Origin: Clostridia bacterium
GTDB lineage: Bacteria > Bacillota > Clostridia > RUG12999
Assembly (NCBI GenBank): GCA_022801925.1
Contig: JAAWTG010000008.1
Location: 2,619-66,618, forward strand
Reading direction: 5' to 3'
DNA length: 64,000 nt
Shown here: positions 1 to 64,000 of the stretch, piece by piece
How positions within the stretch are numbered: position 1 is the stretch's first letter
Layout: each line of letters opens with the position of its first letter
Translations under genes and position numbers: made by a program
Notes under the pieces: model-generated
Told to the model about the DNA's origin: nothing
The model's database searches: none
Seen by the model: the letters and a program-made list of their open reading frames with translations, nothing else

Positions 1-1
1 A

Positions 2-205
2 GTAAAACTGTTATCGGTTGAGGGCGTAACACCTACAAATGAAACAATACAGAACGGAACGTATAAAATCCAGCGTGATTTTGTATTCGTAACGCCCAAA
101 AACAAACAGCTTTCAGATGCGGCGCAGAAATTTATGGATTATGCGTCAAGCGCGGCGGCAGACGCTATGATTACAAAAGCAGGAGCTGTTCCTGTAAAGA
201 GATAG
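2..205 (+). CDS. pstS: Phosphate ABC transporter substrate-binding protein PstS, C-terminal fragment (5' end lies outside the window)
   Basis: Open frame from the window edge to TAG at 203-205. Translation ...QNGTYKIQRDFVFVTPKN...AGAVPVKR resembles PstS C-termini. pstCAB follows directly. Confidence 0.65.
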   Translation, partial: VKLLSVEGVTPTNETIQNGTYKIQRDFVFVTPKNKQLSDAAQKFMDYASSAAADAMITKAGAVPVKR

Positions 206-216
206 GAGCAGGTGCA

Positions 217-1098
217 ATGAGGAAATTAAGAAAAACAGCGGATATTTTTGAAAATTCAATGAACGCCGTATTTACTTTTTGCGGTTTTTTAGCTGTCGCG
301 TTTGTACTGATTATAACGCTGTTTCTTGTTGTCAGCGGTATTCCTGCTATAAAAGAAATCGGAATAATTGATTTTCTTTTCGGGACAAAATGGGCATCAA
401 CCGCCGCCAATGCCTCTTACGGCATAGCGTCGTTCATTTTGTCCTCCGTTTACGGAACAGCAGGAGCGATTATAATAGGCGTGCCGATAGGACTTATGTG
501 CGCGATATTTCTTGCTAAAATGTCAAACGACAAAACTTCTGGGCTTGTACGCTCGGCGGTTGATTTACTTTCGGGCATACCGTCTGTAGTCTACGGCTTA
601 CTCGGAATGATTATAATTGTGCCGATTGTCCGCGAGGTGTTTAACTTGCCGGACGGCGCAAATTTATTTTCGGCAATTATTGTGCTTGCAATAATGATTT
701 TACCGTCTGTAATTTCTGTATCGGAAACGGCGATACGCGCTGTACCCAAGGAATACGAGGAGGCTTCCCTCGCGCTCGGCGCAACAAAGACGGAAACGGT
801 GTTTAAGGTTATCGTTCCCGCCGCAAAAAGCGGCATACTTACCTCAGTTGTTTTGGGTATCGGCAGAGCTATAGGCGAGGCTATGGCGGTTATGATGGTT
901 GCCGGAAACGTGGCGAATATGCCGAATTTGTTTACAAGCGTCCGCTTTCTTACAACGGCGGTTGCAAGCGAGATGTCATATTCATCGGGACTTCAAAGGC
1001 AGGCGTTATTCTCCATCGCGCTGGTACTGTTCGCGTTTATAATGGCAATCAACTTTATATTGAATTTTGTTGTAAAGCGAGGCGGTAAAGATGAATAA
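217..1098 (+). CDS. pstC: Phosphate ABC transporter permease PstC
   Basis: 293-aa multi-TM ORF with the permease EAA-like loop (SLALGATKTETVFKVIVP). RBS GGAG upstream. Operon context. Confidence 0.9.
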   Translation: MRKLRKTADIFENSMNAVFTFCGFLAVAFVLIITLFLVVSGIPAIKEIGIIDFLFGTKWASTAANASYGIASFILSSVYGTAGAIIIGVPIGLMCAIFLAKMSNDKTSGLVRSAVDLLSGIPSVVYGLLGMIIIVPIVREVFNLPDGANLFSAIIVLAIMILPSVISVSETAIRAVPKEYEEASLALGATKTETVFKVIVPAAKSGILTSVVLGIGRAIGEAMAVMMVAGNVANMPNLFTSVRFLTTAVASEMSYSSGLQRQALFSIALVLFAFIMAINFILNFVVKRGGKDE

Positions 1099-1957
1099 CG
1101 GCATATCAACATCACGAAAAATCAAAAGCGCGGTATTAAACATAATAATGTACTTATCGGCAGGGCTTATATGTCTTATGCTTTTAGGTGTTATCGGATA
1201 TATTCTTATACGCGGTATTCCCAATATATCGTGGGGACTGCTTTCGTCAAAACCGAGCCTTATAAACGACACAATCGGAATACTGCCGAACATCTTAAAC
1301 ACGCTCTATATCATACTGATAACGCTTGTTATTGTACTTCCGATAGGAGTGGGCGCGGCGGTGTATCTCAATGAATACGCGAAAAATAAAAAAATTGTAA
1401 AAGCGATTGAGCTTGCAACGGAAACGCTTTCGGGCATACCGTCCATTATATACGGACTTGTCGGAATGTTAATCTTTGTTCAGTTCTTCTCGCTCGGAAC
1501 AAGCCTTATCGCAGGCGCGCTGACGCTTGTTATTATGACGCTGCCGACAATAATCAGGACAACGCAGGAGAGCCTGAAAACTGTTCCCAACGGCTATCGC
1601 GAAGGCTCTTTGGCTCTTGGCGCAGGCAAATGGTATATGATACGCACGGCTGTACTGCCCTCCGCGATTGACGGTATTGTTACGGGCTGTATTCTGTCAA
1701 TCGGAAGAATTGTCGGCGAAAGCGCGGCGTTATTGTTTACAGCAGGAATGGCAAATGAGATTTTAGGCATATATGAAAGCGTAATGCCGCAAAAGGCAGG
1801 CTCAACGCTTACGGTTGCGCTGTATATGTACGCAAAGGAACGCGGCGAGTTTGACATAGCCTTTTCGATTGCCGCGATACTTCTTATACTGACATTTATT
1901 ATAAATCTGTCGGCTAAGTTTACGGCAGCGGCACTGAAAAAAAGAAAGGAAAAGTAA
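1091..1957 (+). CDS. pstA: Phosphate ABC transporter permease PstA
   Basis: 288-aa permease ([20 protein letters not shown]). Overlaps pstC by 8 nt, suggesting translational coupling. Confidence 0.9.
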
Positions 1958-1958
1958 G

Positions 1959-2711
1959 ATGGCTGATATTATGAAAGCAAAGAACTTGAATTTGTGGTAC
2001 GGCGCAAATCAAGCGTTAAAAAATATAAATATAGATATTCCCGAAAAGCAGATTACCGCGCTTATCGGTCCGTCAGGCTGCGGAAAGTCAACATTTCTGA
2101 AAACGCTCAACCGAATGAATGATTTGGTTGAGGGCTGCCGAATTGAGGGTGATATTACGCTTGACGGTATTGACATATACAAGGATATGAATGTTAATAT
2201 TTTAAGAAAGCGCGTAGGTATGGTGTTTCAGAAGCCTAATCCGTTCCCTATGAGTATTTATGACAATATCGCGTACGGTCCGAGAATACACGGCATTAAA
2301 TCAAGGGTAAGGCTTGATGAAATCGTGGAACATTCATTAAGACAGGCAGCGATATGGGACGAGTGCAAGGACAGATTAAAAAAAAGCGCGCTCGGTATGA
2401 GCGGCGGTCAGCAGCAGAGGTTGTGTATCGCTCGCGCATTGGCGGTTGAGCCGGAAATACTTTTAATGGACGAACCGACTTCCGCGCTTGACCCTATATC
2501 AACCTCGAAAATCGAGGACTTGGCGATAGAACTATGCGAAAATTACACGATTGTTATGGTAACGCACAATATGCAGCAAGCGGCAAGAATTGCAGATAAA
2601 ACAGCATTTTTCCTGCTTGGTGAGATTATTGAGTTTGACCAAACGGATAAAATGTTCTCCACTCCGCGTGATAAGCGGACAGAGGATTATATAACAGGAC
2701 GCTTCGGCTAA
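1959..2711 (+). CDS. pstB: Phosphate ABC transporter ATP-binding protein PstB
   Basis: Walker [13 protein letters not shown] signature LSGGQQQRL, Walker [12 protein letters not shown]. The N-terminus is typical of PstB. Confidence 0.95.
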
Positions 2712-2729
2712 AGAAAGGATTGTTTAAGT

Positions 2730-3377
2730 ATGAGAAATAGATTTGATGAGCAGTTAGCACGGTTAAACAATGAGCTTACCGAGATGGGCGCATTATGCGA
2801 GGAAGCAATAAGCGGATGTGTGAAATATCTTATAGACAAGGATATTGCTATGCGCGATAATACGCTTGAAGCCGACAAGCAGATAGACCAAAAGGAACGC
2901 GATATAGAAAGGCTTTGTATGAAGCTATTGATGCAGCAGCAGCCTGTGGCGACAGATTTGCGCGTCATATCCTCCGCGCTTAAAATGATTTCGGATATGG
3001 AACGTATCGGCGACCAAGCGTCTGATATTGCGGAGATTGTAAAGCATATTCAAAAAAGCAATCTTGAAAGCAACACGCACATATCCGATATGGCAAGAGC
3101 GACTATAAGAATGGTTACTGACAGCGTAGAGTCTTTTGTTAAAAAGGATATTTCCCTTGCCGAAGCTGTAATAAAGAATGATGACGAGGTGGACGCATTG
3201 TTTAATAAGGTCAAAAATGAATTGATACAGGCAGTACAGCAGTCGGAGGACGATGCCGAAGCGTTGATTGATTTACTGATGATAGCGAAGTATTTTGAAC
3301 GCATAGGCGACCACGCGGAAAACATTGCGGAATGGGTTATATACTCTATTACGGGAAAGCACGCAAATTTTAGTTAA
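2730..3377 (+). CDS. phoU: Phosphate signalling complex protein PhoU
   Basis: 215-aa protein with two PhoU repeats (IGDQASDIAE / IGDHAENIAE). Immediately downstream of pstB. Confidence 0.9.
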   Translation: MRNRFDEQLARLNNELTEMGALCEEAISGCVKYLIDKDIAMRDNTLEADKQIDQKERDIERLCMKLLMQQQPVATDLRVISSALKMISDMERIGDQASDIAEIVKHIQKSNLESNTHISDMARATIRMVTDSVESFVKKDISLAEAVIKNDDEVDALFNKVKNELIQAVQQSEDDAEALIDLLMIAKYFERIGDHAENIAEWVIYSITGKHANFS

Positions 3378-3382
3378 AATAA

Positions 3383-4942
3383 TTGTTATTAAGGAGAAAT
3401 ATTATGCAGAAAAAACTATTTTCACTACTGTTAGTAGCAGTAATATCAGTTTCATGTGCCAATATCTCTGCTTTGGCAGAGGAAGCGGCAAAAACGCAGT
3501 CTAAAATTTTTATAAACGGTAAACAGGCTGATATAAACGGATATAATGTCAAGGACAATAATTACTTTAAGCTAAGAGATTTGGGGAGATTATTGGATTT
3601 TGGAGTGGAATGGGACAAAATGACCAATTCAATATATATAGACACTTCAAAAGGATATACGGAAAATGATATATCGGAATGGACAGCTAAACAGTACAGC
3701 GTTGCAGTACCTCAGAAATATAAAGTACCGTTCTCATACTCAAAGACAGGTTATTTTGAAAACGGTCTTACACCGGGCTACGGCTCTGCTGTTACATTTA
3801 AGGGTTATAACGCTAACGGAGAAATGGAGTTTTATGCCATAAGTGACAGAGGACCAAACGCTGACGCTCCTCAATATAAAATCGGCGGAAATATATCTGA
3901 CGCAAAGATTTTTCCCTGTCCCGATTTCACTCTGGGCATAGCGGTAATTACGTTAAAAGGTAATGAAGCTGTTGTAACATCTGCAATAGAGCTAAAAGAT
4001 ATGAAAGGAAAAAATATCACAGGACTTCCGCTTAAACCGGGACTTGTAGGAGCAACCAATGAAGCAGCTCTCGATATGAACCTTAATAATATCGGATATG
4101 ATGATAACGGACTTGATACAGAGGGTATCGCAGTTGATAAAGATGGTAATTTTTGGGTATGCGATGAATATGGTCCTTTTATCGCTAAATTTGCGCCCGA
4201 TGGCACACAGCTTGCCAAATACGCGCCTGCAAGCGGACTTGATGAAGTTCTCAAGTATAGAATACCAAACAGAGGTTTTGAGGGTATTACTATTACACCG
4301 TCAGGAAAAATACTTGCCTCAATGCAAAGCGTATTAGATGTAAACGGAGAAACATCAAAAACAGCTTGCTTTACCCGTATAGTTGAACTTGACCCCAAAA
4401 CAGGTAAAACAAAAACATACGCATATCCGGTAGATGTTTCCGCGTATAACTCGCCTAAAGATTGTAAAATAGGCGATATTTATGCGATAGATGATAATAC
4501 CGTTCTTGTAATAGAGCAAGGAAAGCTTGCTGACAAAACAATGCGTAATATAATCTATAAGGTTGATTTGACAAACGCAACAGATATAACCGACGTAAAA
4601 TATAACGGACAACATCTAGAATATGCAAAATCCGCAGAGGAGCTTAACATAAGCTTCGCCCAAAAAGAAAAAATGATAGATTTAAGAGCTATGGGCTGGA
4701 CAGCGGAAAAAGCCGAAGGCTTATGTATGACAGATGAAAATACTATTGCCGTAATAAATGATAATGATTTCGGAATTACCGCAAAGGTTACGGACAAAGA
4801 CAATGATACTGCAATAACAAATTACATATATGACAGTAACATCAGAGCATATGAGCTTAATGGAAAAAGAGCTGACCCGACTATAACAATAGATAAGAAC
4901 ACCGAGTCTGCGCAGCTTTGGTTGTTTAAGAAAAATATGTAA
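3383..4942 (+). CDS. Secreted beta-propeller phosphoesterase, phytase-like esterase family (putative Pho-regulon phosphatase)
   Basis: Signal peptide. Motifs SDRGPNADAP, GLDTEGIAVDKDGNFWVCDEYGP, NRGFEGITITPSG and AEGLCMTDENTIAVINDNDFG resemble the esterase-like-activity-of-phytase family. It sits 5 nt after phoU, inside the pst-pho cluster. Confidence 0.4.
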   Translation: MLLRRNIMQKKLFSLLLVAVISVSCANISALAEEAAKTQSKIFINGKQADINGYNVKDNNYFKLRDLGRLLDFGVEWDKMTNSIYIDTSKGYTENDISEWTAKQYSVAVPQKYKVPFSYSKTGYFENGLTPGYGSAVTFKGYNANGEMEFYAISDRGPNADAPQYKIGGNISDAKIFPCPDFTLGIAVITLKGNEAVVTSAIELKDMKGKNITGLPLKPGLVGATNEAALDMNLNNIGYDDNGLDTEGIAVDKDGNFWVCDEYGPFIAKFAPDGTQLAKYAPASGLDEVLKYRIPNRGFEGITITPSGKILASMQSVLDVNGETSKTACFTRIVELDPKTGKTKTYAYPVDVSAYNSPKDCKIGDIYAIDDNTVLVIEQGKLADKTMRNIIYKVDLTNATDITDVKYNGQHLEYAKSAEELNISFAQKEKMIDLRAMGWTAEKAEGLCMTDENTIAVINDNDFGITAKVTDKDNDTAITNYIYDSNIRAYELNGKRADPTITIDKNTESAQLWLFKKNM

Positions 4943-4948
4943 TCAATA

Positions 4949-4977
4949 TTGTAATGCGTCTAAAATTGTTATATAAT
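4949..4977 (+). promoter_or_regulatory. Sigma-70-like promoter (TTGTAA-N17-TATAAT) upstream of the response-regulator gene
   Basis: Hexamers at 4949-4954 and 4972-4977 with an exact 17-nt spacer. Confidence 0.4.
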
Positions 4978-4988
4978 GATGTATGTAA

Positions 4989-5012
4989 GGGCGGCCTTTG
5001 CAGCCGCCCATT
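4989..5012 (+). terminator. GC hairpin (GGGCGGC-ctttgca-GCCGCCC) followed by ATTTAT. Weak terminator or attenuator between the phytase-like gene and phoP.
   Basis: 7-bp perfect GC stem at 4989-4995 / 5003-5009. The trailing U-tract is short. Confidence 0.35.
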
Positions 5013-5033
5013 TATGACAAGGAGGTGTTTTGT

Positions 5034-5714
5034 GTGATTTATTTGGTTGAGGATGATGACAATATCAGAAAGCTCGTAAGCTATGCCCTGTGCAAAGAGG
5101 GCTTTAACGTAAAGGATTTTTCATCACCGATTGAATTTTGGAACGAAATAAATAATAATATTCCCAAACTGATTTTGCTTGATATTATGCTCCCTGATGA
5201 GGACGGATTATCGGTTTTGAAGCGACTTAGAGAAAAATCCCAAACAAAAGATATTCCCGTTATTATGCTTACCGCAAAAGGCAGCGAATTTGACAAGGTA
5301 ACAGGGCTTGATATGGGAGCTGACGATTACATTGCAAAGCCTTTTGGAATGACTGAGCTTATATCGCGTATCCGTGCGGTACTCCGCAGATATGACAAAA
5401 CGCATACTGATAAAATATATAAAATCGGTGAATTATATGTAAATCCCGCAAAACATATTATAGAGGTTTCGGGTGATAATATTTCACTGTCGTATAAAGA
5501 ATATTCGCTTTTAATAGTCTTGCTGGAGGCAGATGGAAATGTTGTGGAACGCGAAACGCTGTTGACAAAGGTATGGGGCGAGTTTTACGCGGAGTCGAGA
5601 ACGCTTGACGTGCATATAAGAAATCTCCGCGTTAAGCTCGGATCGGCAGGAAATATAATAGAAACAGTTAAGGGTATCGGATATAAGATAGGCGGTGCTG
5701 AAAATGAACAGTAA
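5034..5714 (+). CDS. OmpR/PhoB-family response regulator (PhoP-like)
   Basis: Receiver domain (LVEDD...LDIMLPDEDG...MLTAKG) plus a winged-helix C-terminus. GTG start at 5034 sits 7 nt after AAGGAGGTG; the longer ORF from 4998 lacks an RBS. Confidence 0.85.
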   Translation: MIYLVEDDDNIRKLVSYALCKEGFNVKDFSSPIEFWNEINNNIPKLILLDIMLPDEDGLSVLKRLREKSQTKDIPVIMLTAKGSEFDKVTGLDMGADDYIAKPFGMTELISRIRAVLRRYDKTHTDKIYKIGELYVNPAKHIIEVSGDNISLSYKEYSLLIVLLEADGNVVERETLLTKVWGEFYAESRTLDVHIRNLRVKLGSAGNIIETVKGIGYKIGGAENEQ

Positions 5715-7038
5715 AATATTTCGTTCCTCTTTTTTCACAGCCTTTCTTGTCTTAATCGCCGCTATTGTTTTTATTATGGGCATTTTGTTTGATGTGTTTG
5801 AAAAGCAAATTCAACGTGAAGCCGCAACAGAAGCGGAGTATCTTGCCCGCGCCGTTGAAAGCGAGGAAGCAGATTTTTTAAGTGAATTCAACGGAACAGA
5901 CAGAAGAATAACCTTGATAGACGCGGACGGTGATGTTCTGTTCGATAATCAAACGAATGCGGACGCTCTTGACAACCACGCCGAGCGTGAGGAAATAAAA
6001 CAGGCAATGGAAACGGGTAAGGGTATGAGCGCGCGCTATTCCAAGACCTTGACGGAAAAGACACTATATTATGCCGTAAAACTTTCTGACAGCAGCATTT
6101 TAAGAGTTTCCACCAATCAATATACGGTTGTTACAATTCTATTGGGGCTGTTGCAGCCTATTCTTGTTATTTTAGTTTTAGCGTTGATTTTAACCGCTGT
6201 TTTATCTTCAAAAGTATCAAAGGCAATTATCAAGCCTATAAACGAGCTTGATTTGGAAAATCCCGAAAAGAACGAAGCCTATGAGGAATTAACGCCTCTT
6301 TTAAGAAAAATATCAAAACAGAAAGCTACAATAAATCAGCAGATGTCAGAGCTTAAAAAGAAGGATAATATGCGTCGGGAGTTTACCGCAAATGTTTCAC
6401 ACGAGCTTAAAACGCCGCTTACCTCTATATCCGGTTTTGCGGAGCTTATGAAAAACGGTGATATTCCAAATGAAACTGTAACTGATTTTTCAAAATCAAT
6501 TTATGACGAAAGCCAACGGCTTATTTCTTTGGTAAACGATATTATAAAGATTTCCGAGCTTGACGAAAAAAGTATATCGCTTGAAAGTGAAAGCGTTGAC
6601 TTATACGAGCTGTCAAAGGAGATTATTGACCGCTTAACGAGCGAAGCGAAAAAAAATAATGTGACGCTTAACTTAATCGGCGCAAATGCGGAAATAATCG
6701 GCGTAAGGAAAATACTTGACGAAATGATTTACAATCTTTGCGATAATGCTATAAAGTATAATAAGGAAAATGGCAGAGTTGATATTGTCTTAAACTCGAC
6801 AGAGTACAGAGTTTATCTTACAGTAAGAGATACGGGAATAGGTATTCCGAAAGAACATCAGTCAAGAGTTTTTGAACGCTTTTACAGGGTGGATAAAAGC
6901 CATTCTAAAAAGGTCGGCGGCACAGGCTTGGGGCTTGCAATCGTAAAACACGGAGCTATGTATCATAACGCGGATGTATCCCTTGAAAGCACAGAGGGCA
7001 AAGGCACAAGCATTACGGTTAGTTTTGATAAGATGTGA
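5704..7038 (+). CDS. Sensor histidine kinase (PhoR-like)
   Basis: Two TM segments, HisKA H-box FTANVSHELKTPLTSI, HATPase N/G boxes (NLCDNAIKYN, GGTGLGLAIV). Overlaps the regulator gene. Start could be GTG 5695 or ATG 5704. Confidence 0.85.
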   Translation: MNSKIFRSSFFTAFLVLIAAIVFIMGILFDVFEKQIQREAATEAEYLARAVESEEADFLSEFNGTDRRITLIDADGDVLFDNQTNADALDNHAEREEIKQAMETGKGMSARYSKTLTEKTLYYAVKLSDSSILRVSTNQYTVVTILLGLLQPILVILVLALILTAVLSSKVSKAIIKPINELDLENPEKNEAYEELTPLLRKISKQKATINQQMSELKKKDNMRREFTANVSHELKTPLTSISGFAELMKNGDIPNETVTDFSKSIYDESQRLISLVNDIIKISELDEKSISLESESVDLYELSKEIIDRLTSEAKKNNVTLNLIGANAEIIGVRKILDEMIYNLCDNAIKYNKENGRVDIVLNSTEYRVYLTVRDTGIGIPKEHQSRVFERFYRVDKSHSKKVGGTGLGLAIVKHGAMYHNADVSLESTEGKGTSITVSFDKM

Positions 7039-7041
7039 AAT

Positions 7042-7419
7042 TTAATTGATATATTTTGTGGATAGATAGACAATTCTCAAATCTTTTGAGATGTTATATG
7101 CGCATATAAAACTCCGTATCTTTCGCCAAATATCACTCATCATTTCATTTATTTCTATTACCTTTTCGCCGGATATGTATCTGTTACCGTTGGCAATCCT
7201 TGCAATTTGGTTTATGTTAGTTCCGATGTGATTTAACTCTTTGTAAATTTTCAGCAATTCCTCTGTAGGAAGCGGTTTTATTTCACAGGCTTGAATTAAT
7301 TTTGTCAGCACCGTAGTTTTTGTAAGTCCTGATTTTTCTGCAAGTATGTCGAGTTTGTGTTTGTCTTTATCGGACAGATAAAACTGTACTTTGTTGTTTT
7401 TATATCTCATATAAGTCAT
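7042..7419 (-). CDS. Plasmid mobilization relaxosome accessory protein MobC
   Basis: 125-aa protein with the MobC-family pattern (ribbon-helix-helix-like N-terminus, ...LNHIGTNINQIARIANGN...). Confidence 0.65.
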   Translation of the reverse strand: MTYMRYKNNKVQFYLSDKDKHKLDILAEKSGLTKTTVLTKLIQACEIKPLPTEELLKIYKELNHIGTNINQIARIANGNRYISGEKVIEINEMMSDIWRKIRSFICAYNISKDLRIVYLSTKYIN

Positions 7420-7594
7420 TCCTTTCTATGGGGGATTGGGGGCTTTGCCACCAACAAGTGGGCATTTGGGAGTACAAATGCTATGCTTGCAAGTACAAAA
7501 ACGGTTATTTATATATTTTAAAAGTTAAACTGCTTCAAAGTATAATTCTGGTTGACAGTTTAACTAATACATCATTTTATATGTTTTCGGCATT

Positions 7595-7730
7595 GATACA
7601 GTATTAAATTTCCGATATATCAATACTGCTTTTTATAACAGACATATAACATTAAAAATTTCAATACTGAAATTTAAAATAATCAATATTATTGCAATAT
7701 CGAAAATATATATTTTCAATACCGCATAAT
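7595..7730. promoter_or_regulatory. AT-rich region with repeated CAATACTG motifs in direct and inverted orientation (candidate oriT, or operator for the excisionase promoter)
   Basis: CAGTATT at 7599, CAATACTG at 7621 and 7663 (the latter inside the palindrome AAATTTCA-atac-TGAAATTT), CAATACCG at 7717. Confidence 0.35.
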
Positions 7731-7769
7731 TACCATATCATAAAAGTTCTCATAATTATCCTCCATTCC

Positions 7770-7985
7770 TTACTCAATTCTGCGGACGTCATCACGGTTT
7801 AACAGATTTCTTCCCTGATTGATACTTAGAAATCTTTCAAGTGCGTCAGTGCGAATGATATTCTTTCTCCCGACTTTAAGCACGGGCAACTTATTCCACT
7901 CGACTAACTTACGCATAGTATTTCTACCAATACCTGTGTATTCTGCCGCTTCTTCAATAGTCATACCTATTTTGACGTTCATCAT
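7770..7985 (-). CDS. Excisionase-family DNA-binding protein (Tn916 Xis-like)
   Basis: 71-aa HTH protein, ...MTIEEAAEYTGIGRNTMRKLV...RKNIIRTDALERFL, the typical Xis pattern. Sits upstream of the integrase. Confidence 0.7.
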   Translation of the reverse strand: MMNVKIGMTIEEAAEYTGIGRNTMRKLVEWNKLPVLKVGRKNIIRTDALERFLSINQGRNLLNRDDVRRIE

Positions 7986-8052
7986 AGCTGTTCCTCCTTT
8001 CTTATGTATTCAAAATACAACTGTTGTGTTATGATTATACGCTTATTTTTAT

Positions 8053-8117
8053 AAGTTGTCAACATTAATTGCAACTTATTATTAAATATTTTTAATCTTG
8101 GGTTGCATTTGACAACC
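8053..8117. promoter_or_regulatory. Operator-like inverted repeats (GTTGTCAA...TGCAAC) upstream of the element's XRE regulator
   Basis: AAGTTGtcaacattaattgCAACTT at 8053-8077, with a related copy GGTTGCATTTGACAACC at 8101-8117. An extended -10 (TGgTATAAT) follows near 8166-8174. Confidence 0.35.
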
Positions 8118-8204
8118 TTGTGTGTTATAATAACACTGCGCACACAACGCGTGCTGGTAGTTATGGTATAATGATTATGAAATAAACTTACAGGAGGTAA
8201 AAGA

Positions 8205-8849
8205 ATGGAGGAAAAAACAAATGTCTACACTGCAAAACAAATAGGCGCACGAATAAAAGAACGCCGTAAAGAATTAGGAATTTCAATGGAAACACTCGGC
8301 AATGCGCTTGGAGTAAATAAATCCACTATTCAAAGATATGAAGCAAGAGGTATTGATTCTAAAAAGAATTATATCCTTATATCTATTGCAGACGCGCTTG
8401 ATACAACTGTTGAATGGCTGACAGGATTAAGTGATGACCGCAATTACAATATTTCTGATATATGTAAGTCAGAACTTGATAAACATATCACATCTTATAT
8501 AGCTGAACTAATTGAAAGTGTACCCGCTCAAGAACATCAGCAAATGCTGACAAGTATACTCGGCTGTTTTATAGATATGTTCAGTATACTGAGTAATCAT
8601 TTCGGAATAGCTATGAAGTCAATAGCTGATATAGAGAATGATATGGAATTAAAATCATCTTTGACTAAATACGCACTTAATTCAGGCGATATTTCCGAAA
8701 AGGTATATCAGCAGGAAATGGAACAGCCTATTGAGGACTTTAAGCAAATGGCGGATTGTATGCTTCATATATTTGATAACGATGGAAAAAGCCATATAGC
8801 CCAAGTTTATGAAATCAGAAATACGGCAAGACAGAATTTCAAAAAATAA
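8205..8849 (+). CDS. XRE-family HTH transcriptional regulator with a C-terminal domain of unknown function
   Basis: N-terminal HTH_3 (IGARIKERRKELGISMETLGNALGVNKSTIQRYE). Strong RBS. Confidence 0.6.
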   Translation: MEEKTNVYTAKQIGARIKERRKELGISMETLGNALGVNKSTIQRYEARGIDSKKNYILISIADALDTTVEWLTGLSDDRNYNISDICKSELDKHITSYIAELIESVPAQEHQQMLTSILGCFIDMFSILSNHFGIAMKSIADIENDMELKSSLTKYALNSGDISEKVYQQEMEQPIEDFKQMADCMLHIFDNDGKSHIAQVYEIRNTARQNFKK

Positions 8850-8939
8850 CATCGTGGCTATTGCAAAAAGATAAATATTATGTTAATCTAAGTACACAAC
8901 ATATGTTACAGTACCGATTGCCACGAGAAAGGAGTTAAA

Positions 8940-10220
8940 ATGGCAAAAGGTTCAGTAAGAAAGAAAGGCAAAAAGTGGTATTACAGATTTTATGTTGAGG
9001 ACAAAAGCGGAAACCTTGTTCAAAAGGAATTTGCAGGCACAGAAAGCAAGAGTGAAACACAGGCTATGCTTCGTAAGGCAATGGAGGATTATGAAAGTAA
9101 AAAATTCATTGCCGAGTCAAAGAATGTAACGCTCGGTGATTTGCTTGATATGTGGATTGATGAGGAAGTTAAACCCGGCAATTTGAGCAATGGAACTGTT
9201 ATGGCATATGAGGGAACGATAAGACGTATTAAACAGCACCCTATCGGGAAACGCAAGCTGAAAAGTATTACATCAGACCATCTTCAATCATATATGGACT
9301 TGTTGAGTTTTGGCGATAAAAACAACAAAGCTTTAAGCAAGGGATATATGCGATTATTTTCAGCAGTATTACAAGGCTCATTCAGGTTTGCGGTATTTCC
9401 CAAAAGATTGATTACATTCAATCCAATGCAGTATGTCATACGGCGTGAAAAGAAAGAGGAAGTCAACATCTTTGAAAATGATAATAATGGAAGTGAAACA
9501 CAAACAATTACTCACAATCAATACTTAAAGCTGACAGAATATCTCAAAGATAAAAACAATCCTGCATTACTTCCCTTACAGATAGCATATTATACGGGTT
9601 TGCGAATTGGTGAAGTATGCGGCTTAACTTGGCAGGATATTAACCTTGATGAACAATATCTGACAGTAAGGCGAAGTATGCGATATAACGGTGAACGACA
9701 TAAGACAGAAATCGGAGTTACAAAGCGTAACAAAATCCGTACCGTTGACATTTGCGATACTCTGACTGTTATTCTTCGTAAAGCAAAGACGGAGCAAATG
9801 AAAAACCGATTGAAGTACGGAAACTTGTATAGCTTAAACTATTACAAAACCGTCAAGGAAAAAGACCGTACATATTATGAAGTTTATGCTTTGCCTATGA
9901 CAGAAGAAAAGCCGGAGGATTACAAAGAAATTGGCTTTGTATGTACTCACGCAGATGGTGTGTTTGAATCAACAAGTGCAGTTGGTCAAATGTGCAGGAC
10001 AGCAAGAAAAAAGGTAAAAGGGATAGAAAACTTCCATTTTCATTTGCTCAGGCACACATTCACGAGCAACCTGTTGTCAAACGGTGCAGCACCAAAAGAT
10101 GTGCAGGAACTTCTCGGACACGCTGACGTAAGTACCACTATGAACATTTACGCACACTCAACAAGAGAATCAAAACACAATTCCACAAAACTGCTTGATA
10201 AAGTAGTCGGTGGAAACTAA
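8940..10220 (+). CDS. Tyrosine-type site-specific integrase
   Basis: C-terminal catalytic box [40 protein letters not shown]...H.xR...Y. Confidence 0.9.
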
Positions 10221-10227
10221 ACAAAAA

Positions 10228-10275
10228 AACTTTCCCTTATTTTTGCTCATAAGGGCAAAAGTAAGGGAAAGGTAA
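10228..10275 (-). terminator. Long imperfect hairpin (TTTCCCTTA...TAAGGGAAA). It is preceded by an A-tract on the plus strand, so the U-tract sits on the minus strand.
   Basis: About 19-bp stem. AAAAAAAC lies 5' on the plus strand (GTTTTTTT on the minus strand) and there is no U-tract on the plus side. May instead be an attachment-site-proximal structure. Confidence 0.3.
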
Positions 10276-10365
10276 TAGATTAAACGGTATGAACATACCA
10301 AAACCTTAGTATTTATGAGGAACGTTTAAAATCATTAAGATAAATTTGAATTTGTGAGGTGTAAA

Positions 10366-10875
10366 ATGAAGTTTGAACTACTCCCAATGGAAAGCAGCGA
10401 TTTGAAACAATATAAAGCAGACTTGCAGGAAGCATTCCAAAAAGGTTTTGAGGAAAAATTCGGTGAAACGGATAAAACAATACTTCCGGAAAAAGATATT
10501 GACCAATCGCTGAACACCAAAGGTGCAATTGCATATAAAGCGGTCGTTGACGGTGCAATTGTCGGTGGAGCTGTTGTTGTCATAAACGAAAAAACACAGC
10601 ATAATCACCTTGATTTGATTTTTGTGAAATACGGCACACAGAGCAAAGGTATCGGAAAGAAAATATGGTTTGAAATTGAAAAACTGCACCCGGACACGAA
10701 GGTTTGGGGAACGTGTACGCCCTATTTTGAAAAAAGGAACATTCATTTTTATGTCAATGTATGTGGATTTCACATTATCGAATTTTTTAATGAAAAACAC
10801 CCTATGTCAGACATTCCCGAAGATTTTATTGGGGATGGAAATGAGGGAATGTTTGAATTTAGAAAGCAAATGTAA
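10366..10875 (+). CDS. GNAT-family N-acetyltransferase
   Basis: Acetyl-CoA binding core (DLIFVKYGTQSKGIGKKIW). ATG 10366 is preceded by GAGGTG. Confidence 0.6.
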   Translation: MKFELLPMESSDLKQYKADLQEAFQKGFEEKFGETDKTILPEKDIDQSLNTKGAIAYKAVVDGAIVGGAVVVINEKTQHNHLDLIFVKYGTQSKGIGKKIWFEIEKLHPDTKVWGTCTPYFEKRNIHFYVNVCGFHIIEFFNEKHPMSDIPEDFIGDGNEGMFEFRKQM

Positions 10876-10910
10876 TTTGATAAATAGAAATTTGTCAGGG
10901 AGACATATGA

Positions 10911-10943
10911 AGCACTTAGAAAAAATCTAAGTGCTGTTTTTTT
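10911..10943 (+). terminator. Rho-independent terminator (AGCACTTAG-aaaaaat-CTAAGTGCT-GTTTTTTT)
   Basis: Perfect 9-bp stem followed by a 7-U tract. Confidence 0.75.
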
Positions 10944-11015
10944 GCTCTATTCACAGCATTAAGGCAGAAAAGCGGAGATGTTTTCTGCGGAAACAGGGAG
11001 AGTTATCAAAAATGC

Positions 11016-11044
11016 TTGACAAGTATACTTGTCAATGCTATAAT
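11016..11044 (+). promoter_or_regulatory. Consensus sigma-70 promoter TTGACA-N17-TATAAT overlapped by a 20-bp perfect palindrome (TTGACAAGTATACTTGTCAA)
   Basis: Exact hexamers and spacer. The palindrome at 11016-11035 is a likely operator for the downstream XRE regulator. Confidence 0.6.
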
Positions 11045-11091
11045 ACAAAATGTAAAGAAAACTTGTCAAATGTGAATGGGGGGGGTATTTT

Positions 11092-11408
11092 ATGAACAGA
11101 GAAGAAGTTTTAGAAAAAAGCCGTATCGAATGTAACGATGAAGGGTTTTATGATGCGGAAAACCAAGGGAGAAAATTGGGACTTTGGGCTTTTTGTATTA
11201 TGAAAGTCGCAATCATGCATTTAATTGGTGTACGGGGTAACCTAACCATATTCCGCTTGCAATGTTTTGGGCATTTTCTGCCATAGAGTCGTATCCCAAA
11301 TATAAATTTACAGAGAAGAAATCTTTGCTTTGGACTACAATTATAGGAAGCATAGCGGCGGTATGTTCGTTTGCTTGTCATATTATTATGGTGATAGCGG
11401 CAATGTAG
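11092..11408 (+). pseudogene. DUF6442-like small membrane protein gene, apparently split by a frameshift
   Basis: The N-terminal frame (MNREEVLEKSRIECND...) ends at 11286. The remaining hydrophobic C-terminus (...MFWAFSAIESYPKYKFTEKKSLLWTTIIGSIAAVCSFACHIIMVIAAM) continues in another frame to 11408, directly upstream of the partner XRE gene. Confidence 0.4.
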
Positions 11409-11417
11409 AGGTGATTT

Positions 11418-11627
11418 ATGGATAATAAACTAATATTAAGAAACAGATTAAAACAGATAAGGCGTGAAAAGGGGCTTTCGCAATTTCAACTTGCGGAAAT
11501 GGTGGGGGTTTCGAGAAACACAATCTGTTCAATAGAAATAGGGCATTTCAATCCAACGGCAAAATTAGCACTGATTCTTTGTATTGCGTTGGATAAAAAA
11601 TTTGAAGATTTATTCTATTTTGAATAA
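11418..11627 (+). CDS. XRE-family helix-turn-helix transcriptional regulator (69 aa)
   Basis: LKQIRREKGLSQFQLAEMVGVSRNTICSIE. Usual partner of DUF6442-type membrane proteins. Confidence 0.8.
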   Translation: MDNKLILRNRLKQIRREKGLSQFQLAEMVGVSRNTICSIEIGHFNPTAKLALILCIALDKKFEDLFYFE

Positions 11628-11765
11628 GTATATGCTCCCTTGGGGCTAGAGGGGTATAGCAATTTAGGCTTGCTGAAATAGAATATGGAAAGGGCAAAAA
11701 AATTTCTGATAGAATAAATATATATCGGCGGGCAAGATATATAGAAAGCGGAGAAATAGAAGTTT

Positions 11766-12131
11766 ATGAATAAAACAATATTAACGCTGGAAAAGAAATT
11801 TTTCGAGTTACGCTATATAGCGGATCGAGAATGGCTGGACACAATACTACATGATAGGTTTCGCGAATGTGGTAAGTCAGGACAGGTGTTTGATAAAGCA
11901 GAAACAATGGAAAGCCTGCTTTCCTGTCAGACAAACAGAGATATTACAATATATAATTTTGAATGTGAAAGCATACAGGAAAGCGTGTGGCTGGTTCATT
12001 ATATTACGAAAGACGGTCATAAAAAATACTACCGCACTTCTGTTTGGTATAGGGAAACAGGGAACCAAATGAAATTATTGTTTCATCAAGCGACACTCCT
12101 GAATATGGATATCTATTTAAAAGAATGTTGA
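11766..12131 (+). CDS. NTF2/SnoaL-like (DUF4440-like) protein
   Basis: 121-aa protein whose fold-level pattern resembles the NTF2-like superfamily. No catalytic motif recognised. Confidence 0.35.
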   Translation: MNKTILTLEKKFFELRYIADREWLDTILHDRFRECGKSGQVFDKAETMESLLSCQTNRDITIYNFECESIQESVWLVHYITKDGHKKYYRTSVWYRETGNQMKLLFHQATLLNMDIYLKEC

Positions 12132-12253
12132 CAGACATTTGCTATGCGTTACTTATTTACAATATCGGGAGGGCTTACTAATGTGAAGCGTCAAAGATTA
12201 TAAAATGGAAAATTTGATTGCCGAGTCATTCAGTTTGAAAGGAAGATAATAGG

Positions 12254-13201
12254 ATGATTTTAAGTGTCAGTCGCAGAACAGATATTCCGAATTATTATTC
12301 TGAATGGTTTTTGAACAGAATAAAAGAAGGGTATTTATATGTACGCAATCCGGTGAATGTCCATCAAATCAGCAAAATTGTTTTATCTCCGGAGGTGGTG
12401 GATTGTATTGTGTTTTGGACAAAAAATCCGCAGCCGCTGCTATCCAGATTAGATGAACTGGCTGCTTATCCATTTTATTTTCAGTTCACGCTTACAGGAT
12501 TTGGAAATGATATAGAATGTCATGTTCCGCATAAGAAGAAATGTATGATTCCGATTTTTCAGGAATTGTCGCGTAAAATTGGCGCGGAACGAGTGATATG
12601 GCGGTATGACCCCATTATTTTTACGGATAAATATACACCTGCATACCATTTAAAAGCGTTTGAACAAATTGCAAGAGAATTGCGCGGGTACACGTCCAAA
12701 TGTGTGATTAGTTTTGTGGATATTTATGCGAAAAATCAAAAAAACATGAACGCATTACATTTGTTTTTTCTGCCGGAAAACGAATTAATTGCATTTAGCA
12801 AAGAACTTGCATTCATAGCGAACGCCAATGATATAAAAGTTACGACATGCGCAGAATCAGTTGATTTGTCATCTTGTGGAATTGAGCATAATTGCTGCAT
12901 TGATAAAGAATTGATTGAACAAATCATCGGATATAATATTCAGGTGGATAAAGATAAGAATCAGAGAAAAGAATGCGGCTGCATGGAAAGCGTTGATGTT
13001 GGTACATATAATACATGCAAAAACGGATGTCGCTATTGTTATGCAAACAATCGTCAAGAAATTGTTTTTCAAAATTGTAAACAGTATGATGCGGATTCTC
13101 CGATTTTATGCGGAAGCCTGACAGAAAATGATAAAATCACAGAGAGAACCGTAAAATCATTGAAAGAAAAGCAGTCCCAGGTTTGGGATATATTGTTATA
13201 A
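12254..13201 (+). CDS. DUF1848 family protein (C-terminal cysteine cluster, predicted Fe-S)
   Basis: N-terminus SRRTDIPNYYSEWF. C-terminus CGC...C.NGCRYCYAN, as described for DUF1848. Confidence 0.55.
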   Translation: MILSVSRRTDIPNYYSEWFLNRIKEGYLYVRNPVNVHQISKIVLSPEVVDCIVFWTKNPQPLLSRLDELAAYPFYFQFTLTGFGNDIECHVPHKKKCMIPIFQELSRKIGAERVIWRYDPIIFTDKYTPAYHLKAFEQIARELRGYTSKCVISFVDIYAKNQKNMNALHLFFLPENELIAFSKELAFIANANDIKVTTCAESVDLSSCGIEHNCCIDKELIEQIIGYNIQVDKDKNQRKECGCMESVDVGTYNTCKNGCRYCYANNRQEIVFQNCKQYDADSPILCGSLTENDKITERTVKSLKEKQSQVWDILL

Positions 13202-13305
13202 TACAGGACGGAAGGACCGTTCTACAAGTGAAAAATCTGCTATAGTATCGAATTACTTTGGTAGCAATCATTTAAACACAATCGGATTTATGGAGGAGAA
13301 AGCGT

Positions 13306-13815
13306 ATGCATATCAGACAGGAACAACCGGCAGATTATGACAGTGTTTATCAAGTTGTGAAAGAAGCGTTTGCGAGTGCGTGGCACAGTGATGGAACAGA
13401 ACAGGATTTGGTCGTTGCCTTGCGGAAAAGCGATGCGTTTATTCCGGCGTTGTCGCTTGTGGCGGTCGAGGATAATGAAGTGGTTGGACATATTCTTTTT
13501 ACAAGGGCATTTGTCGGAACACAAGAAGTCCTTGCACTTGCGCCGCTTTCCGTAAGACCTGTCTGTCAAAGGAACGGCATAGGACTCGCGCTGATGGAGC
13601 AAGGACACAAAGTAGCGGCAGAATTAGGGTTCCCGTATTCTGTTGTATTGGGACATGCAGCGTATTATCCCAAGGCAGGATATCAACCGGCAAGTCGGTT
13701 TGGGATAAAAGCGCCGTTTGAGGTGCAAGACGAAAATTTTATGGCAATCAAACTTGTTGAAACGAATGAAAATATAGGCGGCATAATAGAATATAACAAG
13801 GCATTTGGTATTTGA
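13306..13815 (+). CDS. GNAT-family N-acetyltransferase (YhbS-like)
   Basis: Motif A region RNGIGLALMEQG. Size and pattern typical of COG3153 acetyltransferases. Confidence 0.75.
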   Translation: MHIRQEQPADYDSVYQVVKEAFASAWHSDGTEQDLVVALRKSDAFIPALSLVAVEDNEVVGHILFTRAFVGTQEVLALAPLSVRPVCQRNGIGLALMEQGHKVAAELGFPYSVVLGHAAYYPKAGYQPASRFGIKAPFEVQDENFMAIKLVETNENIGGIIEYNKAFGI

Positions 13816-13985
13816 GTGAGTGATATTTGCCTTTGACAAGGACACATAAAAAACAGCGATAGGCAGACAGACGTCGGCGCTGTATAAGAGGTCAAAAGCG
13901 TTTTAATGGGTAGTTTTAATCGATACGTGTTCTCAAACGGGTCTGATAAATGTATATAAAAAAATGAAAGTATTTTCAAAAGGGG

Positions 13986-14014
13986 TTGACAAGACGAGAA
14001 ATGAATGATACAAT
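13986..14014 (+). promoter_or_regulatory. Promoter TTGACA-N17-TACAAT for cspA, followed by a roughly 135-nt structured 5' UTR
   Basis: Hexamers at 13986-13991 and 14009-14014. The UTR contains the stem AACTCACATA...TATGTGAGTT followed by Us (14039-14105). Confidence 0.5.
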
Positions 14015-14151
14015 AATATTGTTCTAAATGTACGATTGAAACTCACATATTATTGTAAGTCATTCGAGCGTTTCATGATTTACAACAGTATGTGAGTTTT
14101 TAATTTACAGAAAAGGGCGTAATATTTTATAATCTATAGGAGGTACCAACA

Positions 14152-14364
14152 ATGAATAGTGGTACGGTAAAATGGTTTAACGCAGAAAAAGGGTATGGAT
14201 TCATTTCTAATGATAATGGCGGAGAAGATGTATTTGTTCATTTTTCTTCTATTGTGTCGGAAGGATTCAAAACGCTGAACGAAGGTCAGAAAGTGACCTA
14301 CGATACAGAGCCGGATACCAGAGATGCAAGCAAAATCAGAGCGATTAACGTTTGCCCGGTATAA
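14152..14364 (+). CDS. cspA: Cold-shock protein (CspA family)
   Basis: 70 aa with RNP motifs KGYGFI and VFVHF. Confidence 0.95.
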
Positions 14365-14532
14365 AAAACGCGTTTGTAGGATGATAGAACCCCCCGATAT
14401 GATGGTTATGTGGAAAATCAATGGTTTGACACAAAAAAATCCATCCTGTTGGGGGATTCTTTTATATACAAAAACGAAATCTACAGCGGGGTGGAACAAG
14501 AAACATGAAATGCAATAGAAGAGGTTTTATTT

Positions 14533-14991
14533 ATGGCGGGTATTTTTGACGAAAAGAATATGATACAGGTGTTAGAAAACTGTATTCCGGAAGGAGAAGC
14601 CCTTTTGGCGGGCATACATGGTATTACACTTCAGATAAACAAGAAAAAAACATCAAAGTTTGGCGTATATGTTGGTATCACAGCACAATATTTACTGGTT
14701 GTGGAATGTGAAGAACGAGAATACTTAAACAAATTTTATCGCGTTCCGGACATAAGGAAAACCGTAGCAGAAGAGGTTGGAACCTGTTTCCTGTTGGCAG
14801 ATATTAGGAGTTGTCTCATCAAAAACGCTATTATGGGGGCGGTCAACTGTTCCATCACATTGAAAGACGGCAGCTTTCTTAAACTTTTGTTCCCGAAACG
14901 CGGAGGAATAGGCGGCGGTATGCCGCACCACACAGAATATCGTGAAAAGATTATAACGCGTTTGGAGCGGTTGAGTTGCAGTTACCAATAG
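14533..14991 (+). CDS. Hypothetical protein
   Basis: 152-aa ORF with RBS AAGAGG. No recognisable motif. Confidence 0.35.
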   Translation: MAGIFDEKNMIQVLENCIPEGEALLAGIHGITLQINKKKTSKFGVYVGITAQYLLVVECEEREYLNKFYRVPDIRKTVAEEVGTCFLLADIRSCLIKNAIMGAVNCSITLKDGSFLKLLFPKRGGIGGGMPHHTEYREKIITRLERLSCSYQ

Positions 14992-15315
14992 TTGATGATA
15001 AATCCTATAGATTGATTTGAAATTAAAAAATATCAGAATGAGAGAAAATAAGAGATTATATTGCAAATAAACATTGGAATCGTTATATCGGTGACGAACG
15101 ATAGTTTGAGGTGGTACGCATCTTTGGAGCAAATGTAAAGTGGAAATCACGGATAACAGAACAAGCAATATTACTTGTTCGCTGCTTCAGAAGCGTGCAC
15201 CGTTTGTTGCCGGTGGTGAGTTCGCGGTCATACATATGACTTATATGTCAAGCGGTAAGATAAAACGATAGATGATGGGGCATGAAACAGTTGCGGGTAA
15301 AAGAGGAGGAAAGAA

Positions 15316-15967
15316 TATGACAGATGTGAAAAAGTTTAATGACCAGAGTATTGGAGAGGAAATTGCAAATGCCATTTCGCATGGAATCGGCGCACTGCTT
15401 GCTATTGCCGGCACTGTTGTTATGATAGTCGCGGCGTGTATCTTTAGCGACGCGATGGGGATTGTATGCAGCGCGCTTTATGGCTTTAGTTTGATTGTTC
15501 TCTATCTGATGTCAACGCTATATCATGCAATTACCAACCAAAAAGCAAAAAGGGTGTTTCAAGTGTTTGACCATTGTTCCATTTTTATTTTGATTTTGGG
15601 CAGCTATATTCCGATTTGTCTTTCCCTATTGAGCGGATGGACGGGCTGGACATTGTTTGGTATCAATGCGGGCTGTACGGCGCTTGGTATTGTTTTTAAT
15701 GCCATTAACGTGCATAAATGGCATAAGGCGTCATTGGTATTATATGTATTGATGGGGTGGTCTGTTGTGGTTGCGGCAATCCCTATGCTGCATATGGTGC
15801 CGGTTCAGGGACTGATATTATTGGTTGCGGGCGGCATTAGCTATTCTGTGGGAATTTTGTTCTATCGGGCGAAAAAGCCGCGGTATATGCATTCTATTTG
15901 GCATATGTTTGTATTGGGCGGCAGTGTACTACACTATTTCTTTATTTTGTTTTATATCATTCTATAA
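15316..15967 (+). CDS. Hemolysin-III / PAQR-family membrane protein
   Basis: 7 TM segments; LYHAITNQKAKRVFQVFDHCSIFILI...SYIP and HxxxH-type motifs. ATG 15316 follows AGAGGAGG. Confidence 0.85.
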
Positions 15968-16162
15968 AGAAGTGCATGGATTGAAATAGATTTTGTGCCA
16001 GCATATGTGTGAGCACTATTTGTTGTCAAATCAGAAGCAATATATATGAAGTGATACACGCAGCGAGTGAAAACAAAAATCCGATAGATTGTTTTTCTGA
16101 AGGCTGTCTGTAAGTAGGCAAACAAAAGTCGATTTTCTTATGCCTAAAGGAGGGGAACCCAA

Positions 16163-16201
16163 ATGAAACGATGCATTGCTGTGGCTCTATGCAAAGTCTG
16201 A
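16163..16201 (+). CDS. Candidate 12-aa leader peptide (MKRCIAVALCKV) of an attenuator upstream of the MFS gene
   Basis: Strong RBS AAAGGAGGGG 8 nt upstream. The peptide overlaps one arm of mutually exclusive hairpins (see findings). Confidence 0.3.
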   Translation: MKRCIAVALCKV

Positions 16202-16295
16202 CAGGGCGTTTTGCATAGAGCGGATAAAACAATCATTCGCCCGAAAAGACTTTGCTTTTCTTTTGATAAAAATATAAAAAAGGAGCAAAGTCCAT

Positions 16296-17612
16296 ATGAA
16301 ACAATTAAAAACAACCATTCATGAATTAAAGTATTTTTTACTGCTATGGTCTACCCAGTCGTTTTCCACCTTGGGCAGCGCAATGACCAATTTTGCATTG
16401 GTTGTCTGGGCATATCAGGAAAAAGGGTCAGCGCTGATGGCGGCGTTGTTGTCGGTCTGTTCCTATGCGCCCTATGTGCTGATGAGCATTTTTGCCGGTG
16501 CGCTGAGTGACAGATGGAATAAGAAATATGTCATGCTGGTCAGCGATACATGCGCCGCGGTATGTACGGTTGCAGTGCTGATATTGTTACAGCTTGGCAA
16601 GCTGGAAATTTGGCATTTGTATATACTGAATGCATTGAACGGACTCATGAATACCTTTCAGCAACCTGCGTCCGATGTGGCAGTCAGTTTGCTTACGCCA
16701 CAGCAGCACTATCAAAAAGTCAGCGGTATGCGGACGTTTAGCAACTCACTCAACAGTATTTTAGCGCCTGTTTTTGCAACTGCACTGTTTTCTTTTGCAG
16801 GAATCCAAACGGTGATTGCTTTTGATTTAGCAACATTTGCAGTCGCGGCGGCAATGTTGATGTTTGGCGTTAAAATGCCGCAAATGCAAAAGATAGAGGA
16901 ACACAAAGAGAGGTTGCTGCAAGCTGCCCGAAATGGGCTGCACTATTTAAAAACGCACCGGGGGATTTTGGATTTAATCCTGTTTTTGGCAGCGATTAAT
17001 TTCACAGCGTCTGTCTATTCCGCCGCGCTTCCGGCGCTGCTGCTTTCCGTGCAAGGCGGCGGGAAATATGCCTATGGTATGGTGAACATGGTTTCGGGAA
17101 TTGCCATGCTGGCGGGGAGCGTGCTTGTCACAATGCTTCCGGCGCCTAAAAGTCGCGTGCGGGTGATATGCAACACATTGCTGCTGTCAATGGGGACGGA
17201 AAACTTTTTTCTGGCATTTGGCAAAAGTGTTCCGGCGTGGTGTATCGGTGCAATTTTGGGCTGGATTGCCATTCCACTCATGAACGCAAACATGGATGTA
17301 CTGCTTAGAAGCAGTATCCCGATTACCATGCAAGGACGCGTTTATGCAGCAAGAAATACACTGCAATTTTTTACAATACCGCTGGGATATGCCATAGGCG
17401 GTTTGGCAGTGGATTATTTTTTTGAACCGTTTATGGCAGCACAGCTGCCAACCTCTGTTTTTTCTCACCTGTTTGGGATAGGCAAGGGAAGCGGTGCGGC
17501 GCTGTTGTTCTTCCTTTTGGGGGTGCTGGGCAGTATGACATGCTTGGTGTTCCGAAAAGACAGAAATGTTTGGCGGCTGGAGAGACAGAGCAAAAGCAAT
17601 AGCGGAATATAA
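16296..17612 (+). CDS. MFS transporter, DHA3 (Mef/EntS-like) family
   Basis: 12-14 TM segments. N-terminal region resembles macrolide/enterobactin efflux MFS proteins. Confidence 0.8.
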   Translation: MKQLKTTIHELKYFLLLWSTQSFSTLGSAMTNFALVVWAYQEKGSALMAALLSVCSYAPYVLMSIFAGALSDRWNKKYVMLVSDTCAAVCTVAVLILLQLGKLEIWHLYILNALNGLMNTFQQPASDVAVSLLTPQQHYQKVSGMRTFSNSLNSILAPVFATALFSFAGIQTVIAFDLATFAVAAAMLMFGVKMPQMQKIEEHKERLLQAARNGLHYLKTHRGILDLILFLAAINFTASVYSAALPALLLSVQGGGKYAYGMVNMVSGIAMLAGSVLVTMLPAPKSRVRVICNTLLLSMGTENFFLAFGKSVPAWCIGAILGWIAIPLMNANMDVLLRSSIPITMQGRVYAARNTLQFFTIPLGYAIGGLAVDYFFEPFMAAQLPTSVFSHLFGIGKGSGAALLFFLLGVLGSMTCLVFRKDRNVWRLERQSKSNSGI

Positions 17613-17765
17613 CGTGGAATAAAAAGCAGAACATCAATAAAAAGTTCCGGCAACATCTTTTGTTGCCGGAACTTCTGCATATACAATTCATTATTTCTCT
17701 TTTCGGAAAAGTGTTCTCTTAAATCATTTCTGGCGATATTCCTATGCCGCCCAATACAGATTTTA

Positions 17766-18221
17766 TCAAGAATTATCCATATTGCTTATCATTAACTTCA
17801 TACCAATTTGATTTCCCACTATTTCACCCGTTTCATGGAATCCGATAGATGCATAAAGATTTCGTGCAATCCGATTTGTTGCATAATATGCGGTATATAC
17901 TTCTTTCACGTTGAAACGATTGACTAAATAATCAATACCAAGCCTTACAGCCTGTTTACCATATCCTTTATGCTGATATTTTTCATCAATCATAAGTTTC
18001 CATAAAGTATAGTATCCTTCGGCTTCATAATATCCCAACATAATAAATCCAACCATTGTGTTATTCACATAAACAGCAAAGGGAAAAGCGGTATCATAAT
18101 ATACCCATGCCTGTGCCAACGAATGGACAGTTGATGAAACAAAGTCTTTCTGATTTTCCGCAACATTCAAATGAAGGCATTCTTCATAATTTTCTTTTGT
18201 AATCTCTCTTAACTCAACCAT
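17766..18221 (-). CDS. GNAT-family N-acetyltransferase
   Basis: MVELREITKENYEE...QHKGYGKQAV. The in-frame ATG at 18221 has an RBS; the longer ORF to 18281 is possible. Confidence 0.65.
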   Translation of the reverse strand: MVELREITKENYEECLHLNVAENQKDFVSSTVHSLAQAWVYYDTAFPFAVYVNNTMVGFIMLGYYEAEGYYTLWKLMIDEKYQHKGYGKQAVRLGIDYLVNRFNVKEVYTAYYATNRIARNLYASIGFHETGEIVGNQIGMKLMISNMDNS

Positions 18222-18309
18222 CAAAATACATTCCTTGACTATAAGATATCTTTCATACATATCCGAAAAACAGCTTTTCATGGGTACATAATTTTGAAAA
18301 GGGAGTTCA

Positions 18310-18768
18310 TTATTTGGTAGGCGGCTGCACTTGATTCCGCTTTAAATCTTCGCGGCTGATATGGACTTCTTCCAAAATATCTTTTGCCAAAGCTTCCACT
18401 TTTTCAAGCATACTGTCTGCGTATAAAACAGCGCCTTGACGCATCTGATAATCGTCCTCGCGGATGCTTTGCATTAGTTCTTCGCCTTTTGTGCGCGCCG
18501 CACGTGCAATTTCGTGTTCGTCTATTAAACTAATCACTTGTTCTTTTGCAGATTTGATAATTTCTTCCGCTTCCTTTTCCGCTTCAGAGATAATACGGGC
18601 ACGTTCCTCTTTGACCCATTTCGCCTGTTTTAATTCCTCCGGAAATTTTAGACGAATGTCGCCCGTCAGCCGCAGCAATTCTTCTCTATTGACCAACGCA
18701 TAGGAAAAAACGCTAAAACTTTTTTCTGCCAAATCTTCAATTTCTTCAATTAATTGCAGCATTTCCAT
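18310..18768 (-). CDS. Hypothetical coiled-coil protein (highly charged, E/K-rich)
   Basis: ATG at 18768 follows GGGAGGTGG. The longer ORF would overlap coaD. Confidence 0.45.
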   Translation of the reverse strand: MEMLQLIEEIEDLAEKSFSVFSYALVNREELLRLTGDIRLKFPEELKQAKWVKEERARIISEAEKEAEEIIKSAKEQVISLIDEHEIARAARTKGEELMQSIREDDYQMRQGAVLYADSMLEKVEALAKDILEEVHISREDLKRNQVQPPTK

Positions 18769-18838
18769 CTGAAACGTCCACCTCCCAATAAAAATAGAAC
18801 CTCTATCTATACGCTGCCCGAACCTTCGGACAAAACGG

Positions 18839-19330
18839 TTATGGATGATAAATCTTCCGGCGGATTTCATCTTCCAGCAACTCCGGCACCAGTCCTTCCA
18901 GACTGCCGTTATAGCTGGCGAGTTCCCGCACGATACTCGAACTGAGGAAAGAATATTTGTCGCTTGTCACCATGAACAATGTTTCAATGTCAGGCGCAAG
19001 TTTTTTATTCATCAACGCCATTTGAAATTCATATTCAAAATCGGACATGGCGCGCAATCCTTTTACAATAATACCTGCCTGTTTGTGATGCAGATAATCC
19101 ACAAGCAGTCCGTCAAAGGTATCAATTTCCACTTGCGGATATGCGGCAGTGACACGGCGAAGCATGTCCATACGTTCCTCTACGGTAAAAGTAGGCTGCT
19201 TTGCACTGTTGCGCAGCACTGCCACCACCAATTTGTCAAATTTATCCGCCGCACGGATAATAATGTCCAAATGACCGTTGGTAACAGGGTCAAAACTCCC
19301 AGGGTATACGGCAATACGCAACTGTATCAA
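18839..19330 (-). CDS. coaD: Phosphopantetheine adenylyltransferase
   Basis: [17 protein letters not shown]...[19 protein letters not shown]. 163 aa. Confidence 0.95.
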
Positions 19331-19634
19331 CTCTTTCTGTCAAATTTGAGTTCGCCTATTTTATGATCGTCTTTCTAAAATGCAGACCAATCATATCATA
19401 TTCTATCTTATTATACACGAAATGTCAGCAAGAATCAATAGTTTTGCAGGAAAAAAAAGCGTTCGACACACAATTGTAATATTTCAGTTTTGTTGATTTG
19501 TAAAAAACGTTAAAAAAAGCGGAAAAATACAGAAAAATTCAGTAAATTTTCATCTTGTAAAACTTGTCTAATATATTGTATACTAAAATAAGTATATGTT
19601 TTTACAGAAAAACAATTCAAAGGAAGTGTATTCA

Positions 19635-20177
19635 ATGAAAGTCAAAGAAATGGTCGTAGCAGCGTTGCTCACAGCACTATCCATCATTATTCCGACCATG
19701 TTTGGATTTTTGAAGGTGTGGCTTCCGCCTGCGTTTTCGGCAACGCTCGCGGCACACACGCCGGTGATTCTGGCAATGTTCATCAGCCCTGCCGCGGCAG
19801 TGATTGTGGCGTTGGGAAGCGGATTGGGATTTTTGTTACAAGGATTGAGCCCGATTGTCACTGCAAGAGCGTTTTCTCATGTGGTGTTTGCGCTGATGGG
19901 CGCAGTGATGATAAAACGCGGCTGGAATTTTTTCCTGACAATGGCGGTAACGGTTGTGATACATGCAGTTGTGGAAGGACTGGTCGTGCTTGTTATGATG
20001 AATGCAGGCATCGGCGGGGGAGACGCATCGGCGCTTTCCATGGCAACCGTAACAACGATTGGTACGGTTGTGCATTATAGCATTGATATTTGCATCGCAA
20101 TGCCAATCTACAAAGCGCTGAAAGAAACAAAAGTGGTGGATATTCTTCCACTCAATTACCGAAAATTGACGGTGTAG
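19635..20177 (+). CDS. Small polytopic membrane protein (ECF-transporter S-component-like, or a partner of the downstream GT2)
   Basis: 5-6 TM segments. ATG at 19635 follows AGGAAG. Divergent from coaD and 64 nt upstream of a GtrB-like GT2. Confidence 0.35.
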   Translation: MKVKEMVVAALLTALSIIIPTMFGFLKVWLPPAFSATLAAHTPVILAMFISPAAAVIVALGSGLGFLLQGLSPIVTARAFSHVVFALMGAVMIKRGWNFFLTMAVTVVIHAVVEGLVVLVMMNAGIGGGDASALSMATVTTIGTVVHYSIDICIAMPIYKALKETKVVDILPLNYRKLTV

Positions 20178-20241
20178 ATGGTTTTGAGAGCCGCCGCCTG
20201 CAGTGGCGGCGGTATTCTTTTTGGAGAAGGGGGGGAGCGAA

Positions 20242-21186
20242 ATGAACCCTTTGTTATCAGTCATTATTCCTGCATATAATGAAGAAACGGTTATTGCAGA
20301 CACCATTCAGGTGATGAACAGTGTGCTTGAGAAGCTAAACGTTCGCCGCGAGATTTTGTTGATTGACGATGGCTCCACAGATGGAACATGGAACCGGATT
20401 CAAAAAATAGCGGCGCAAAGCGGCGGAGAGGTGAAAGGAATACGGTTTAGCCGCAATTTTGGAAAAGAGAGTGCCATTTTTGCAGGGCTTGCCCAGTGCC
20501 AAGGAGACGCCGCGGTGATTATGGACTGCGACCGGCAGCATCCGCCGGAGAAAGTTGCGGAGATGGTACAGATTTGGAACGGTGGAAAAATTGCTGTTGT
20601 GGAGGGCGTGAAACGTTCCAGAGGGAAAGAATCCTTTGTATATCGTTTTTTGGCAAAAGTGTTCTATGGACTGCTAAAAATGGTCTCTGGAATGGATTTG
20701 CGCGGCTCCTCAGATTTTATGCTGATTGACCGAACGGTGATTGACGCGCTGCTCACCATGTCGGAACGCCGCCCGTTTTTCCGTGCGTTGTCCCAATGGA
20801 CAGGGTTTGATAGGGTGCAGTTGGAGTTTGATGTGGCGGGAGGTGCAGACCGCCCGAGTAAATGGAGCAAACGGCAGCTCATTCGCTATGCACTGAATAA
20901 TGTGACCTCGTTTACCAATATCCCCATGCATATTGTTACAGTGATGGGCGTTATTTTCTTTGTGTTTTCGGTGGTATTGTTTATTCAAACGCTCTATATG
21001 AAGTTTTTCCAAAACGCAGATAACGGGTTTACTACGGTCATTTTGCTGCTGCTGATAACCGGCAGTATTATCATGTTCAGTATGGGTATTTTGGGAAGCT
21101 ATATTGCTAAAATATATGATGAAGTCAAAGGTCGCCCGCGCTATGTCATCAGGGAACTGACGGCAGAGCAAACGGAGGAAAAATAA
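20242..21186 (+). CDS. Family-2 glycosyltransferase, polyprenyl-phosphate sugar transferase type (GtrB/ArnC-like)
   Basis: LSVIIPAYNEE...DDGSTDGT, a DXD region, and two C-terminal TM helices. Confidence 0.85.
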   Translation: MNPLLSVIIPAYNEETVIADTIQVMNSVLEKLNVRREILLIDDGSTDGTWNRIQKIAAQSGGEVKGIRFSRNFGKESAIFAGLAQCQGDAAVIMDCDRQHPPEKVAEMVQIWNGGKIAVVEGVKRSRGKESFVYRFLAKVFYGLLKMVSGMDLRGSSDFMLIDRTVIDALLTMSERRPFFRALSQWTGFDRVQLEFDVAGGADRPSKWSKRQLIRYALNNVTSFTNIPMHIVTVMGVIFFVFSVVLFIQTLYMKFFQNADNGFTTVILLLLITGSIIMFSMGILGSYIAKIYDEVKGRPRYVIRELTAEQTEEK

Positions 21187-21194
21187 AATATAAC

Positions 21195-21240
21195 AAAAGC
21201 GGCAGGTTTCAAAGAAAGGAAATCCGCCGCTTTTGGCTTT
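21195..21240 (+). terminator. Rho-independent terminator (AAAAGCGGC...GCCGCTTTT + GGCTTTT)
   Basis: 9-bp stem at 21195-21203 / 21226-21234, then a U-rich tract. Confidence 0.6.
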
Positions 21241-21370
21241 TATGCATGGTGAAAAAAGGGGGCAACAATAACAATAAAAATTTTTTTTCATAAAGATGTA
21301 TAAGATGAGAGAATCTGGTCCATACTATGACTGACCTCACAAAATACATTGAGACCCCCTTTTCTTTTCG

Positions 21371-21408
21371 CGGCGCGGATACTTCGGTATCTGCGCCGTT
21401 CTCTTTGT
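21371..21408 (+). terminator. 12-bp hairpin closed by a C(UUCG)G tetraloop, followed by UUCUCUUUG
   Basis: CGGCGCGGATAC-TTCG-GTATCTGCGCCG with one G-U pair. The UUCG loop reads only on the plus strand. Confidence 0.4.
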
Positions 21409-21433
21409 GGAGAAAAGAACGTCCTGAGAAAAA

Positions 21434-22279
21434 TTATTCAAATGTAACAGAGATGTCGCCCATGGCAGTTTTCGCGTGCAGCGTATGGTTTCCACCTTGC
21501 CTATTTTGAATATTTTTATCGCCCATATGTGTTTCCGCGTCAATGGTATAATCTAATTCGCTGCCGAGAATGACGCAGTCAATGTCGCCGCAGTTGTTGT
21601 CCAGCGCGATATGCTTTCCTGTAACGCGCTCCAGCTCAATATCGCCAAAATCACAGGAAGCGGAAATGTCGCCCGAAATATCTTTTGCTTCAATGTCGCC
21701 GCAGCTATTTGTGATTTGAAATGTATCCGCGGAGACTTGTTCCAGTTCAATATCGCCATAATCAAGTTTACAAACAAACGTGGAAAACGCACAATGTTCC
21801 AGTTTCACATCGCCGCAATCCGCATTCAGCTGCATGGAACCCTTTAAACCGGAGAGAGAAATATCACCATAGTTACTGTCGAGGGTGATATCTGCGCTGA
21901 AATCCCGCGGAACTGTTACGGTAATTTGTCCGGCACGACTGCCGAAATGAAAATCAATATAGTCATACCATTTCAGCCCCAACTGCCGGGTGGGGATAGC
22001 TTCCAGAGATAACGTATCGCTGTCTGCGTGGAAACGATACTGTATTGTCTTTTCGATGGTATATGTGACGGTGATTTTGTCGGTATCTGCGGAAACAAAG
22101 CGTACATCGCCCACTGAAGAAGAAATATTGATGTTTGAAACGCTGCTGTCCGCAGTTTGCGTCTGTAATACGCTGTTTTCCGGTGTGGCAGCACCCATGA
22201 AAACAGCAAGAGCGGAGAGACCGGCGCCGAATAAGACAAGCAGTCCGGCAATTGTCAGTATTATTTTATTGCATTTCAT
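21434..22279 (-). CDS. DUF4097 family beta-helical protein (putative adhesin-like)
   Basis: Signal/TM N-terminus and repeated GDI(S/E)L/CGDI beta-strand repeats. Confidence 0.75.
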   Translation of the reverse strand: MKCNKIILTIAGLLVLFGAGLSALAVFMGAATPENSVLQTQTADSSVSNINISSSVGDVRFVSADTDKITVTYTIEKTIQYRFHADSDTLSLEAIPTRQLGLKWYDYIDFHFGSRAGQITVTVPRDFSADITLDSNYGDISLSGLKGSMQLNADCGDVKLEHCAFSTFVCKLDYGDIELEQVSADTFQITNSCGDIEAKDISGDISASCDFGDIELERVTGKHIALDNNCGDIDCVILGSELDYTIDAETHMGDKNIQNRQGGNHTLHAKTAMGDISVTFE

Positions 22280-22874
22280 CTGATGCGCCTCCTTGTTTCA
22301 TGAAAAAATGTTTGATTTTTCGGCAGATAAATCCGGTCAGACGCACAAGCTGTTTTGTGCAGTATGTGGATAAATAGAACAGGAATATTGCTGCGCCGGC
22401 GCTCACAAGCGCCATTCCAAACAGCAGCATTGCTTTAAGCGCCGCTGCCGGCAGGAGAAAGGGAGAAGCGACGAGAAATATCACGCCAGACAGTGCCAGC
22501 GCCGCAGTGGTTGCAAACAGAGAAAAGACAATTGCCCAAACCGATACATAGAGGGAGAACACCACCACCGCCGCCGCAAGCAGTAGGGCAATCCAAATGG
22601 GTGAACCGAGCGCCAAAAGCGTTAGCGTAACCGCATTCCAATTGCGTTTTTTGATGTTTTCCAAGGTAAACTCCCGCGCGGGCGTATCATGAATAATTTT
22701 TTCGGCAATATCGTCTATGCTGCCCAGATTTGCAATCACTGCCGCTTCTTCGCCGCCGTCCTCCACTGCGTCGTCAATGATTTCGGCGTAATAGTCAATC
22801 GTTTTTTGTGCTTCCTCACGTGGAAGCGCGGATAGAGCAGTTTGCAATCGGGTTAGAAATTCATGTTTCGTCAT
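22266..22874 (-). CDS. DUF1700 family membrane protein
   Basis: N-terminus MTKHEFLTRLQTALSALPREEAQKTIDYYAEIIDD, C-terminal TM helices. The middle gene of a PadR/DUF1700/DUF4097 trio. Confidence 0.7.
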   Translation of the reverse strand: MTKHEFLTRLQTALSALPREEAQKTIDYYAEIIDDAVEDGGEEAAVIANLGSIDDIAEKIIHDTPAREFTLENIKKRNWNAVTLTLLALGSPIWIALLLAAAVVVFSLYVSVWAIVFSLFATTAALALSGVIFLVASPFLLPAAALKAMLLFGMALVSAGAAIFLFYLSTYCTKQLVRLTGFICRKIKHFFMKQGGASDEMQ

Positions 22875-23184
22875 GGTGCGTTTCCTCCTTTATGAAATCA
22901 TAGGCTTTCATAACGTCCTTCCAATCTTCCAGAAAGTCTAATATTTTTTCTTTGCCTGCCGCCGTGATACGATAATATTTTCGCAGACGGCTGTTGTGTT
23001 CAACGGTGTATACCGTGATACAGCCGGAACTTTCCAAACGCTTTAAAATGGGATATAGCGTGGATTCGGAAATGGCAATATAGGGTGAGATATCCTTAAT
23101 GATTTTATATCCATAGGAATCTTCTTGTTTGATAGCGGTCAATATGCAGATTTCAAGCAGTCCGCGCTTTAATTGTATATCCAT
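22861..23184 (-). CDS. PadR-family transcriptional regulator
   Basis: LEICILTAIKQEDSYGYKIIKDI...STLYPILKRLE winged helix. Confidence 0.85.
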   Translation of the reverse strand: MDIQLKRGLLEICILTAIKQEDSYGYKIIKDISPYIAISESTLYPILKRLESSGCITVYTVEHNSRLRKYYRITAAGKEKILDFLEDWKDVMKAYDFIKEETHHDET

Positions 23185-23256
23185 ACAGAAGCCTCCCTTC
23201 GCCTTATACTATATCACACATAGTATAATATGTCAAGCAGTATATTGGAACAATAT

Positions 23257-23348
23257 CAAAAAAACGGATAAAAGCAGCCGGAGCGGTCGCAGCATGTTAG
23301 CAGTTCAGGTCTAACTTCTGCGGCAGCGCATACTTTTATCCGTTTTCA
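23257..23348 (-). terminator. Long (about 90 nt) hairpin flanked by an A-tract and a U-tract; candidate terminator of the secreted-protein gene, or a small structured RNA
   Basis: Outer stem ACGGATAAAAG (23264-23274) / CTTTTATCCGT (23334-23344), with A7 before and U4 after. Confidence 0.35.
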
Positions 23349-23479
23349 TTTTTTGATTCAGTTCCGTCAAACTTTTGCTGACGGTTCGACTTTTGTTTAC
23401 CTAAATGAGGTGATTGAAACACCACACGATATGTAATTTCCCTATGTGTTAATGGAAGGACGAATGTCTCATGATATCA

Positions 23480-24985
23480 TCAGTCCGTCCATATATCGTC
23501 CCCTTCCGTTTCCAAAAGCTTCTGGACAGCTTCCTCCAGCATGGCGGTGGTTTTCACTTCCGGCTGCCGGATATCGGCAGGACCTACCGTGCCAGAAATT
23601 TGCGCATTTAGCACAGCATGAACCGTTACGTCGTCCAGCAGATATTCTGCCGGGAAATTGGTCATGTCAACGGTTGACGCTGATGTAACTTGAAAAGCAG
23701 TGTCGGAAAACTGCAAATTGATTTGCACGTCCGGTCGCAGATAGTAAAGAAAAGAGTCAAAGACGTCTTCGGAAGCGGTGATTTGGTATTCTGTCAGCAA
23801 AGCCTGATACTGGTCGCGGGTGATTTGGTAGGACAGCACGGCGCTGCCGTCCGCAGACTGCGACGCGCTGAGATAGGGCGGGCTTAGCAGTTTGGCGGCA
23901 AAATCAATATAACGGTTCACCGCCTCCATGCCCTGATCGCCATATTGATATATCACATTGGAGATGAAAGAATGCAGCAAATAATCCACATCCCAATGGT
24001 CTTTGTTTACCAATTGCAGCAGCCGCAGACGATTCGGAAAAACATTGTGCGCATTATCCGGCACCTGCAGCCAGCCGCGTTTATAGGAATCGTCCAAGTT
24101 GTCCAGTTTATCATATAAATACCACTGGTTTTGCAGTGAGGGAATCAAATCGGCAAATTGATATCTGGTCATTTTGTTCGTCAAAACAAAAGTACCGTCT
24201 TGGTTCTGATAGACGCCGGCAGCAATGGGCGAGGAGAGAAAACGCCGCGCGTCTTGCGCTGAATCCGCATCGAACAAGGAAAACAAATTGATTAAGCCGT
24301 CCGGCGTAATGTTAGACGTTGCCAAAATCTCCTGTCCGTTCCGCTCTACGCGCAGATTGCTGTCCATACCGCCGTTTAGCTGAATGCCGAACCGTTTGGT
24401 GCCGGCGGTCAACTGCAACGTTTCGCTGCCCTCGCAGGTATAGGCGGTCAAATTCGGAATTTGTTCCAGCCATGCATAGAAAGCGTCAAAGCGTGGGCGG
24501 ACGGTTTGCGTGAGCGTGTCGATATCGTAAACATAAACGGCGTCCGGCGTCCACCAATCAATTTGGATATCCAGCAAACGCCGCACAGCGTCGAGAGAGA
24601 GATAAAATGTTCCGTTCCATTCGCCATATTGATCGTAAAAATAGATGGGAGCGGAATTTTTCAGCAGATAGGTTGTGTGGTTTTTCAAATCAAATTGGTA
24701 GTAATTATTCCCTTTGACGGACGTTACCACTTCGGTTGCACTGTCATAAGTAGTGGTGTAACCCAGCTTTTGTGCAATTGCCGCATAGGGCAAAAACTGT
24801 CCCCACGTAAGATAATCACCATCGTCATACGATGTGGGTAATTTTTCCAATGCCTGTGCATTTTCCAGCAAAACGCCGTTAAAATAAATCGGTCTGCACG
24901 TTTCTGCAATATCTTCCGCCAATACCCAGCCGCCTGAAAGCAGCAGCACAGCTGCCATCAATCCTGCTATCCATGTTTTTTTCAT
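23480..24985 (-). CDS. Secreted protein of unknown function
   Basis: ATG at 24985 (MKKTWIAGLMAAVLLLSGGWVLA signal peptide) follows GGGAG. No recognisable domain. Confidence 0.5.
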   Translation of the reverse strand: MKKTWIAGLMAAVLLLSGGWVLAEDIAETCRPIYFNGVLLENAQALEKLPTSYDDGDYLTWGQFLPYAAIAQKLGYTTTYDSATEVVTSVKGNNYYQFDLKNHTTYLLKNSAPIYFYDQYGEWNGTFYLSLDAVRRLLDIQIDWWTPDAVYVYDIDTLTQTVRPRFDAFYAWLEQIPNLTAYTCEGSETLQLTAGTKRFGIQLNGGMDSNLRVERNGQEILATSNITPDGLINLFSLFDADSAQDARRFLSSPIAAGVYQNQDGTFVLTNKMTRYQFADLIPSLQNQWYLYDKLDNLDDSYKRGWLQVPDNAHNVFPNRLRLLQLVNKDHWDVDYLLHSFISNVIYQYGDQGMEAVNRYIDFAAKLLSPPYLSASQSADGSAVLSYQITRDQYQALLTEYQITASEDVFDSFLYYLRPDVQINLQFSDTAFQVTSASTVDMTNFPAEYLLDDVTVHAVLNAQISGTVGPADIRQPEVKTTAMLEEAVQKLLETEGDDIWTD

Positions 24986-25073
24986 TTCGTAAGCTCCCAA
25001 TCCAAGTTATTCCACGCAGCAGATACCCTTGTGGTTATTTTTAGTATAACACGAATATATGGGAAATGCAAGA

Positions 25074-25109
25074 TAAAAAAAGCAGCGCAGCATCTTCATG
25101 CTGCGCTGC
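25074..25109 (-). terminator. Rho-independent terminator for the minus-strand gene at 25126-25428
   Basis: GCAGCGCAGCAT-cttc-ATGCTGCGCTGC 12-bp stem. On the minus strand a U7 tract follows. Confidence 0.7.
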
Positions 25110-25125
25110 CGGTCGAACGTGTCCG

Positions 25126-25428
25126 TTATTCCAAGCCTTTTGTTTCAAAAACCACAACATCAATCGCGTCGGCGATATTTTCTGCGCTGATACGCGCCAC
25201 GTCTGACGCATCTAAAATTTCGTCCGTCAGACTGCTTGTGGTGTCCAAATAGTGAAAATCAATGCGCTGCATTGCGCCTTCAAGAATTTTCTTTTCTTCT
25301 TCGGTATTTGTGTCGTTTTTCAGTTCTTCTTCCAGCAGCCGCAACGTGACAGCAACTGCCTGTTTTTTGGTGAACAGCGCGTGCTGCGCTTCCTGTCGGA
25401 ATTCTTCCACAAATTTTAAATTTCTCAT
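25126..25428 (-). CDS. Hypothetical acidic protein
   Basis: 100-aa ORF with its own terminator. No recognisable motif. Confidence 0.35.
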   Translation of the reverse strand: MRNLKFVEEFRQEAQHALFTKKQAVAVTLRLLEEELKNDTNTEEEKKILEGAMQRIDFHYLDTTSSLTDEILDASDVARISAENIADAIDVVVFETKGLE

Positions 25429-25474
25429 GAAAATGCCCTCCTTATGCCATTAGTATGGCACAAACCTTCTGTTT

Positions 25475-26593
25475 TTACCAGAACAAAACGTCGTTGCCTT
25501 TGAGTTTGGACAACGCTTCTATGAAATAGTAGTCTCCGTAAATAATCGGAATGTGAATGCCGTTTTCGCTGAAATAGGCTTCTGTTCCTTTTTGAACAAT
25601 GGATTGTTCGTTCTCGTCATAGTTGCAGCAGTGTTTGTCGATACCTTGCAAAATCTTCATTGCCGCACGCAGATATATTGCTTTTTCATGCTCCGGCACT
25701 GCTTTGGAAAGTTCAATCAGTCCACATGCTGTGATACAGCCGGCGGTGGAGTCCTTCATATCATCACCGGCAGGAGAGCGGAAATCAACCGCCGGAACGC
25801 CGGTTTCATCTAAATTAGTGATGAAATAATGCGCCACTTTTTTCGCAGTATCCAGATATTCCTGTTTTCCTGTGTGCAGATAACTCAGCGTGAAACCATA
25901 TACCGCCCAACTTTGTCCGCGCGACCAGGAGGAACCGCTTTCATAGCCCTGTCCGCCGGGCGTTTCTAAAATATCGCCGGTTTCAGGGTCAAAGCTGACA
26001 ATGTGATTGCAGGAACCGTCCGGACGAACAAACGCGCGCATAGCGGTGTCCGCGTGCATCATTGCGACCTGACGGAAGCGCGGGTCACCGGATTCATCGC
26101 TTGCCCAATAGAGCAGCGGAATGTTCATCATGCAGTCAATGATTGCCCAGCCGATTTTATCGCCGTTCCAAGCACGGATAAATTTTGCCTGCGGGTTGAA
26201 ACGTCCAGCAAGCAGCGTGGCAACATGCATACCGCGCGTTTTAGACAGTTCATTGCCGGTCAGACGGTAGTTGGCAACGGCGCTGAGCAGCCACATAAAA
26301 CCCACGTCATGATGCAATCCGTTGAAATCCTGCATAGGATCATCCAGCATTTCTTCGCTTTTTTCGGCAATTTTACGATAGGTTTCGTCCCCTGTTTGTT
26401 TATACATCAGCCACATCATACCTGCCCAAAAACCGTTGGTCCACCAAGAAGCATTGTGTTCGTTCACATATTTTCCGTCTTTGGTGGTATAAGGAAATCC
26501 GGCGCCCACCTCCGGTGCAACTTTTGCCATTTTTTTGGAAACCTTCTCCCAGGTTTCATTGACCCAGTTCATGTCCACTTCATAGTTTGCCAT
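25475..26593 (-). CDS. Glycoside hydrolase family 88, unsaturated glucuronyl hydrolase
   Basis: Family hallmarks WTNGFWAG, HDVGF, IIDCMMN, SRGQSWAVYG, YGDYYFIEAL. About 370 aa. Confidence 0.75.
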   Translation of the reverse strand: MANYEVDMNWVNETWEKVSKKMAKVAPEVGAGFPYTTKDGKYVNEHNASWWTNGFWAGMMWLMYKQTGDETYRKIAEKSEEMLDDPMQDFNGLHHDVGFMWLLSAVANYRLTGNELSKTRGMHVATLLAGRFNPQAKFIRAWNGDKIGWAIIDCMMNIPLLYWASDESGDPRFRQVAMMHADTAMRAFVRPDGSCNHIVSFDPETGDILETPGGQGYESGSSWSRGQSWAVYGFTLSYLHTGKQEYLDTAKKVAHYFITNLDETGVPAVDFRSPAGDDMKDSTAGCITACGLIELSKAVPEHEKAIYLRAAMKILQGIDKHCCNYDENEQSIVQKGTEAYFSENGIHIPIIYGDYYFIEALSKLKGNDVLFW

Positions 26594-26752
26594 GATTCAC
26601 AATACCTCATTTCATTGATTTTTCGTCCTGGCGCACGCGGGAGGGTTCCGAGCCGTTTTAGGGCGGGGAACAATTCGGCGGCGCTTAATAATACCTTGCA
26701 TATATTATAACATGGGAAATGGTGGAATGCAACCGTTCAGAGGAACTTTTTC

Positions 26753-26788
26753 AAAAGAAAACGCCTTCCGCACGGCGGCGGAAAGCGC
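26753..26788 (-). terminator. Rho-independent terminator downstream of the YeiH-family gene
   Basis: Stem CGCCTTCCGC / GCGGAAAGCG with an A-tract on the plus strand (a U-tract on the minus strand). Confidence 0.5.
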
Positions 26789-26793
26789 AGATA

Positions 26794-27813
26794 TTAAAAT
26801 AAAATAAAAATCAGCAGGACGGCAAGCAGAATTTGACATGCACCCACCATACCGCCGTATAACATGGCTTTGGGACCTTCCTGCACCAAGTCGCGGAACT
26901 TGACTCGCATACCAATCGCGGCAAGCGCAATGATTTCAAATTGATTGCTCACCAGTTTTGCACCGTGGGAAAGAAACTGGGGCACAATTCCGAAACTGGT
27001 GACAACACTCAGCAGGAAAAAACCGATGATAAACCACGGAATCCCTGCTTTGACATGCGCATTGGTATGCTGTTTTTTGGAGAAAAACGGCTTGGTATCG
27101 TCCGTGTTTGCTTTGGCAAACACGAGCGCAACAAAAACCAGAAAAATGATACGAATGATTTTGAATACTGTCGATAATTCCACCACTTCATCATTAACAA
27201 ATTTTGCGGACGCTATCACTTGCCCGATGGACTGTAGTGTCCCGCCAATCAGTCCGGCGGTATGCAGTGTTTCGTGATGGTATAGGAGACCTGCCAAAGC
27301 CGGCAGTAAAACCATTAAAACAGTACCGGTTACGTTGACAATGGTAATGGAGATACCTTTTTCTTTGGAATCCGCGCCAACAACGGGCGCGACAGTGCCA
27401 ATGGCAGAGGAACCGCATACGGCGTTACCGGCAGACATCAAAAGTGAAAACCGCCGCCCGAACCCCAACAATTTTCCAATGAGACACGCCGCTATAATGG
27501 TGCCGGTCATTTGAAGGATAATAAATCCCACGCCGCCAAACCCCACGCCCATGATATCGGTTAAGTTCAGCGTGAGTCCCATGAGGACGATAGAAATTTC
27601 CAGCAATCTGCTTTCGGAAAATTTGGTACCCTTGTCCAAAACCGGCTGCCCTAAAAACGTGTTTCCGGCAATAATACCAATCACAATGGCAATCAATGCC
27701 GAACCGATGGACGGAACAAAATGTGCGATGCCTTGCGCAATGAGTGCAATGACAATACACACCAACAGTCCCGCCAAAATGTCTTTTCCCTTTTTTAAAA
27801 TGTTGCTTATCAT
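26794..27813 (-). CDS. YeiH/UPF0324-family putative sulfate exporter
   Basis: 10-11 TM segments. ATG at 27813 follows GGGAG. Confidence 0.75.
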   Translation of the reverse strand: MISNILKKGKDILAGLLVCIVIALIAQGIAHFVPSIGSALIAIVIGIIAGNTFLGQPVLDKGTKFSESRLLEISIVLMGLTLNLTDIMGVGFGGVGFIILQMTGTIIAACLIGKLLGFGRRFSLLMSAGNAVCGSSAIGTVAPVVGADSKEKGISITIVNVTGTVLMVLLPALAGLLYHHETLHTAGLIGGTLQSIGQVIASAKFVNDEVVELSTVFKIIRIIFLVFVALVFAKANTDDTKPFFSKKQHTNAHVKAGIPWFIIGFFLLSVVTSFGIVPQFLSHGAKLVSNQFEIIALAAIGMRVKFRDLVQEGPKAMLYGGMVGACQILLAVLLIFILF

Positions 27814-27982
27814 AAACTGTCTCCCTAAATGATGTCGTTTCAAAAGAAACGCTGCTACCGATTTTATCATAGATTGACGCGCAAATCAATTGATATTCTT
27901 TGAAAAAGCCCGATAAGTAGTTTGCGCATATTGGTGAAAAATACACAGGAAGCAAACTATTTCATTTTGAAAAGGCAGAAAT

Positions 27983-28438
27983 TTATTTTTCGCGGCGGCT
28001 GCGGAAAAAAGACTGCAAAACCGCGCGGCAGTCCTCCTCTAAAATGCCGCCTGCAAAATGGACTAGAGTAGGCCAACGGTAGTCATAGAATAAATTGAAT
28101 TTGGAGCCGACAGCGCCCATCACCTCGTCATATGCACCAAAATAAACGCGGCGTAGGCGGGCGTTTAAAATAGCGCCGGCGCACATGGGACATGGTTCCA
28201 GCGTCACATAAAGGTCACAGTCATCCAACCGCCAGCCGCCCAAAGCTTCGGCTGCCATGGAGAGCGCGGACAGTTCCGCATGTCCCAAGGGGTCATGATT
28301 TCGTTCGCGGGTGTTGTGTGCGCGGGCAATGATGTTATTCTCCCGCACCACAACTGCGCCAACGGGAATTTCTCCTTCTTCGCAGGCGCGCTGCGCTTCC
28401 AGCAGCGCTTCGCGCATATATTGTTCTTGAATATTCAT
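27983..28438 (-). CDS. tadA: tRNA-specific adenosine(34) deaminase
   Basis: HAELSAL...LYVTLEPCPMCAGA zinc motif. 151 aa. Confidence 0.9.
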   Translation of the reverse strand: MNIQEQYMREALLEAQRACEEGEIPVGAVVVRENNIIARAHNTRERNHDPLGHAELSALSMAAEALGGWRLDDCDLYVTLEPCPMCAGAILNARLRRVYFGAYDEVMGAVGSKFNLFYDYRWPTLVHFAGGILEEDCRAVLQSFFRSRREK

Positions 28439-28522
28439 CTGTCATACCTCCCTTGGTTTGATAATATACGCATCGCCGGTTTCGAGCGAAGCGAAGAAAC
28501 GATTCGGCGGTGCTTTCTCATT

Positions 28523-28640
28523 CATGCAATCTTCGGACACGTGCCGAAGATTGCATACCTTTCGCTGTTCGGAGTGTCAAGGAACGCGACGCGACGCGCG
28601 AGTGCAGAACAGCGAAAGGGGGAATCCCCAAGGGGGGATG
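28523..28640. repeat. GC-rich structured intergenic element, copy 1 (13-bp-stem hairpin with ACACGTG loop, plus nested stems)
   Basis: ATGCAATCTTCGG-ACACGTG-CCGAAGATTGCAT at 28523-28555; CCTTTCGCTGTT (28557-28568) pairs with AACAGCGAAAGG (28607-28618); GGGGGAATCCCC follows. Confidence 0.5.
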
Positions 28641-28742
28641 AATCGACGGCATAAGCCGGAGAGAATCCCTTCTTGGAAATATATTATACCATGATTTTAA
28701 TAGAAATACCAGCCATTTTTTATCAAAGGGTTGCAAAAATAC

Positions 28743-28771
28743 CAGAATTGCGCTACACTATATATCATAAG
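28743..28771 (+). promoter_or_regulatory. Promoter TTGCAA-N17-TACACT upstream of the MATE gene
   Basis: Good match to the -35 and -10 hexamers with a 17-nt spacer. Confidence 0.4.
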
Positions 28772-28797
28772 CGAATATAAAGAAAGAAGGCGACGAT

Positions 28798-30201
28798 ATG
28801 CAGCTAGTAAAACGGCTGCTCTCCCCACAATATATGGTGAAGTCGGAACAGGTGCGAGGCGAAATTCCGGCAGGGAAAGACATCTACCGGCGGACGCTGC
28901 AAACGGCATGGCCGGCGGCAGTGGAATCAATACTGGTGACGTTGGTCGGCGCGGTGGACACCATTATGGTTGGCGGAATAGGCGCCGGGGCTATCGCGGC
29001 AGTTGGCATTACCAATCAGCCGAAATTGATTTTAATGGCGCTTATCATGTCGCTGAATGTAGGCGTCACGGCGGTCGTCGCGCGGCGGCGCGGGGAAAAT
29101 AACCGGCAGGGTGCGATTGACTGCCTGAAACAATCTTTGATGATCAGTGTGGGAATCAGCCTACTGCTTTCTATTTTAGGTTTTTTCTTTGCTGCGCCGC
29201 TGTTGCATGTTGCAGGGGCGGGAGAGGATATTTTAAAAGACGCTGTGACTTATTTCCGCGTGCTGATGTGCGGCATCATGCTCACCTCTGTCAGTTTGAC
29301 CATCAATGCGGCGCAGCGTGGCTGCGGCAACACGAAAATATCCATGCGGACAAATTTGACGGCAAACATTATCAATATTCTTTTTGACTATTTGCTCATT
29401 GGCGGACATTTGGGATTTCCGCAGATGGGTGTTGCGGGCGCAGCGCTGGCGACGGTGCTGGGTAATCTGGTGGCGTGTGTGATGTCTGTTTGGTCGGTGA
29501 CAAAACAAAACACTTTTTTGACCGTGAAAGGATGGCGCGGCTGGTCGTTTGACCGAAAAACAGTGAAATCGGTTATGAACATTAGCAGCGGAGCCATGGT
29601 AGAGCAGGTATTTATGCGCGTTGGGTTTTTCGTGTATGCGGCGATTGTGGCACGGCTGGGAACCATTGCGTTTTCCACGCACCAAATTTGTATGAACATC
29701 ATTCATTTGTCGTTCAGCTTTGGAGACGGACTTGGCATTGCAGCGGCGTCTTTGGTGGGACAGAGTTTGGGCGCGCGCCGCAGCGATATGGCGATTATCT
29801 ATGGAAAAACGGCGCAGCGCGTTGCGTTTGCCGCCTCAACGCTGCTCTTTTTCCTATTTATTTTCGGACGGCGTTTTTTGGTGATGTTATTCACGGACGA
29901 AGCGGCAATTATTGCGCAGGGGGCAGTGATTCTGGTCATTATTGCCTTTACCACCCATGCGCAAACGTCGCAGGTGGTCATGACAGGGAGCCTGCGTGGC
30001 GCAGGCGATACCAAATTTGTGGCATTGACGGCATTTTTATCCATTGCGGTTATCCGTCCTACATTGACGTGGCTGCTTTGCATGGTGGGTTCCTTTGGAC
30101 TATCCGGTGCATGGATTGCCCTGCTGATTGACCAGTATATGCGCATGAGTTTTAACTTGGCACGGTTTTCGCATGGAAAATGGACAACAAAAGAACTGTA
30201 A
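28798..30201 (+). CDS. MATE-family efflux transporter
   Basis: 467 aa, 12 TM segments, internal duplication typical of MATE. Confidence 0.85.
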   Translation: MQLVKRLLSPQYMVKSEQVRGEIPAGKDIYRRTLQTAWPAAVESILVTLVGAVDTIMVGGIGAGAIAAVGITNQPKLILMALIMSLNVGVTAVVARRRGENNRQGAIDCLKQSLMISVGISLLLSILGFFFAAPLLHVAGAGEDILKDAVTYFRVLMCGIMLTSVSLTINAAQRGCGNTKISMRTNLTANIINILFDYLLIGGHLGFPQMGVAGAALATVLGNLVACVMSVWSVTKQNTFLTVKGWRGWSFDRKTVKSVMNISSGAMVEQVFMRVGFFVYAAIVARLGTIAFSTHQICMNIIHLSFSFGDGLGIAAASLVGQSLGARRSDMAIIYGKTAQRVAFAASTLLFFLFIFGRRFLVMLFTDEAAIIAQGAVILVIIAFTTHAQTSQVVMTGSLRGAGDTKFVALTAFLSIAVIRPTLTWLLCMVGSFGLSGAWIALLIDQYMRMSFNLARFSHGKWTTKEL

Positions 30202-30215
30202 ACGGAGGAAGAACT

Positions 30216-30794
30216 ATGGAAAAAGTGGTGTTGGCGTCAAACAATGCAGGAAAACTGCGGGAGTTCCGAGAAATTTTAGAAGGGCTGTTTGAAATTGTTT
30301 CCCTGCGGGAATTGGGACTGGAAGCAGACCCGGAGGAAACGGGCAGCAGTTTTGCAGAAAATGCGCGGATAAAGGCGGAATATTCCTGCCGTCTCAGCGG
30401 TTTACCCGCGCTTGCAGATGATTCGGGATTGGAAGTGGACGCATTAGGCGGCGCGCCCGGTATCTACAGCGCGCGTTATGCCCCGGGAACGGATGCGGAC
30501 CGAGTGGTAAAATTATTGCAAGACATGGAAAATGTGGAGAAAAGAACAGCGCGATTTGTTTCGGTGGTTGCACTGGTATATCCGGACGGACGGCAGGTGA
30601 CGGCGCGCGGAACCTGCGAAGGCGTTATCACGCGGCAGCCGCAGGGCGCGGGCGGATTCGGCTATGACCCGATATTTTTGCCTGATGGCTATGACCAAAC
30701 CTTCGGACTGCTCAGCGCAGAGACAAAAAACAGCATTTCCCACCGCGGCAGGGCAGTGCGCGCACTGCGCGACAAATTAAATTTATCCAGATAA
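30216..30794 (+). CDS. rdgB: Non-canonical purine NTP pyrophosphatase (RdgB/HAM1)
   Basis: VLASNNAGKLREF...SVVALV...FGYDPIF. ATG 30216 follows GGAGGAAG. Confidence 0.9.
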   Translation: MEKVVLASNNAGKLREFREILEGLFEIVSLRELGLEADPEETGSSFAENARIKAEYSCRLSGLPALADDSGLEVDALGGAPGIYSARYAPGTDADRVVKLLQDMENVEKRTARFVSVVALVYPDGRQVTARGTCEGVITRQPQGAGGFGYDPIFLPDGYDQTFGLLSAETKNSISHRGRAVRALRDKLNLSR

Positions 30795-30822
30795 ATCGTT
30801 TCGGACGAGGCAATGAACTGTT

Positions 30823-31038
30823 ACGAGGGGGACTTCAAAGACTGTAAAGCAGTCTCATGTCCCCCTCGCACCCTCCGGGCACACGATAAGCTCCCCAAGT
30901 TCGGGACGCAAGGAAAGCATAAATCCCGCATTTTATGCAGGATTTCCGTCCCGCAAGGTGCAAAAAGTCAGGCGCACGCGTGCCCCAGAGGGGATGTCCT
31001 GACTTTTTGCATATTTTATAGAAGGGGTAACCCCCTTC
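30823..31038. repeat. GC-rich structured intergenic element, copy 3
   Basis: ACGAGGGGGAC...GTCCCCCTCG with an inner hairpin AGACTG/CAGTCT. 13-bp-stem hairpin GCAAAAAGTCAGG/CCTGACTTTTTGC whose loop holds the palindrome GCACGCGTGC. Confidence 0.5.
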
Positions 31039-31082
31039 CTAACCCCAGTTTTAGCGTATTGACTAGTTTTGTCTACAGTCTG

Positions 31083-31113
31083 AGCGTATCTCATCAGAGA
31101 TACGCTGTTTTTA
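31083..31113 (+). terminator. Rho-independent terminator
   Basis: Perfect 10-bp stem, 4-nt loop, then GTTTTTA. Confidence 0.8.
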
Positions 31114-31131
31114 TCATAACAATGGAATAAA

Positions 31132-32865
31132 TTATTTTCGTTCCTCCAGAGCCATGACAGCTTCCAATAATTCTTTGCGCACGCGGCGGTAAACCGCAAC
31201 GTCTTTTTCAAAATCATTGAATTGACGGAACACTTTGGCAATCAGCGCCGCTGCTTCGTCGGGACGCTGCGCGCGCAGCGTTTCCAACATACACAAATCT
31301 TCCAAACCAATGCGGTGCGCTTCGCTGCGTGTGCAAATCAGCGGCATATCGTGCCCGGGGAAGAAAATTGCGCCGTCGCCTGCCGGCAGATACATTGCGT
31401 ATTTGGGGTGGAATTCCAGCACTTTTTCCCAGAAAGAACCCGCCTGACGGCGGAACACACCTTCGCTGTGATAGTAGTTGCCGCCCCAGTGCAGGAAGCC
31501 TTCAATATCCGTATATTTTGCGGGCGCCCAGCCCAGCCACACTTGGCGCAGGCGTTCCATGTCCTGCAAACGGTTGCAGTAGTTTGCGCCGGGCGTCAGG
31601 CAGGAATAGACCCAAATTTTGTCACCCGCCGCCACGCGGCTGTTATAAAAATCAAGCTGCTGTTCGTATTGGTCTAACGAGGGACACCAAATATCCATAG
31701 TCCCTTCCAGCGGGTGACCCGCCAGCGTAGGCTCCAATAGCGGAATGTTCGGCATAGCGGCGCGAACAATAGAGGTAATACGACGGTATGCGCCCTCCAG
31801 CGCTTCGTTCGGTTCGTCCAGACAGCACTGCGTCCAGCTATCCGTAAGGTCATGGACGGCAAGCCATGTGTAGAGCTGCTCCGCCATGCTTTTCAAGGTG
31901 TTTTCACCCGCGCTGCCCGGAATGATTTCTCCTGTCATGCCAACATGGGCTTCCTTGCCATAATCAAATGCGTCAAACGCTTTTTGTTTATAAATTTCTG
32001 CAATTTCGTCCGGCGATTCCAGTGCGCTGTGGTCAATGGAGGCATAGAAAGCGTCGTCGTCCGCCTGAGAGCAATGGCGCACTGCAAAAGCGCCGCCGTG
32101 GAACAACGTAATACCTGCCCGTTTTGCGACAGCAACCATGGTTTCTAAATGCGCTTCATTTAAAATAGGTTTGCCTGTTTCGTCCAAATCAAAAATTTCC
32201 TCCATGGTAATACAAAAGATGTTTTGTCTGGAATAGACTGCTGCCCGCAGATATTTTTCCAAAATGGAAAGATAGAGCGGAGACCATTTTTCTGCGCGGT
32301 GCGACTGCGCCAACTGCGAAAAAGAAAACCAGTTGACATATTGGAAGGTGTCTTTTCCTGCCGCGGGCACCTGATACGGATATTCGTCTACAAACAGCGT
32401 CAGTTTTTTGGTAGCGTCTCCCTGTGTGACCAGCAGCGTCCATGTCTGCGTGCGCGGCTGACGGCAATATTCAATCGGCGTTTTGAACGCAATACCAGCA
32501 GTGGGAAACTGCGGCTGAAAAATGTTATAGAATGGGTCCAAAACATCATAAATCATAAATGGTGCGCGGCGGATAACATGCTCGTTGACGTCATTCTTCA
32601 AATATTCCGTGCGCTGCTTTGCACCAGTATTGATCTCCACCGGCAAGGCGCGTAGTTCAAACAGTTTATAGCTGCCATGTGGTCCCTGCACCTCCACGGA
32701 AACCGGAATACCGGGCGTGAGTCCGCGCAGGACGATATGTACACCGGCATAGGTTCCGTTTGCCCCTGCTACGCGGTAGGAGGAGAAGCCCTCCGCTGGA
32801 TTGGTGTCGGGATAGATAGGGGTAAGTTCGTCAAAAAGTGCTGCTTCAAAAGTCTGCATAGTCAA
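31132..32865 (-). CDS. Putative glycoside hydrolase-like protein (DUF4091-like). Assignment is tentative.
   Basis: 577-aa cytoplasmic protein. RBS GGAGGG before the ATG at 32865. The family assignment is a weak recollection only. Confidence 0.3.
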   Translation of the reverse strand: MTMQTFEAALFDELTPIYPDTNPAEGFSSYRVAGANGTYAGVHIVLRGLTPGIPVSVEVQGPHGSYKLFELRALPVEINTGAKQRTEYLKNDVNEHVIRRAPFMIYDVLDPFYNIFQPQFPTAGIAFKTPIEYCRQPRTQTWTLLVTQGDATKKLTLFVDEYPYQVPAAGKDTFQYVNWFSFSQLAQSHRAEKWSPLYLSILEKYLRAAVYSRQNIFCITMEEIFDLDETGKPILNEAHLETMVAVAKRAGITLFHGGAFAVRHCSQADDDAFYASIDHSALESPDEIAEIYKQKAFDAFDYGKEAHVGMTGEIIPGSAGENTLKSMAEQLYTWLAVHDLTDSWTQCCLDEPNEALEGAYRRITSIVRAAMPNIPLLEPTLAGHPLEGTMDIWCPSLDQYEQQLDFYNSRVAAGDKIWVYSCLTPGANYCNRLQDMERLRQVWLGWAPAKYTDIEGFLHWGGNYYHSEGVFRRQAGSFWEKVLEFHPKYAMYLPAGDGAIFFPGHDMPLICTRSEAHRIGLEDLCMLETLRAQRPDEAAALIAKVFRQFNDFEKDVAVYRRVRKELLEAVMALEERK

Positions 32866-33030
32866 TGCCCTCCTGCAAAATTTTTTTCTGTGCCCATTAT
32901 AGCGGATAGAGCGTAAAAATGCAATAAACAGATTTTAAACTGAACTAACAGATTTTAAACGGAATCGGGTAATATAGGCATAAAAAACACCAAAACAGAC
33001 GGGAAAGCTGCTTTGGTGTTTACTTTTCTA

Positions 33031-35307
33031 TTACGTTTGCGATTTTCGATAGTTGCCCGGCGTTGTTCCGACTGTTTTTTTAAACAGGCGGATAAACGAG
33101 GTTGTATTGAGAAATCCTGTTTCCAGCGAAATATCGTCAATTTTTTTAGACGTACAGCGCAATAGTTCCTTTGCTTTTTCAATTCGCTTGTTGTTGATGT
33201 AGTTAACAAAACCCTCTGGCTGAATGGTTTTAAAAATTTTAGAGATATAAGGTGAACTGATGTGAAACTCCTGTGCTACCATGTTGGCACTGAGATCCGC
33301 ATCGGTATAATGCTCGTCAATATATGTCTTGATTTTCTTTGCCAGTGCCGCGGCACCGCTGTCGTTTGCCGCTTCAGTTTCCCGTTTGATTTTTGCACAA
33401 ATGCTTTCAATCAAATCATGAATACCGCTTTGAATAGCGCGGATATCAGCAGAACCGGTCAGTGTCAGTAAGTATATATCGTTGACCTTTTGATTATCGC
33501 TGCTAACGTAGTTTTGGAAATTTTTCGTAATCGTATTGATAAGGTCATGGATATAGTATTTAAACACAACAGGATTAAAGTTGATAGAGTGCGTGGATTG
33601 ATGAATGAGGTCGTCAACAAAGGCACATGCCTTTTCCTGTTCTCCGTATTTAATATAGTTGCATAATTGGCTGATTTTATCAATTCTGAAAAACAGCGGG
33701 TCTGTATGTTCAGCGGCAATATCCTCGTAAAATACAATATCGGATTCTCCTGTGAATTGGATATAGTCAATACAGGTAAACGCTTCGGCATATGCCTTAG
33801 ACAGCTCGAAAATATCGCCGTGCCATTCGCTGACGCCAGCAGAAAAATCTACGCTGAAATGCTGTTTCATCAAAGCGATAATTTCGCCCAGCACGCCGTC
33901 CAGCAGTGCGAAATCCTGCTGGGAACGCACGGCAATGAGCGCAATACAATTTCCGTAGCTTTCAAAGAAATAACTCTCCATGCCTTTGTCGTCCAACAGT
34001 TCCCGACCGATGTTGTCAATGATGTCCACCAGCAAATTGTAGCGCTCGAAATCAGAAATGTTTTCATCCTGAAATAAATCGGCGTAATGTTGCATGGGGA
34101 ACAGAATCACCACATTCGGCGGAGAGGACAGTTCGGGAGCAAGATATTTCTTGACCGTATCGCCTTGGATGTCGGAAATTGTGCCATTGAGTAATTTCGC
34201 CCAGAACGTATCTTTTAGCTGCCGGTTATGTTTTTCCTGAATGGTTTTTGTTTGCCGCAGCTGCTGCGCTGCATCTAAGATAAGTCCTTCAATTTGCGAC
34301 ATTTCGTTCTGGTCGCGATATTGTGTGGGAACCTTCATTAAAACTTTCCGAATCGGTGAATATTGGCGGTTGACCAGAAACCGTATAGCAACCATACCCA
34401 ATATCACAGCGATAAGCATAAGCAGCGACACGACATAAAAACTGTTAGAGGATGCATAATAGTAGGTTTTTGGCGTGTAGAACACAAAATGCCAGCCGGT
34501 ATCGGAGGAAGAGATATAGTTTGCTATAGTTGCCTGCTCGTTCAGGTTAAATTCAAACATTCCCTGTGGCTGTGTGAACTGTTCCGTCACACCCTGCGAT
34601 AAAGTGTCGGAAGAAAGTGTTGTGGCAAGCAGCATGTCAGAACGGTCAAATATTTCGTAGTTGATTTTGCTGTCTGCAATCATTTTGCCGAGTTGATAGC
34701 TAAAATAGGCGTCGCGAATCATGATAATCATGAATACATTATCAGAGGACAGCCGGTATTTAAACGTGACATATTTCGGCGAAACGTCCGTCAAAGAACT
34801 AGTACCCTTGACAATTTTAAATTCTTCATAGGGCGAGGATACCCATTCCTGCCAAGTGGGATAGTCAATATCCAGTCCAGTGTAGACGGAATTGAAAAAT
34901 TTTGCGTCCTCCTGCAGCCCTTCTGCACTGCCAACCGTACCGGAGTTACCATAATAAAAATAGAACTTATACGCATTATATAAGGTAAAATAATAGGGCT
35001 TGAGCGCTTCCTGAAACGAATGAATCATCTCGGGGGAAGCCTGCTGCGTTGCTTGAAGTGTACGGATAGCCAAAACATCTTGGTTAGTGGCAAGTTCAGA
35101 CGCAATGGTCTTATAACGACCGAGTTCCAAATCAATTTGCTGCTGCACATTTTGATAGAATACATTGTTTTTTTGATTCAGTTCCTGACGGATATTTTTC
35201 ATTAAATATTGATATGTAATATAATTGAACACAACCGGAATGATGAGTACAAAGAAAAAGGAACGCGACCATTTGGAAACCAGAGATGATTTTTGAAAAA
35301 AGTTCAA
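33031..35307 (-). CDS. Membrane-anchored sensor regulator with a C-terminal AraC-family HTH domain
   Basis: N-terminal TM segment, a large extracytoplasmic domain, a second TM, then AraC HTH x2 (...ISSPYISKIFK...TGFLNTTSFIRLFKKTVGTTPGNYRK). TTG start preceded by AGGAGG. Confidence 0.7.
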   Translation of the reverse strand: MNFFQKSSLVSKWSRSFFFVLIIPVVFNYITYQYLMKNIRQELNQKNNVFYQNVQQQIDLELGRYKTIASELATNQDVLAIRTLQATQQASPEMIHSFQEALKPYYFTLYNAYKFYFYYGNSGTVGSAEGLQEDAKFFNSVYTGLDIDYPTWQEWVSSPYEEFKIVKGTSSLTDVSPKYVTFKYRLSSDNVFMIIMIRDAYFSYQLGKMIADSKINYEIFDRSDMLLATTLSSDTLSQGVTEQFTQPQGMFEFNLNEQATIANYISSSDTGWHFVFYTPKTYYYASSNSFYVVSLLMLIAVILGMVAIRFLVNRQYSPIRKVLMKVPTQYRDQNEMSQIEGLILDAAQQLRQTKTIQEKHNRQLKDTFWAKLLNGTISDIQGDTVKKYLAPELSSPPNVVILFPMQHYADLFQDENISDFERYNLLVDIIDNIGRELLDDKGMESYFFESYGNCIALIAVRSQQDFALLDGVLGEIIALMKQHFSVDFSAGVSEWHGDIFELSKAYAEAFTCIDYIQFTGESDIVFYEDIAAEHTDPLFFRIDKISQLCNYIKYGEQEKACAFVDDLIHQSTHSINFNPVVFKYYIHDLINTITKNFQNYVSSDNQKVNDIYLLTLTGSADIRAIQSGIHDLIESICAKIKRETEAANDSGAAALAKKIKTYIDEHYTDADLSANMVAQEFHISSPYISKIFKTIQPEGFVNYINNKRIEKAKELLRCTSKKIDDISLETGFLNTTSFIRLFKKTVGTTPGNYRKSQT

Positions 35308-35403
35308 CTAGGATTCCTCCTTTGGTGACAAATTAATCATCATAGCCGCTTATGGGCTATGATGTGCTTTACTAAGCGAACGGAATCAGACTACTTTCTA
35401 GTC

Positions 35404-35557
35404 ATGGAATATCCGGACACGTGCCGGATATTCCATACCTCTCAGCCGTGAGCGTTTCGATAGGAACGCTGCGAGAGCGGACGCGGCTGCATGGGGGTGT
35501 CCACGAGGGGGACGGCTTGACAGAATATTTTACATTCTGGAAGGAGTCCCCCTCGTG
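35404..35557. repeat. GC-rich structured intergenic element, copy 2
   Basis: ATGGAATATCCGG-ACACGTG-CCGGATATTCCAT (35404-35436). CACGAGGGGGAC (35502-35513) pairs with GTCCCCCTCGTG (35546-35557), with the inner hairpin CAGAAT/ATTCTG. Confidence 0.5.
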
Positions 35558-35877
35558 ATGTAAATAGTATATCATAAAAAAAACTTTTTTTCAATTCCAC
35601 AGAATAAATTGCCTGATTGTACATTGCGGAAAAATAGGTAAAAAGTGCCGATTTATCGAGGTTTTGCGGAATCGGAGAATAAAATTAGTAAATCATTTGA
35701 TTAAAAAAAGTAAATTTTAAAAGGACTAAAATAATGAATGAAACGAGGGCGTATTCAAAATTTGTCAGCCGCAAATAAAATTCGTAAATTGAAATTCAAC
35801 ATGGCACCTTGTATAATAAAAACAGAACACGGACAGAGGGAAAATGTCCGGAAAAATCAGGAATGGAGGAGATTGGC

Positions 35878-36867
35878 ATGAAATCACAGACACTTGCCGC
35901 AGAAGGACGGGGACTGCTACGTAGCAGAAGAAATACCGTCGCTGGCGCACAGGTGGTGAAAAAATCAAAATGGCGTGCGATTTTAAGAAATTATGAACTC
36001 TACATATTTTTACTTCCCGCGCTTGCGTACATCGCTGTCTTTATGTATGCGCCAATGTATGGTGTATTGATGGCGTTTAAAGACTACAATATGGCAAAAG
36101 GAGTTATGGCAAGTCCATGGGTGGGACTGGAAAATTTCCGGCGTTTTTTTGCAGGATATAATTTTTGGACAACGCTCTGGAACACCTTAGCTCTAAGCCT
36201 GTACTATTTGGCGGCAACACTTCCGCTGCCCATTGTATTGGCGCTTATCTTCAATAATATTAGAACGGGCATGTTTAAAAAATCCGTTCAGATGATTACC
36301 TACGCGCCCAACTTTATTTCCGTTGTGGTTCTGGTGGGTATCATGAAAATCTTGATGACGCCGGAAACGGGCGTGTTTAACGTGTTGCTGACGAAGTTTT
36401 GCGGAGCGGGCGTGATTGACGTTTTCGGGAAACCGGAATATTTCCGTCATCTCTATGTTTGGTCGGGCGTCTGGCAGACGCTGGGTTGGAATAGCATCAT
36501 CTATGTGGCGGCGCTAGCGGGTATCAGTCCAGATTTATATGAAGCGGCGACTATTGACGGTGCGAGTCGACTGCAAAAAATCTGGTATTTGGAAATTCCA
36601 AGCATTTTGCCCACAGCAGTGATTATTTTAATTTTGAATACCGGCAGCGTGATGAATCTGGGATTTGAAAAAGTATATCTTATGCAGACACCCCTTAATT
36701 TGGCTGTTTCGGAAACCATTCCAACGTATGTTTATAAAATGGGTGTGATTGCAGGAGACTACAGTCTGGCAACAGCAATCGGACTGTTTAACTCGGTAGT
36801 CAGCGGCGTTTTGCTGGTGATTGTGAACTTCATATCCAAAAAGTTCAGCGAAACTTCATTATATTAA
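35878..36867 (+). CDS. Sugar ABC transporter permease (LplB-like)
   Basis: 6 TM segments and the EAA loop region. ATG at 35878 follows GGAGGAG. A TTGAAA-N17-TATAAT promoter lies at 35787-35815. Confidence 0.85.
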   Translation: MKSQTLAAEGRGLLRSRRNTVAGAQVVKKSKWRAILRNYELYIFLLPALAYIAVFMYAPMYGVLMAFKDYNMAKGVMASPWVGLENFRRFFAGYNFWTTLWNTLALSLYYLAATLPLPIVLALIFNNIRTGMFKKSVQMITYAPNFISVVVLVGIMKILMTPETGVFNVLLTKFCGAGVIDVFGKPEYFRHLYVWSGVWQTLGWNSIIYVAALAGISPDLYEAATIDGASRLQKIWYLEIPSILPTAVIILILNTGSVMNLGFEKVYLMQTPLNLAVSETIPTYVYKMGVIAGDYSLATAIGLFNSVVSGVLLVIVNFISKKFSETSLY

Positions 36868-36885
36868 GGAAGGGGGAAGGAAACC

Positions 36886-37791
36886 ATGCTTGCTATTCAT
36901 AAAAATAAAGTAAGAGAACCGCTGGAGGACAGGGTTTTTGCAGGTGTCTCTTATGTAGTGCTGGCGGCGCTGGCGGTCATCTGTTTATATCCGCTCTATT
37001 TTGTGGTGATTGCGTCCATCAGCGACCCTGATGCAGTATATGCCGGAAAAGTCATTTTGTGGATTCAGGGATTCACCATGATGGGATATGAAAAAATATT
37101 CCAGAACGACATGATATTCCGTGGATTTTTCAACTCCGTGTTTTATACTTGCGTTGGTACCATCATCAATCTGGCAGTCACACTGCCGGCGGCATATGCG
37201 CTTTCGCGTAAAGATTTGGTGGGGCGGCGCGGCATTATGATTTTGTTTATTATCACCATGTATTTCAGCGGCGGAATGATTCCGACCTATTTGCTGATTC
37301 AAAATATTGGATTGTATAATAAACCGATTGTCCTCTTGCTATGTAATGCACTCGTGGTATATAATATGATTATCGCGCGGTCGTTTTTTGAGCAGACCAT
37401 TCCGGATGAACTGCTGGAAGCGGCGCGCATTGACGGCTGCGGCAACACACATTTTTTTGTGAGAATCGTATTGCCGCTGTCCAAGACAATGATTGCGGTT
37501 GTAGCGCTCTACTATGCAGTCATGCATTGGAACTCCTTTATGCAGGCACTGCTTTACATAGACGACCCGGACTGGAAACCGCTGCAATTGGTGCTGCGCG
37601 ATTTGCTGATTTCCACGCAGGCAATGGCACAGTTCATGCAGGGTGATGAATCCATTGTGATGCAGCAGAAACTGGTGAATGTCATGCAATATGGCATTAT
37701 TGTAGTAGCAATACTGCCAATGATGGTCATTTACCCATTTGTACAGAAACATTTTGTAAAAGGCGTTATGATTGGCGCAGTAAAAGGATAA
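36886..37791 (+). CDS. Sugar ABC transporter permease (LplC-like)
   Basis: 6 TM segments; EAARIDGCGNTHFFVRIVLP EAA motif. Confidence 0.85.
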   Translation: MLAIHKNKVREPLEDRVFAGVSYVVLAALAVICLYPLYFVVIASISDPDAVYAGKVILWIQGFTMMGYEKIFQNDMIFRGFFNSVFYTCVGTIINLAVTLPAAYALSRKDLVGRRGIMILFIITMYFSGGMIPTYLLIQNIGLYNKPIVLLLCNALVVYNMIIARSFFEQTIPDELLEAARIDGCGNTHFFVRIVLPLSKTMIAVVALYYAVMHWNSFMQALLYIDDPDWKPLQLVLRDLLISTQAMAQFMQGDESIVMQQKLVNVMQYGIIVVAILPMMVIYPFVQKHFVKGVMIGAVKG

Positions 37792-37825
37792 AAAAAGGAA
37801 AAAAAGAAAGGGGAAGAAAATCGTG

Positions 37826-39451
37826 ATGAAAAATTGGAAAAAAGCAGTGGCTGTTTTAACAGCGGTAATGATGGTAGGCGCTCTGGCAGCCTGCGGTGGC
37901 GGACAACAGGCAAACGCACCGGTAGAGGAAACAGGCGTAAACCAGACAGGATTCCCGATTGTGAACGACAAAATCACCATTAAAGTAATGGCGCCCAACT
38001 GGAACAACAGCAGAGACTATAATGAAAAGAAAGTCATTCAAAACTATGAAGAAAAAACGAATATTCATGTGGAATGGACTTATTTCACAGGAGATGCTTC
38101 GGAAAAACTGTCTCTTGCATTTGCGGCAAAGAATAACATGCCGGATTGCTTTTTGATGGCAGACCTGCCGTCCAGCACGGTGGATAAATACGGAGCGGAT
38201 GGTGTAATTTTGCCGGTAGAAGATTTAATTGAAAAATATGCGCCCAACATCAAGGCGGCGATTGACGAAGATACAGACGGCAGAAAAATGGCAACGGCAG
38301 CAGACGGACATATGTATGCAGTACCGTCTCTGTACCGCAGTCCGCAGGAACAAATCCGCGGCGAACAGTTCATTAACAAACAATGGCTGGATAAACTGGG
38401 CTTGTCCGTTCCTTCCACAACTGACGAGCTTTATACGGTGCTGAAAGCATTTAAAGAACAAGACCCCAACGGTAATGGACAGGCGGATGAAGTGCCGCTG
38501 GTAATGCAGTGGGATAACAACATCAGTGGTATTGCATCCCTGTTTGGCTCCTGGGGCGTTGGCAGCGCATATACAGGCGCTGGTGGTTCTTGTGAAGCGG
38601 GTCCCTTCTTCATCAAAGATGGGAAAGTGGTTGTAAGCAACATGCAGGAAGAATATAAAGAAGCGGTGAAATTCTTCCATAAATTATATTCCGAAGGTTT
38701 AATTAACATTGATACCTTCACCGGCGAAGCAAAAACCATTGAAGCAAAAATCAAAGCGGAACCCTATACAGCGGGAATGTTCAGCGGATGGGACACAGCC
38801 AGAGCGGGCGTGTTTTCTAAATCCTCTCAATATTATACAGAAGTACCGCCGCTGAAGGGCCCAAAAGGTGAACAGAACGTATTTAAACCGGTTTATGGCG
38901 TTTTTGCCAACAACTATATTTCGGCAACCTCCAAACATCCAATGGCAGTGATGCGCTGGATGGACGGTACGGCAGACCCGGATACTTCTTATGAATGGAA
39001 CACGGGAATGGTTGGAAAAGTGATTGAAAAAATTGATGGAAAATGGCAAAAACTGCCGGTTCCGGAAGGTGAGGACGAAGCGACTTTCCGTGGAAACGAT
39101 GTTTATCAGTTCCCTGTCATGGGTATCACAACAAGATGGTATAAAGAGAATGTCAATTTGACGAGTGAACCGCAGGCACAGTTTAGAATCAAAGTAAATG
39201 AACTCTATCTGCCCTATGCAAGCATGATGTCGGTAGAACATTTACACTATAATGAAAAACAGCGCAAAACACTGGAAGCGGTATTGCCGCAGATTGTGGA
39301 CTATTCCAAACAGAAAGAAGCGGAATGGGTAACAAACGGCAACATTGACGCAGAGTGGGATGCACATATCAAACAACTGCAAAATATGAACATTAGCGAA
39401 GTGCAGAAAATCATGCAGGAGGCATCTGATTATTGGAACAGTATTGATTAA
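37826..39451 (+). CDS. Extracellular solute-binding lipoprotein of a carbohydrate ABC transporter (LplA-like)
   Basis: Lipobox LAACGGG. 540 aa. Immediately follows the two permeases. Confidence 0.8.
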   Translation: MKNWKKAVAVLTAVMMVGALAACGGGQQANAPVEETGVNQTGFPIVNDKITIKVMAPNWNNSRDYNEKKVIQNYEEKTNIHVEWTYFTGDASEKLSLAFAAKNNMPDCFLMADLPSSTVDKYGADGVILPVEDLIEKYAPNIKAAIDEDTDGRKMATAADGHMYAVPSLYRSPQEQIRGEQFINKQWLDKLGLSVPSTTDELYTVLKAFKEQDPNGNGQADEVPLVMQWDNNISGIASLFGSWGVGSAYTGAGGSCEAGPFFIKDGKVVVSNMQEEYKEAVKFFHKLYSEGLINIDTFTGEAKTIEAKIKAEPYTAGMFSGWDTARAGVFSKSSQYYTEVPPLKGPKGEQNVFKPVYGVFANNYISATSKHPMAVMRWMDGTADPDTSYEWNTGMVGKVIEKIDGKWQKLPVPEGEDEATFRGNDVYQFPVMGITTRWYKENVNLTSEPQAQFRIKVNELYLPYASMMSVEHLHYNEKQRKTLEAVLPQIVDYSKQKEAEWVTNGNIDAEWDAHIKQLQNMNISEVQKIMQEASDYWNSID

Positions 39452-39522
39452 GAACTTGAAACATACGGCTTCCCGAACCCTTTTTCGGTTCGGGAAGCAA
39501 TCAGGAAGGGGAGAAAACGGAC

Positions 39523-42500
39523 ATGAAACGACATGCAAAGCGTTTTTGTGGAATACTTTTGCTCACGGCAATGCTGCTGGCAATGATTCCGGCAGGATTT
39601 GCCGCCGCAGCGGGGGTTGCCATGCCAACGGCTGATGTTGCGCCGGGACTCTATAGGGAGACCAAACAGGTTTCGCTGTCGGCAGCGGCAGGTGCAACGA
39701 TTTATTATTCCACAGATAATAAAATGCCGGACGAGACCTGCACAGAATATACAGGTTCCATCACAGTGAGTGAAACCACAAATATTTGTGCCATTGCGGT
39801 GGCAGACGGCGTGAAAAGCGACCCTGTCACGTTTACATACATCATCAAAGATGCAGAAGAACCGATTTTTCAATTTGTAGCAATGAGCGATATTCATATC
39901 GGCGACAGGACAAAAGACGCACCGCGGGTAAAGAAAGCGTTTGATGTGATTCAGTCCATTTTCCCGGAGCCGGATGCGATTGTTCATGTGGGCGACCAAA
40001 TCAACGACAACCACGTTGCCCATCCGGAACAGCCGGATCGCAGTGCAGACCATCAAATTGTGGTTGATATGCTGCAAAAAGAATTGCAAGACCGCAGCTT
40101 GACAGACAAAACCGACGTCAGCATGGTAATGGGAAACCATGACTCGACGGTAAGTAATATGCAGAAATACTATCCGGAAGAGTGGTATCCAACCTCCGGA
40201 CCGGGCTACTATCATAAAGTGATTGACGGCTATGATTTTCTGTTTTTGAACACAGAAAGCGCAAATCAGACGCAAGCAAATTGGTTAAGTGAAAAATTGC
40301 TGGAAATCACGAAAAATAAAACAGAGATGAACAAACCCATTTTTGTGGCGGGACACAGACCACTTGCAGGAACGGTGTTGGACAGCCAATATGCAGTGAA
40401 TGCTCCGGCAATCACGAATGTGTTAGCGGAATATCCGCAGGTAGTGGCGTTTTCGGGACATTCGCATATCAACATGAACGACGAAAAATCCATTCATCAA
40501 AAAAACTATACTTCTTTGAATACAGGTTCCATGAGTTATATTGAAATTGACCGTGGTAACAATTTTCAGATGCACACTAATGCAGGACAAGTGGCATCCT
40601 TTGAAATTCCTGTCACGCAGTGCTACTTTGTGGAAGTCTTTAGTGACCGTGTGGAATTTGACCGCGTGGCAGTGAACGCGGACTGGGGCGATGCCAGACC
40701 GCATTTTATCCCATCTGAACCCTTCAACAATACTGGTGTATCCATTGGAGAACGCTGGACGGTAGATATGACAGGCGACATTAAAAGCAAATTCCAATAT
40801 ACAGCAGAAAAACGAAAAGGCAGCGCGCCGACCTTTGCAGCGGATGCAAAAGTAACAGCAAAAATAGAAGGCGGCAAAGCGCTTGTAACTTTCTCTCAGG
40901 CGGAGGACGTGCAGAAGCTTCGCTATTATGAAGTAGCTATGCGCGATGCAGCAGGAAACGACGTCAAATCCATGAAGGTACTGCCGGAGCACTATTTCTC
41001 ACCGGTACCGCGTACATTAACCTATGAATTTACGGATATTCCGCAGTTTGGCGGCAGTTATACCTTTGGCGTCCGCGGCGTGGATACCTTTGGCAACCGC
41101 TCGGAAGCGATTGTCACGGAAGAAGCGGTGACTGTGCCGAAGTTGCCAGGGATTTTACCGACTTATCTGGTAAACGAGACATTCACCGAGGAACCGACAG
41201 ACGCGGCGACACAAGTAATGCCATTTGTAGACGCATGGAGCGGCGGACAGGCAACAATAAACTACAATAATGGAATGTGCAATCTGGTCAATGGTGGAAA
41301 TACAAACTTTGGTTTGGGAATGCCGCTTATGCCGGGAGATGGAACAACCGCTACGCCGACCGGACCTTTGATGGTAGAATGGGAATGGAAAGACGCTACA
41401 GGTGCAGGGGAAGAAATCCAAGCCTATTTCCGTAATGCGGCGGGTCAAAACTCATTTGTTGTCCGTGCTTATTCCGGTAGCTATAACTGCCGATTCATTA
41501 ATGCAAGCAATGGTTCCGGCAGTAACTGGGGTAGTTCTTCAGCGGCAGGATCCAATGCTATGACCAAGGTGCGGGTGCTGCTGAATAACACAGGAAGTGC
41601 AGCTTATGTAGATGGCGTGTGGCTGAATGGGACACGTATTGTCAGTGAACGTCAGACATTTCTCAGAGATGTTGGCGCTGGATTTTCAAAAATTATTTTC
41701 AGTCACAAGACAAATGGCTCAACGGGCGATACGGTATTTAATATAGATAATCTCAAGGTATGGGTGCCGGCGGCTTCCCAAGCGGCAAAATTAGCGGCGG
41801 AGGACGGTGCGGCGATTACTTTTGACGATATCAAAGGAACCAACGAAGCGGCGAATAATATCACGTCAGACTTGGCGTTGGCGGCGAAAACAGAAACAAC
41901 AAACGGTTTGATTGTCACAGGCTGGAAATCCAGCAATCCAGCAGTCATTGCGGCAGACGGTACTGTAACGCGTCCAGGACTTGGAGAACCGGACACAGAA
42001 GTGACTCTGACACCGATTCTGGGCGTACTGGATTTTGAAAACGAAACAGACGGCAACTATGCTACGGCAGAAGGAACGCCCATCACAGTGACGGTCAAAA
42101 CCACCGACACCACCGGCGGCATTCGTCCGGAGGATGTGAATGGCGTTGGATATTATGTCAACGAAACCTATGACGAGAAACCGACTGACCCACAGACGCA
42201 TTCCATTCCAAGCATTGGCACATGGAGCGGCGGCACGGCAGAATGGACTGTGGAAGATGGAAAACTGGCGATGGTACCGACGTCAACCGGTTATAATTTC
42301 AATATACAAATCCCCTTCATGCCGGGAGAAATGAAAGAAAATATCGTGCCGAAGGGCAAGGTATATATTGATTTTAAATGGCAACATGGTGCAAATGAAA
42401 CACAGACCGACCTTTATGTGCAGGGGTATGCAAGCAATCTTGTGAAGTTGATAGCAAAAAGCGGAAAACTAGAGGTAGCGTATTATGACGCAAGTAATAA

Positions 42501-45500
42501 ACTGCAAACCTATGCAACTTCTGCGAGCGGACTCAATTTTAATCAAATGAATCAGATTAAACTTTTGATGGATGTAAAAGCCGATGGAGCATCCACCTTG
42601 GAAGGCTTTTGGTTAAATGGAACGGAAGTCAAAACGGGATCCGTAACTCTTTATAAGAAAACGGGAACGGAAGATAAAGATATAGAAAGAGGACCGGCCG
42701 GCTTGGTTTCCTCTCGATGGGCAACAACAGGTACAAAACCCTACAAAATGTTAGAGTTTGATTATATGAAAACATGGCAGCCGGTAGAAGAACAGCTTGC
42801 GGCGAAAGCGGCGAAAGCGACGGTTACATTTGACAGCATTAAAGGCGCCAATACAGCGGCAGACAATGTTATGGGGAATCTGAAACTAGGGGGGGCGTCA
42901 TATGAAATTATAAATGGACTTTCTCTGGTCGGATGGAAATCCGGCAACGAAGCTGTTATTAAAGCAGATGGCACTGTAGTACGTCCTGCCTATGGCAGCG
43001 GCGATGTACAGGTGGCGCTGACGCCGGTATTTGCAATGCGCAACAGCGAAAACGAAGATGGCGTTCCCGAACTTGTCAAAGCAGACGGTACGCCGATTAC
43101 CGTAACAGTGAAAGAAGCAGGAAAACCAACGGACTTTAATGTGACATATTTAGTAAATGAAGATTTTGATACTCTGCCAACAGAAGCAGACGCAGCAACC
43201 CGTCCCATTCCGTCTGAATCGGCATGGAGCGGCGCGTCCGCTACGGTTGATGTGGCGGACAGTGCGGCTCGGTTGAAACTGGACGGCGGCATTGCAAAGA
43301 ACACACAAATGAATGTTCCTGTCATGCCGGGAGCAGCAGCAAGTACCATGCCGCGCGGAAAGAATATGATTGAATTTGAATGGAAACATCATGCAAATGC
43401 AACGCAAATCATGGTCTATTTGCAAGGGGCAAACGGACATGTGCTGAGACTGGAAAAGAGCGGGACGAGTACAATTATTAAAAAAGGAACCAACGGCAGT
43501 GCTTTTTCCGATGTAAAAACGTTAAGTAATCAGGTCTTTACAACTGATACAAAAGTCCGTCTGCAAATAGACACTTCGACAGAAGGTAAGACCTATTTGG
43601 AACAATTGTGGATTGGTGGAACACCAAAATTAGACAGTCGCGTGGAATTGTTTGATGCGGGTGATGGATTGAAGCAATTGATGTTTGCGCCCGGAAATAC
43701 GACTACCGGCGTAGGCGATATCGTGTGTAGCGTCAACTACATTAAAGCATGGCAGAGCGCACCGGCGCAGCTTGCAGAATATGTAGCACAAAATCCTGTG
43801 AACGTTACATTTGATAACATTAAAGGCGAGAACACAGCAGCGAACAATGTGACGAGCAATCTGCAAAAAGCAGATTTAGGTAACGGCTTGAAAGTGGTTG
43901 GCTGGAAAACCAGCAACGCGGCAGTCGTTGCGGCGGATGGCACTGTGACACGCCCTGCAAAGGGAAGCGGAGATGTTCAGGTGACTTTAACGCCGATGAT
44001 TGGAACAGAGGATATCACAGGCGAAGGAACAGACGGTTATATTTCTGTAGACGGTACGCCGATTACGGTTACGGTGAAAGAAGCTACGGGAGAAACAACA
44101 CCGACACCGACGGAAACAGCGACACCAACGCCCACGCCAACATCGGATACGCCCACGCCCACGCCGGTACCAGGCGAATCAAAATTGGCATATTTTGTGA
44201 ATGAACCTTTTGATACCCTGCCGACGGCGGCAGATGCGGCAACCAGACCCGTTCCGGTTGTAAGTGATTGGGGCGGAAAAGATTCCATAGTTCGGGTAAC
44301 CGATGGCGCGGTGCAGTTGGTTCGCGGCAGCAAAGCGGCGAACACCTGTCAATTGGACGTGCCGCTTATGACAGGTACCGGCACGGCAAGTATGCCGCGC
44401 GGCGAAAACATGATTGAATTTGAGTGGAACCGCAACAGTAAATCAACGCAAATGGCGGTTTATATCAAGGGCAGCGCAGGACACGCGATGAAACTGAATT
44501 GCACGAATAATTCCATGGCAATTCAAAGCTCCCAAACCGGTAAACCAAATGCCGGTGAATTTACCACCTTGGCAACGGTAGACAATCTCAATTTGGGCAG
44601 CGGCTGGACAAAAGTCCGGTTGAAAATTAATTCAACAGGAACAAGTACCTATCTGGAACAAGTTTGGGTGAACGGCGAAGCGAAACTGTCGTCAAAAGCA
44701 GTGCTGTTTGACGTTGGGCAAGGATTGCAGCAGATGATGTTCTCGCCAGGTAACGGTTCTGTAGGTGCAGGAGAAGTGATTGTCAGCCTGAACTATTTAA
44801 AAACATGGCAAAGCGCAGCGTCTCAAATTGCGGAACTGTCCCAAGGCGCTGTCACCTTTAACGATATCAAAGGTACAAATACGGCGGCAGACGCTGTAAC
44901 AGCAAATCTGGATTTCAGTAAAACGGAAATCGGCGATTTCAGAGTACAGGGCTGGAAATCCTCCAACGAAGACATTATTGCGGCAGACGGCAGCGTGACG
45001 CGTCCGCTGATTACGCAGAACGACGCGCAGGTGGTGCTGACGCCGATACTGGGCATGGCGGACACGACAAACGAAGGCGACGGCACTTGGGTCTATGGCG
45101 ACGGCGCACCCTTGACAGTCACCGTGAAGAAAATGGGCGCGGCGGACGCGGTTGCACGGGTGAAAGCAGAGCTATCCTTTGACGACATCAAAGGTATCAA
45201 CACGGCGGCGGACAGTGTGACGGATAATCTGGACTTTATTCGGGAACTGAACGGCGTAAACATTCAGTGGAGTGTGCAGTCCATGACGCCTTCCACAACA
45301 ACGGCAAAAGTGGACGGCGCAACCGGCATGGTGGTTCGTCCGCAGATGAATGAAAGCGATGTGACCGTTGTATTGCGTGCGGCGCTTACCTGTGAGGGTG
45401 CGTCCGACACCAAAGACATCACGGTAACACTCAAGAAACTGGACGTATCCGCAGAGGAATATCTGCGGCAGTTGGCGGACAGTCTGACCTTTGCGGAAAT

Positions 45501-47127
45501 TGCAGGGGATAACAAAGCAGAGAATCGAATCACAGCGAACCTGCACCTCATTCCTTCTTTCAAGGGAGCGCAGGTGACATGGCAGTCCAGTCAGCCGCAG
45601 ACGGTTGCGGCTGACGGCAGTGTGACACGTCCGGACTATCCGCAGCCATCTGCTGAAGTGCAGCTTACAGCAACGCTGCAAATGGAAGGCGCACAGCCGG
45701 TCACAAAAGTGTTCCGTGTTGTGGTTCTGTCTACCGATTCGGACAACTTAGCATTAGAGAAAACTGTGAAAGTCAACGTAGCAGCGGACGGAGACACCAA
45801 AGCGGCGAACCTGACAGACGGCGACAGAGATACAACCTTCCGCACCAAAGCAGGTGCGAAAGCCTATACGGTGACAATTAATTTGGGCAGTGAAACACCG
45901 TTTAGCAGCTTGGACGTCTATGAAGTCGCAAACGGCGACGGTGTCTATGCGATTGAAGCCTATACAGTTGACATTTCAAATGACGGTAAAACATGGAAAA
46001 CCGTTGCGACAGGCGGCACCATTGGACTGGGCAGCACCATTGCTTTTGATCCGGTAATCGCACAGTATGTACGGTTAAATGTGACCAAAAAGAAATCGGG
46101 CGTGGCGTCGGAGCTGGCAGAAATTGCAGTACGTTTGCAGCCAACAGAGGCGCAGCGTGTGAAAGCGGATATTGAAAATCTGATGCTAGACCTGCCGGAT
46201 ACCATTACGGCAAACAGTATTACTTTGCCGGCAAAAGGTGCGTTTGGTTCGGATATTACATGGACATTTACGCCGGAGGGAATTATCGCTCAGACCGGAA
46301 CGCCGGACGGCAATGGCAATATGACGTATGCAGTGACCCATCCGCAAAACGGACAACGGGTAACGCTCGTTGCAACAGCAAAAAGCGGCGCTGCGGCAGC
46401 GAAAAAGAACTTTAATCGTTCTGTTAGCGGTACCGCTACGAATAACGGAGGCGGCGCAGGTAACAGTGGCGGGGGCAGCGGAAGTGCTTCTGGTGGCAGT
46501 GGCAGCGGCGGCGGAAAAATGCCAAATGTGAATCTTGGAGACCTCAGCGGTGTGGGAACGCCGAGTGGCGCGAACAAACCGTCACAAGAGGGATTCCGCG
46601 ATATGGAACAGGATGCATGGGCAATTCCATATGTCATGAAGCTGTATACGCGCGGCGTGGTACAAGGCGATGAAAACGGAAACTTCCGGCCGGCACAGAG
46701 TGTTAACCGTGAAGAATTTGTAAAAATGCTGGTGCTGGCGCTGGACGTTCCGGAAAGCGAAGCAGACATCGCATTTGCCGATATGGAACAAGGCGCTTGG
46801 TACAGAGATTATATTCAGGCAGCAGTGGCAGCAGGTATTGTCAAAGGCGTATCGGAGGAGCGGTTTGGCGTAGGCGAAACCATCACGCGTGAAGATATGG
46901 CAACGATGATTTACCGTGCGGTGACTTACCTGAAACAAAATATTGGAAATAGTGAACATGCAGCTACCATCACGGATGCGCAGGACATCAGCAGCTATGC
47001 GCAGGAAGCAGTAAGCGCACTGGTGCGCGGTGGCGTTATCAGCGGCAACGAGGCAGGGGAATTCCTGCCGAAAAATCAGTCAACCAGAGCGGAAGCTGCA
47101 AAAATGCTGGCAATGTTGATGCAATAA
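39523..47127 (+). CDS. Giant (2534 aa) SLH-anchored cell-surface protein. Contains a calcineurin-like metallophosphoesterase domain, four tandem roughly 330-aa lectin-like + Ig-like modules, a discoidin-like domain and three C-terminal SLH repeats.
   Basis: Signal peptide. A CHB_HEX_C-like domain (GATIYYSTDNKMPDETCTEYTGSITV). Metallophosphatase motifs (AMSDIHIGD, HVGDQIND, GNHDS, GHSHIN). Repeats start at about 41141, 42142, 43141 and 44187. PT linker. SLH x3 begin at DMEQDAWAIPYV. Confidence 0.8.
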   Translation: MKRHAKRFCGILLLTAMLLAMIPAGFAAAAGVAMPTADVAPGLYRETKQVSLSAAAGATIYYSTDNKMPDETCTEYTGSITVSETTNICAIAVADGVKSDPVTFTYIIKDAEEPIFQFVAMSDIHIGDRTKDAPRVKKAFDVIQSIFPEPDAIVHVGDQINDNHVAHPEQPDRSADHQIVVDMLQKELQDRSLTDKTDVSMVMGNHDSTVSNMQKYYPEEWYPTSGPGYYHKVIDGYDFLFLNTESANQTQANWLSEKLLEITKNKTEMNKPIFVAGHRPLAGTVLDSQYAVNAPAITNVLAEYPQVVAFSGHSHINMNDEKSIHQKNYTSLNTGSMSYIEIDRGNNFQMHTNAGQVASFEIPVTQCYFVEVFSDRVEFDRVAVNADWGDARPHFIPSEPFNNTGVSIGERWTVDMTGDIKSKFQYTAEKRKGSAPTFAADAKVTAKIEGGKALVTFSQAEDVQKLRYYEVAMRDAAGNDVKSMKVLPEHYFSPVPRTLTYEFTDIPQFGGSYTFGVRGVDTFGNRSEAIVTEEAVTVPKLPGILPTYLVNETFTEEPTDAATQVMPFVDAWSGGQATINYNNGMCNLVNGGNTNFGLGMPLMPGDGTTATPTGPLMVEWEWKDATGAGEEIQAYFRNAAGQNSFVVRAYSGSYNCRFINASNGSGSNWGSSSAAGSNAMTKVRVLLNNTGSAAYVDGVWLNGTRIVSERQTFLRDVGAGFSKIIFSHKTNGSTGDTVFNIDNLKVWVPAASQAAKLAAEDGAAITFDDIKGTNEAANNITSDLALAAKTETTNGLIVTGWKSSNPAVIAADGTVTRPGLGEPDTEVTLTPILGVLDFENETDGNYATAEGTPITVTVKTTDTTGGIRPEDVNGVGYYVNETYDEKPTDPQTHSIPSIGTWSGGTAEWTVEDGKLAMVPTSTGYNFNIQIPFMPGEMKENIVPKGKVYIDFKWQHGANETQTDLYVQGYASNLVKLIAKSGKLEVAYYDASNKLQTYATSASGLNFNQMNQIKLLMDVKADGASTLEGFWLNGTEVKTGSVTLYKKTGTEDKDIERGPAGLVSSRWATTGTKPYKMLEFDYMKTWQPVEEQLAAKAAKATVTFDSIKGANTAADNVMGNLKLGGASYEIINGLSLVGWKSGNEAVIKADGTVVRPAYGSGDVQVALTPVFAMRNSENEDGVPELVKADGTPITVTVKEAGKPTDFNVTYLVNEDFDTLPTEADAATRPIPSESAWSGASATVDVADSAARLKLDGGIAKNTQMNVPVMPGAAASTMPRGKNMIEFEWKHHANATQIMVYLQGANGHVLRLEKSGTSTIIKKGTNGSAFSDVKTLSNQVFTTDTKVRLQIDTSTEGKTYLEQLWIGGTPKLDSRVELFDAGDGLKQLMFAPGNTTTGVGDIVCSVNYIKAWQSAPAQLAEYVAQNPVNVTFDNIKGENTAANNVTSNLQKADLGNGLKVVGWKTSNAAVVAADGTVTRPAKGSGDVQVTLTPMIGTEDITGEGTDGYISVDGTPITVTVKEATGETTPTPTETATPTPTPTSDTPTPTPVPGESKLAYFVNEPFDTLPTAADAATRPVPVVSDWGGKDSIVRVTDGAVQLVRGSKAANTCQLDVPLMTGTGTASMPRGENMIEFEWNRNSKSTQMAVYIKGSAGHAMKLNCTNNSMAIQSSQTGKPNAGEFTTLATVDNLNLGSGWTKVRLKINSTGTSTYLEQVWVNGEAKLSSKAVLFDVGQGLQQMMFSPGNGSVGAGEVIVSLNYLKTWQSAASQIAELSQGAVTFNDIKGTNTAADAVTANLDFSKTEIGDFRVQGWKSSNEDIIAADGSVTRPLITQNDAQVVLTPILGMADTTNEGDGTWVYGDGAPLTVTVKKMGAADAVARVKAELSFDDIKGINTAADSVTDNLDFIRELNGVNIQWSVQSMTPSTTTAKVDGATGMVVRPQMNESDVTVVLRAALTCEGASDTKDITVTLKKLDVSAEEYLRQLADSLTFAEIAGDNKAENRITANLHLIPSFKGAQVTWQSSQPQTVAADGSVTRPDYPQPSAEVQLTATLQMEGAQPVTKVFRVVVLSTDSDNLALEKTVKVNVAADGDTKAANLTDGDRDTTFRTKAGAKAYTVTINLGSETPFSSLDVYEVANGDGVYAIEAYTVDISNDGKTWKTVATGGTIGLGSTIAFDPVIAQYVRLNVTKKKSGVASELAEIAVRLQPTEAQRVKADIENLMLDLPDTITANSITLPAKGAFGSDITWTFTPEGIIAQTGTPDGNGNMTYAVTHPQNGQRVTLVATAKSGAAAAKKNFNRSVSGTATNNGGGAGNSGGGSGSASGGSGSGGGKMPNVNLGDLSGVGTPSGANKPSQEGFRDMEQDAWAIPYVMKLYTRGVVQGDENGNFRPAQSVNREEFVKMLVLALDVPESEADIAFADMEQGAWYRDYIQAAVAAGIVKGVSEERFGVGETITREDMATMIYRAVTYLKQNIGNSEHAATITDAQDISSYAQEAVSALVRGGVISGNEAGEFLPKNQSTRAEAAKMLAMLMQ

Positions 47128-47206
47128 AAATGGAGTGGGGGTTTGCGGGAGTTTTCACTCCTGCAAACCCAAAAACGGAATACGCAATTGGGGAGGCTGC
47201 GAAGAA

Positions 47207-49915
47207 ATGAATATGAAAAAAATACTCAGTATGGTGCTCGCATTTGTCCTGTTATTAGCGTGCAGCATACCGGCGCTGGCAGAAACCGAACTGCCGGACA
47301 AAGTGTTGTTTGATTTAGAATCCCTTGGGATTGTACAAGGAAACGAAAATGGAGATATGGAACTGGACGGTCCCCTCACACGGGCGGAGTTCGCATCCAT
47401 GATAGTACGCCTGAAACAGATGCAGGACTGGCCGGCACAGTTGCCGGAGGGCATCACTGATGTTGAAAAAGATGATTGGTTCTATGGGGAAGTATGCCGC
47501 ATTTTGACTGCCGGTATGATGGTGGGATATGGAGACGGTAGATTTGGACCGAATGACCAAATGGACATGGAAATGGCAATGAAAGTGTTGGTGGTAAGTC
47601 TTGGGTATGATGTGGCAGCACAAAAGCGCGGCGGATATCCGGACGGCTACCGCAATATTGCGGCGGAACTGGGACTGCTGCGGGGCAGCAATATCACACC
47701 GGGCACTTTTACGCGGGCAGATATCCTGCGTATGATTTACAACAGTCTGGACGTTTCCATTGCCCAGCCTGGTTATAGTTATGATGAAATTATTCAAATT
47801 ACGGAGGATACATTCCGGCAGCGGATTTTGGAAAAAGACCGTGAGAGCCAGTTGTTCAAAGGAAAAGGCGTTGTCACAGCCAATTCCAAACTGTGGATTG
47901 GCAGTAAACCAAGCGGTAAGCTGGCAGCAGACGAAGTCTATATTGACAATGTCCGCTATAAAACAGAGATTGCAAATGCAGGAAACTACCTCGGTATGGA
48001 AGTGGATTACTATGCGCAGGAGGGCAGCGACGGTCTGCTGCATTTGACGAGCGTGAAACCAACGAAGCGCAATGAGACGCTGACGCTGACAGAACAAGAC
48101 TGGACGCAGCCGCAGAATGGGAAAATGACCTATTATAAAGACGGCAAACAAATCACACTAAGCATTTCCCCACAAGCGCTTCTGATTCAAAATATGCGGC
48201 TGCAAAGCAGCTATACGGAAGCGGATATGACGCTGGAGCGCGGCGCGGTGACACTGATTGACAATGACGGCGACAGCGCTTATGATATTGTCGATATTGA
48301 AACGTTCCACAGCTACCGTGTTGACCGTGTGAACGGCGATATCATCTATCTGAAAACGGCGGGCAAAGCGCCGCAGCGCAATTTCATTAACTTTGACGAT
48401 AACGACGACGTTGTTTATACGATTTTAAACGCAGAAAATGAAGTTTGTAAACCGGAGGACATCAAAGCGGATGACATTGTCAGCGTGGTGGAAAGCGAAG
48501 ACGGGCAGGTTTGCACCGTTGTAATCGGACAGGAAAAAATAACGGGAGAAATCACCGAACTGGAAGAGGACAGCGTACTGGTAGGAGATACCAAATATGA
48601 TTTGGAACCGGGATTTGAAGAAACTGGTAAAACGCTTAAAGTCGGAGACAATTTTGCATTTTATCTGAACTACCGCGGCGAAATTTGCACGGTGAATGAA
48701 GAAATGGGACTGGAAGGCGCGGAAAAATATGCCTATGTGGCAGAAGTGGGGCGCAGAAGCGGCATGAGTCCCAATCTGGAAGCAAAACTGCTGCTGCCCG
48801 GCGATTTTGTGGAAACGCAGGAAGAGTCTGATATTGAGGACGATACCAGCGTTATCCTGAAATTAAAAGGACAAAACGCCAATGTTGTTATTTTGGAATT
48901 TGCAGATAAAGTGTCTGTAGATGGCAAAACAATGGGCGCGGCAGAACTGGAACAGCACTTTTCCAAAACGGACGACAAAGGGCGGCTGGTGAACAATGTC
49001 ATTCGCTACCGTGCGAATGCAAACGGCGAAATTAAAACCGTCACCACACCCACAATCGTAGGAACTTCAGGGAAACGCGTGTATAATGCAAAAGAAAAAG
49101 TGTTTGGTAAAAAAGCGATTTCTGCCTTCGGTGCGGAAGAAACCACAAAAGTGTTGATGATTCCCGACTATGAAAAGCAAAGCATAGAAAGCATCAAGGA
49201 CGAGGACTATCTCGCACCGGTGGAAATCAATGATGAACAGGAATATTATATCAACGGCTATGATATCAAAGAGGAAAATGAATGTGTCCGCGTGCTGGCA
49301 ATCACGGCAACGCTGAAAGCGGACAGCCCGGGCGCTATCATTGACAGCAGTAAAATGGCTGTGGTGGAATCCGTCTCCATGTGCGTGGACGAAGAAGGCG
49401 AATCACGTTACAAAATCTATTTCTGGTCGGGCGGCGTGAAAATGAGTTACATGGTGGACGACATGGCGCATACACAGGCGAAAGCGCTTGGCAGCGGCGA
49501 TATTTTCTACTATGCTGTTTCGCCGGCAACGAACCAGATTAATAAAATTATCCGCATTGACAATGCCGTAAAACCGTCCGGCGGAATGGGCGAATTCGGT
49601 ATCGGAACGGAATCCAATCCGGAGGGACTCGGTAAAACGGTTTGCGGGTATGTGTCCGGCGTGGAATATCAGAAGATTGAAGATATTTTAAATCGCCGTG
49701 TGGATCGTATCACCGTTGATTTCGGAAACGGCAGCGAAGCGGTTGTGAAAGCAAACAGCCGTAATGCCCCGCCGGTATATTTATATGACGCGCAGCTCAA
49801 GACGATAAAGGTGATTTCGTCTCAGGATATCATTCCGGCACAGACAAACAGCGCAGACCAAATCATGGTACATATTAAAAACAGCACGGTGCGCGGCATC
49901 GTTATTGTCCGCTGA
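47207..49915 (+). CDS. SLH-domain protein (three N-terminal SLH repeats) with a roughly 700-aa C-terminal region of unknown function
   Basis: Signal peptide MKKILSMVLAFVLLLACSIPALA, then SLH repeats (LESLGIVQGNENG..., ...GYGDGRFGPN...). RBS GGGGAGG. Confidence 0.6.
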   Translation: MNMKKILSMVLAFVLLLACSIPALAETELPDKVLFDLESLGIVQGNENGDMELDGPLTRAEFASMIVRLKQMQDWPAQLPEGITDVEKDDWFYGEVCRILTAGMMVGYGDGRFGPNDQMDMEMAMKVLVVSLGYDVAAQKRGGYPDGYRNIAAELGLLRGSNITPGTFTRADILRMIYNSLDVSIAQPGYSYDEIIQITEDTFRQRILEKDRESQLFKGKGVVTANSKLWIGSKPSGKLAADEVYIDNVRYKTEIANAGNYLGMEVDYYAQEGSDGLLHLTSVKPTKRNETLTLTEQDWTQPQNGKMTYYKDGKQITLSISPQALLIQNMRLQSSYTEADMTLERGAVTLIDNDGDSAYDIVDIETFHSYRVDRVNGDIIYLKTAGKAPQRNFINFDDNDDVVYTILNAENEVCKPEDIKADDIVSVVESEDGQVCTVVIGQEKITGEITELEEDSVLVGDTKYDLEPGFEETGKTLKVGDNFAFYLNYRGEICTVNEEMGLEGAEKYAYVAEVGRRSGMSPNLEAKLLLPGDFVETQEESDIEDDTSVILKLKGQNANVVILEFADKVSVDGKTMGAAELEQHFSKTDDKGRLVNNVIRYRANANGEIKTVTTPTIVGTSGKRVYNAKEKVFGKKAISAFGAEETTKVLMIPDYEKQSIESIKDEDYLAPVEINDEQEYYINGYDIKEENECVRVLAITATLKADSPGAIIDSSKMAVVESVSMCVDEEGESRYKIYFWSGGVKMSYMVDDMAHTQAKALGSGDIFYYAVSPATNQINKIIRIDNAVKPSGGMGEFGIGTESNPEGLGKTVCGYVSGVEYQKIEDILNRRVDRITVDFGNGSEAVVKANSRNAPPVYLYDAQLKTIKVISSQDIIPAQTNSADQIMVHIKNSTVRGIVIVR

Positions 49916-49946
49916 GTCGGAACAGGGAAACGGAGGTATGAAAAAC

Positions 49947-52900
49947 ATGAAAGGAAAACGAATTCTGACCGGACTGCTGCTGGCGTCTTTGCTGGCGGCG
50001 GGTTTCCCAGCGGCAGCGGAAGAAATGCCGGAAGCGGTGCAGCCGGAACTTATTCAGCAGGAAAAAACAGAGATGGTTAGCGTATCCGAAGGAGAAGACG
50101 GCGGCGCAGAAGAAACAGAAGACCCAGTGCTGGCGTTTGAAGATATCACAAGCAAAACGGGCATTTCAGACGAAACTTTCTATGGAAAATATGACGCGGC
50201 AACGGATACTTGGACGGTGAAACCCTATTTTAACTACGACAAATATCCCGAGATGGCGGCGGTAAAACAGGCGGCTATGCAAGTGACAGACGGCGACTAC
50301 AGCACCGTGAAAGAAGAAATTCTGCAATACTACCGTGACAAACGGAGCCGTCAAAACGTTCCCATGCAGGGGTCACCCAACACGCAGGCAGCATTTTTCG
50401 GTTATGCGATGAAAAAGAATTTCTATTTTCACCCCAGTTGGCCCATGCTCGGATATTTTAACGTAAACGGAACGCCGGACTACTATTCCGTAGATGTGAC
50501 CCACCAGTGGGACAGCATTAAAACAGCGCCCGACCACGTGGTATCTATGATATTGATGGCGTCGGAGAAGGACGGCAACACGGCTGAATTTGAAAGCAGA
50601 CAGGGAGCGCACCCGCCTATTCTGGAGGTGGAATCCAACGGCGTTGTCACCACGCTGACGGCGACAAAGGACGCAACTGTCATTGCGGGCAGCAGCGACA
50701 GCAAAAACTTTGGCAAAGAACCGACGCTGTTGGTGGAGGAAAGCGCAACGACAATTGGTGCAAGTGAACCGACGGACAGCAACACCAAACGGTCGCATAT
50801 CCAGTTTGACATCTCGGACATCAGTGTCACGGACGCGATTACCAGAGTGACATTGAAGGTCTATGGCAGAAACGCGACTTCGGACGAAGAAAAAGAAATT
50901 TTTGCAATGAAAACGCCCAACAATGCTTGGGAAGAAGACGTGATTACGTTTTACAGACTGGATAAAACGCAGGCATATGAACACATGGCGTATTCATGGG
51001 ACAAAGAGGACAGTGTTCGCTATATGCGCCCGAAATATCAGGGTTTCCGTCTCCGTGAGGAACTGGAACGGTTTGAAACATGGTTCCCCATGATGCTGGG
51101 CATGTATATACAAGGGACGGAAAACAATGAGGACTATGCCTATACGGCGATTCGTCATTGGGTGGGCTGGCTGAACCAGTCGGGTACCAATCCAAAGGGA
51201 CCGGGCTATGTGATTCCGCTGGATCATGGCTGCCGCAGTATTGCACTGCCGCGGGCGTTTGCATGGCTGATTATGTCGGAACATATGACGCCGGACGTGT
51301 GGAGCGCCACGCTGAAATATATGTGGAAAAGCGGCGACATCATGGTGACAAATAATTATGCCATCAACGACCCCAACAACGCGGGCGTTGTGGCGGCGCG
51401 CGGACTGCACATGATGAACTGCTACTATGACGAATTTGCAACCTATGACAAATGGCTGGCAAAGACGCGTACCAAAATTCAAACAGTGGCAAACGGCAGT
51501 CTGATTGACGCGGAAGGCGGCTATGGAGAAGGTTCTTTGGCATATGCTTCCATGACGGTTAACAACATGTTTGGATATACAACACCTAACACAGATACCA
51601 ATGTACAGGATTTGCCTTTCAATAACCGTGCTGATTATGACAAGGTAGAAGATTTGGCGGTTTATCTCATGGATATGAGTATGCCCGGCTATAAAGACAG
51701 TCAATGGGGCGATGGCGCTGAGTATACGACCGGATATACAGGACCGTTCCGGACGGTATTGCAGGAATATGACAATCCCCATTTGAAATATGCTGTCGGT
51801 GAAGAAGGCGGCATGGTTCCTGACTATACTTCAGTGCTTTACAAAAACTACCGCCGTATGGTAATGCGCAGCGGTTGGGGAGAAAATGACAATTATCTGT
51901 TTACAGATTTGGACGGCGCGACAGTGCAGCATACGCATAAAGATGATAATAGTATTATTGTGAAAGCCTATGGACAATATTTGCTCAGCGACCAGCTATT
52001 CTTTTCCTATGGAACAGGAACAGTCAAGAATTATCTGGAATCTACTCGCGCACACAATACCATAGAAATTGACAACGCCAGCCAAGGAACGAAAAAGCGC
52101 GGCAATGTGAAATATTGGGAAAGCAATGATATCTATGACCACACCACCAATGAATCGCTGGCATATCAGGGCGAGAAAAATGAGAAACATACCCGTGATA
52201 TCCTGTATGTTCGTCCGGGATTCTGGATTGTGGGCGATTATGTGAAACCTACCGATAGCGACACAGCACAGCATAACTATAAACAACATTGGCATATGCT
52301 GCCGGATGCGAACATTTCGTTGGACGAAGGAAGTCTGACCACAAGAACGAATTTCGGCGGTGCGGCAAACATTCAAATTGTGCAGGCGAATCCGGAGGAC
52401 ATGGACGCAAAGCTGAACAACGGTTATTATATCGGAACCACAGCAGATTACGTGACCTATGAACAGCAAGCGGTGGGACCGGTCATTTTCAACACGGTAT
52501 TATATCCGGAAAAAGCGGGCGCAAATGTGGAAGTGACGGCAGAAACGCTGCCGCTGGAAAACGTAGAAAACAACGGCGTAACGGCAATGCATATCAATAT
52601 TGATAACCATACGGACAATGAATTCGTGCGTGCTGATTACTATTTGGTGCACGATGAAAAACAAAAAGCGGTGCGCAGTTTTGCAAACTATGAAACCGAT
52701 GCGCGTAGCGCATATGTGGAACGGGACGCGCTGGGCAATCTGACCCGCTTGATTGTGCAGGGCGGAACCTATGTGAAAGATTTGGATAAAAACGTGTGTT
52801 TGTTCAAATCAAAGACCCCAGTAGAACAAATTGGGTTTGGATTGTCCTATGGAACCGTTACCCGCGACACCTCAGCAAACGTGGATATGGAAAAACTGAC

Positions 52901-53807
52901 GGTTTATGCAGACAACACAAGCGATATTGTGAATGTATATGAGGGTACCAAAGGCGCAAATGCCGTGAAAACGCCGGTTTCCTATAAAATGTCGGGACGG
53001 TATATCTATTTTGGCGCTGCGCCGGTTGAAGAAGAAACCGAGAGACCGGATGTAACGCCAAAACCGACGCCGACACAAAAACCGGATTCCAACGTAACCG
53101 GTGGAATTTCCGGCGGCGGAGGCGGTGGTGGAGGCGGTATTGGCAGTGTGAAACCGCAGGAGACGGTAACACTGCCTATAGTGACGCCAAAGCCAACAGA
53201 AACAGGTGATGTAACCCCGCCGCCTACGGTGACACCCAATCCGACAGAGCAGATGAAAAAGGAATTGCAGGGACATTGGGGCGAAGCAGAACTGCTTGAA
53301 ATGGTAGATAAAGGCATTTTGAAAGGCAGCGGCGGCACATTGTCGCTGGAAGCCCCTGTCACAAGATCGGAGTTTATCACCATGCTGGTGCGCGGTCTGG
53401 CGTTGGAAACAAAACCATATGCGGGCGGTTTTGCAGACGTGACGGAAAACGACTGGTTTGCAGAATATGTCCAGACGGCTGTAGAGCACGGAATTGCATC
53501 CGGTATGGGTGACGGAACATTTGCAGGCGACAAAATCATCAGCCGCGAGGAAATGGCAAAAATGCTGGTGAATGCATTTGAAGCGGCAGACGAAGGCAAA
53601 ACAGCCTTGGGTGAAACAATGAGCTTTGGCGACAGCGCAGCAATCAGCGGTTGGGCGCTGGAATATGTGGAAAAAGCCGCAGGCTACGGACTCCTACAAG
53701 GAGATGAAGAAAAACGGTTCCGGCCGCAAAGCGGCGCGCAGCGCGACCAAGCTGCTGTGGCAGTCGGACGTATGCTGGGAAAGTTGAAAACGCATAGTGA
53801 AAATTAA
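49947..53807 (+). CDS. SLH-anchored heparinase II/III-like polysaccharide lyase family protein
   Basis: Signal peptide. Alpha-toroid region, then HTHKDDNSIIVKAYGQYLLSD...ESTRAHNTIEIDNASQ (heparinase II/III-like C-terminal signature). G-rich and PT linkers. Three C-terminal SLH repeats. Confidence 0.6.
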   Translation: MKGKRILTGLLLASLLAAGFPAAAEEMPEAVQPELIQQEKTEMVSVSEGEDGGAEETEDPVLAFEDITSKTGISDETFYGKYDAATDTWTVKPYFNYDKYPEMAAVKQAAMQVTDGDYSTVKEEILQYYRDKRSRQNVPMQGSPNTQAAFFGYAMKKNFYFHPSWPMLGYFNVNGTPDYYSVDVTHQWDSIKTAPDHVVSMILMASEKDGNTAEFESRQGAHPPILEVESNGVVTTLTATKDATVIAGSSDSKNFGKEPTLLVEESATTIGASEPTDSNTKRSHIQFDISDISVTDAITRVTLKVYGRNATSDEEKEIFAMKTPNNAWEEDVITFYRLDKTQAYEHMAYSWDKEDSVRYMRPKYQGFRLREELERFETWFPMMLGMYIQGTENNEDYAYTAIRHWVGWLNQSGTNPKGPGYVIPLDHGCRSIALPRAFAWLIMSEHMTPDVWSATLKYMWKSGDIMVTNNYAINDPNNAGVVAARGLHMMNCYYDEFATYDKWLAKTRTKIQTVANGSLIDAEGGYGEGSLAYASMTVNNMFGYTTPNTDTNVQDLPFNNRADYDKVEDLAVYLMDMSMPGYKDSQWGDGAEYTTGYTGPFRTVLQEYDNPHLKYAVGEEGGMVPDYTSVLYKNYRRMVMRSGWGENDNYLFTDLDGATVQHTHKDDNSIIVKAYGQYLLSDQLFFSYGTGTVKNYLESTRAHNTIEIDNASQGTKKRGNVKYWESNDIYDHTTNESLAYQGEKNEKHTRDILYVRPGFWIVGDYVKPTDSDTAQHNYKQHWHMLPDANISLDEGSLTTRTNFGGAANIQIVQANPEDMDAKLNNGYYIGTTADYVTYEQQAVGPVIFNTVLYPEKAGANVEVTAETLPLENVENNGVTAMHINIDNHTDNEFVRADYYLVHDEKQKAVRSFANYETDARSAYVERDALGNLTRLIVQGGTYVKDLDKNVCLFKSKTPVEQIGFGLSYGTVTRDTSANVDMEKLTVYADNTSDIVNVYEGTKGANAVKTPVSYKMSGRYIYFGAAPVEEETERPDVTPKPTPTQKPDSNVTGGISGGGGGGGGGIGSVKPQETVTLPIVTPKPTETGDVTPPPTVTPNPTEQMKKELQGHWGEAELLEMVDKGILKGSGGTLSLEAPVTRSEFITMLVRGLALETKPYAGGFADVTENDWFAEYVQTAVEHGIASGMGDGTFAGDKIISREEMAKMLVNAFEAADEGKTALGETMSFGDSAAISGWALEYVEKAAGYGLLQGDEEKRFRPQSGAQRDQAAVAVGRMLGKLKTHSEN

Positions 53808-53867
53808 TATAGGCAGAAGCCGAACCCGAGCGGGTTCGGCTTCTGTAAGCAAAGGAGGAAATTTTAC

Positions 53868-55232
53868 ATGAAACAGATGCCGATAGATGATAACATTTTA
53901 AATGGGGTGCATGGATTCACAGACGAAGCGCACTATGTGCAGCCGGAAGAGCCGGTACGGACGAAATTAGAATGGTTTCAGGATCAAAAGCTGGGACTCA
54001 TGATGCATTTTGGTCCCTACGCGCAGCTTGGTATTATGGAATCGTGGGGACTCAGCGACTATGACGCGCACTGGTCGCGTGAAGGGATTGACTGGGCGAA
54101 AGGCGGAAAAGAGTTTCGGGAGAAATATTTCGCACTGAACCGTTCTTTTTACCCGATTTGTATGCAGCCGCAGCAGTGGGCGGAAACCGCGGCGGACAGC
54201 GGTTTCAAATACCTCATTTTCACCACCAAACACCATGACGGTTTTTGTCTGTGGGACACGCAGCAAACAGATTATAAAACGACAGCGCCGAGTTGTCCGT
54301 TCCACAAAAACCCAAATGCGGACATTGTGAAAAGTGTGTTTCGGGCGTTCCGCGCAAAAGGGCTGGGCATTGGCGCATATTTTTCCAAACCGGACTGGCA
54401 CAGCCGTTATTACTGGACGCCGGGCATGGAACACAGCGAAGAAACATGGCGCAACCCTTCCTACGATGTCTACGAATATCCATGGATTTGGGAACAGTTT
54501 GTGCAGTTTACGCACCGTCAAATGCTGGAATTGATTGGGGAATATGGAAAAGTGGATATTTTGTGGCTGGACGGCGGACAGGTCAACCCCAAAATCGGGC
54601 TGGATATCCGCCTGCATGAAATTGTGCCGAAACTGCGGGAAATTCAGCCGGAATTGATTGTGGCAGACCGGACGGTAGGCGGTGCTTATGAAAACTATGT
54701 CACGCCGGAACTCACTATCCCTGAAAAGCCGATGAACATTCCATGGGAAAGCTGTCTGACAATGGGAAGTTCGTTTGCCTACCGCTATGACGATACCTAT
54801 AAATCGGCAGAGAAAATTGTGCATTTGCTGATTGAAATTATCTGTAAAGGCGGCAATCTGGCGCTGAACATTGCGCCGGAACCAACAGGACGGCTGCCGC
54901 GTCCGGCTTTGGAACAGTTGAAATCATTAGGAAGCTGGATGAAAACCTATGGCGAAGCAGTTTATGGTACGCGTATTTGCGCGCCCTATAAAACGTCTCA
55001 GGCGGCATTTGTACAGAAAAACGGCGTTATTTATGCGTTTGTGCTTGCGCAGGAAGGCGTTTTTGCAGAAAAAATATTGCTGCAAGTTTCTGATATACGC
55101 CGCGTAAGCGCAGTGGCAGACGGAAAAGAAATACCGTTTGAAGCGGGTGTACAGGGCATTACAATTGACCGCCAAAACTTGCCGTCAGACAGCGCGGTTC
55201 CGTCTGTCAGCGTGTTGCGGCTGGAGCGCTAG
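53868..55232 (+). CDS. Alpha-L-fucosidase, glycoside hydrolase family 29
   Basis: TKHHDGFCLWDT and the surrounding GH29 catalytic region. No signal peptide. Confidence 0.85.
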   Translation: MKQMPIDDNILNGVHGFTDEAHYVQPEEPVRTKLEWFQDQKLGLMMHFGPYAQLGIMESWGLSDYDAHWSREGIDWAKGGKEFREKYFALNRSFYPICMQPQQWAETAADSGFKYLIFTTKHHDGFCLWDTQQTDYKTTAPSCPFHKNPNADIVKSVFRAFRAKGLGIGAYFSKPDWHSRYYWTPGMEHSEETWRNPSYDVYEYPWIWEQFVQFTHRQMLELIGEYGKVDILWLDGGQVNPKIGLDIRLHEIVPKLREIQPELIVADRTVGGAYENYVTPELTIPEKPMNIPWESCLTMGSSFAYRYDDTYKSAEKIVHLLIEIICKGGNLALNIAPEPTGRLPRPALEQLKSLGSWMKTYGEAVYGTRICAPYKTSQAAFVQKNGVIYAFVLAQEGVFAEKILLQVSDIRRVSAVADGKEIPFEAGVQGITIDRQNLPSDSAVPSVSVLRLER

Positions 55233-55362
55233 ACAGCGAATCTGTTCCTGCTGCAAAATGAAAGAAAGCGGTTTGGTATGGGGCGAAAATATTGTGCTTG
55301 ACAGAGGCGGTGAACTGGGATAAAATAGTCGTAAAGAATTTGCAAAAGGGGAAAATAGCAGA

Positions 55363-56424
55363 ATGAAAAAGCTGGAAGAAATTGACCGTAATTTTGCGCA
55401 GAATAATGATAATATCGAGCTTGTTTTTTACGATATCCGCAAAGAACCGTTTCAAATCTATGGGTTATATGAACCGCGAAAGGAAGGCGCGTTCCGGCGG
55501 TTTCCCGAAGAAGTGGCACGGCGGACGAGTGAAGGAGTCTACGAACTTCACACCATGACGGCGGGCGGCAGAGTGCGTTTCCGGACGGATTCGGCGCGTA
55601 TTGCAGTGCGCGCTTCGGTAGGAACGGTTTGGCCTATGGCGCATATGCCGCTGGCGCTGAATGCCGGATTTGCGCTTTATGAAGTGCGTGGCGGTGAGGA
55701 ACGGTATTTGAAAACATTTTTGCCGCCGGTAGACGTTGCGGGCAGCTATGAAACATCAATCGAGGTGGAAGGGCAAAAAGAGCGCGACTTGATATTGTAT
55801 TTTCCCGACTACGGCGGCGTGGAGAAACTGGAAATCGGGCTGCTGCCGGGCGCGTCGCTTGGCGCAGGAAGCGCCTATGCAAACCCGCTGCCGGTCGTTT
55901 TCTATGGTTCTTCCATCACGCAGGGCGGCTGCGCGTCAAGACCGGGCAACGACTATGTGGCAATGCTTTCCCGCCGGTTGCACGGTGATGTTTTGAATCT
56001 TGGATTTTCCGGCAATGCAAAAGGGGAGACGGCAATGGCGGAATATATTGCGTCGCTGCCCATGCGCGCGTTTGTGTTTGACTATGACCACAACGCGCCG
56101 GATACTGAACACTTGCGGCGGACACATGAACCATTTTTCTGTATCATTCGTGAGCGGCAGCCGGAATTGCCGGTGGTGTTTGTCACGCGTCCCAAGCCGG
56201 AACTAAACGCGGAAGAAGTACAGCGGCGTGCCATTGTATTTGAAACCTATCAAAACGCCGTCCGTGCAGGCGACAGGCATGTATACTTTGTCAGCGGCAG
56301 TCAAATGTTCGCCCGTGCGGGCGGCGGCGACTGTACGGTGGACGGGACGCACCCCAATGATTTAGGCTTTTTCTATATGGCGGAAGCCATTGGCGCGGCG
56401 CTGGAAGAAGCGCTGTGCGGATAA
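55363..56424 (+). CDS. SGNH/GDSL-type hydrolase (putative carbohydrate esterase) with an N-terminal beta-sandwich domain
   Basis: Block I VVFYGSSITQG, GxND-like GNDY, and DGTHPND near the C-terminus (the catalytic D..H). Confidence 0.6.
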   Translation: MKKLEEIDRNFAQNNDNIELVFYDIRKEPFQIYGLYEPRKEGAFRRFPEEVARRTSEGVYELHTMTAGGRVRFRTDSARIAVRASVGTVWPMAHMPLALNAGFALYEVRGGEERYLKTFLPPVDVAGSYETSIEVEGQKERDLILYFPDYGGVEKLEIGLLPGASLGAGSAYANPLPVVFYGSSITQGGCASRPGNDYVAMLSRRLHGDVLNLGFSGNAKGETAMAEYIASLPMRAFVFDYDHNAPDTEHLRRTHEPFFCIIRERQPELPVVFVTRPKPELNAEEVQRRAIVFETYQNAVRAGDRHVYFVSGSQMFARAGGGDCTVDGTHPNDLGFFYMAEAIGAALEEALCG

Positions 56425-56485
56425 AAAAATGAAATAGATAAAGCTGAGGTATTCGGATTGACCGAACTGCCTCAGCTTTTGTTTT

Positions 56486-57121
56486 TTAGGAGAGTTCTTT
56501 TTTCTGATAGATTTTCACGGAAACGAGATAGGAAACGGCATAGGCAGCTATTGATGAGGCAAGAAAAATGCCGATAATCAGTGCGGACTGCTGCGGCGTG
56601 AAAGCCGGAAGCGGCGCGTTTTTAGCGATAGAAACGAACGCCATCATACCGCCGCCAAGCAGTGCAAACAGGAGCAGCAAAAACAGACGGGCGCGTTCCA
56701 CGCCAAACTTATAAATCAGCGGCAAAAGTATGATACCAAACCATAACGCTGCGACTGCAACAGCCATGATTTCCACCATGATTTCCATGATGTCAAAGTC
56801 TTGGCGGAACAGTAGTCCGGCTGCGCTGAATACAGCGCCGATAAGCATACCAAACAGCAGCATTATCAAAAACAGAATATATTTGCTGCGCACCAGCATT
56901 TTGCGCGTGACAGGCATGGTGAGTGCAAACCGATCCCATTTTCCCGCGTGGTCGTAACTCAGCGTTGTGATAACCAGCATGGGAAAAATGATAACAACCG
57001 CGCCGAGAATACTGCTGTTTCCCTGCGGAATAAAGATGAATCCGTACAGCAGGAGTATGGCAAAAATATATTTCATATTTTGCTTTAGGCAATAGAAATC
57101 TTTGTATAATAATCCTTTCAT
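56486..57121 (-). CDS. ABC-2 family transporter permease
   Basis: 211 aa, 6 TM segments. Overlaps the ATPase gene by 4 nt. Confidence 0.6.
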   Translation of the reverse strand: MKGLLYKDFYCLKQNMKYIFAILLLYGFIFIPQGNSSILGAVVIIFPMLVITTLSYDHAGKWDRFALTMPVTRKMLVRSKYILFLIMLLFGMLIGAVFSAAGLLFRQDFDIMEIMVEIMAVAVAALWFGIILLPLIYKFGVERARLFLLLLFALLGGGMMAFVSIAKNAPLPAFTPQQSALIIGIFLASSIAAYAVSYLVSVKIYQKKELS

Positions 57122-57975
57122 ATCTGTTCACCTCGGATATAAAATAGCATGATATCTTCAATTGTAACAGGGTCAATGACAGCGGCAGGAAATTTCCGCC
57201 GCGCGGCGGCGCGGTCGCGCACCAATGCTTCCATGCCAAAGGCGTTTTGACGGCAGCGGATACATTCGCCGGGCGCAAGCTTTGCCAAATCCTCGCGGCT
57301 GCATCGAAGAATGCCAAGCCGGTCTGTCAAATCGTCTTTGGGCTGATGGAACATAATGCGTCCATCGTGAATAAAGGTGATGTAATCCGCGATTTTATCC
57401 AAGTCCGTTGTAATGTGAGAGGAAAGCAAAATGCTGTTTTCGCCGGTTTGAATGAATTCTCGCAGAATATCCAAAATTTCCTCACGGACAATGGGGTCAA
57501 GACCGCTGGTCGCCTCGTCCAAAATGAGCAAAGACGGATGGTGCGCCAGCGCGGCGGCAATGGAGAGTTTCATTTTCATACCGCGCGAATATTCCTTCAC
57601 ACGCTTTTTTACCGGCAGGTCAAACTGTTTCAAATAGGACGAAAACGCCGCGTTATCCCATGAACGATAGATGTTTTTCATCACACCAGAAACTTCGGAC
57701 GCGTTTAAATAGGGCGGGAATTCGCATTCCTCAAAAACAACGCCGATGTTCTCCCGCGCGGCAACTTCCTGCTGACGGTGGTCTTTGCCAAACAGCAGAA
57801 TGCTGCCGCTGTCGATACGGATTAAATTTAAAATGGCTTTGAGCGTGGTGCTTTTGCCCGCGCCGTTTTCCCCAATCAGCCCAACGACACAGCCCTTGGG
57901 AACCGAGAAAGAAACGTGATTCAGCGAAAAGCTGTCATACGATTTATTGACGTCACACAGTTCGATTGCATTCAT
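57118..57975 (-). CDS. ABC transporter ATP-binding protein
   Basis: Walker A GENGAGKST, signature LSRGMKMKL, Walker B LLILDEATSGLD. Confidence 0.9.
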   Translation of the reverse strand: MNAIELCDVNKSYDSFSLNHVSFSVPKGCVVGLIGENGAGKSTTLKAILNLIRIDSGSILLFGKDHRQQEVAARENIGVVFEECEFPPYLNASEVSGVMKNIYRSWDNAAFSSYLKQFDLPVKKRVKEYSRGMKMKLSIAAALAHHPSLLILDEATSGLDPIVREEILDILREFIQTGENSILLSSHITTDLDKIADYITFIHDGRIMFHQPKDDLTDRLGILRCSREDLAKLAPGECIRCRQNAFGMEALVRDRAAARRKFPAAVIDPVTIEDIMLFYIRGEQI

Positions 57976-58352
57976 AGCGATTCTCCTTCATATAACATGG
58001 AAAGCAGTTCCAACAGTTCTGCTTCTGATACGCCGCTTTGCCGTGCCAGCGCGGCGGCTTGCGTGAAATGTTCTTCAATTTTGCGCAGGGATTCTTCCCG
58101 AATAAGCTGCGTGTTTTGCGCGGCGACAAAGCTGCCTTTGCCGGCGACTGTCACGATAAAACCGTCCCGTTCCAGTTCACTGTATGCCCGTTTTGTTGTG
58201 ATAACGCTGATGCGCAGTTCTTTTGCCAGCAGACGAATGCTGGGAAGCGGGTCGCCCTCCTGCAAAGTGCCGTCTATGATCAGCCCTTTCAGCTGACCAT
58301 AGATTTGTTCATAAATGGGTTTGTCATTTACGTTGCTAATGAATATATTCAA
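57972..58352 (-). CDS. GntR-family transcriptional regulator (YtrA-like, 126 aa)
   Basis: LPSIRLLAKELRISVITTKRAYSELERDGFI winged HTH. First gene of a GntR-ABC-ABC2 operon. Confidence 0.85.
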   Translation of the reverse strand: MNIFISNVNDKPIYEQIYGQLKGLIIDGTLQEGDPLPSIRLLAKELRISVITTKRAYSELERDGFIVTVAGKGSFVAAQNTQLIREESLRKIEEHFTQAAALARQSGVSEAELLELLSMLYEGESL

Positions 58353-58368
58353 ATTATCACCTGCTCAT

Positions 58369-58397
58369 ACTGTATATACCGTATATACACAGTATAC
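58369..58397. promoter_or_regulatory. Paired GTATATAC palindromes (candidate GntR operator) in the divergent gntR/ppk region
   Basis: ACTGTATATAC-C-GTATATACACAGTATAC. Confidence 0.3.
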
Positions 58398-58532
58398 ATG
58401 AAAATAACAGAATTGTCAATACAAAAAAGAAATTTTTACAGAAAACAAACGGCAGTATCGCCGGCAACGATACATATACAGCAGAGAATTATCACATAAT
58501 AAAGGTAATTTGGATGTTTGGAGGAAACGCGG

Positions 58533-60479
58533 ATGAAATCCATTCCATTGTTTTCGCAGGAACTAAGCTGGCTGCGTTTTAACGAACGCGTATTGAACCA
58601 ATGCGCAAAACCGCTGCCGCTGCTGGAAAAATGCAATTTTCTTGCTATTTCCGCCAGTAATCTGGACGAGTTTTTTCGGCTTAAAGTCGGTAGGCTCTAT
58701 GAGGAAAAAGAGGACGGCAGACAAACGCTGCGGCAAATAGCAGCGTTTGTCAAGGAACAAGTGGGGCGTCAATATGGCGTATACCAAAAATTGATGAAGG
58801 AACTGGCGGAGCGACAAATAGCAATCATATCCTATGAAAAATTGCCGCAAAAAGAAAAACGCTATTTGACGGAATATTTCGCGCAGCAGATTTATCCGCT
58901 GCTCACGCCCATCACCTTGGGGCCGTCCGACCCGTTTCCGCTGATTGCAGGGCAAAATCTATATCTTGGCGCAATGCTGCATACAGAAGGAGAACCGCCC
59001 TATTTTATGACCATGCAAATTCCGCCTGTGCTGGGACGGTTGGTGGAACTGCATGGGAACTATGTTTTTTTGGAGGAAATGATCCGCCGTCATTTGCCGC
59101 AGATTTTGGACGGACAAACGGCAACTGATGTTTTTTTCTATCGGGTGACGCGGCGAGCAGACGTCCCGATTTTGCCGGAACTGGAAACCGACTTACCGTT
59201 TGAAGTGGAAAAGTGTCTGCGAACCAGAAAAATCGCTGCGCCGCTGCGGCTGGAATTGTCTTGGGAATGTCCTATGAGGGCGCAGCTTTTGCTGCAAGAA
59301 CAGCTGGGCTTAGATGAAACAGAAATTTATCATATTGAAGGTCCGCTGGATTTGACATTTTTATCTGCACTCTATGCCGCCTATCCGCAGCCACAGCTTA
59401 AATATCCGCCGTTTTGTCCGGAAAAATATGAATTGGAAGGTTCTCTGTTTGACACCTTACGGCGGGAAGATATTTTGCTGCACCACCCCTATCAATCGTT
59501 TGATACGGTGATTCAGTTTTTGCGCCAAGCGGCGGCCGACCCCAAAGTGCTGGCAATCAAACAGACGCTCTACCGCGTCAGCCATGCGTCGCCCATCATT
59601 GATGCATTGGTCTATGCTGCCGGCTGCGGTAAACAGGTCACGGTGCTGCTGGAGCTCAAAGCGCGGTTTGACGAGGAAAATAACCTCAACTGTGCCCGCC
59701 GTCTGGAAAAAGCGGGCGCGCATGTCATCTATGGACGGGTGGAGTTGAAAACGCATTGCAAAATGCTGCTGGTGGTGCGGGAGGAAGCAGGAAGATTGCA
59801 GCAGTATGCGCATTTGTCCACAGGAAACTATAATGAAAAGACGGCAAAAGGGTATACGGATATTGGATTGCTCACAGCCGACCGACGGATATGCGGCGAT
59901 TTATCGGTGTTATTCAATTGTTTATCGGCGCATTTGCCGCTCTCCGGACGCAGCAGTATCCATATTTCACCACTGGATTTACGGGAGAAGCTGGAGCAAA
60001 TGATAGCGCAGGAAACCGCTTTCGCCAAACAGGGGAAACCGGCGCGCATTATGATGAAGATGAACGCCTTGTGCGATGAAAAAATGGTGGGCGCACTCTA
60101 CCGCGCGGCAGCGGCAGGGGTGAAAGTGACGCTGATTGTGCGTGGTATTTGTACGTTGGTGCCGCGGGAGCATGTGGAGGTGGTCAGCATTGTGGGACGT
60201 TTTTTGGAACACAGCCGTATTTATGCGTTCCACGCTGGAGGAACACCGCAGATCTATTTGTCCAGCGCGGATTTAATGCCGCGCAATTTGGACAGACGGA
60301 TTGAACTGCTGTTTCCTGTCCAGCAAGAAAATCACATAGAATATTTGCTGGCGTTGCTGGAACGGTATGCGGCAGACAATGTGAACAGTTATGTGCTGCA
60401 AAAGGATGGTAGCTACCGGAAGAGGCAGTCCGGCAAAAAAGTAATAGACGCGCAGGCGCTGAAAGGAATGATTCCATGA
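58533..60479 (+). CDS. ppk: Polyphosphate kinase 1
   Basis: N-terminal ELSWLRFNERVL plus PPK1 catalytic regions. ATG at 58533 follows GGAGGA. Confidence 0.9.
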   Translation: MKSIPLFSQELSWLRFNERVLNQCAKPLPLLEKCNFLAISASNLDEFFRLKVGRLYEEKEDGRQTLRQIAAFVKEQVGRQYGVYQKLMKELAERQIAIISYEKLPQKEKRYLTEYFAQQIYPLLTPITLGPSDPFPLIAGQNLYLGAMLHTEGEPPYFMTMQIPPVLGRLVELHGNYVFLEEMIRRHLPQILDGQTATDVFFYRVTRRADVPILPELETDLPFEVEKCLRTRKIAAPLRLELSWECPMRAQLLLQEQLGLDETEIYHIEGPLDLTFLSALYAAYPQPQLKYPPFCPEKYELEGSLFDTLRREDILLHHPYQSFDTVIQFLRQAAADPKVLAIKQTLYRVSHASPIIDALVYAAGCGKQVTVLLELKARFDEENNLNCARRLEKAGAHVIYGRVELKTHCKMLLVVREEAGRLQQYAHLSTGNYNEKTAKGYTDIGLLTADRRICGDLSVLFNCLSAHLPLSGRSSIHISPLDLREKLEQMIAQETAFAKQGKPARIMMKMNALCDEKMVGALYRAAAAGVKVTLIVRGICTLVPREHVEVVSIVGRFLEHSRIYAFHAGGTPQIYLSSADLMPRNLDRRIELLFPVQQENHIEYLLALLERYAADNVNSYVLQKDGSYRKRQSGKKVIDAQALKGMIP

Positions 60480-61966
60480 GGGAAAACGTTGCAGTGATTG
60501 ACATTGGTTCCAACTCCATTCGTATGAGTATCATGCAGGTGGGAGAGGGTCATAGTTATCGCATGATTTGTCAAATGAAAGAGGCGCTACGGCTCAGCGC
60601 ACAATTGAATGAGGACGGCGTTTTGCCGCCAGAAGCGGTTCGGCGTACAATACAGATTATGCGTGCATTCCGGCGGCAAATCCGGCTACACGGCGTGAAA
60701 CGGGTGCGCGCTGTGGCAACCGCCGCATTGCGGCGCGCGGAGAACCGTGCGGCAGTGGTGGAGGAAATCCAAAGGGAAACGGAGATTCACGTGGAAATTA
60801 TTTCCGGGGAAATGGAAGCATTTTATGATTATTTAGGCGTGGTGTACAGCGTACCGCTGGAGGATTTTGTGCTAATAGATACCGGCGGCGGCAGTACGGA
60901 GATTGTTTTGGTGGAACAACGAAAAATGACAGCGCGCGTCAGCATTCCTTACGGCGCTGTTGTACTGGGGAAAATGTTTGGTGAAAACCATACAAAAATG
61001 AAACAGTTTTTGCAGCAAAAGCTGCGGGAACTGCCGTTTTTGCCGCAATGTAAAGGATTGCCTGTTGTGGGACTCGGCGGGAGCATTCGTGCGCTGGGTA
61101 AAGCGCATTGTTTTCACCGGCACTGCCCGCTGGTCAGTATCCATGAATATCCGCTGAGTCGCAACGAGGCGGAAGAAATATATCAGCAGCTTTGCCAGCT
61201 GCCACCTGCAAAACGGGAGCGGGTTTACGCCGTTTCAGGAAGCCGGCGGGACATTATTGTATCGGGGCTTGCGCCGCTCATGGCGCTGCTGGGGGAAACG
61301 GGCGCACAGAACATTGTCATCAGCGGAAACGGTGTGCGGGAAGGGATTTTTTTTGAACTGTGTATTCCGTTTCAAACGGACATGCATGTGCTGCGCAGCA
61401 GTGTGGAAAACAGTATGCGGCTTTATGGTCTGGGGCAAGACTATGCGGCATCGCTCTACGAGGAAGCCTGCATATTGGCAAACCCCTATCCGGCGCTCGC
61501 GCCCTATGGACATGTTTTATATGCCGCCTGTATGCTTTCGGAACTTGGGAAACAGATTGATTATTATAACCATTCGCGGCATACATTTTTTGTGATAACA
61601 GGACTTCCGATTTATGGATTGTCTCCGGCGGAAAGAGTGATGTGCGCATGTGTTGCTGCAACACTTGGCAAAACTGCGGCGCGGGGTGTTTATACAAAGT
61701 TTCATTCGCTGTTGTCTAAAAAACAGGCGGAGGGAGCAAGACAGCTTTCCACTGTGGTGCGGGTAGCGTCCACACTTTTATTTTACGGATTTCATTGCCG
61801 CCGGCTGTCGTTTGACCAAAATAAGCAAAAACTATATCTGACGGTACAGGCGCAGCAAGAGGGAATCGTCCTGCCGGACGCGGCACGTATGAGTCTGCAA
61901 AAATGTTGGCGGGAGACATTTGGTGTGAAATGCAAGATTCAGATTGAAGATAGCGCGGTGGGATAA
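60476..61966 (+). CDS. ppx: Exopolyphosphatase (Ppx/GppA family)
   Basis: VAVIDIGSNSIRMSI...IDTGGGSTE. 4-nt overlap with ppk. Confidence 0.85.
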   Translation: MRENVAVIDIGSNSIRMSIMQVGEGHSYRMICQMKEALRLSAQLNEDGVLPPEAVRRTIQIMRAFRRQIRLHGVKRVRAVATAALRRAENRAAVVEEIQRETEIHVEIISGEMEAFYDYLGVVYSVPLEDFVLIDTGGGSTEIVLVEQRKMTARVSIPYGAVVLGKMFGENHTKMKQFLQQKLRELPFLPQCKGLPVVGLGGSIRALGKAHCFHRHCPLVSIHEYPLSRNEAEEIYQQLCQLPPAKRERVYAVSGSRRDIIVSGLAPLMALLGETGAQNIVISGNGVREGIFFELCIPFQTDMHVLRSSVENSMRLYGLGQDYAASLYEEACILANPYPALAPYGHVLYAACMLSELGKQIDYYNHSRHTFFVITGLPIYGLSPAERVMCACVAATLGKTAARGVYTKFHSLLSKKQAEGARQLSTVVRVASTLLFYGFHCRRLSFDQNKQKLYLTVQAQQEGIVLPDAARMSLQKCWRETFGVKCKIQIEDSAVG

Positions 61967-61998
61967 GGACATATGAAACGATGTTATTTAGTATGGAT

Positions 61999-62025
61999 AA
62001 CGCCGGTTTGTTCCGGCGTTTTTTA
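61999..62025 (+). terminator. Rho-independent terminator after ppx
   Basis: AACGCCGG-tttgtt-CCGGCGTT-TTTT. Confidence 0.75.
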
Positions 62026-62074
62026 CATAGAAATGAAAAAATTGGAACAATTATAAAAAGTTTTTATTTGCCTA

Positions 62075-62112
62075 TTGTAATTTATTCCTTATTAATATAT
62101 AATATCAATAAG
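62075..62112 (+). promoter_or_regulatory. Promoter TTGTAA-N17-TATAAT overlapped by an imperfect AT-rich inverted repeat (Per/Fur-box-like) upstream of the Fur-family gene
   Basis: Hexamers at 62075-62080 and 62098-62103. The inverted repeat CTTATTAATATATAATATCAATAAG spans 62088-62112. Confidence 0.45.
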
Positions 62113-62142
62113 GATTAAAACGACAGTTTGGAGAAACGCGAA

Positions 62143-62529
62143 ATGAAAACTTCCAGAAATACAATTCAGCGCAGCTTGATATTGCAGGCAGTGCGATCGC
62201 TGCACCAGCATCCGACCGCGGAGGAGATTTATCAGGAAACGCTGAAATATCACCCAACTATCAGCAAAGCGACGGTTTATCGAAACCTGAATTTGCTGGT
62301 GCAACAGGGAGAAATTTTAAAAGTGGAAGTGCCGGACGGCGCAGACCATTTTGATTTTAAACTGCAATACCACCATCATGCGTATTGCCGTAAATGCAGT
62401 AATGTTTATGGTATGGAAATGCCTACGCTGGAAGAAGTGATGGAACGGGCAAAAGAGCCACCGGGATTTTTGCTGGAGGAATGCAGTATTTTGTTCAGAG
62501 GCGTTTGTTCAAAGTGTAAACAAAAATAA
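62143..62529 (+). CDS. Fur-family transcriptional regulator (PerR-like)
   Basis: HPTAEEIYQ...SKATVYRNLNLL...HHHAYCRKC...CSKC (Fur family; CxxC pairs). Sits upstream of rubrerythrin. Confidence 0.8.
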   Translation: MKTSRNTIQRSLILQAVRSLHQHPTAEEIYQETLKYHPTISKATVYRNLNLLVQQGEILKVEVPDGADHFDFKLQYHHHAYCRKCSNVYGMEMPTLEEVMERAKEPPGFLLEECSILFRGVCSKCKQK

Positions 62530-62626
62530 TATATCATAAACGCGAAGCGTTTTGATATAATTTCGTGCATCTCCGCCGGTTGCCACGTTTTTATGCGTGG
62601 CGAGGCAGAGGCACTTTTCAAATTCA

Positions 62627-62653
62627 TATAATAGTCGCTATGTGACTATTATA
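62627..62653. promoter_or_regulatory. Perfect palindrome TATAATAGTC-N7-GACTATTATA upstream of rubrerythrin (candidate PerR operator overlapping the -10)
   Basis: 10-bp arms, exact. Confidence 0.45.
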
Positions 62654-62679
62654 TCATGCATTAGAGGAGGTACACAAAC

Positions 62680-63216
62680 ATGAAAGACTTAAAAGGCACC
62701 AAAACACTAGCGAATCTGGCGACAGCATTTGCAGGAGAATCTCAGGCGAGAAATAAATATACATATTTTGCTTCTAAAGCGAAAAAAGAAGGCTATGAAC
62801 AGATTGCAGAATTGTTTTTAGAGACGGCAAACAATGAAAAGGAACACGCGAAAATCTGGTTTAAGCTGATGGACGGCATCGGCGACACGGCGGCGAATCT
62901 GAAAGCGGCGGCAGAAGGCGAAAACTATGAATGGACAGACATGTATGCAACGTTTGCTAAGGAAGCCAAAGAAGAAGGGTTTGACAAAATCGCCTATTTG
63001 TTTGAAGCAGTTGGCAAAATCGAAAAAGCGCATGAAGAACGCTACCGCAAGCTGCTGGCAAATGTGGAGGGCGGACTGGTGTTCTCGAAAGACGGCGACA
63101 TGATTTGGGAATGCGCAAACTGTGGTCATATCCACATTGGGAAAGCGGCGCCGGAGGTATGTCCGGTCTGTGCGCACCCCAAGGCATATTTCAAACTGCG
63201 CGCAGAAAATTATTGA
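62680..63216 (+). CDS. rbr: Rubrerythrin
   Basis: Di-iron ferritin-like domain (E..EXXH x2) plus a C-terminal rubredoxin-like CxxC...CxxC. Confidence 0.9.
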
Positions 63217-63226
63217 TGAAATTTGA

Positions 63227-63265
63227 GAAAACCGGCGGCAAAATCATTTTGCGGCCGGTTTTTTG
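63227..63265. terminator. Bidirectional terminator between rbr and uppP
   Basis: AAAACCGGCGGCAAAAT-c-ATTTTGCGGCCGGTTTT with flanking A and U runs. Confidence 0.65.
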
Positions 63266-63328
63266 CATGGTTATATAGAAAATCAATCAGCGCAAGAGAC
63301 GCTGAAAAGCATATAATCTAAGAAATCG

Positions 63329-64000
63329 TTATGCCATCGCAACCGATTTATATACGAAATAGGCAATCACTAAAATACCTAAAATGATACGGTACCAGCC
63401 GAATGCGGTGAAATCGTGTTTACGGATAAAGCCCATCAGGAATTTAATGGCAACAAGAGAAACCAAAAATGCCACAACCATACCCACAATCAAAACCTGC
63501 CATTCCACAGGCTGAATGACAGCGGAATCCATAAAAAATTTAAGTATTTTCAGCAGACTTGCGCCCAGCATGATGGGGATTGCCAAAAAGAAAGAGAATT
63601 CCGCGGCAACGCTGCGCGATGCACCCACCAAAATACCGCCTAAAATCGTGGAACCGGAACGCGAGGTGCCCGGAATGAGCGGCAGAATGTCAAACACGCC
63701 AATCATCAGCGCAGTTTTGTAGTCCATATCGTCCACGGAGGTAATGCGCGGACGGCGTTTGCGGTTGTAACGTTCCAGCACGATAAACAAAATACCGTAG
63801 ACAATCAGGGCAACTGCAACCACTTGGTAGTTATAGAAATTATCGGTGAACCAATCGTCCAGCAATACGCCGACAATACCCGCCGGAATCACTGCAACAA
63901 TTACTTTTGCCCACAAGGACAAGGTTTGCCGCCGCTGCGCCGGCGTTTTTTTCAGAGAAAACGGGTTGAGTTTATGAAAATAAAGCACAACAACAGCTAA
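63329..64000 (-). CDS. uppP: Undecaprenyl-diphosphate phosphatase (UppP/BacA). Partial: the N-terminus lies beyond the window end.
   Basis: PGTSRSGSTILGG motif. 8 TM segments. The ORF runs to the window edge. Confidence 0.85.
   Translation of the reverse strand, partial: LAVVVLYFHKLNPFSLKKTPAQRRQTLSLWAKVIVAVIPAGIVGVLLDDWFTDNFYNYQVVAVALIVYGILFIVLERYNRKRRPRITSVDDMDYKTALMIGVFDILPLIPGTSRSGSTILGGILVGASRSVAAEFSFFLAIPIMLGASLLKILKFFMDSAVIQPVEWQVLIVGMVVAFLVSLVAIKFLMGFIRKHDFTAFGWYRIILGILVIAYFVYKSVAMA

Follow-up and report, generated by a model that had tools for sequence, protein, structure and literature searches.

We propose that the 2534-residue protein encoded at nucleotides 39523..47127 of the 64,000-nucleotide stretch of DNA analysed here (the window) is a cell-wall-anchored, secreted phosphodiesterase and that it serves, alongside other surface enzymes, an operon by which an uncultured gut-type member of the Clostridia forages on polysaccharides; we put the probability of this reading at slightly better than even (about 55%). 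Motifs and fold mark the N-terminal head as a calcineurin-like phosphoesterase of the two-metal kind, whose predicted active site is intact and whose nearest counterparts are the phosphodiesterases Rv0805 and GpdQ. Judged by its gene context, the gene sits in a sugar-utilisation operon, outside any Pho operon.

Domain architecture and the phosphoesterase head

The open reading frame (plus strand, ATG start; ORF list and translation) is preceded by the ribosome-binding site GGAAGGGGAG. The reading frame, its translation and Pfam agree on a surface protein joining a phosphoesterase, four tandem modules and SLH repeats, as the initial annotation had described, with the following features.

39523..47127, plus strand: whole gene, SLH-anchored multidomain metallophosphoesterase (ORF list, translation, Pfam)
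39523..39609, plus strand: Sec signal peptide, aa 1-29 (MKRHAKR, hydrophobic core, AAA|G; read from the translation by inspection)
39640..39828, plus strand: CHB_HEX_C_1 / Fn3_assoc Ig-like domain, aa 40-102 (Pfam E 2.8e-12 and 4.1e-09)
39871..40470, plus strand: calcineurin-like metallophosphoesterase, aa 117-316 (Pfam Metallophos E 4.6e-13)
40852..41142, plus strand: fn3-like beta-sandwich, aa ~444-540, at the junction of head and repeat 1 (AlphaFold beta strands, profile matches)
41155..41772, plus strand: lectin-like (ConA-fold) module M1, aa 545-750 (self-HMM, BLASTP)
41806..42117, plus strand: aBig_2 domain 1, aa 762-865 (Pfam; self-HMM coordinates)
42142..42786, plus strand: lectin-like module M2, aa 874-1088 (self-HMM, BLASTP)
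42814..43125, plus strand: aBig_2 domain 2, aa 1098-1201 (Pfam; self-HMM coordinates)
43138..43761, plus strand: lectin-like module M3, aa 1206-1413 (AlphaFold, Foldseek)
43795..44091, plus strand: aBig_2 domain 3, aa 1425-1523 (Pfam; self-HMM coordinates)
44095..44172, plus strand: Pro/Thr linker TTPTPTETATPTPTPTSDTPTPTPVP, aa 1525-1550, between repeats 3 and 4 (translation)
44182..44817, plus strand: lectin-like module M4, aa 1554-1765 (self-HMM, BLASTP)
44842..45141, plus strand: aBig_2 domain 4, aa 1774-1873 (Pfam; self-HMM coordinates)
45163..45729, plus strand: aBig_2 domains 5 and 6, aa 1881-1973 and 1985-2069 (Pfam best stretch 1996-2070)
45787..46101, plus strand: F5/8 type C domain (discoidin, CBM32-like), aa 2089-2193 (Pfam F5_F8_type_C E 2.4e-16)
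46198..46425, plus strand: aBig_2 domain 7, aa ~2226-2301 (Pfam E 1.1e-08, segment scanned alone)
46441..46515, plus strand: Gly/Ser-rich linker, aa 2307-2331 (translation)
46570..47124, plus strand: three SLH repeats, cell-wall anchor, aa ~2350-2534 (Pfam SLH, E 1.8e-34)

Together with the signal peptide, the three SLH stretches (117.9 bits, aa 2358-2534) mark the product as an SLH-anchored surface protein; domains of this type tie proteins to the secondary cell-wall polymer. The CHB_HEX_C-like domain originally read at the N-terminus is recovered by Pfam, and its region is all-beta in the AlphaFold model. The earlier domain list was right about the discoidin domain, the Gly/Ser linker, the three SLH repeats and the two aBig_2 domains after the repeats (self-HMM E 1.8e-13 and 7.9e-16). 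It overlooked a seventh aBig_2 domain (35.2 bits when scanned alone, cutoff 27) and the fn3-like domain, and it misplaced the Pro/Thr linker, which does not follow the repeats. Across the whole protein, aBig_2 (PF20578) is matched in 7 stretches with 258.9 bits (E 1.7e-78), and the discoidin domain also matches F5_F8_type_C_2 (E 2.7e-11). For the fn3-like region, the family profile matches fibronectin, titin and monobody chains; the region has a weak Pfam match to Ig_ILCR1, and relatives have PF00041 fn3 here.

The head belongs to PF00149 (50.5 bits, cutoff 21.5), and its structural domain extends to about aa 400 (nt 40722). The claim of a complete calcineurin-like motif set holds: all five motifs are present (D123-I-H125, G157-D158-QIND, G204-N-H-D207, H278 and G312-H-S-H315), and the motif residues (D123/H125, D158, N205-H206-D207, H278 and H313/H315) are either invariant or retained in 90% or more of the 62 aligned family members. 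The AlphaFold model (pLDDT 94.1) has the four-layer alpha/beta sandwich fold. Foldseek matches it with probability 1.00 to Rv0805, GpdQ, purple acid phosphatases, SMPDL3 and Mre11, with TM scores of 0.76 for Rv0805 (2hyp) and 0.69 for GpdQ (3d03). Similarly, the family profile retrieves Rv0805 (E 3.9e-12), Lmo2642 (2e-8) and GpdQ (5.5e-7) from the PDB; the SbcD/Mre11 nucleases are weaker matches. Rv0805, the class III cyclic-nucleotide phosphodiesterase of M. tuberculosis, and GpdQ, the glycerophosphodiesterase of Enterobacter aerogenes, are therefore the best solved relatives and carry the same motif set. However, they are only 15-19% identical to the head, about 270-330 aa long, cytoplasmic or envelope-associated and free of binding modules, whereas the present protein adds ~2200 extracellular residues and a wall anchor.

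Could the head instead be an extracellular nuclease or nucleotide phosphodiesterase, acting on eDNA or RNA, 2',3'-cyclic nucleotides or nucleotide-sugars in the service of nucleoside and phosphate uptake or biofilm remodelling? Rv0805 and Lmo2642 are cyclic-nucleotide phosphodiesterases, the nuclease matches just mentioned point the same way, and eDNA has been put forward as one substrate of the ShfP radiation of surface calcineurin-like enzymes (PMC11488536). We nevertheless consider this very unlikely: Pfam finds no lamin-tail or other DNA-binding domain, a nucleoside transporter and a nuclease partner are absent nearby, the neighbouring genes are all carbohydrate-active, and the ConA-like and discoidin domains of the stalk are typical glycan binders.

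The repeat stalk and its lectin-like module

Each of the four repeats, of ~330 aa, consists of a ConA-like jelly roll followed by a Pfam aBig_2 domain, the latter corresponding to the Ig-like unit of the initial annotation, whose repeat starts lie within 14 nt of those computed here (aa 545, 874, 1206 and 1554; nt 41155, 42142, 43138 and 44182). The homology then claimed for the repeats is borne out by BLASTP, with pairwise identities of 32-47% (E 1e-46 to 1e-98) for whole repeats and 24-47% (E 4e-19 to 2e-68) for the lectin units alone; M4 and M3 share 47%. At the DNA level, identity is merely patchy (60-80%, period 969-1050 nt), so the duplication is old, again as first supposed.

Structure prediction likewise bears out the lectin-like beta-sandwich. 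M3, the modelled copy, is a 15-strand beta sandwich (pLDDT 95.6, pTM 0.91), and its 279 PDB structural matches at E<=1e-3 are all ConA-like lectins, glucanases or CBMs, including ERGIC-53, VIP36, PL7, GH16, a phage Dit CBM and BoNT Hcn (TM 0.5-0.64, identity <=14%). The beta-jelly-roll is thus common to the 205-215-aa module and to L-type lectins such as ERGIC-53 and VIP36, Laminin_G_3, phage Dit CBM2, BoNT Hcn and CBM40, and the C-terminal strand motif of the module, DNxKVW, resembles the 'DDLKIW' of Laminin_G_3. In contrast to this likeness of fold, the module does not join these families by sequence: against Laminin_G_3 (PF13385), M1 reaches 13.6 bits (cutoff 27.6; E 0.077) and M2-M4 give no match, hhalign assigns a probability of 12.5% to a comparison with the Laminin_G_3 domains of head relatives, and neither a Pfam family nor a PDB sequence is matched. 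Among 1.84 billion representative proteins the module has only 26 relatives, most sharing the present architecture and a few joined to an NPP-like domain of unrelated type. The stalk unit is, as judged by these profile searches, a rare and uncatalogued lectin-like domain family, which is a new detail.

From the fold, the modules may bind carbohydrate. Enzymes (GH16, PL7) and pure spacers adopt the ConA-like fold as well, and this counts against our proposal. A multi-catalytic depolymerase would result if the modules were divergent glycoside hydrolases or lyases related to GH16 or PL7; Foldseek does match GH16 lichenases (TM 0.63), PL7 alginate lyases (E 3.5e-6) and GH131, and M4 has a faint Pfam Polysacc_lyase match (E 0.09). 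We regard this as most improbable, as neither the ExDxxE constellation of GH16 nor the R/Q/H/Y constellation of PL7 is conserved, identity to any enzyme stays within the low range given above, and four tandem copies, each with an Ig domain, form the usual pattern of binding modules. The conserved positions are chiefly structural (P, G, W) or terminal-strand residues, and only a handful of polar ones are retained (N7, E8, D11, E79, R141 and K203), which also counts against our own proposal.

Relatives of the head and of the module

The fusion of head and module recurs in the distant members P0117, P0119, P0121 and P0133. In P0123, P0126 and the 964-aa product of a gene in the operon of a related locus, L082, the partner of the module is an NPP-like domain of the alkaline-phosphatase superfamily, with the motifs TDGAGN, SSCQNYNT..HG, DGYGH, ADHG and HAHG and without CxPxR. 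This domain matches Pfam Phosphodiest at E 3.6e-4, under the family threshold; in the L082 copy, Sulfatase (E 3.9e-4) scores slightly better than Phosphodiest. Both points weigh against our main proposal. By these domain assignments, the module appears to track phosphodiesterase-type heads. A bolder proposal, which we hold to be doubtful, is that the 205-215-aa unit is a new CBM family for phosphodiester-bearing or anionic fucosylated acidic polysaccharide, and that calcineurin-like and NPP-like heads have both been recruited for glycan phosphodiester cleavage. To our knowledge, no glycan dephosphorylation or phosphodiester-cleavage step has been demonstrated for Gram-positive polysaccharide-utilisation loci. 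In a more remote variant, the heads would act on sulfate esters and replace formylglycine sulfatases, none of which occurs among the window ORFs scanned.

Other relatives lack the head. P0118, P0131 and P0125 consist of a signal peptide, modules, aBig_2, F5/8C and SLH domains, and since such head-less stalk proteins (P0118, P0131) exist, the stalk is able to function without an enzyme, a further point against our main proposal. Likewise, L082 encodes the head and the SLH-anchored stalk in separate genes, and in the related loci L080/L081 a mobile-element insertion destroys the head while a 2824-aa stalk ORF stays open. These cases favour a view in which the stalk is the core of an adhesin, or of an S-layer-associated device for capturing host or dietary glycans, and the head is accessory or dispensable. 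We judge that view unlikely: the active-site motifs are intact here and conserved across the family, the fusion with the head is repeated in the distant members named above, and the L080/L081 insertion may simply be recent.

Is a phosphoesterase on a binding stalk unusual, as the initial annotation held? That description was overstated, because such fusions are already published. In a vast radiation of calcineurin-like phosphoesterases at the cell surface, reported by Updegrove et al. 2024 (PMC11488536), the enzymes are joined to ConA-like laminin-G, FN3, discoidin-like and SLH domains; GTDB species genomes yield 141 matches to the head family by itself. For ShfP-type enzymes, the predicted reaction is hydrolysis of phosphoester bonds of polymers outside the cell (PMC11488536). 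By its domain set, the present protein would belong to this radiation as a secreted surface enzyme fused to adhesion or carbohydrate-binding domains. Like ShfP, it is a very large secreted multidomain protein with five metal-binding motifs and Ig, ConA-like, FN3, discoidin-like and SLH fusions. However, ShfP has a lamin-tail domain (LTD) and a catalytic domain inserted near the C-terminus, is sporulation-specific and releases glycerol, whereas the present protein has an N-terminal head behind CHB_HEX_C, no LTD, distinct uncatalogued lectin units and a place in a polysaccharide-utilisation operon. No head relative found by our search, which sees only relatives with shared 5-residue words, bears the name YvnB or ShfP.

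The head itself (aa 30-545, 36-45% identity) is shared with proteins of the type CHB_HEX_C-Metallophos-fn3(-Laminin_G_3) from Paenibacillus, Bacillaceae, Streptomyces, Rhodococcus and Microbacterium, many of which have one C-terminal ConA-like Laminin_G_3 domain. They differ in their length of 540-790 aa, in having at most one lectin domain, of another family, and in lacking SLH repeats and a conserved lyase/fucosidase neighbourhood; around the distant head relatives in Paenibacillus and Streptomyces no conserved glycan-degrading neighbourhood was found, which again counts against our proposal. Proteins of this type are annotated 'chitobiase/beta-hexosaminidase C-terminal domain-containing protein'.

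Operon context and proposed function

The genes around the giant gene are as follows.

33031..35307, minus strand: divergent AraC-family regulator (HTH_18, GGDEF_2; Pfam; L082 counterpart in the same position)
35809..39451, plus strand: sugar ABC importer, with BPD_transp_1 permeases at 35809-36867 and 36886-37791 and the binding protein at 37823-39451 (Pfam)
39468..39498, no strand assigned: 12-bp-stem hairpin in the interval between the binding-protein stop and the giant-gene start
47135..49915, plus strand: 926-aa SLH protein, 8 nt 3' of the giant gene (Pfam: SLH alone)
49905..53807, plus strand: 1300-aa SLH-anchored CBM96 + heparinase II/III-like putative lyase (Pfam)
53868-55232, plus strand: GH29 alpha-L-fucosidase (Pfam; position kept in L080/L081)
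55363-56424, plus strand: GxDLY/SGNH esterase (Pfam)

The operon genes are co-directional, in the order permeases, oligosaccharide-binding protein, giant gene, SLH protein, CBM96/heparinase-II/III-like lyase, GH29 and SGNH esterase, with gaps of 72 nt and 8 nt on either side of the giant gene and then an overlap. The hairpin, which no T tract follows on the plus strand, might serve as an mRNA stabiliser or attenuator. The 542-aa oligosaccharide-binding protein matches PDB 5g5y (E 6.8e-62) and AlgQ1/AlgQ2 (1e-35), and the definition of CBM96 rests on alginate binding (PMC9971899). GH123 and a GH88-like gene lie near the operon.

This arrangement recurs. By synteny and BLASTP, counterparts of the 926-aa SLH protein occupy the corresponding place in L080/L081 (76% identity) and L082 (45%), as do those of the lyase in L080-L082. 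L080/L081 have the SLH protein, lyase and GH29; L082 has AraC, GH95, permeases, binding protein, head gene, stalk gene, SLH protein and lyase; and L083 has a PL8 lyase, binding protein, permeases, GH29, GH112 and then the phosphoesterase. The loci of the window, L080/L081, L082 and L083 all qualify as Gram-positive polysaccharide-utilisation loci, and the earlier suggestion that the enzyme acts on a bound polysaccharide fits this operon, which related genomes keep.

We propose that the ConA-fold modules and the discoidin domain would bind the substrate of the operon, so that the enzyme would hold on multivalently, while the stalk would place the head tens of nanometres off the wall. The substrate would be an acidic polysaccharide that contains fucose and is probably acetylated; the head would cut phosphodiester (or phosphomonoester) links or decorations that block the adjacent lyase, fucosidase and esterase; and the adjacent ABC importer would take up the fragments. 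We know of no glycan that combines fucose, uronic acid and a phosphodiester, and this counts against the proposal.

The initial annotation had also pointed to phosphate genes. These are indeed in the window (pstCAB/phoU/phoPR-like genes at 217-7038 and ppk/ppx at 58518-61966, together with a phytase-like esterase), but the supposed link amounts to co-location within 64 kb, apart from the operon of the giant gene. They would suit a Pho-type surface phosphodiesterase, modelled on PhoD and GlpQ of B. subtilis and on ShfP, that draws on teichoic acids, phospholipid head groups or other organophosphates, of its own cell or of neighbouring cells, as a source of phosphate or glycerol-phosphate, with a stalk that merely adheres to cell-wall polymers. 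The Rv0805/GpdQ-like head is compatible with this, distant head relatives bear choline-binding or cell-wall-binding repeats, and PhoD and ShfP set a precedent for teichoate-directed surface calcineurin-like enzymes (PMC11488536). PhoD (PDB 2yeq), a teichoic-acid endo-phosphodiesterase, is likewise extracytoplasmic and calcineurin-related, with an FN3-like accessory domain and a surface-glycopolymer substrate. However, it is Tat-exported, belongs to the Pho regulon, has an Fe/Ca site and lacks a lectin stalk, and it is a much weaker match to the head than Rv0805 or GpdQ (rank 23 among the Foldseek fold matches). We find phosphate scavenging rather unlikely. The pst genes lie 32 kb and ppk 11 kb from the giant gene, with unrelated genes between, and the AraC-controlled importer/lyase/fucosidase operon is conserved in three other genomes. 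Pho boxes of the B. subtilis-type consensus TTHACA-N5-TTHACA number 3 in the window against 4.6 expected, with none near or upstream of the operon, a weak test since the consensus of the host may differ.

Finally, the general type of surface enzyme is already known, and the new details lie in the domain that builds the stalk and in the setting of sugar foraging. If our reading of the operon fails, the 2534-aa protein is a well-annotated multidomain surface enzyme of an ordinary kind. If it holds, the protein would be a concrete example of a phosphodiesterase that works at the front line of polysaccharide foraging, within an operon of gut Clostridia, and its stalk unit would be a candidate new binding-module family for CAZy-type catalogues and possibly a probe for an anionic glycan. 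It would also give functional context to the almost wholly uncharacterised radiation of surface calcineurin-like enzymes, in which genetics exist for ShfP only.

Architecture of the giant surface phosphoesterase

What does the giant gene encode? Positions 39523..47127 of the plus strand form a single ORF of 2534 codons (ORF list and translation), preceded by the ribosome-binding site GGAAGGGGAG, and the N-terminus of the product reads by eye as a Sec-type signal peptide (MKRHAKR, a hydrophobic core, AAA/G). The domains that follow, all on the plus strand, are listed here.

Domain map of the 2534-aa protein
aa 40-102: CHB_HEX_C_1 / Fn3_assoc (Pfam)
aa 117-316: Metallophos (Pfam, 50.5 bits against a cutoff of 21.5)
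aa ~444-540: fn3-like domain, after the catalytic domain (AlphaFold model, family profile)
aa 545, nt 41155: start of repeat 1
aa 874, nt 42142: start of repeat 2
aa 1206, nt 43138: start of repeat 3
aa 1525-1550: Pro/Thr linker
aa 1554, nt 44182: start of repeat 4
aa 2089-2193: F5/8 type C, discoidin domain (Pfam)
aa ~2226-2301: last of seven aBig_2 domains, after the discoidin domain (Pfam scan)
C-terminus: three SLH repeats (Pfam)

The ORF and the Pfam architecture confirm that the object described in the initial annotation is real and that most of its structural reading was right. The main domain order stands and the four repeats start at essentially the same positions; the fn3-like domain and the seventh aBig_2 had been overlooked, and the Pro/Thr linker, formerly placed after the repeats, lies between repeats 3 and 4. 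Cut out singly and compared by pairwise BLASTP, whole repeats are 32-47% identical (E 1e-46 to 1e-98) and their lectin-like halves alone 24-47% (E 4e-19 to 2e-68). At the DNA level the repeats, with a period of 969-1050 nt, show only patchy identity of 60-80% and no recent tandem array, so recent slippage is rejected as their origin. This module-against-module comparison, which had been suggested as a check, bears out the proposed homology and ancient duplication and refutes low complexity: given protein-level homology with patchy DNA identity, the repeats are, judging by their sequences, old duplications of a genuine domain pair.

A perfect 12-bp-stem hairpin, GCTTCCCGAACC...GGTTCGGGAAGC (39468-39498), lies between the binding-protein stop and the giant-gene start. 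Since no T tract follows it on the plus strand, it may stabilise the mRNA or act as an attenuator; an Rfam scan of the whole window gave no match.

The phosphoesterase head and the ConA-fold module

The complete calcineurin-like motif set noted earlier is present in the head (D123xH125, G157D158, G204NHD207, H278 and G312HSH315), and in an alignment of 62 relatives each of its positions is either invariant or conserved at 90% or more. From these relatives AlphaFold gives a model of aa 30-544 (pLDDT 94.1, pTM 0.93) whose best solved structural neighbour is Rv0805 (TM 0.76, target-normalised), then the glycerophosphodiesterase GpdQ (0.69), followed by purple acid phosphatases, SMPDL3 and Mre11. 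The head sequence alone retrieved nothing useful from the PDB; at the sequence level the head-family profile reproduces this order (Rv0805 E 3.9e-12, Lmo2642 2e-8, GpdQ 5.5e-7). On the modelled fold and this profile ranking, we regard the head as a genuine two-metal phosphoesterase whose nearest kin are phosphodiesterases. That the protein is a surface nuclease or nucleotide phosphodiesterase seems very unlikely to us; that it is chiefly an adhesin, with a dispensable head, is a somewhat less remote reading, set beside a head whose five motifs are all kept.

The CHB_HEX_C, Metallophos and fn3 head family is not rare, with 141 confirmed matches among one-genome-per-species GTDB contigs. Two uncultured Clostridia MAGs, one of which belongs to the mouse-gut iMGMC catalogue, supply the relatives at 77-88% identity, suggesting a gut Clostridia lineage as the origin of the window; relatives at 36-45% occur in Paenibacillus, Bacillaceae, Streptomyces, Rhodococcus/Prescottella and Microbacterium. 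More distant relatives bear other domains by precomputed Pfam accessions, which we take to be those of Laminin_G_3, fn3, dockerin, T9SS sorting domain and choline-binding repeats; as these again point outside the cell, they indicate a predicted extracellular family. Around 79 clustered head-family loci nothing recurs apart from ArsP_1/DUF1980 and, now and then, sugar ABC genes, and the more distant relatives with a single lectin domain, in Paenibacillus and Streptomyces, show no conserved glycan-degrading context. For function we therefore rely on the closer relatives that carry the module.

The lectin-like unit of the repeats (M1-M4) is far rarer. A word-index search of 5.8 billion proteins with the four modules as queries found one fragment, and exhaustive HMMER over 1.84 billion cluster representatives, the only search by which relatives could be reached, found just 26 proteins at E<=1e-3. 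Single modules match nothing in Pfam at threshold (best, Laminin_G_3 E 0.077 for M1 and Polysacc_lyase E 0.09 for M4), and PDB sequence searches with a 4-module and a 25-module profile were empty. For M3, modelled with AlphaFold from 25 family members, the result is a ConA-like jelly roll, as had been proposed (pLDDT 95.6). Foldseek matches to this model include ERGIC-53 and VIP36 (L-type lectins), a phage Dit CBM, BoNT Hcn, CBM40, GH16 lichenases and PL7 lyases, all at a TM of just 0.5-0.64 and at most 14% identity. Profile-profile comparison (hhalign) with the Laminin_G_3 domains located after the head in relatives from Bacillaceae gave a probability of 12.5%, over the last strands only, and we therefore do not claim membership in Laminin_G_3. 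Taking together the Pfam and PDB sequence negatives, the ConA-like model and the low hhalign probability, we call the module an uncatalogued family of predicted known fold. Its conserved positions are mainly P, G and W, the terminal-strand motifs YxVNExFD and DNxKVW, and two nearly invariant basic residues on separate strands, R141 and K203 (M3 numbering). None of this recalls the catalytic constellations of GH16 or PL7, which argues against the modules being themselves catalytic, a most improbable alternative.

Module-bearing relatives fall into three classes. In class (a) the head precedes [module + aBig_2] units (P0117, P0119, P0121, P0133). Class (b) is head-less, with a signal peptide, [module + aBig_2]n, aBig_2, F5/8C and SLH (P0118, P0131, P0125). 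Class (c) proteins carry, after the module, first a cohesin-like and then an alkaline-phosphatase-superfamily domain (P0123, and P0126, which additionally has SLH). The class (c) enzyme carries TDGAGN, SSCQNYNT..HG, DGYGH, ADHG and HAHG and scores below threshold in Pfam (Phosphodiest E 3.6e-4, Sulfatase about 1e-3). By these motifs it looks NPP-like; with CxPxR absent, a sulfatase identity is rejected. Because classes (a) and (c) both carry it, one rare module is joined to two unrelated putative phosphodiesterase-type folds.

Operon context and its counterparts

The giant gene is fourth in a tightly packed co-directional set, with a divergent AraC regulator and GH123 upstream and a GH88-like gene further upstream.

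Genes of the operon and its flank
25475-26593, minus: GH88-like unsaturated-uronyl hydrolase, upstream
31132-32865, minus: GH123 glycosidase, upstream
First in the operon: two sugar ABC permeases (Pfam)
Before the giant gene: 542-aa oligosaccharide-binding protein (PDB 5g5y, E 6.8e-62; AlgQ1/2, 1e-35)
47135-49915: 926-aa SLH protein, one recognisable SLH repeat
After the 926-aa protein: 1300-aa SLH-anchored CBM96 + heparinase-II/III-like protein
3' end: GH29 fucosidase, then SGNH esterase

CBM96 was defined on alginate binding (PMC9971899). The GH88-like and GH123 genes would fit a role in processing lyase products and glycans that contain GalNAc. Beyond SLH, nothing was recognised in the 926-aa protein in Pfam or the PDB. 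It also lies directly 3' of the giant gene in related genomes L080/L081 (76% identity) and L082 (45%), and since its homologues align only from residue 25, the gene probably starts near 47207.

L080/L081 (GCA_965643355.1, GCA_964261755.1) keep the giant-gene orthologue, the SLH protein, the CBM96 lyase and GH29. In both (1-10000) the orthologue breaks off within the head, near residue 361; the insertion junction is at locus nt ~9974. Encoded on the inserted element are an rRNA adenine methyltransferase of the erm type (RrnaAD), the omega/epsilon/zeta toxin-antitoxin proteins, a topoisomerase and Mob_Pre. Beside the insertion, a 2824-aa head-less ORF with six modules is still open.

The arrangement recurs in metagenome scaffold L082 (5298-18251, ENA ERZ28596747, LUND18-1 scaffold_335), in the order AraC, GH95, permeases, a 964-aa protein, binding protein, P0119, P0118, SLH protein and CBM96 lyase. 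The 964-aa protein combines the ConA-fold module, a cohesin-like domain and an NPP-like alkaline-phosphatase-superfamily domain and is 64% identical to P0123. The window protein aligns over aa 34-1089 with P0119 (head and two modules) and over aa 1210-2532 with P0118 (two modules, tail and SLH); by these alignments it matches, end to end, two adjacent genes for a head and an SLH-anchored stalk. In L083 (GCA_011262095.1) the order is PL8 lyase, binding protein, permeases, GH29, GH112 and phosphoesterase P0121. Every module-bearing locus read has a polysaccharide lyase and a fucosidase within 10 kb.

A proposed role at the cell surface

The protein is secreted; its C-terminus ends in an SLH wall anchor, its far N-terminus holds an intact phosphodiesterase-type head, and between them lie four ConA-fold + Ig pairs, further Ig domains and a discoidin domain; its gene belongs to a conserved sugar-uptake, lyase and fucosidase operon. 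We propose that the ConA-fold and discoidin units would give a multivalent hold on the operon's polysaccharide, and that the head would strip phosphodiester (or phosphomonoester) links or decorations, letting the surface lyase, fucosidase and esterase proceed. The products would then enter through the ABC importer. We give this whole mechanism a probability of roughly 0.55.

Could the protein instead serve Pho-type scavenging of teichoate or organophosphate? As first reported, the window carries pst/pho and ppk/ppx genes: pstC/A/B, phoU, a phytase-like esterase and a phoPR-like pair at 217-7038, and ppk/ppx, overlapping by 4 nt, downstream at 58518-61966. However, these lie 32 kb and 11 kb from the giant gene with unrelated genes between, no link between ppk/ppx and the operon was found, and a window scan for Pho boxes (3 matches against 4.6 expected) had none near the operon, with a B. 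subtilis-type consensus that may not be the host's. Co-location is weak evidence at best, that scan weighs lightly against Pho regulation, and we consider scavenging unlikely.

The phytase-like gene (3383-4942, 519 aa, PF13449, E 1e-47) sits between phoU and the phoP/phoR-like pair, directly 3' of pstC/pstA/pstB, and likely encodes a Pho-regulon organophosphate hydrolase. The stretch at 8205-16000, with a GC content of 0.36-0.40 against 0.44-0.52 elsewhere in the window, is probably an integrated mobile element.

Features of the low-GC stretch
8205-8849: HTH_3 repressor
8940-10220: tyrosine integrase
12254-13201: DUF1848

Finally, the architecture had been called unusual, but the theme is already published. 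ShfP (YvnB) of B. subtilis, a 1289-aa secreted calcineurin-like phosphoesterase required for glycerol release (Updegrove et al., Sci Adv 2024, PMC11488536), was placed in "a vast radiation" of calcineurin-like domains that are either secreted or anchored in the membrane, fused to ConA-like, FN3, discoidin-like and SLH domains among others, and predicted to hydrolyse phosphoesters in (lipo)teichoic acid, eDNA or phospholipid (PMC11488536). The kind of protein is thus known from comparative genomics. What is new is the rare uncatalogued family with its modelled ConA fold, the recruitment of this module to two different putative phosphodiesterase-type heads and, firmly on gene order, the placement of such a predicted enzyme in a conserved polysaccharide-utilisation operon.
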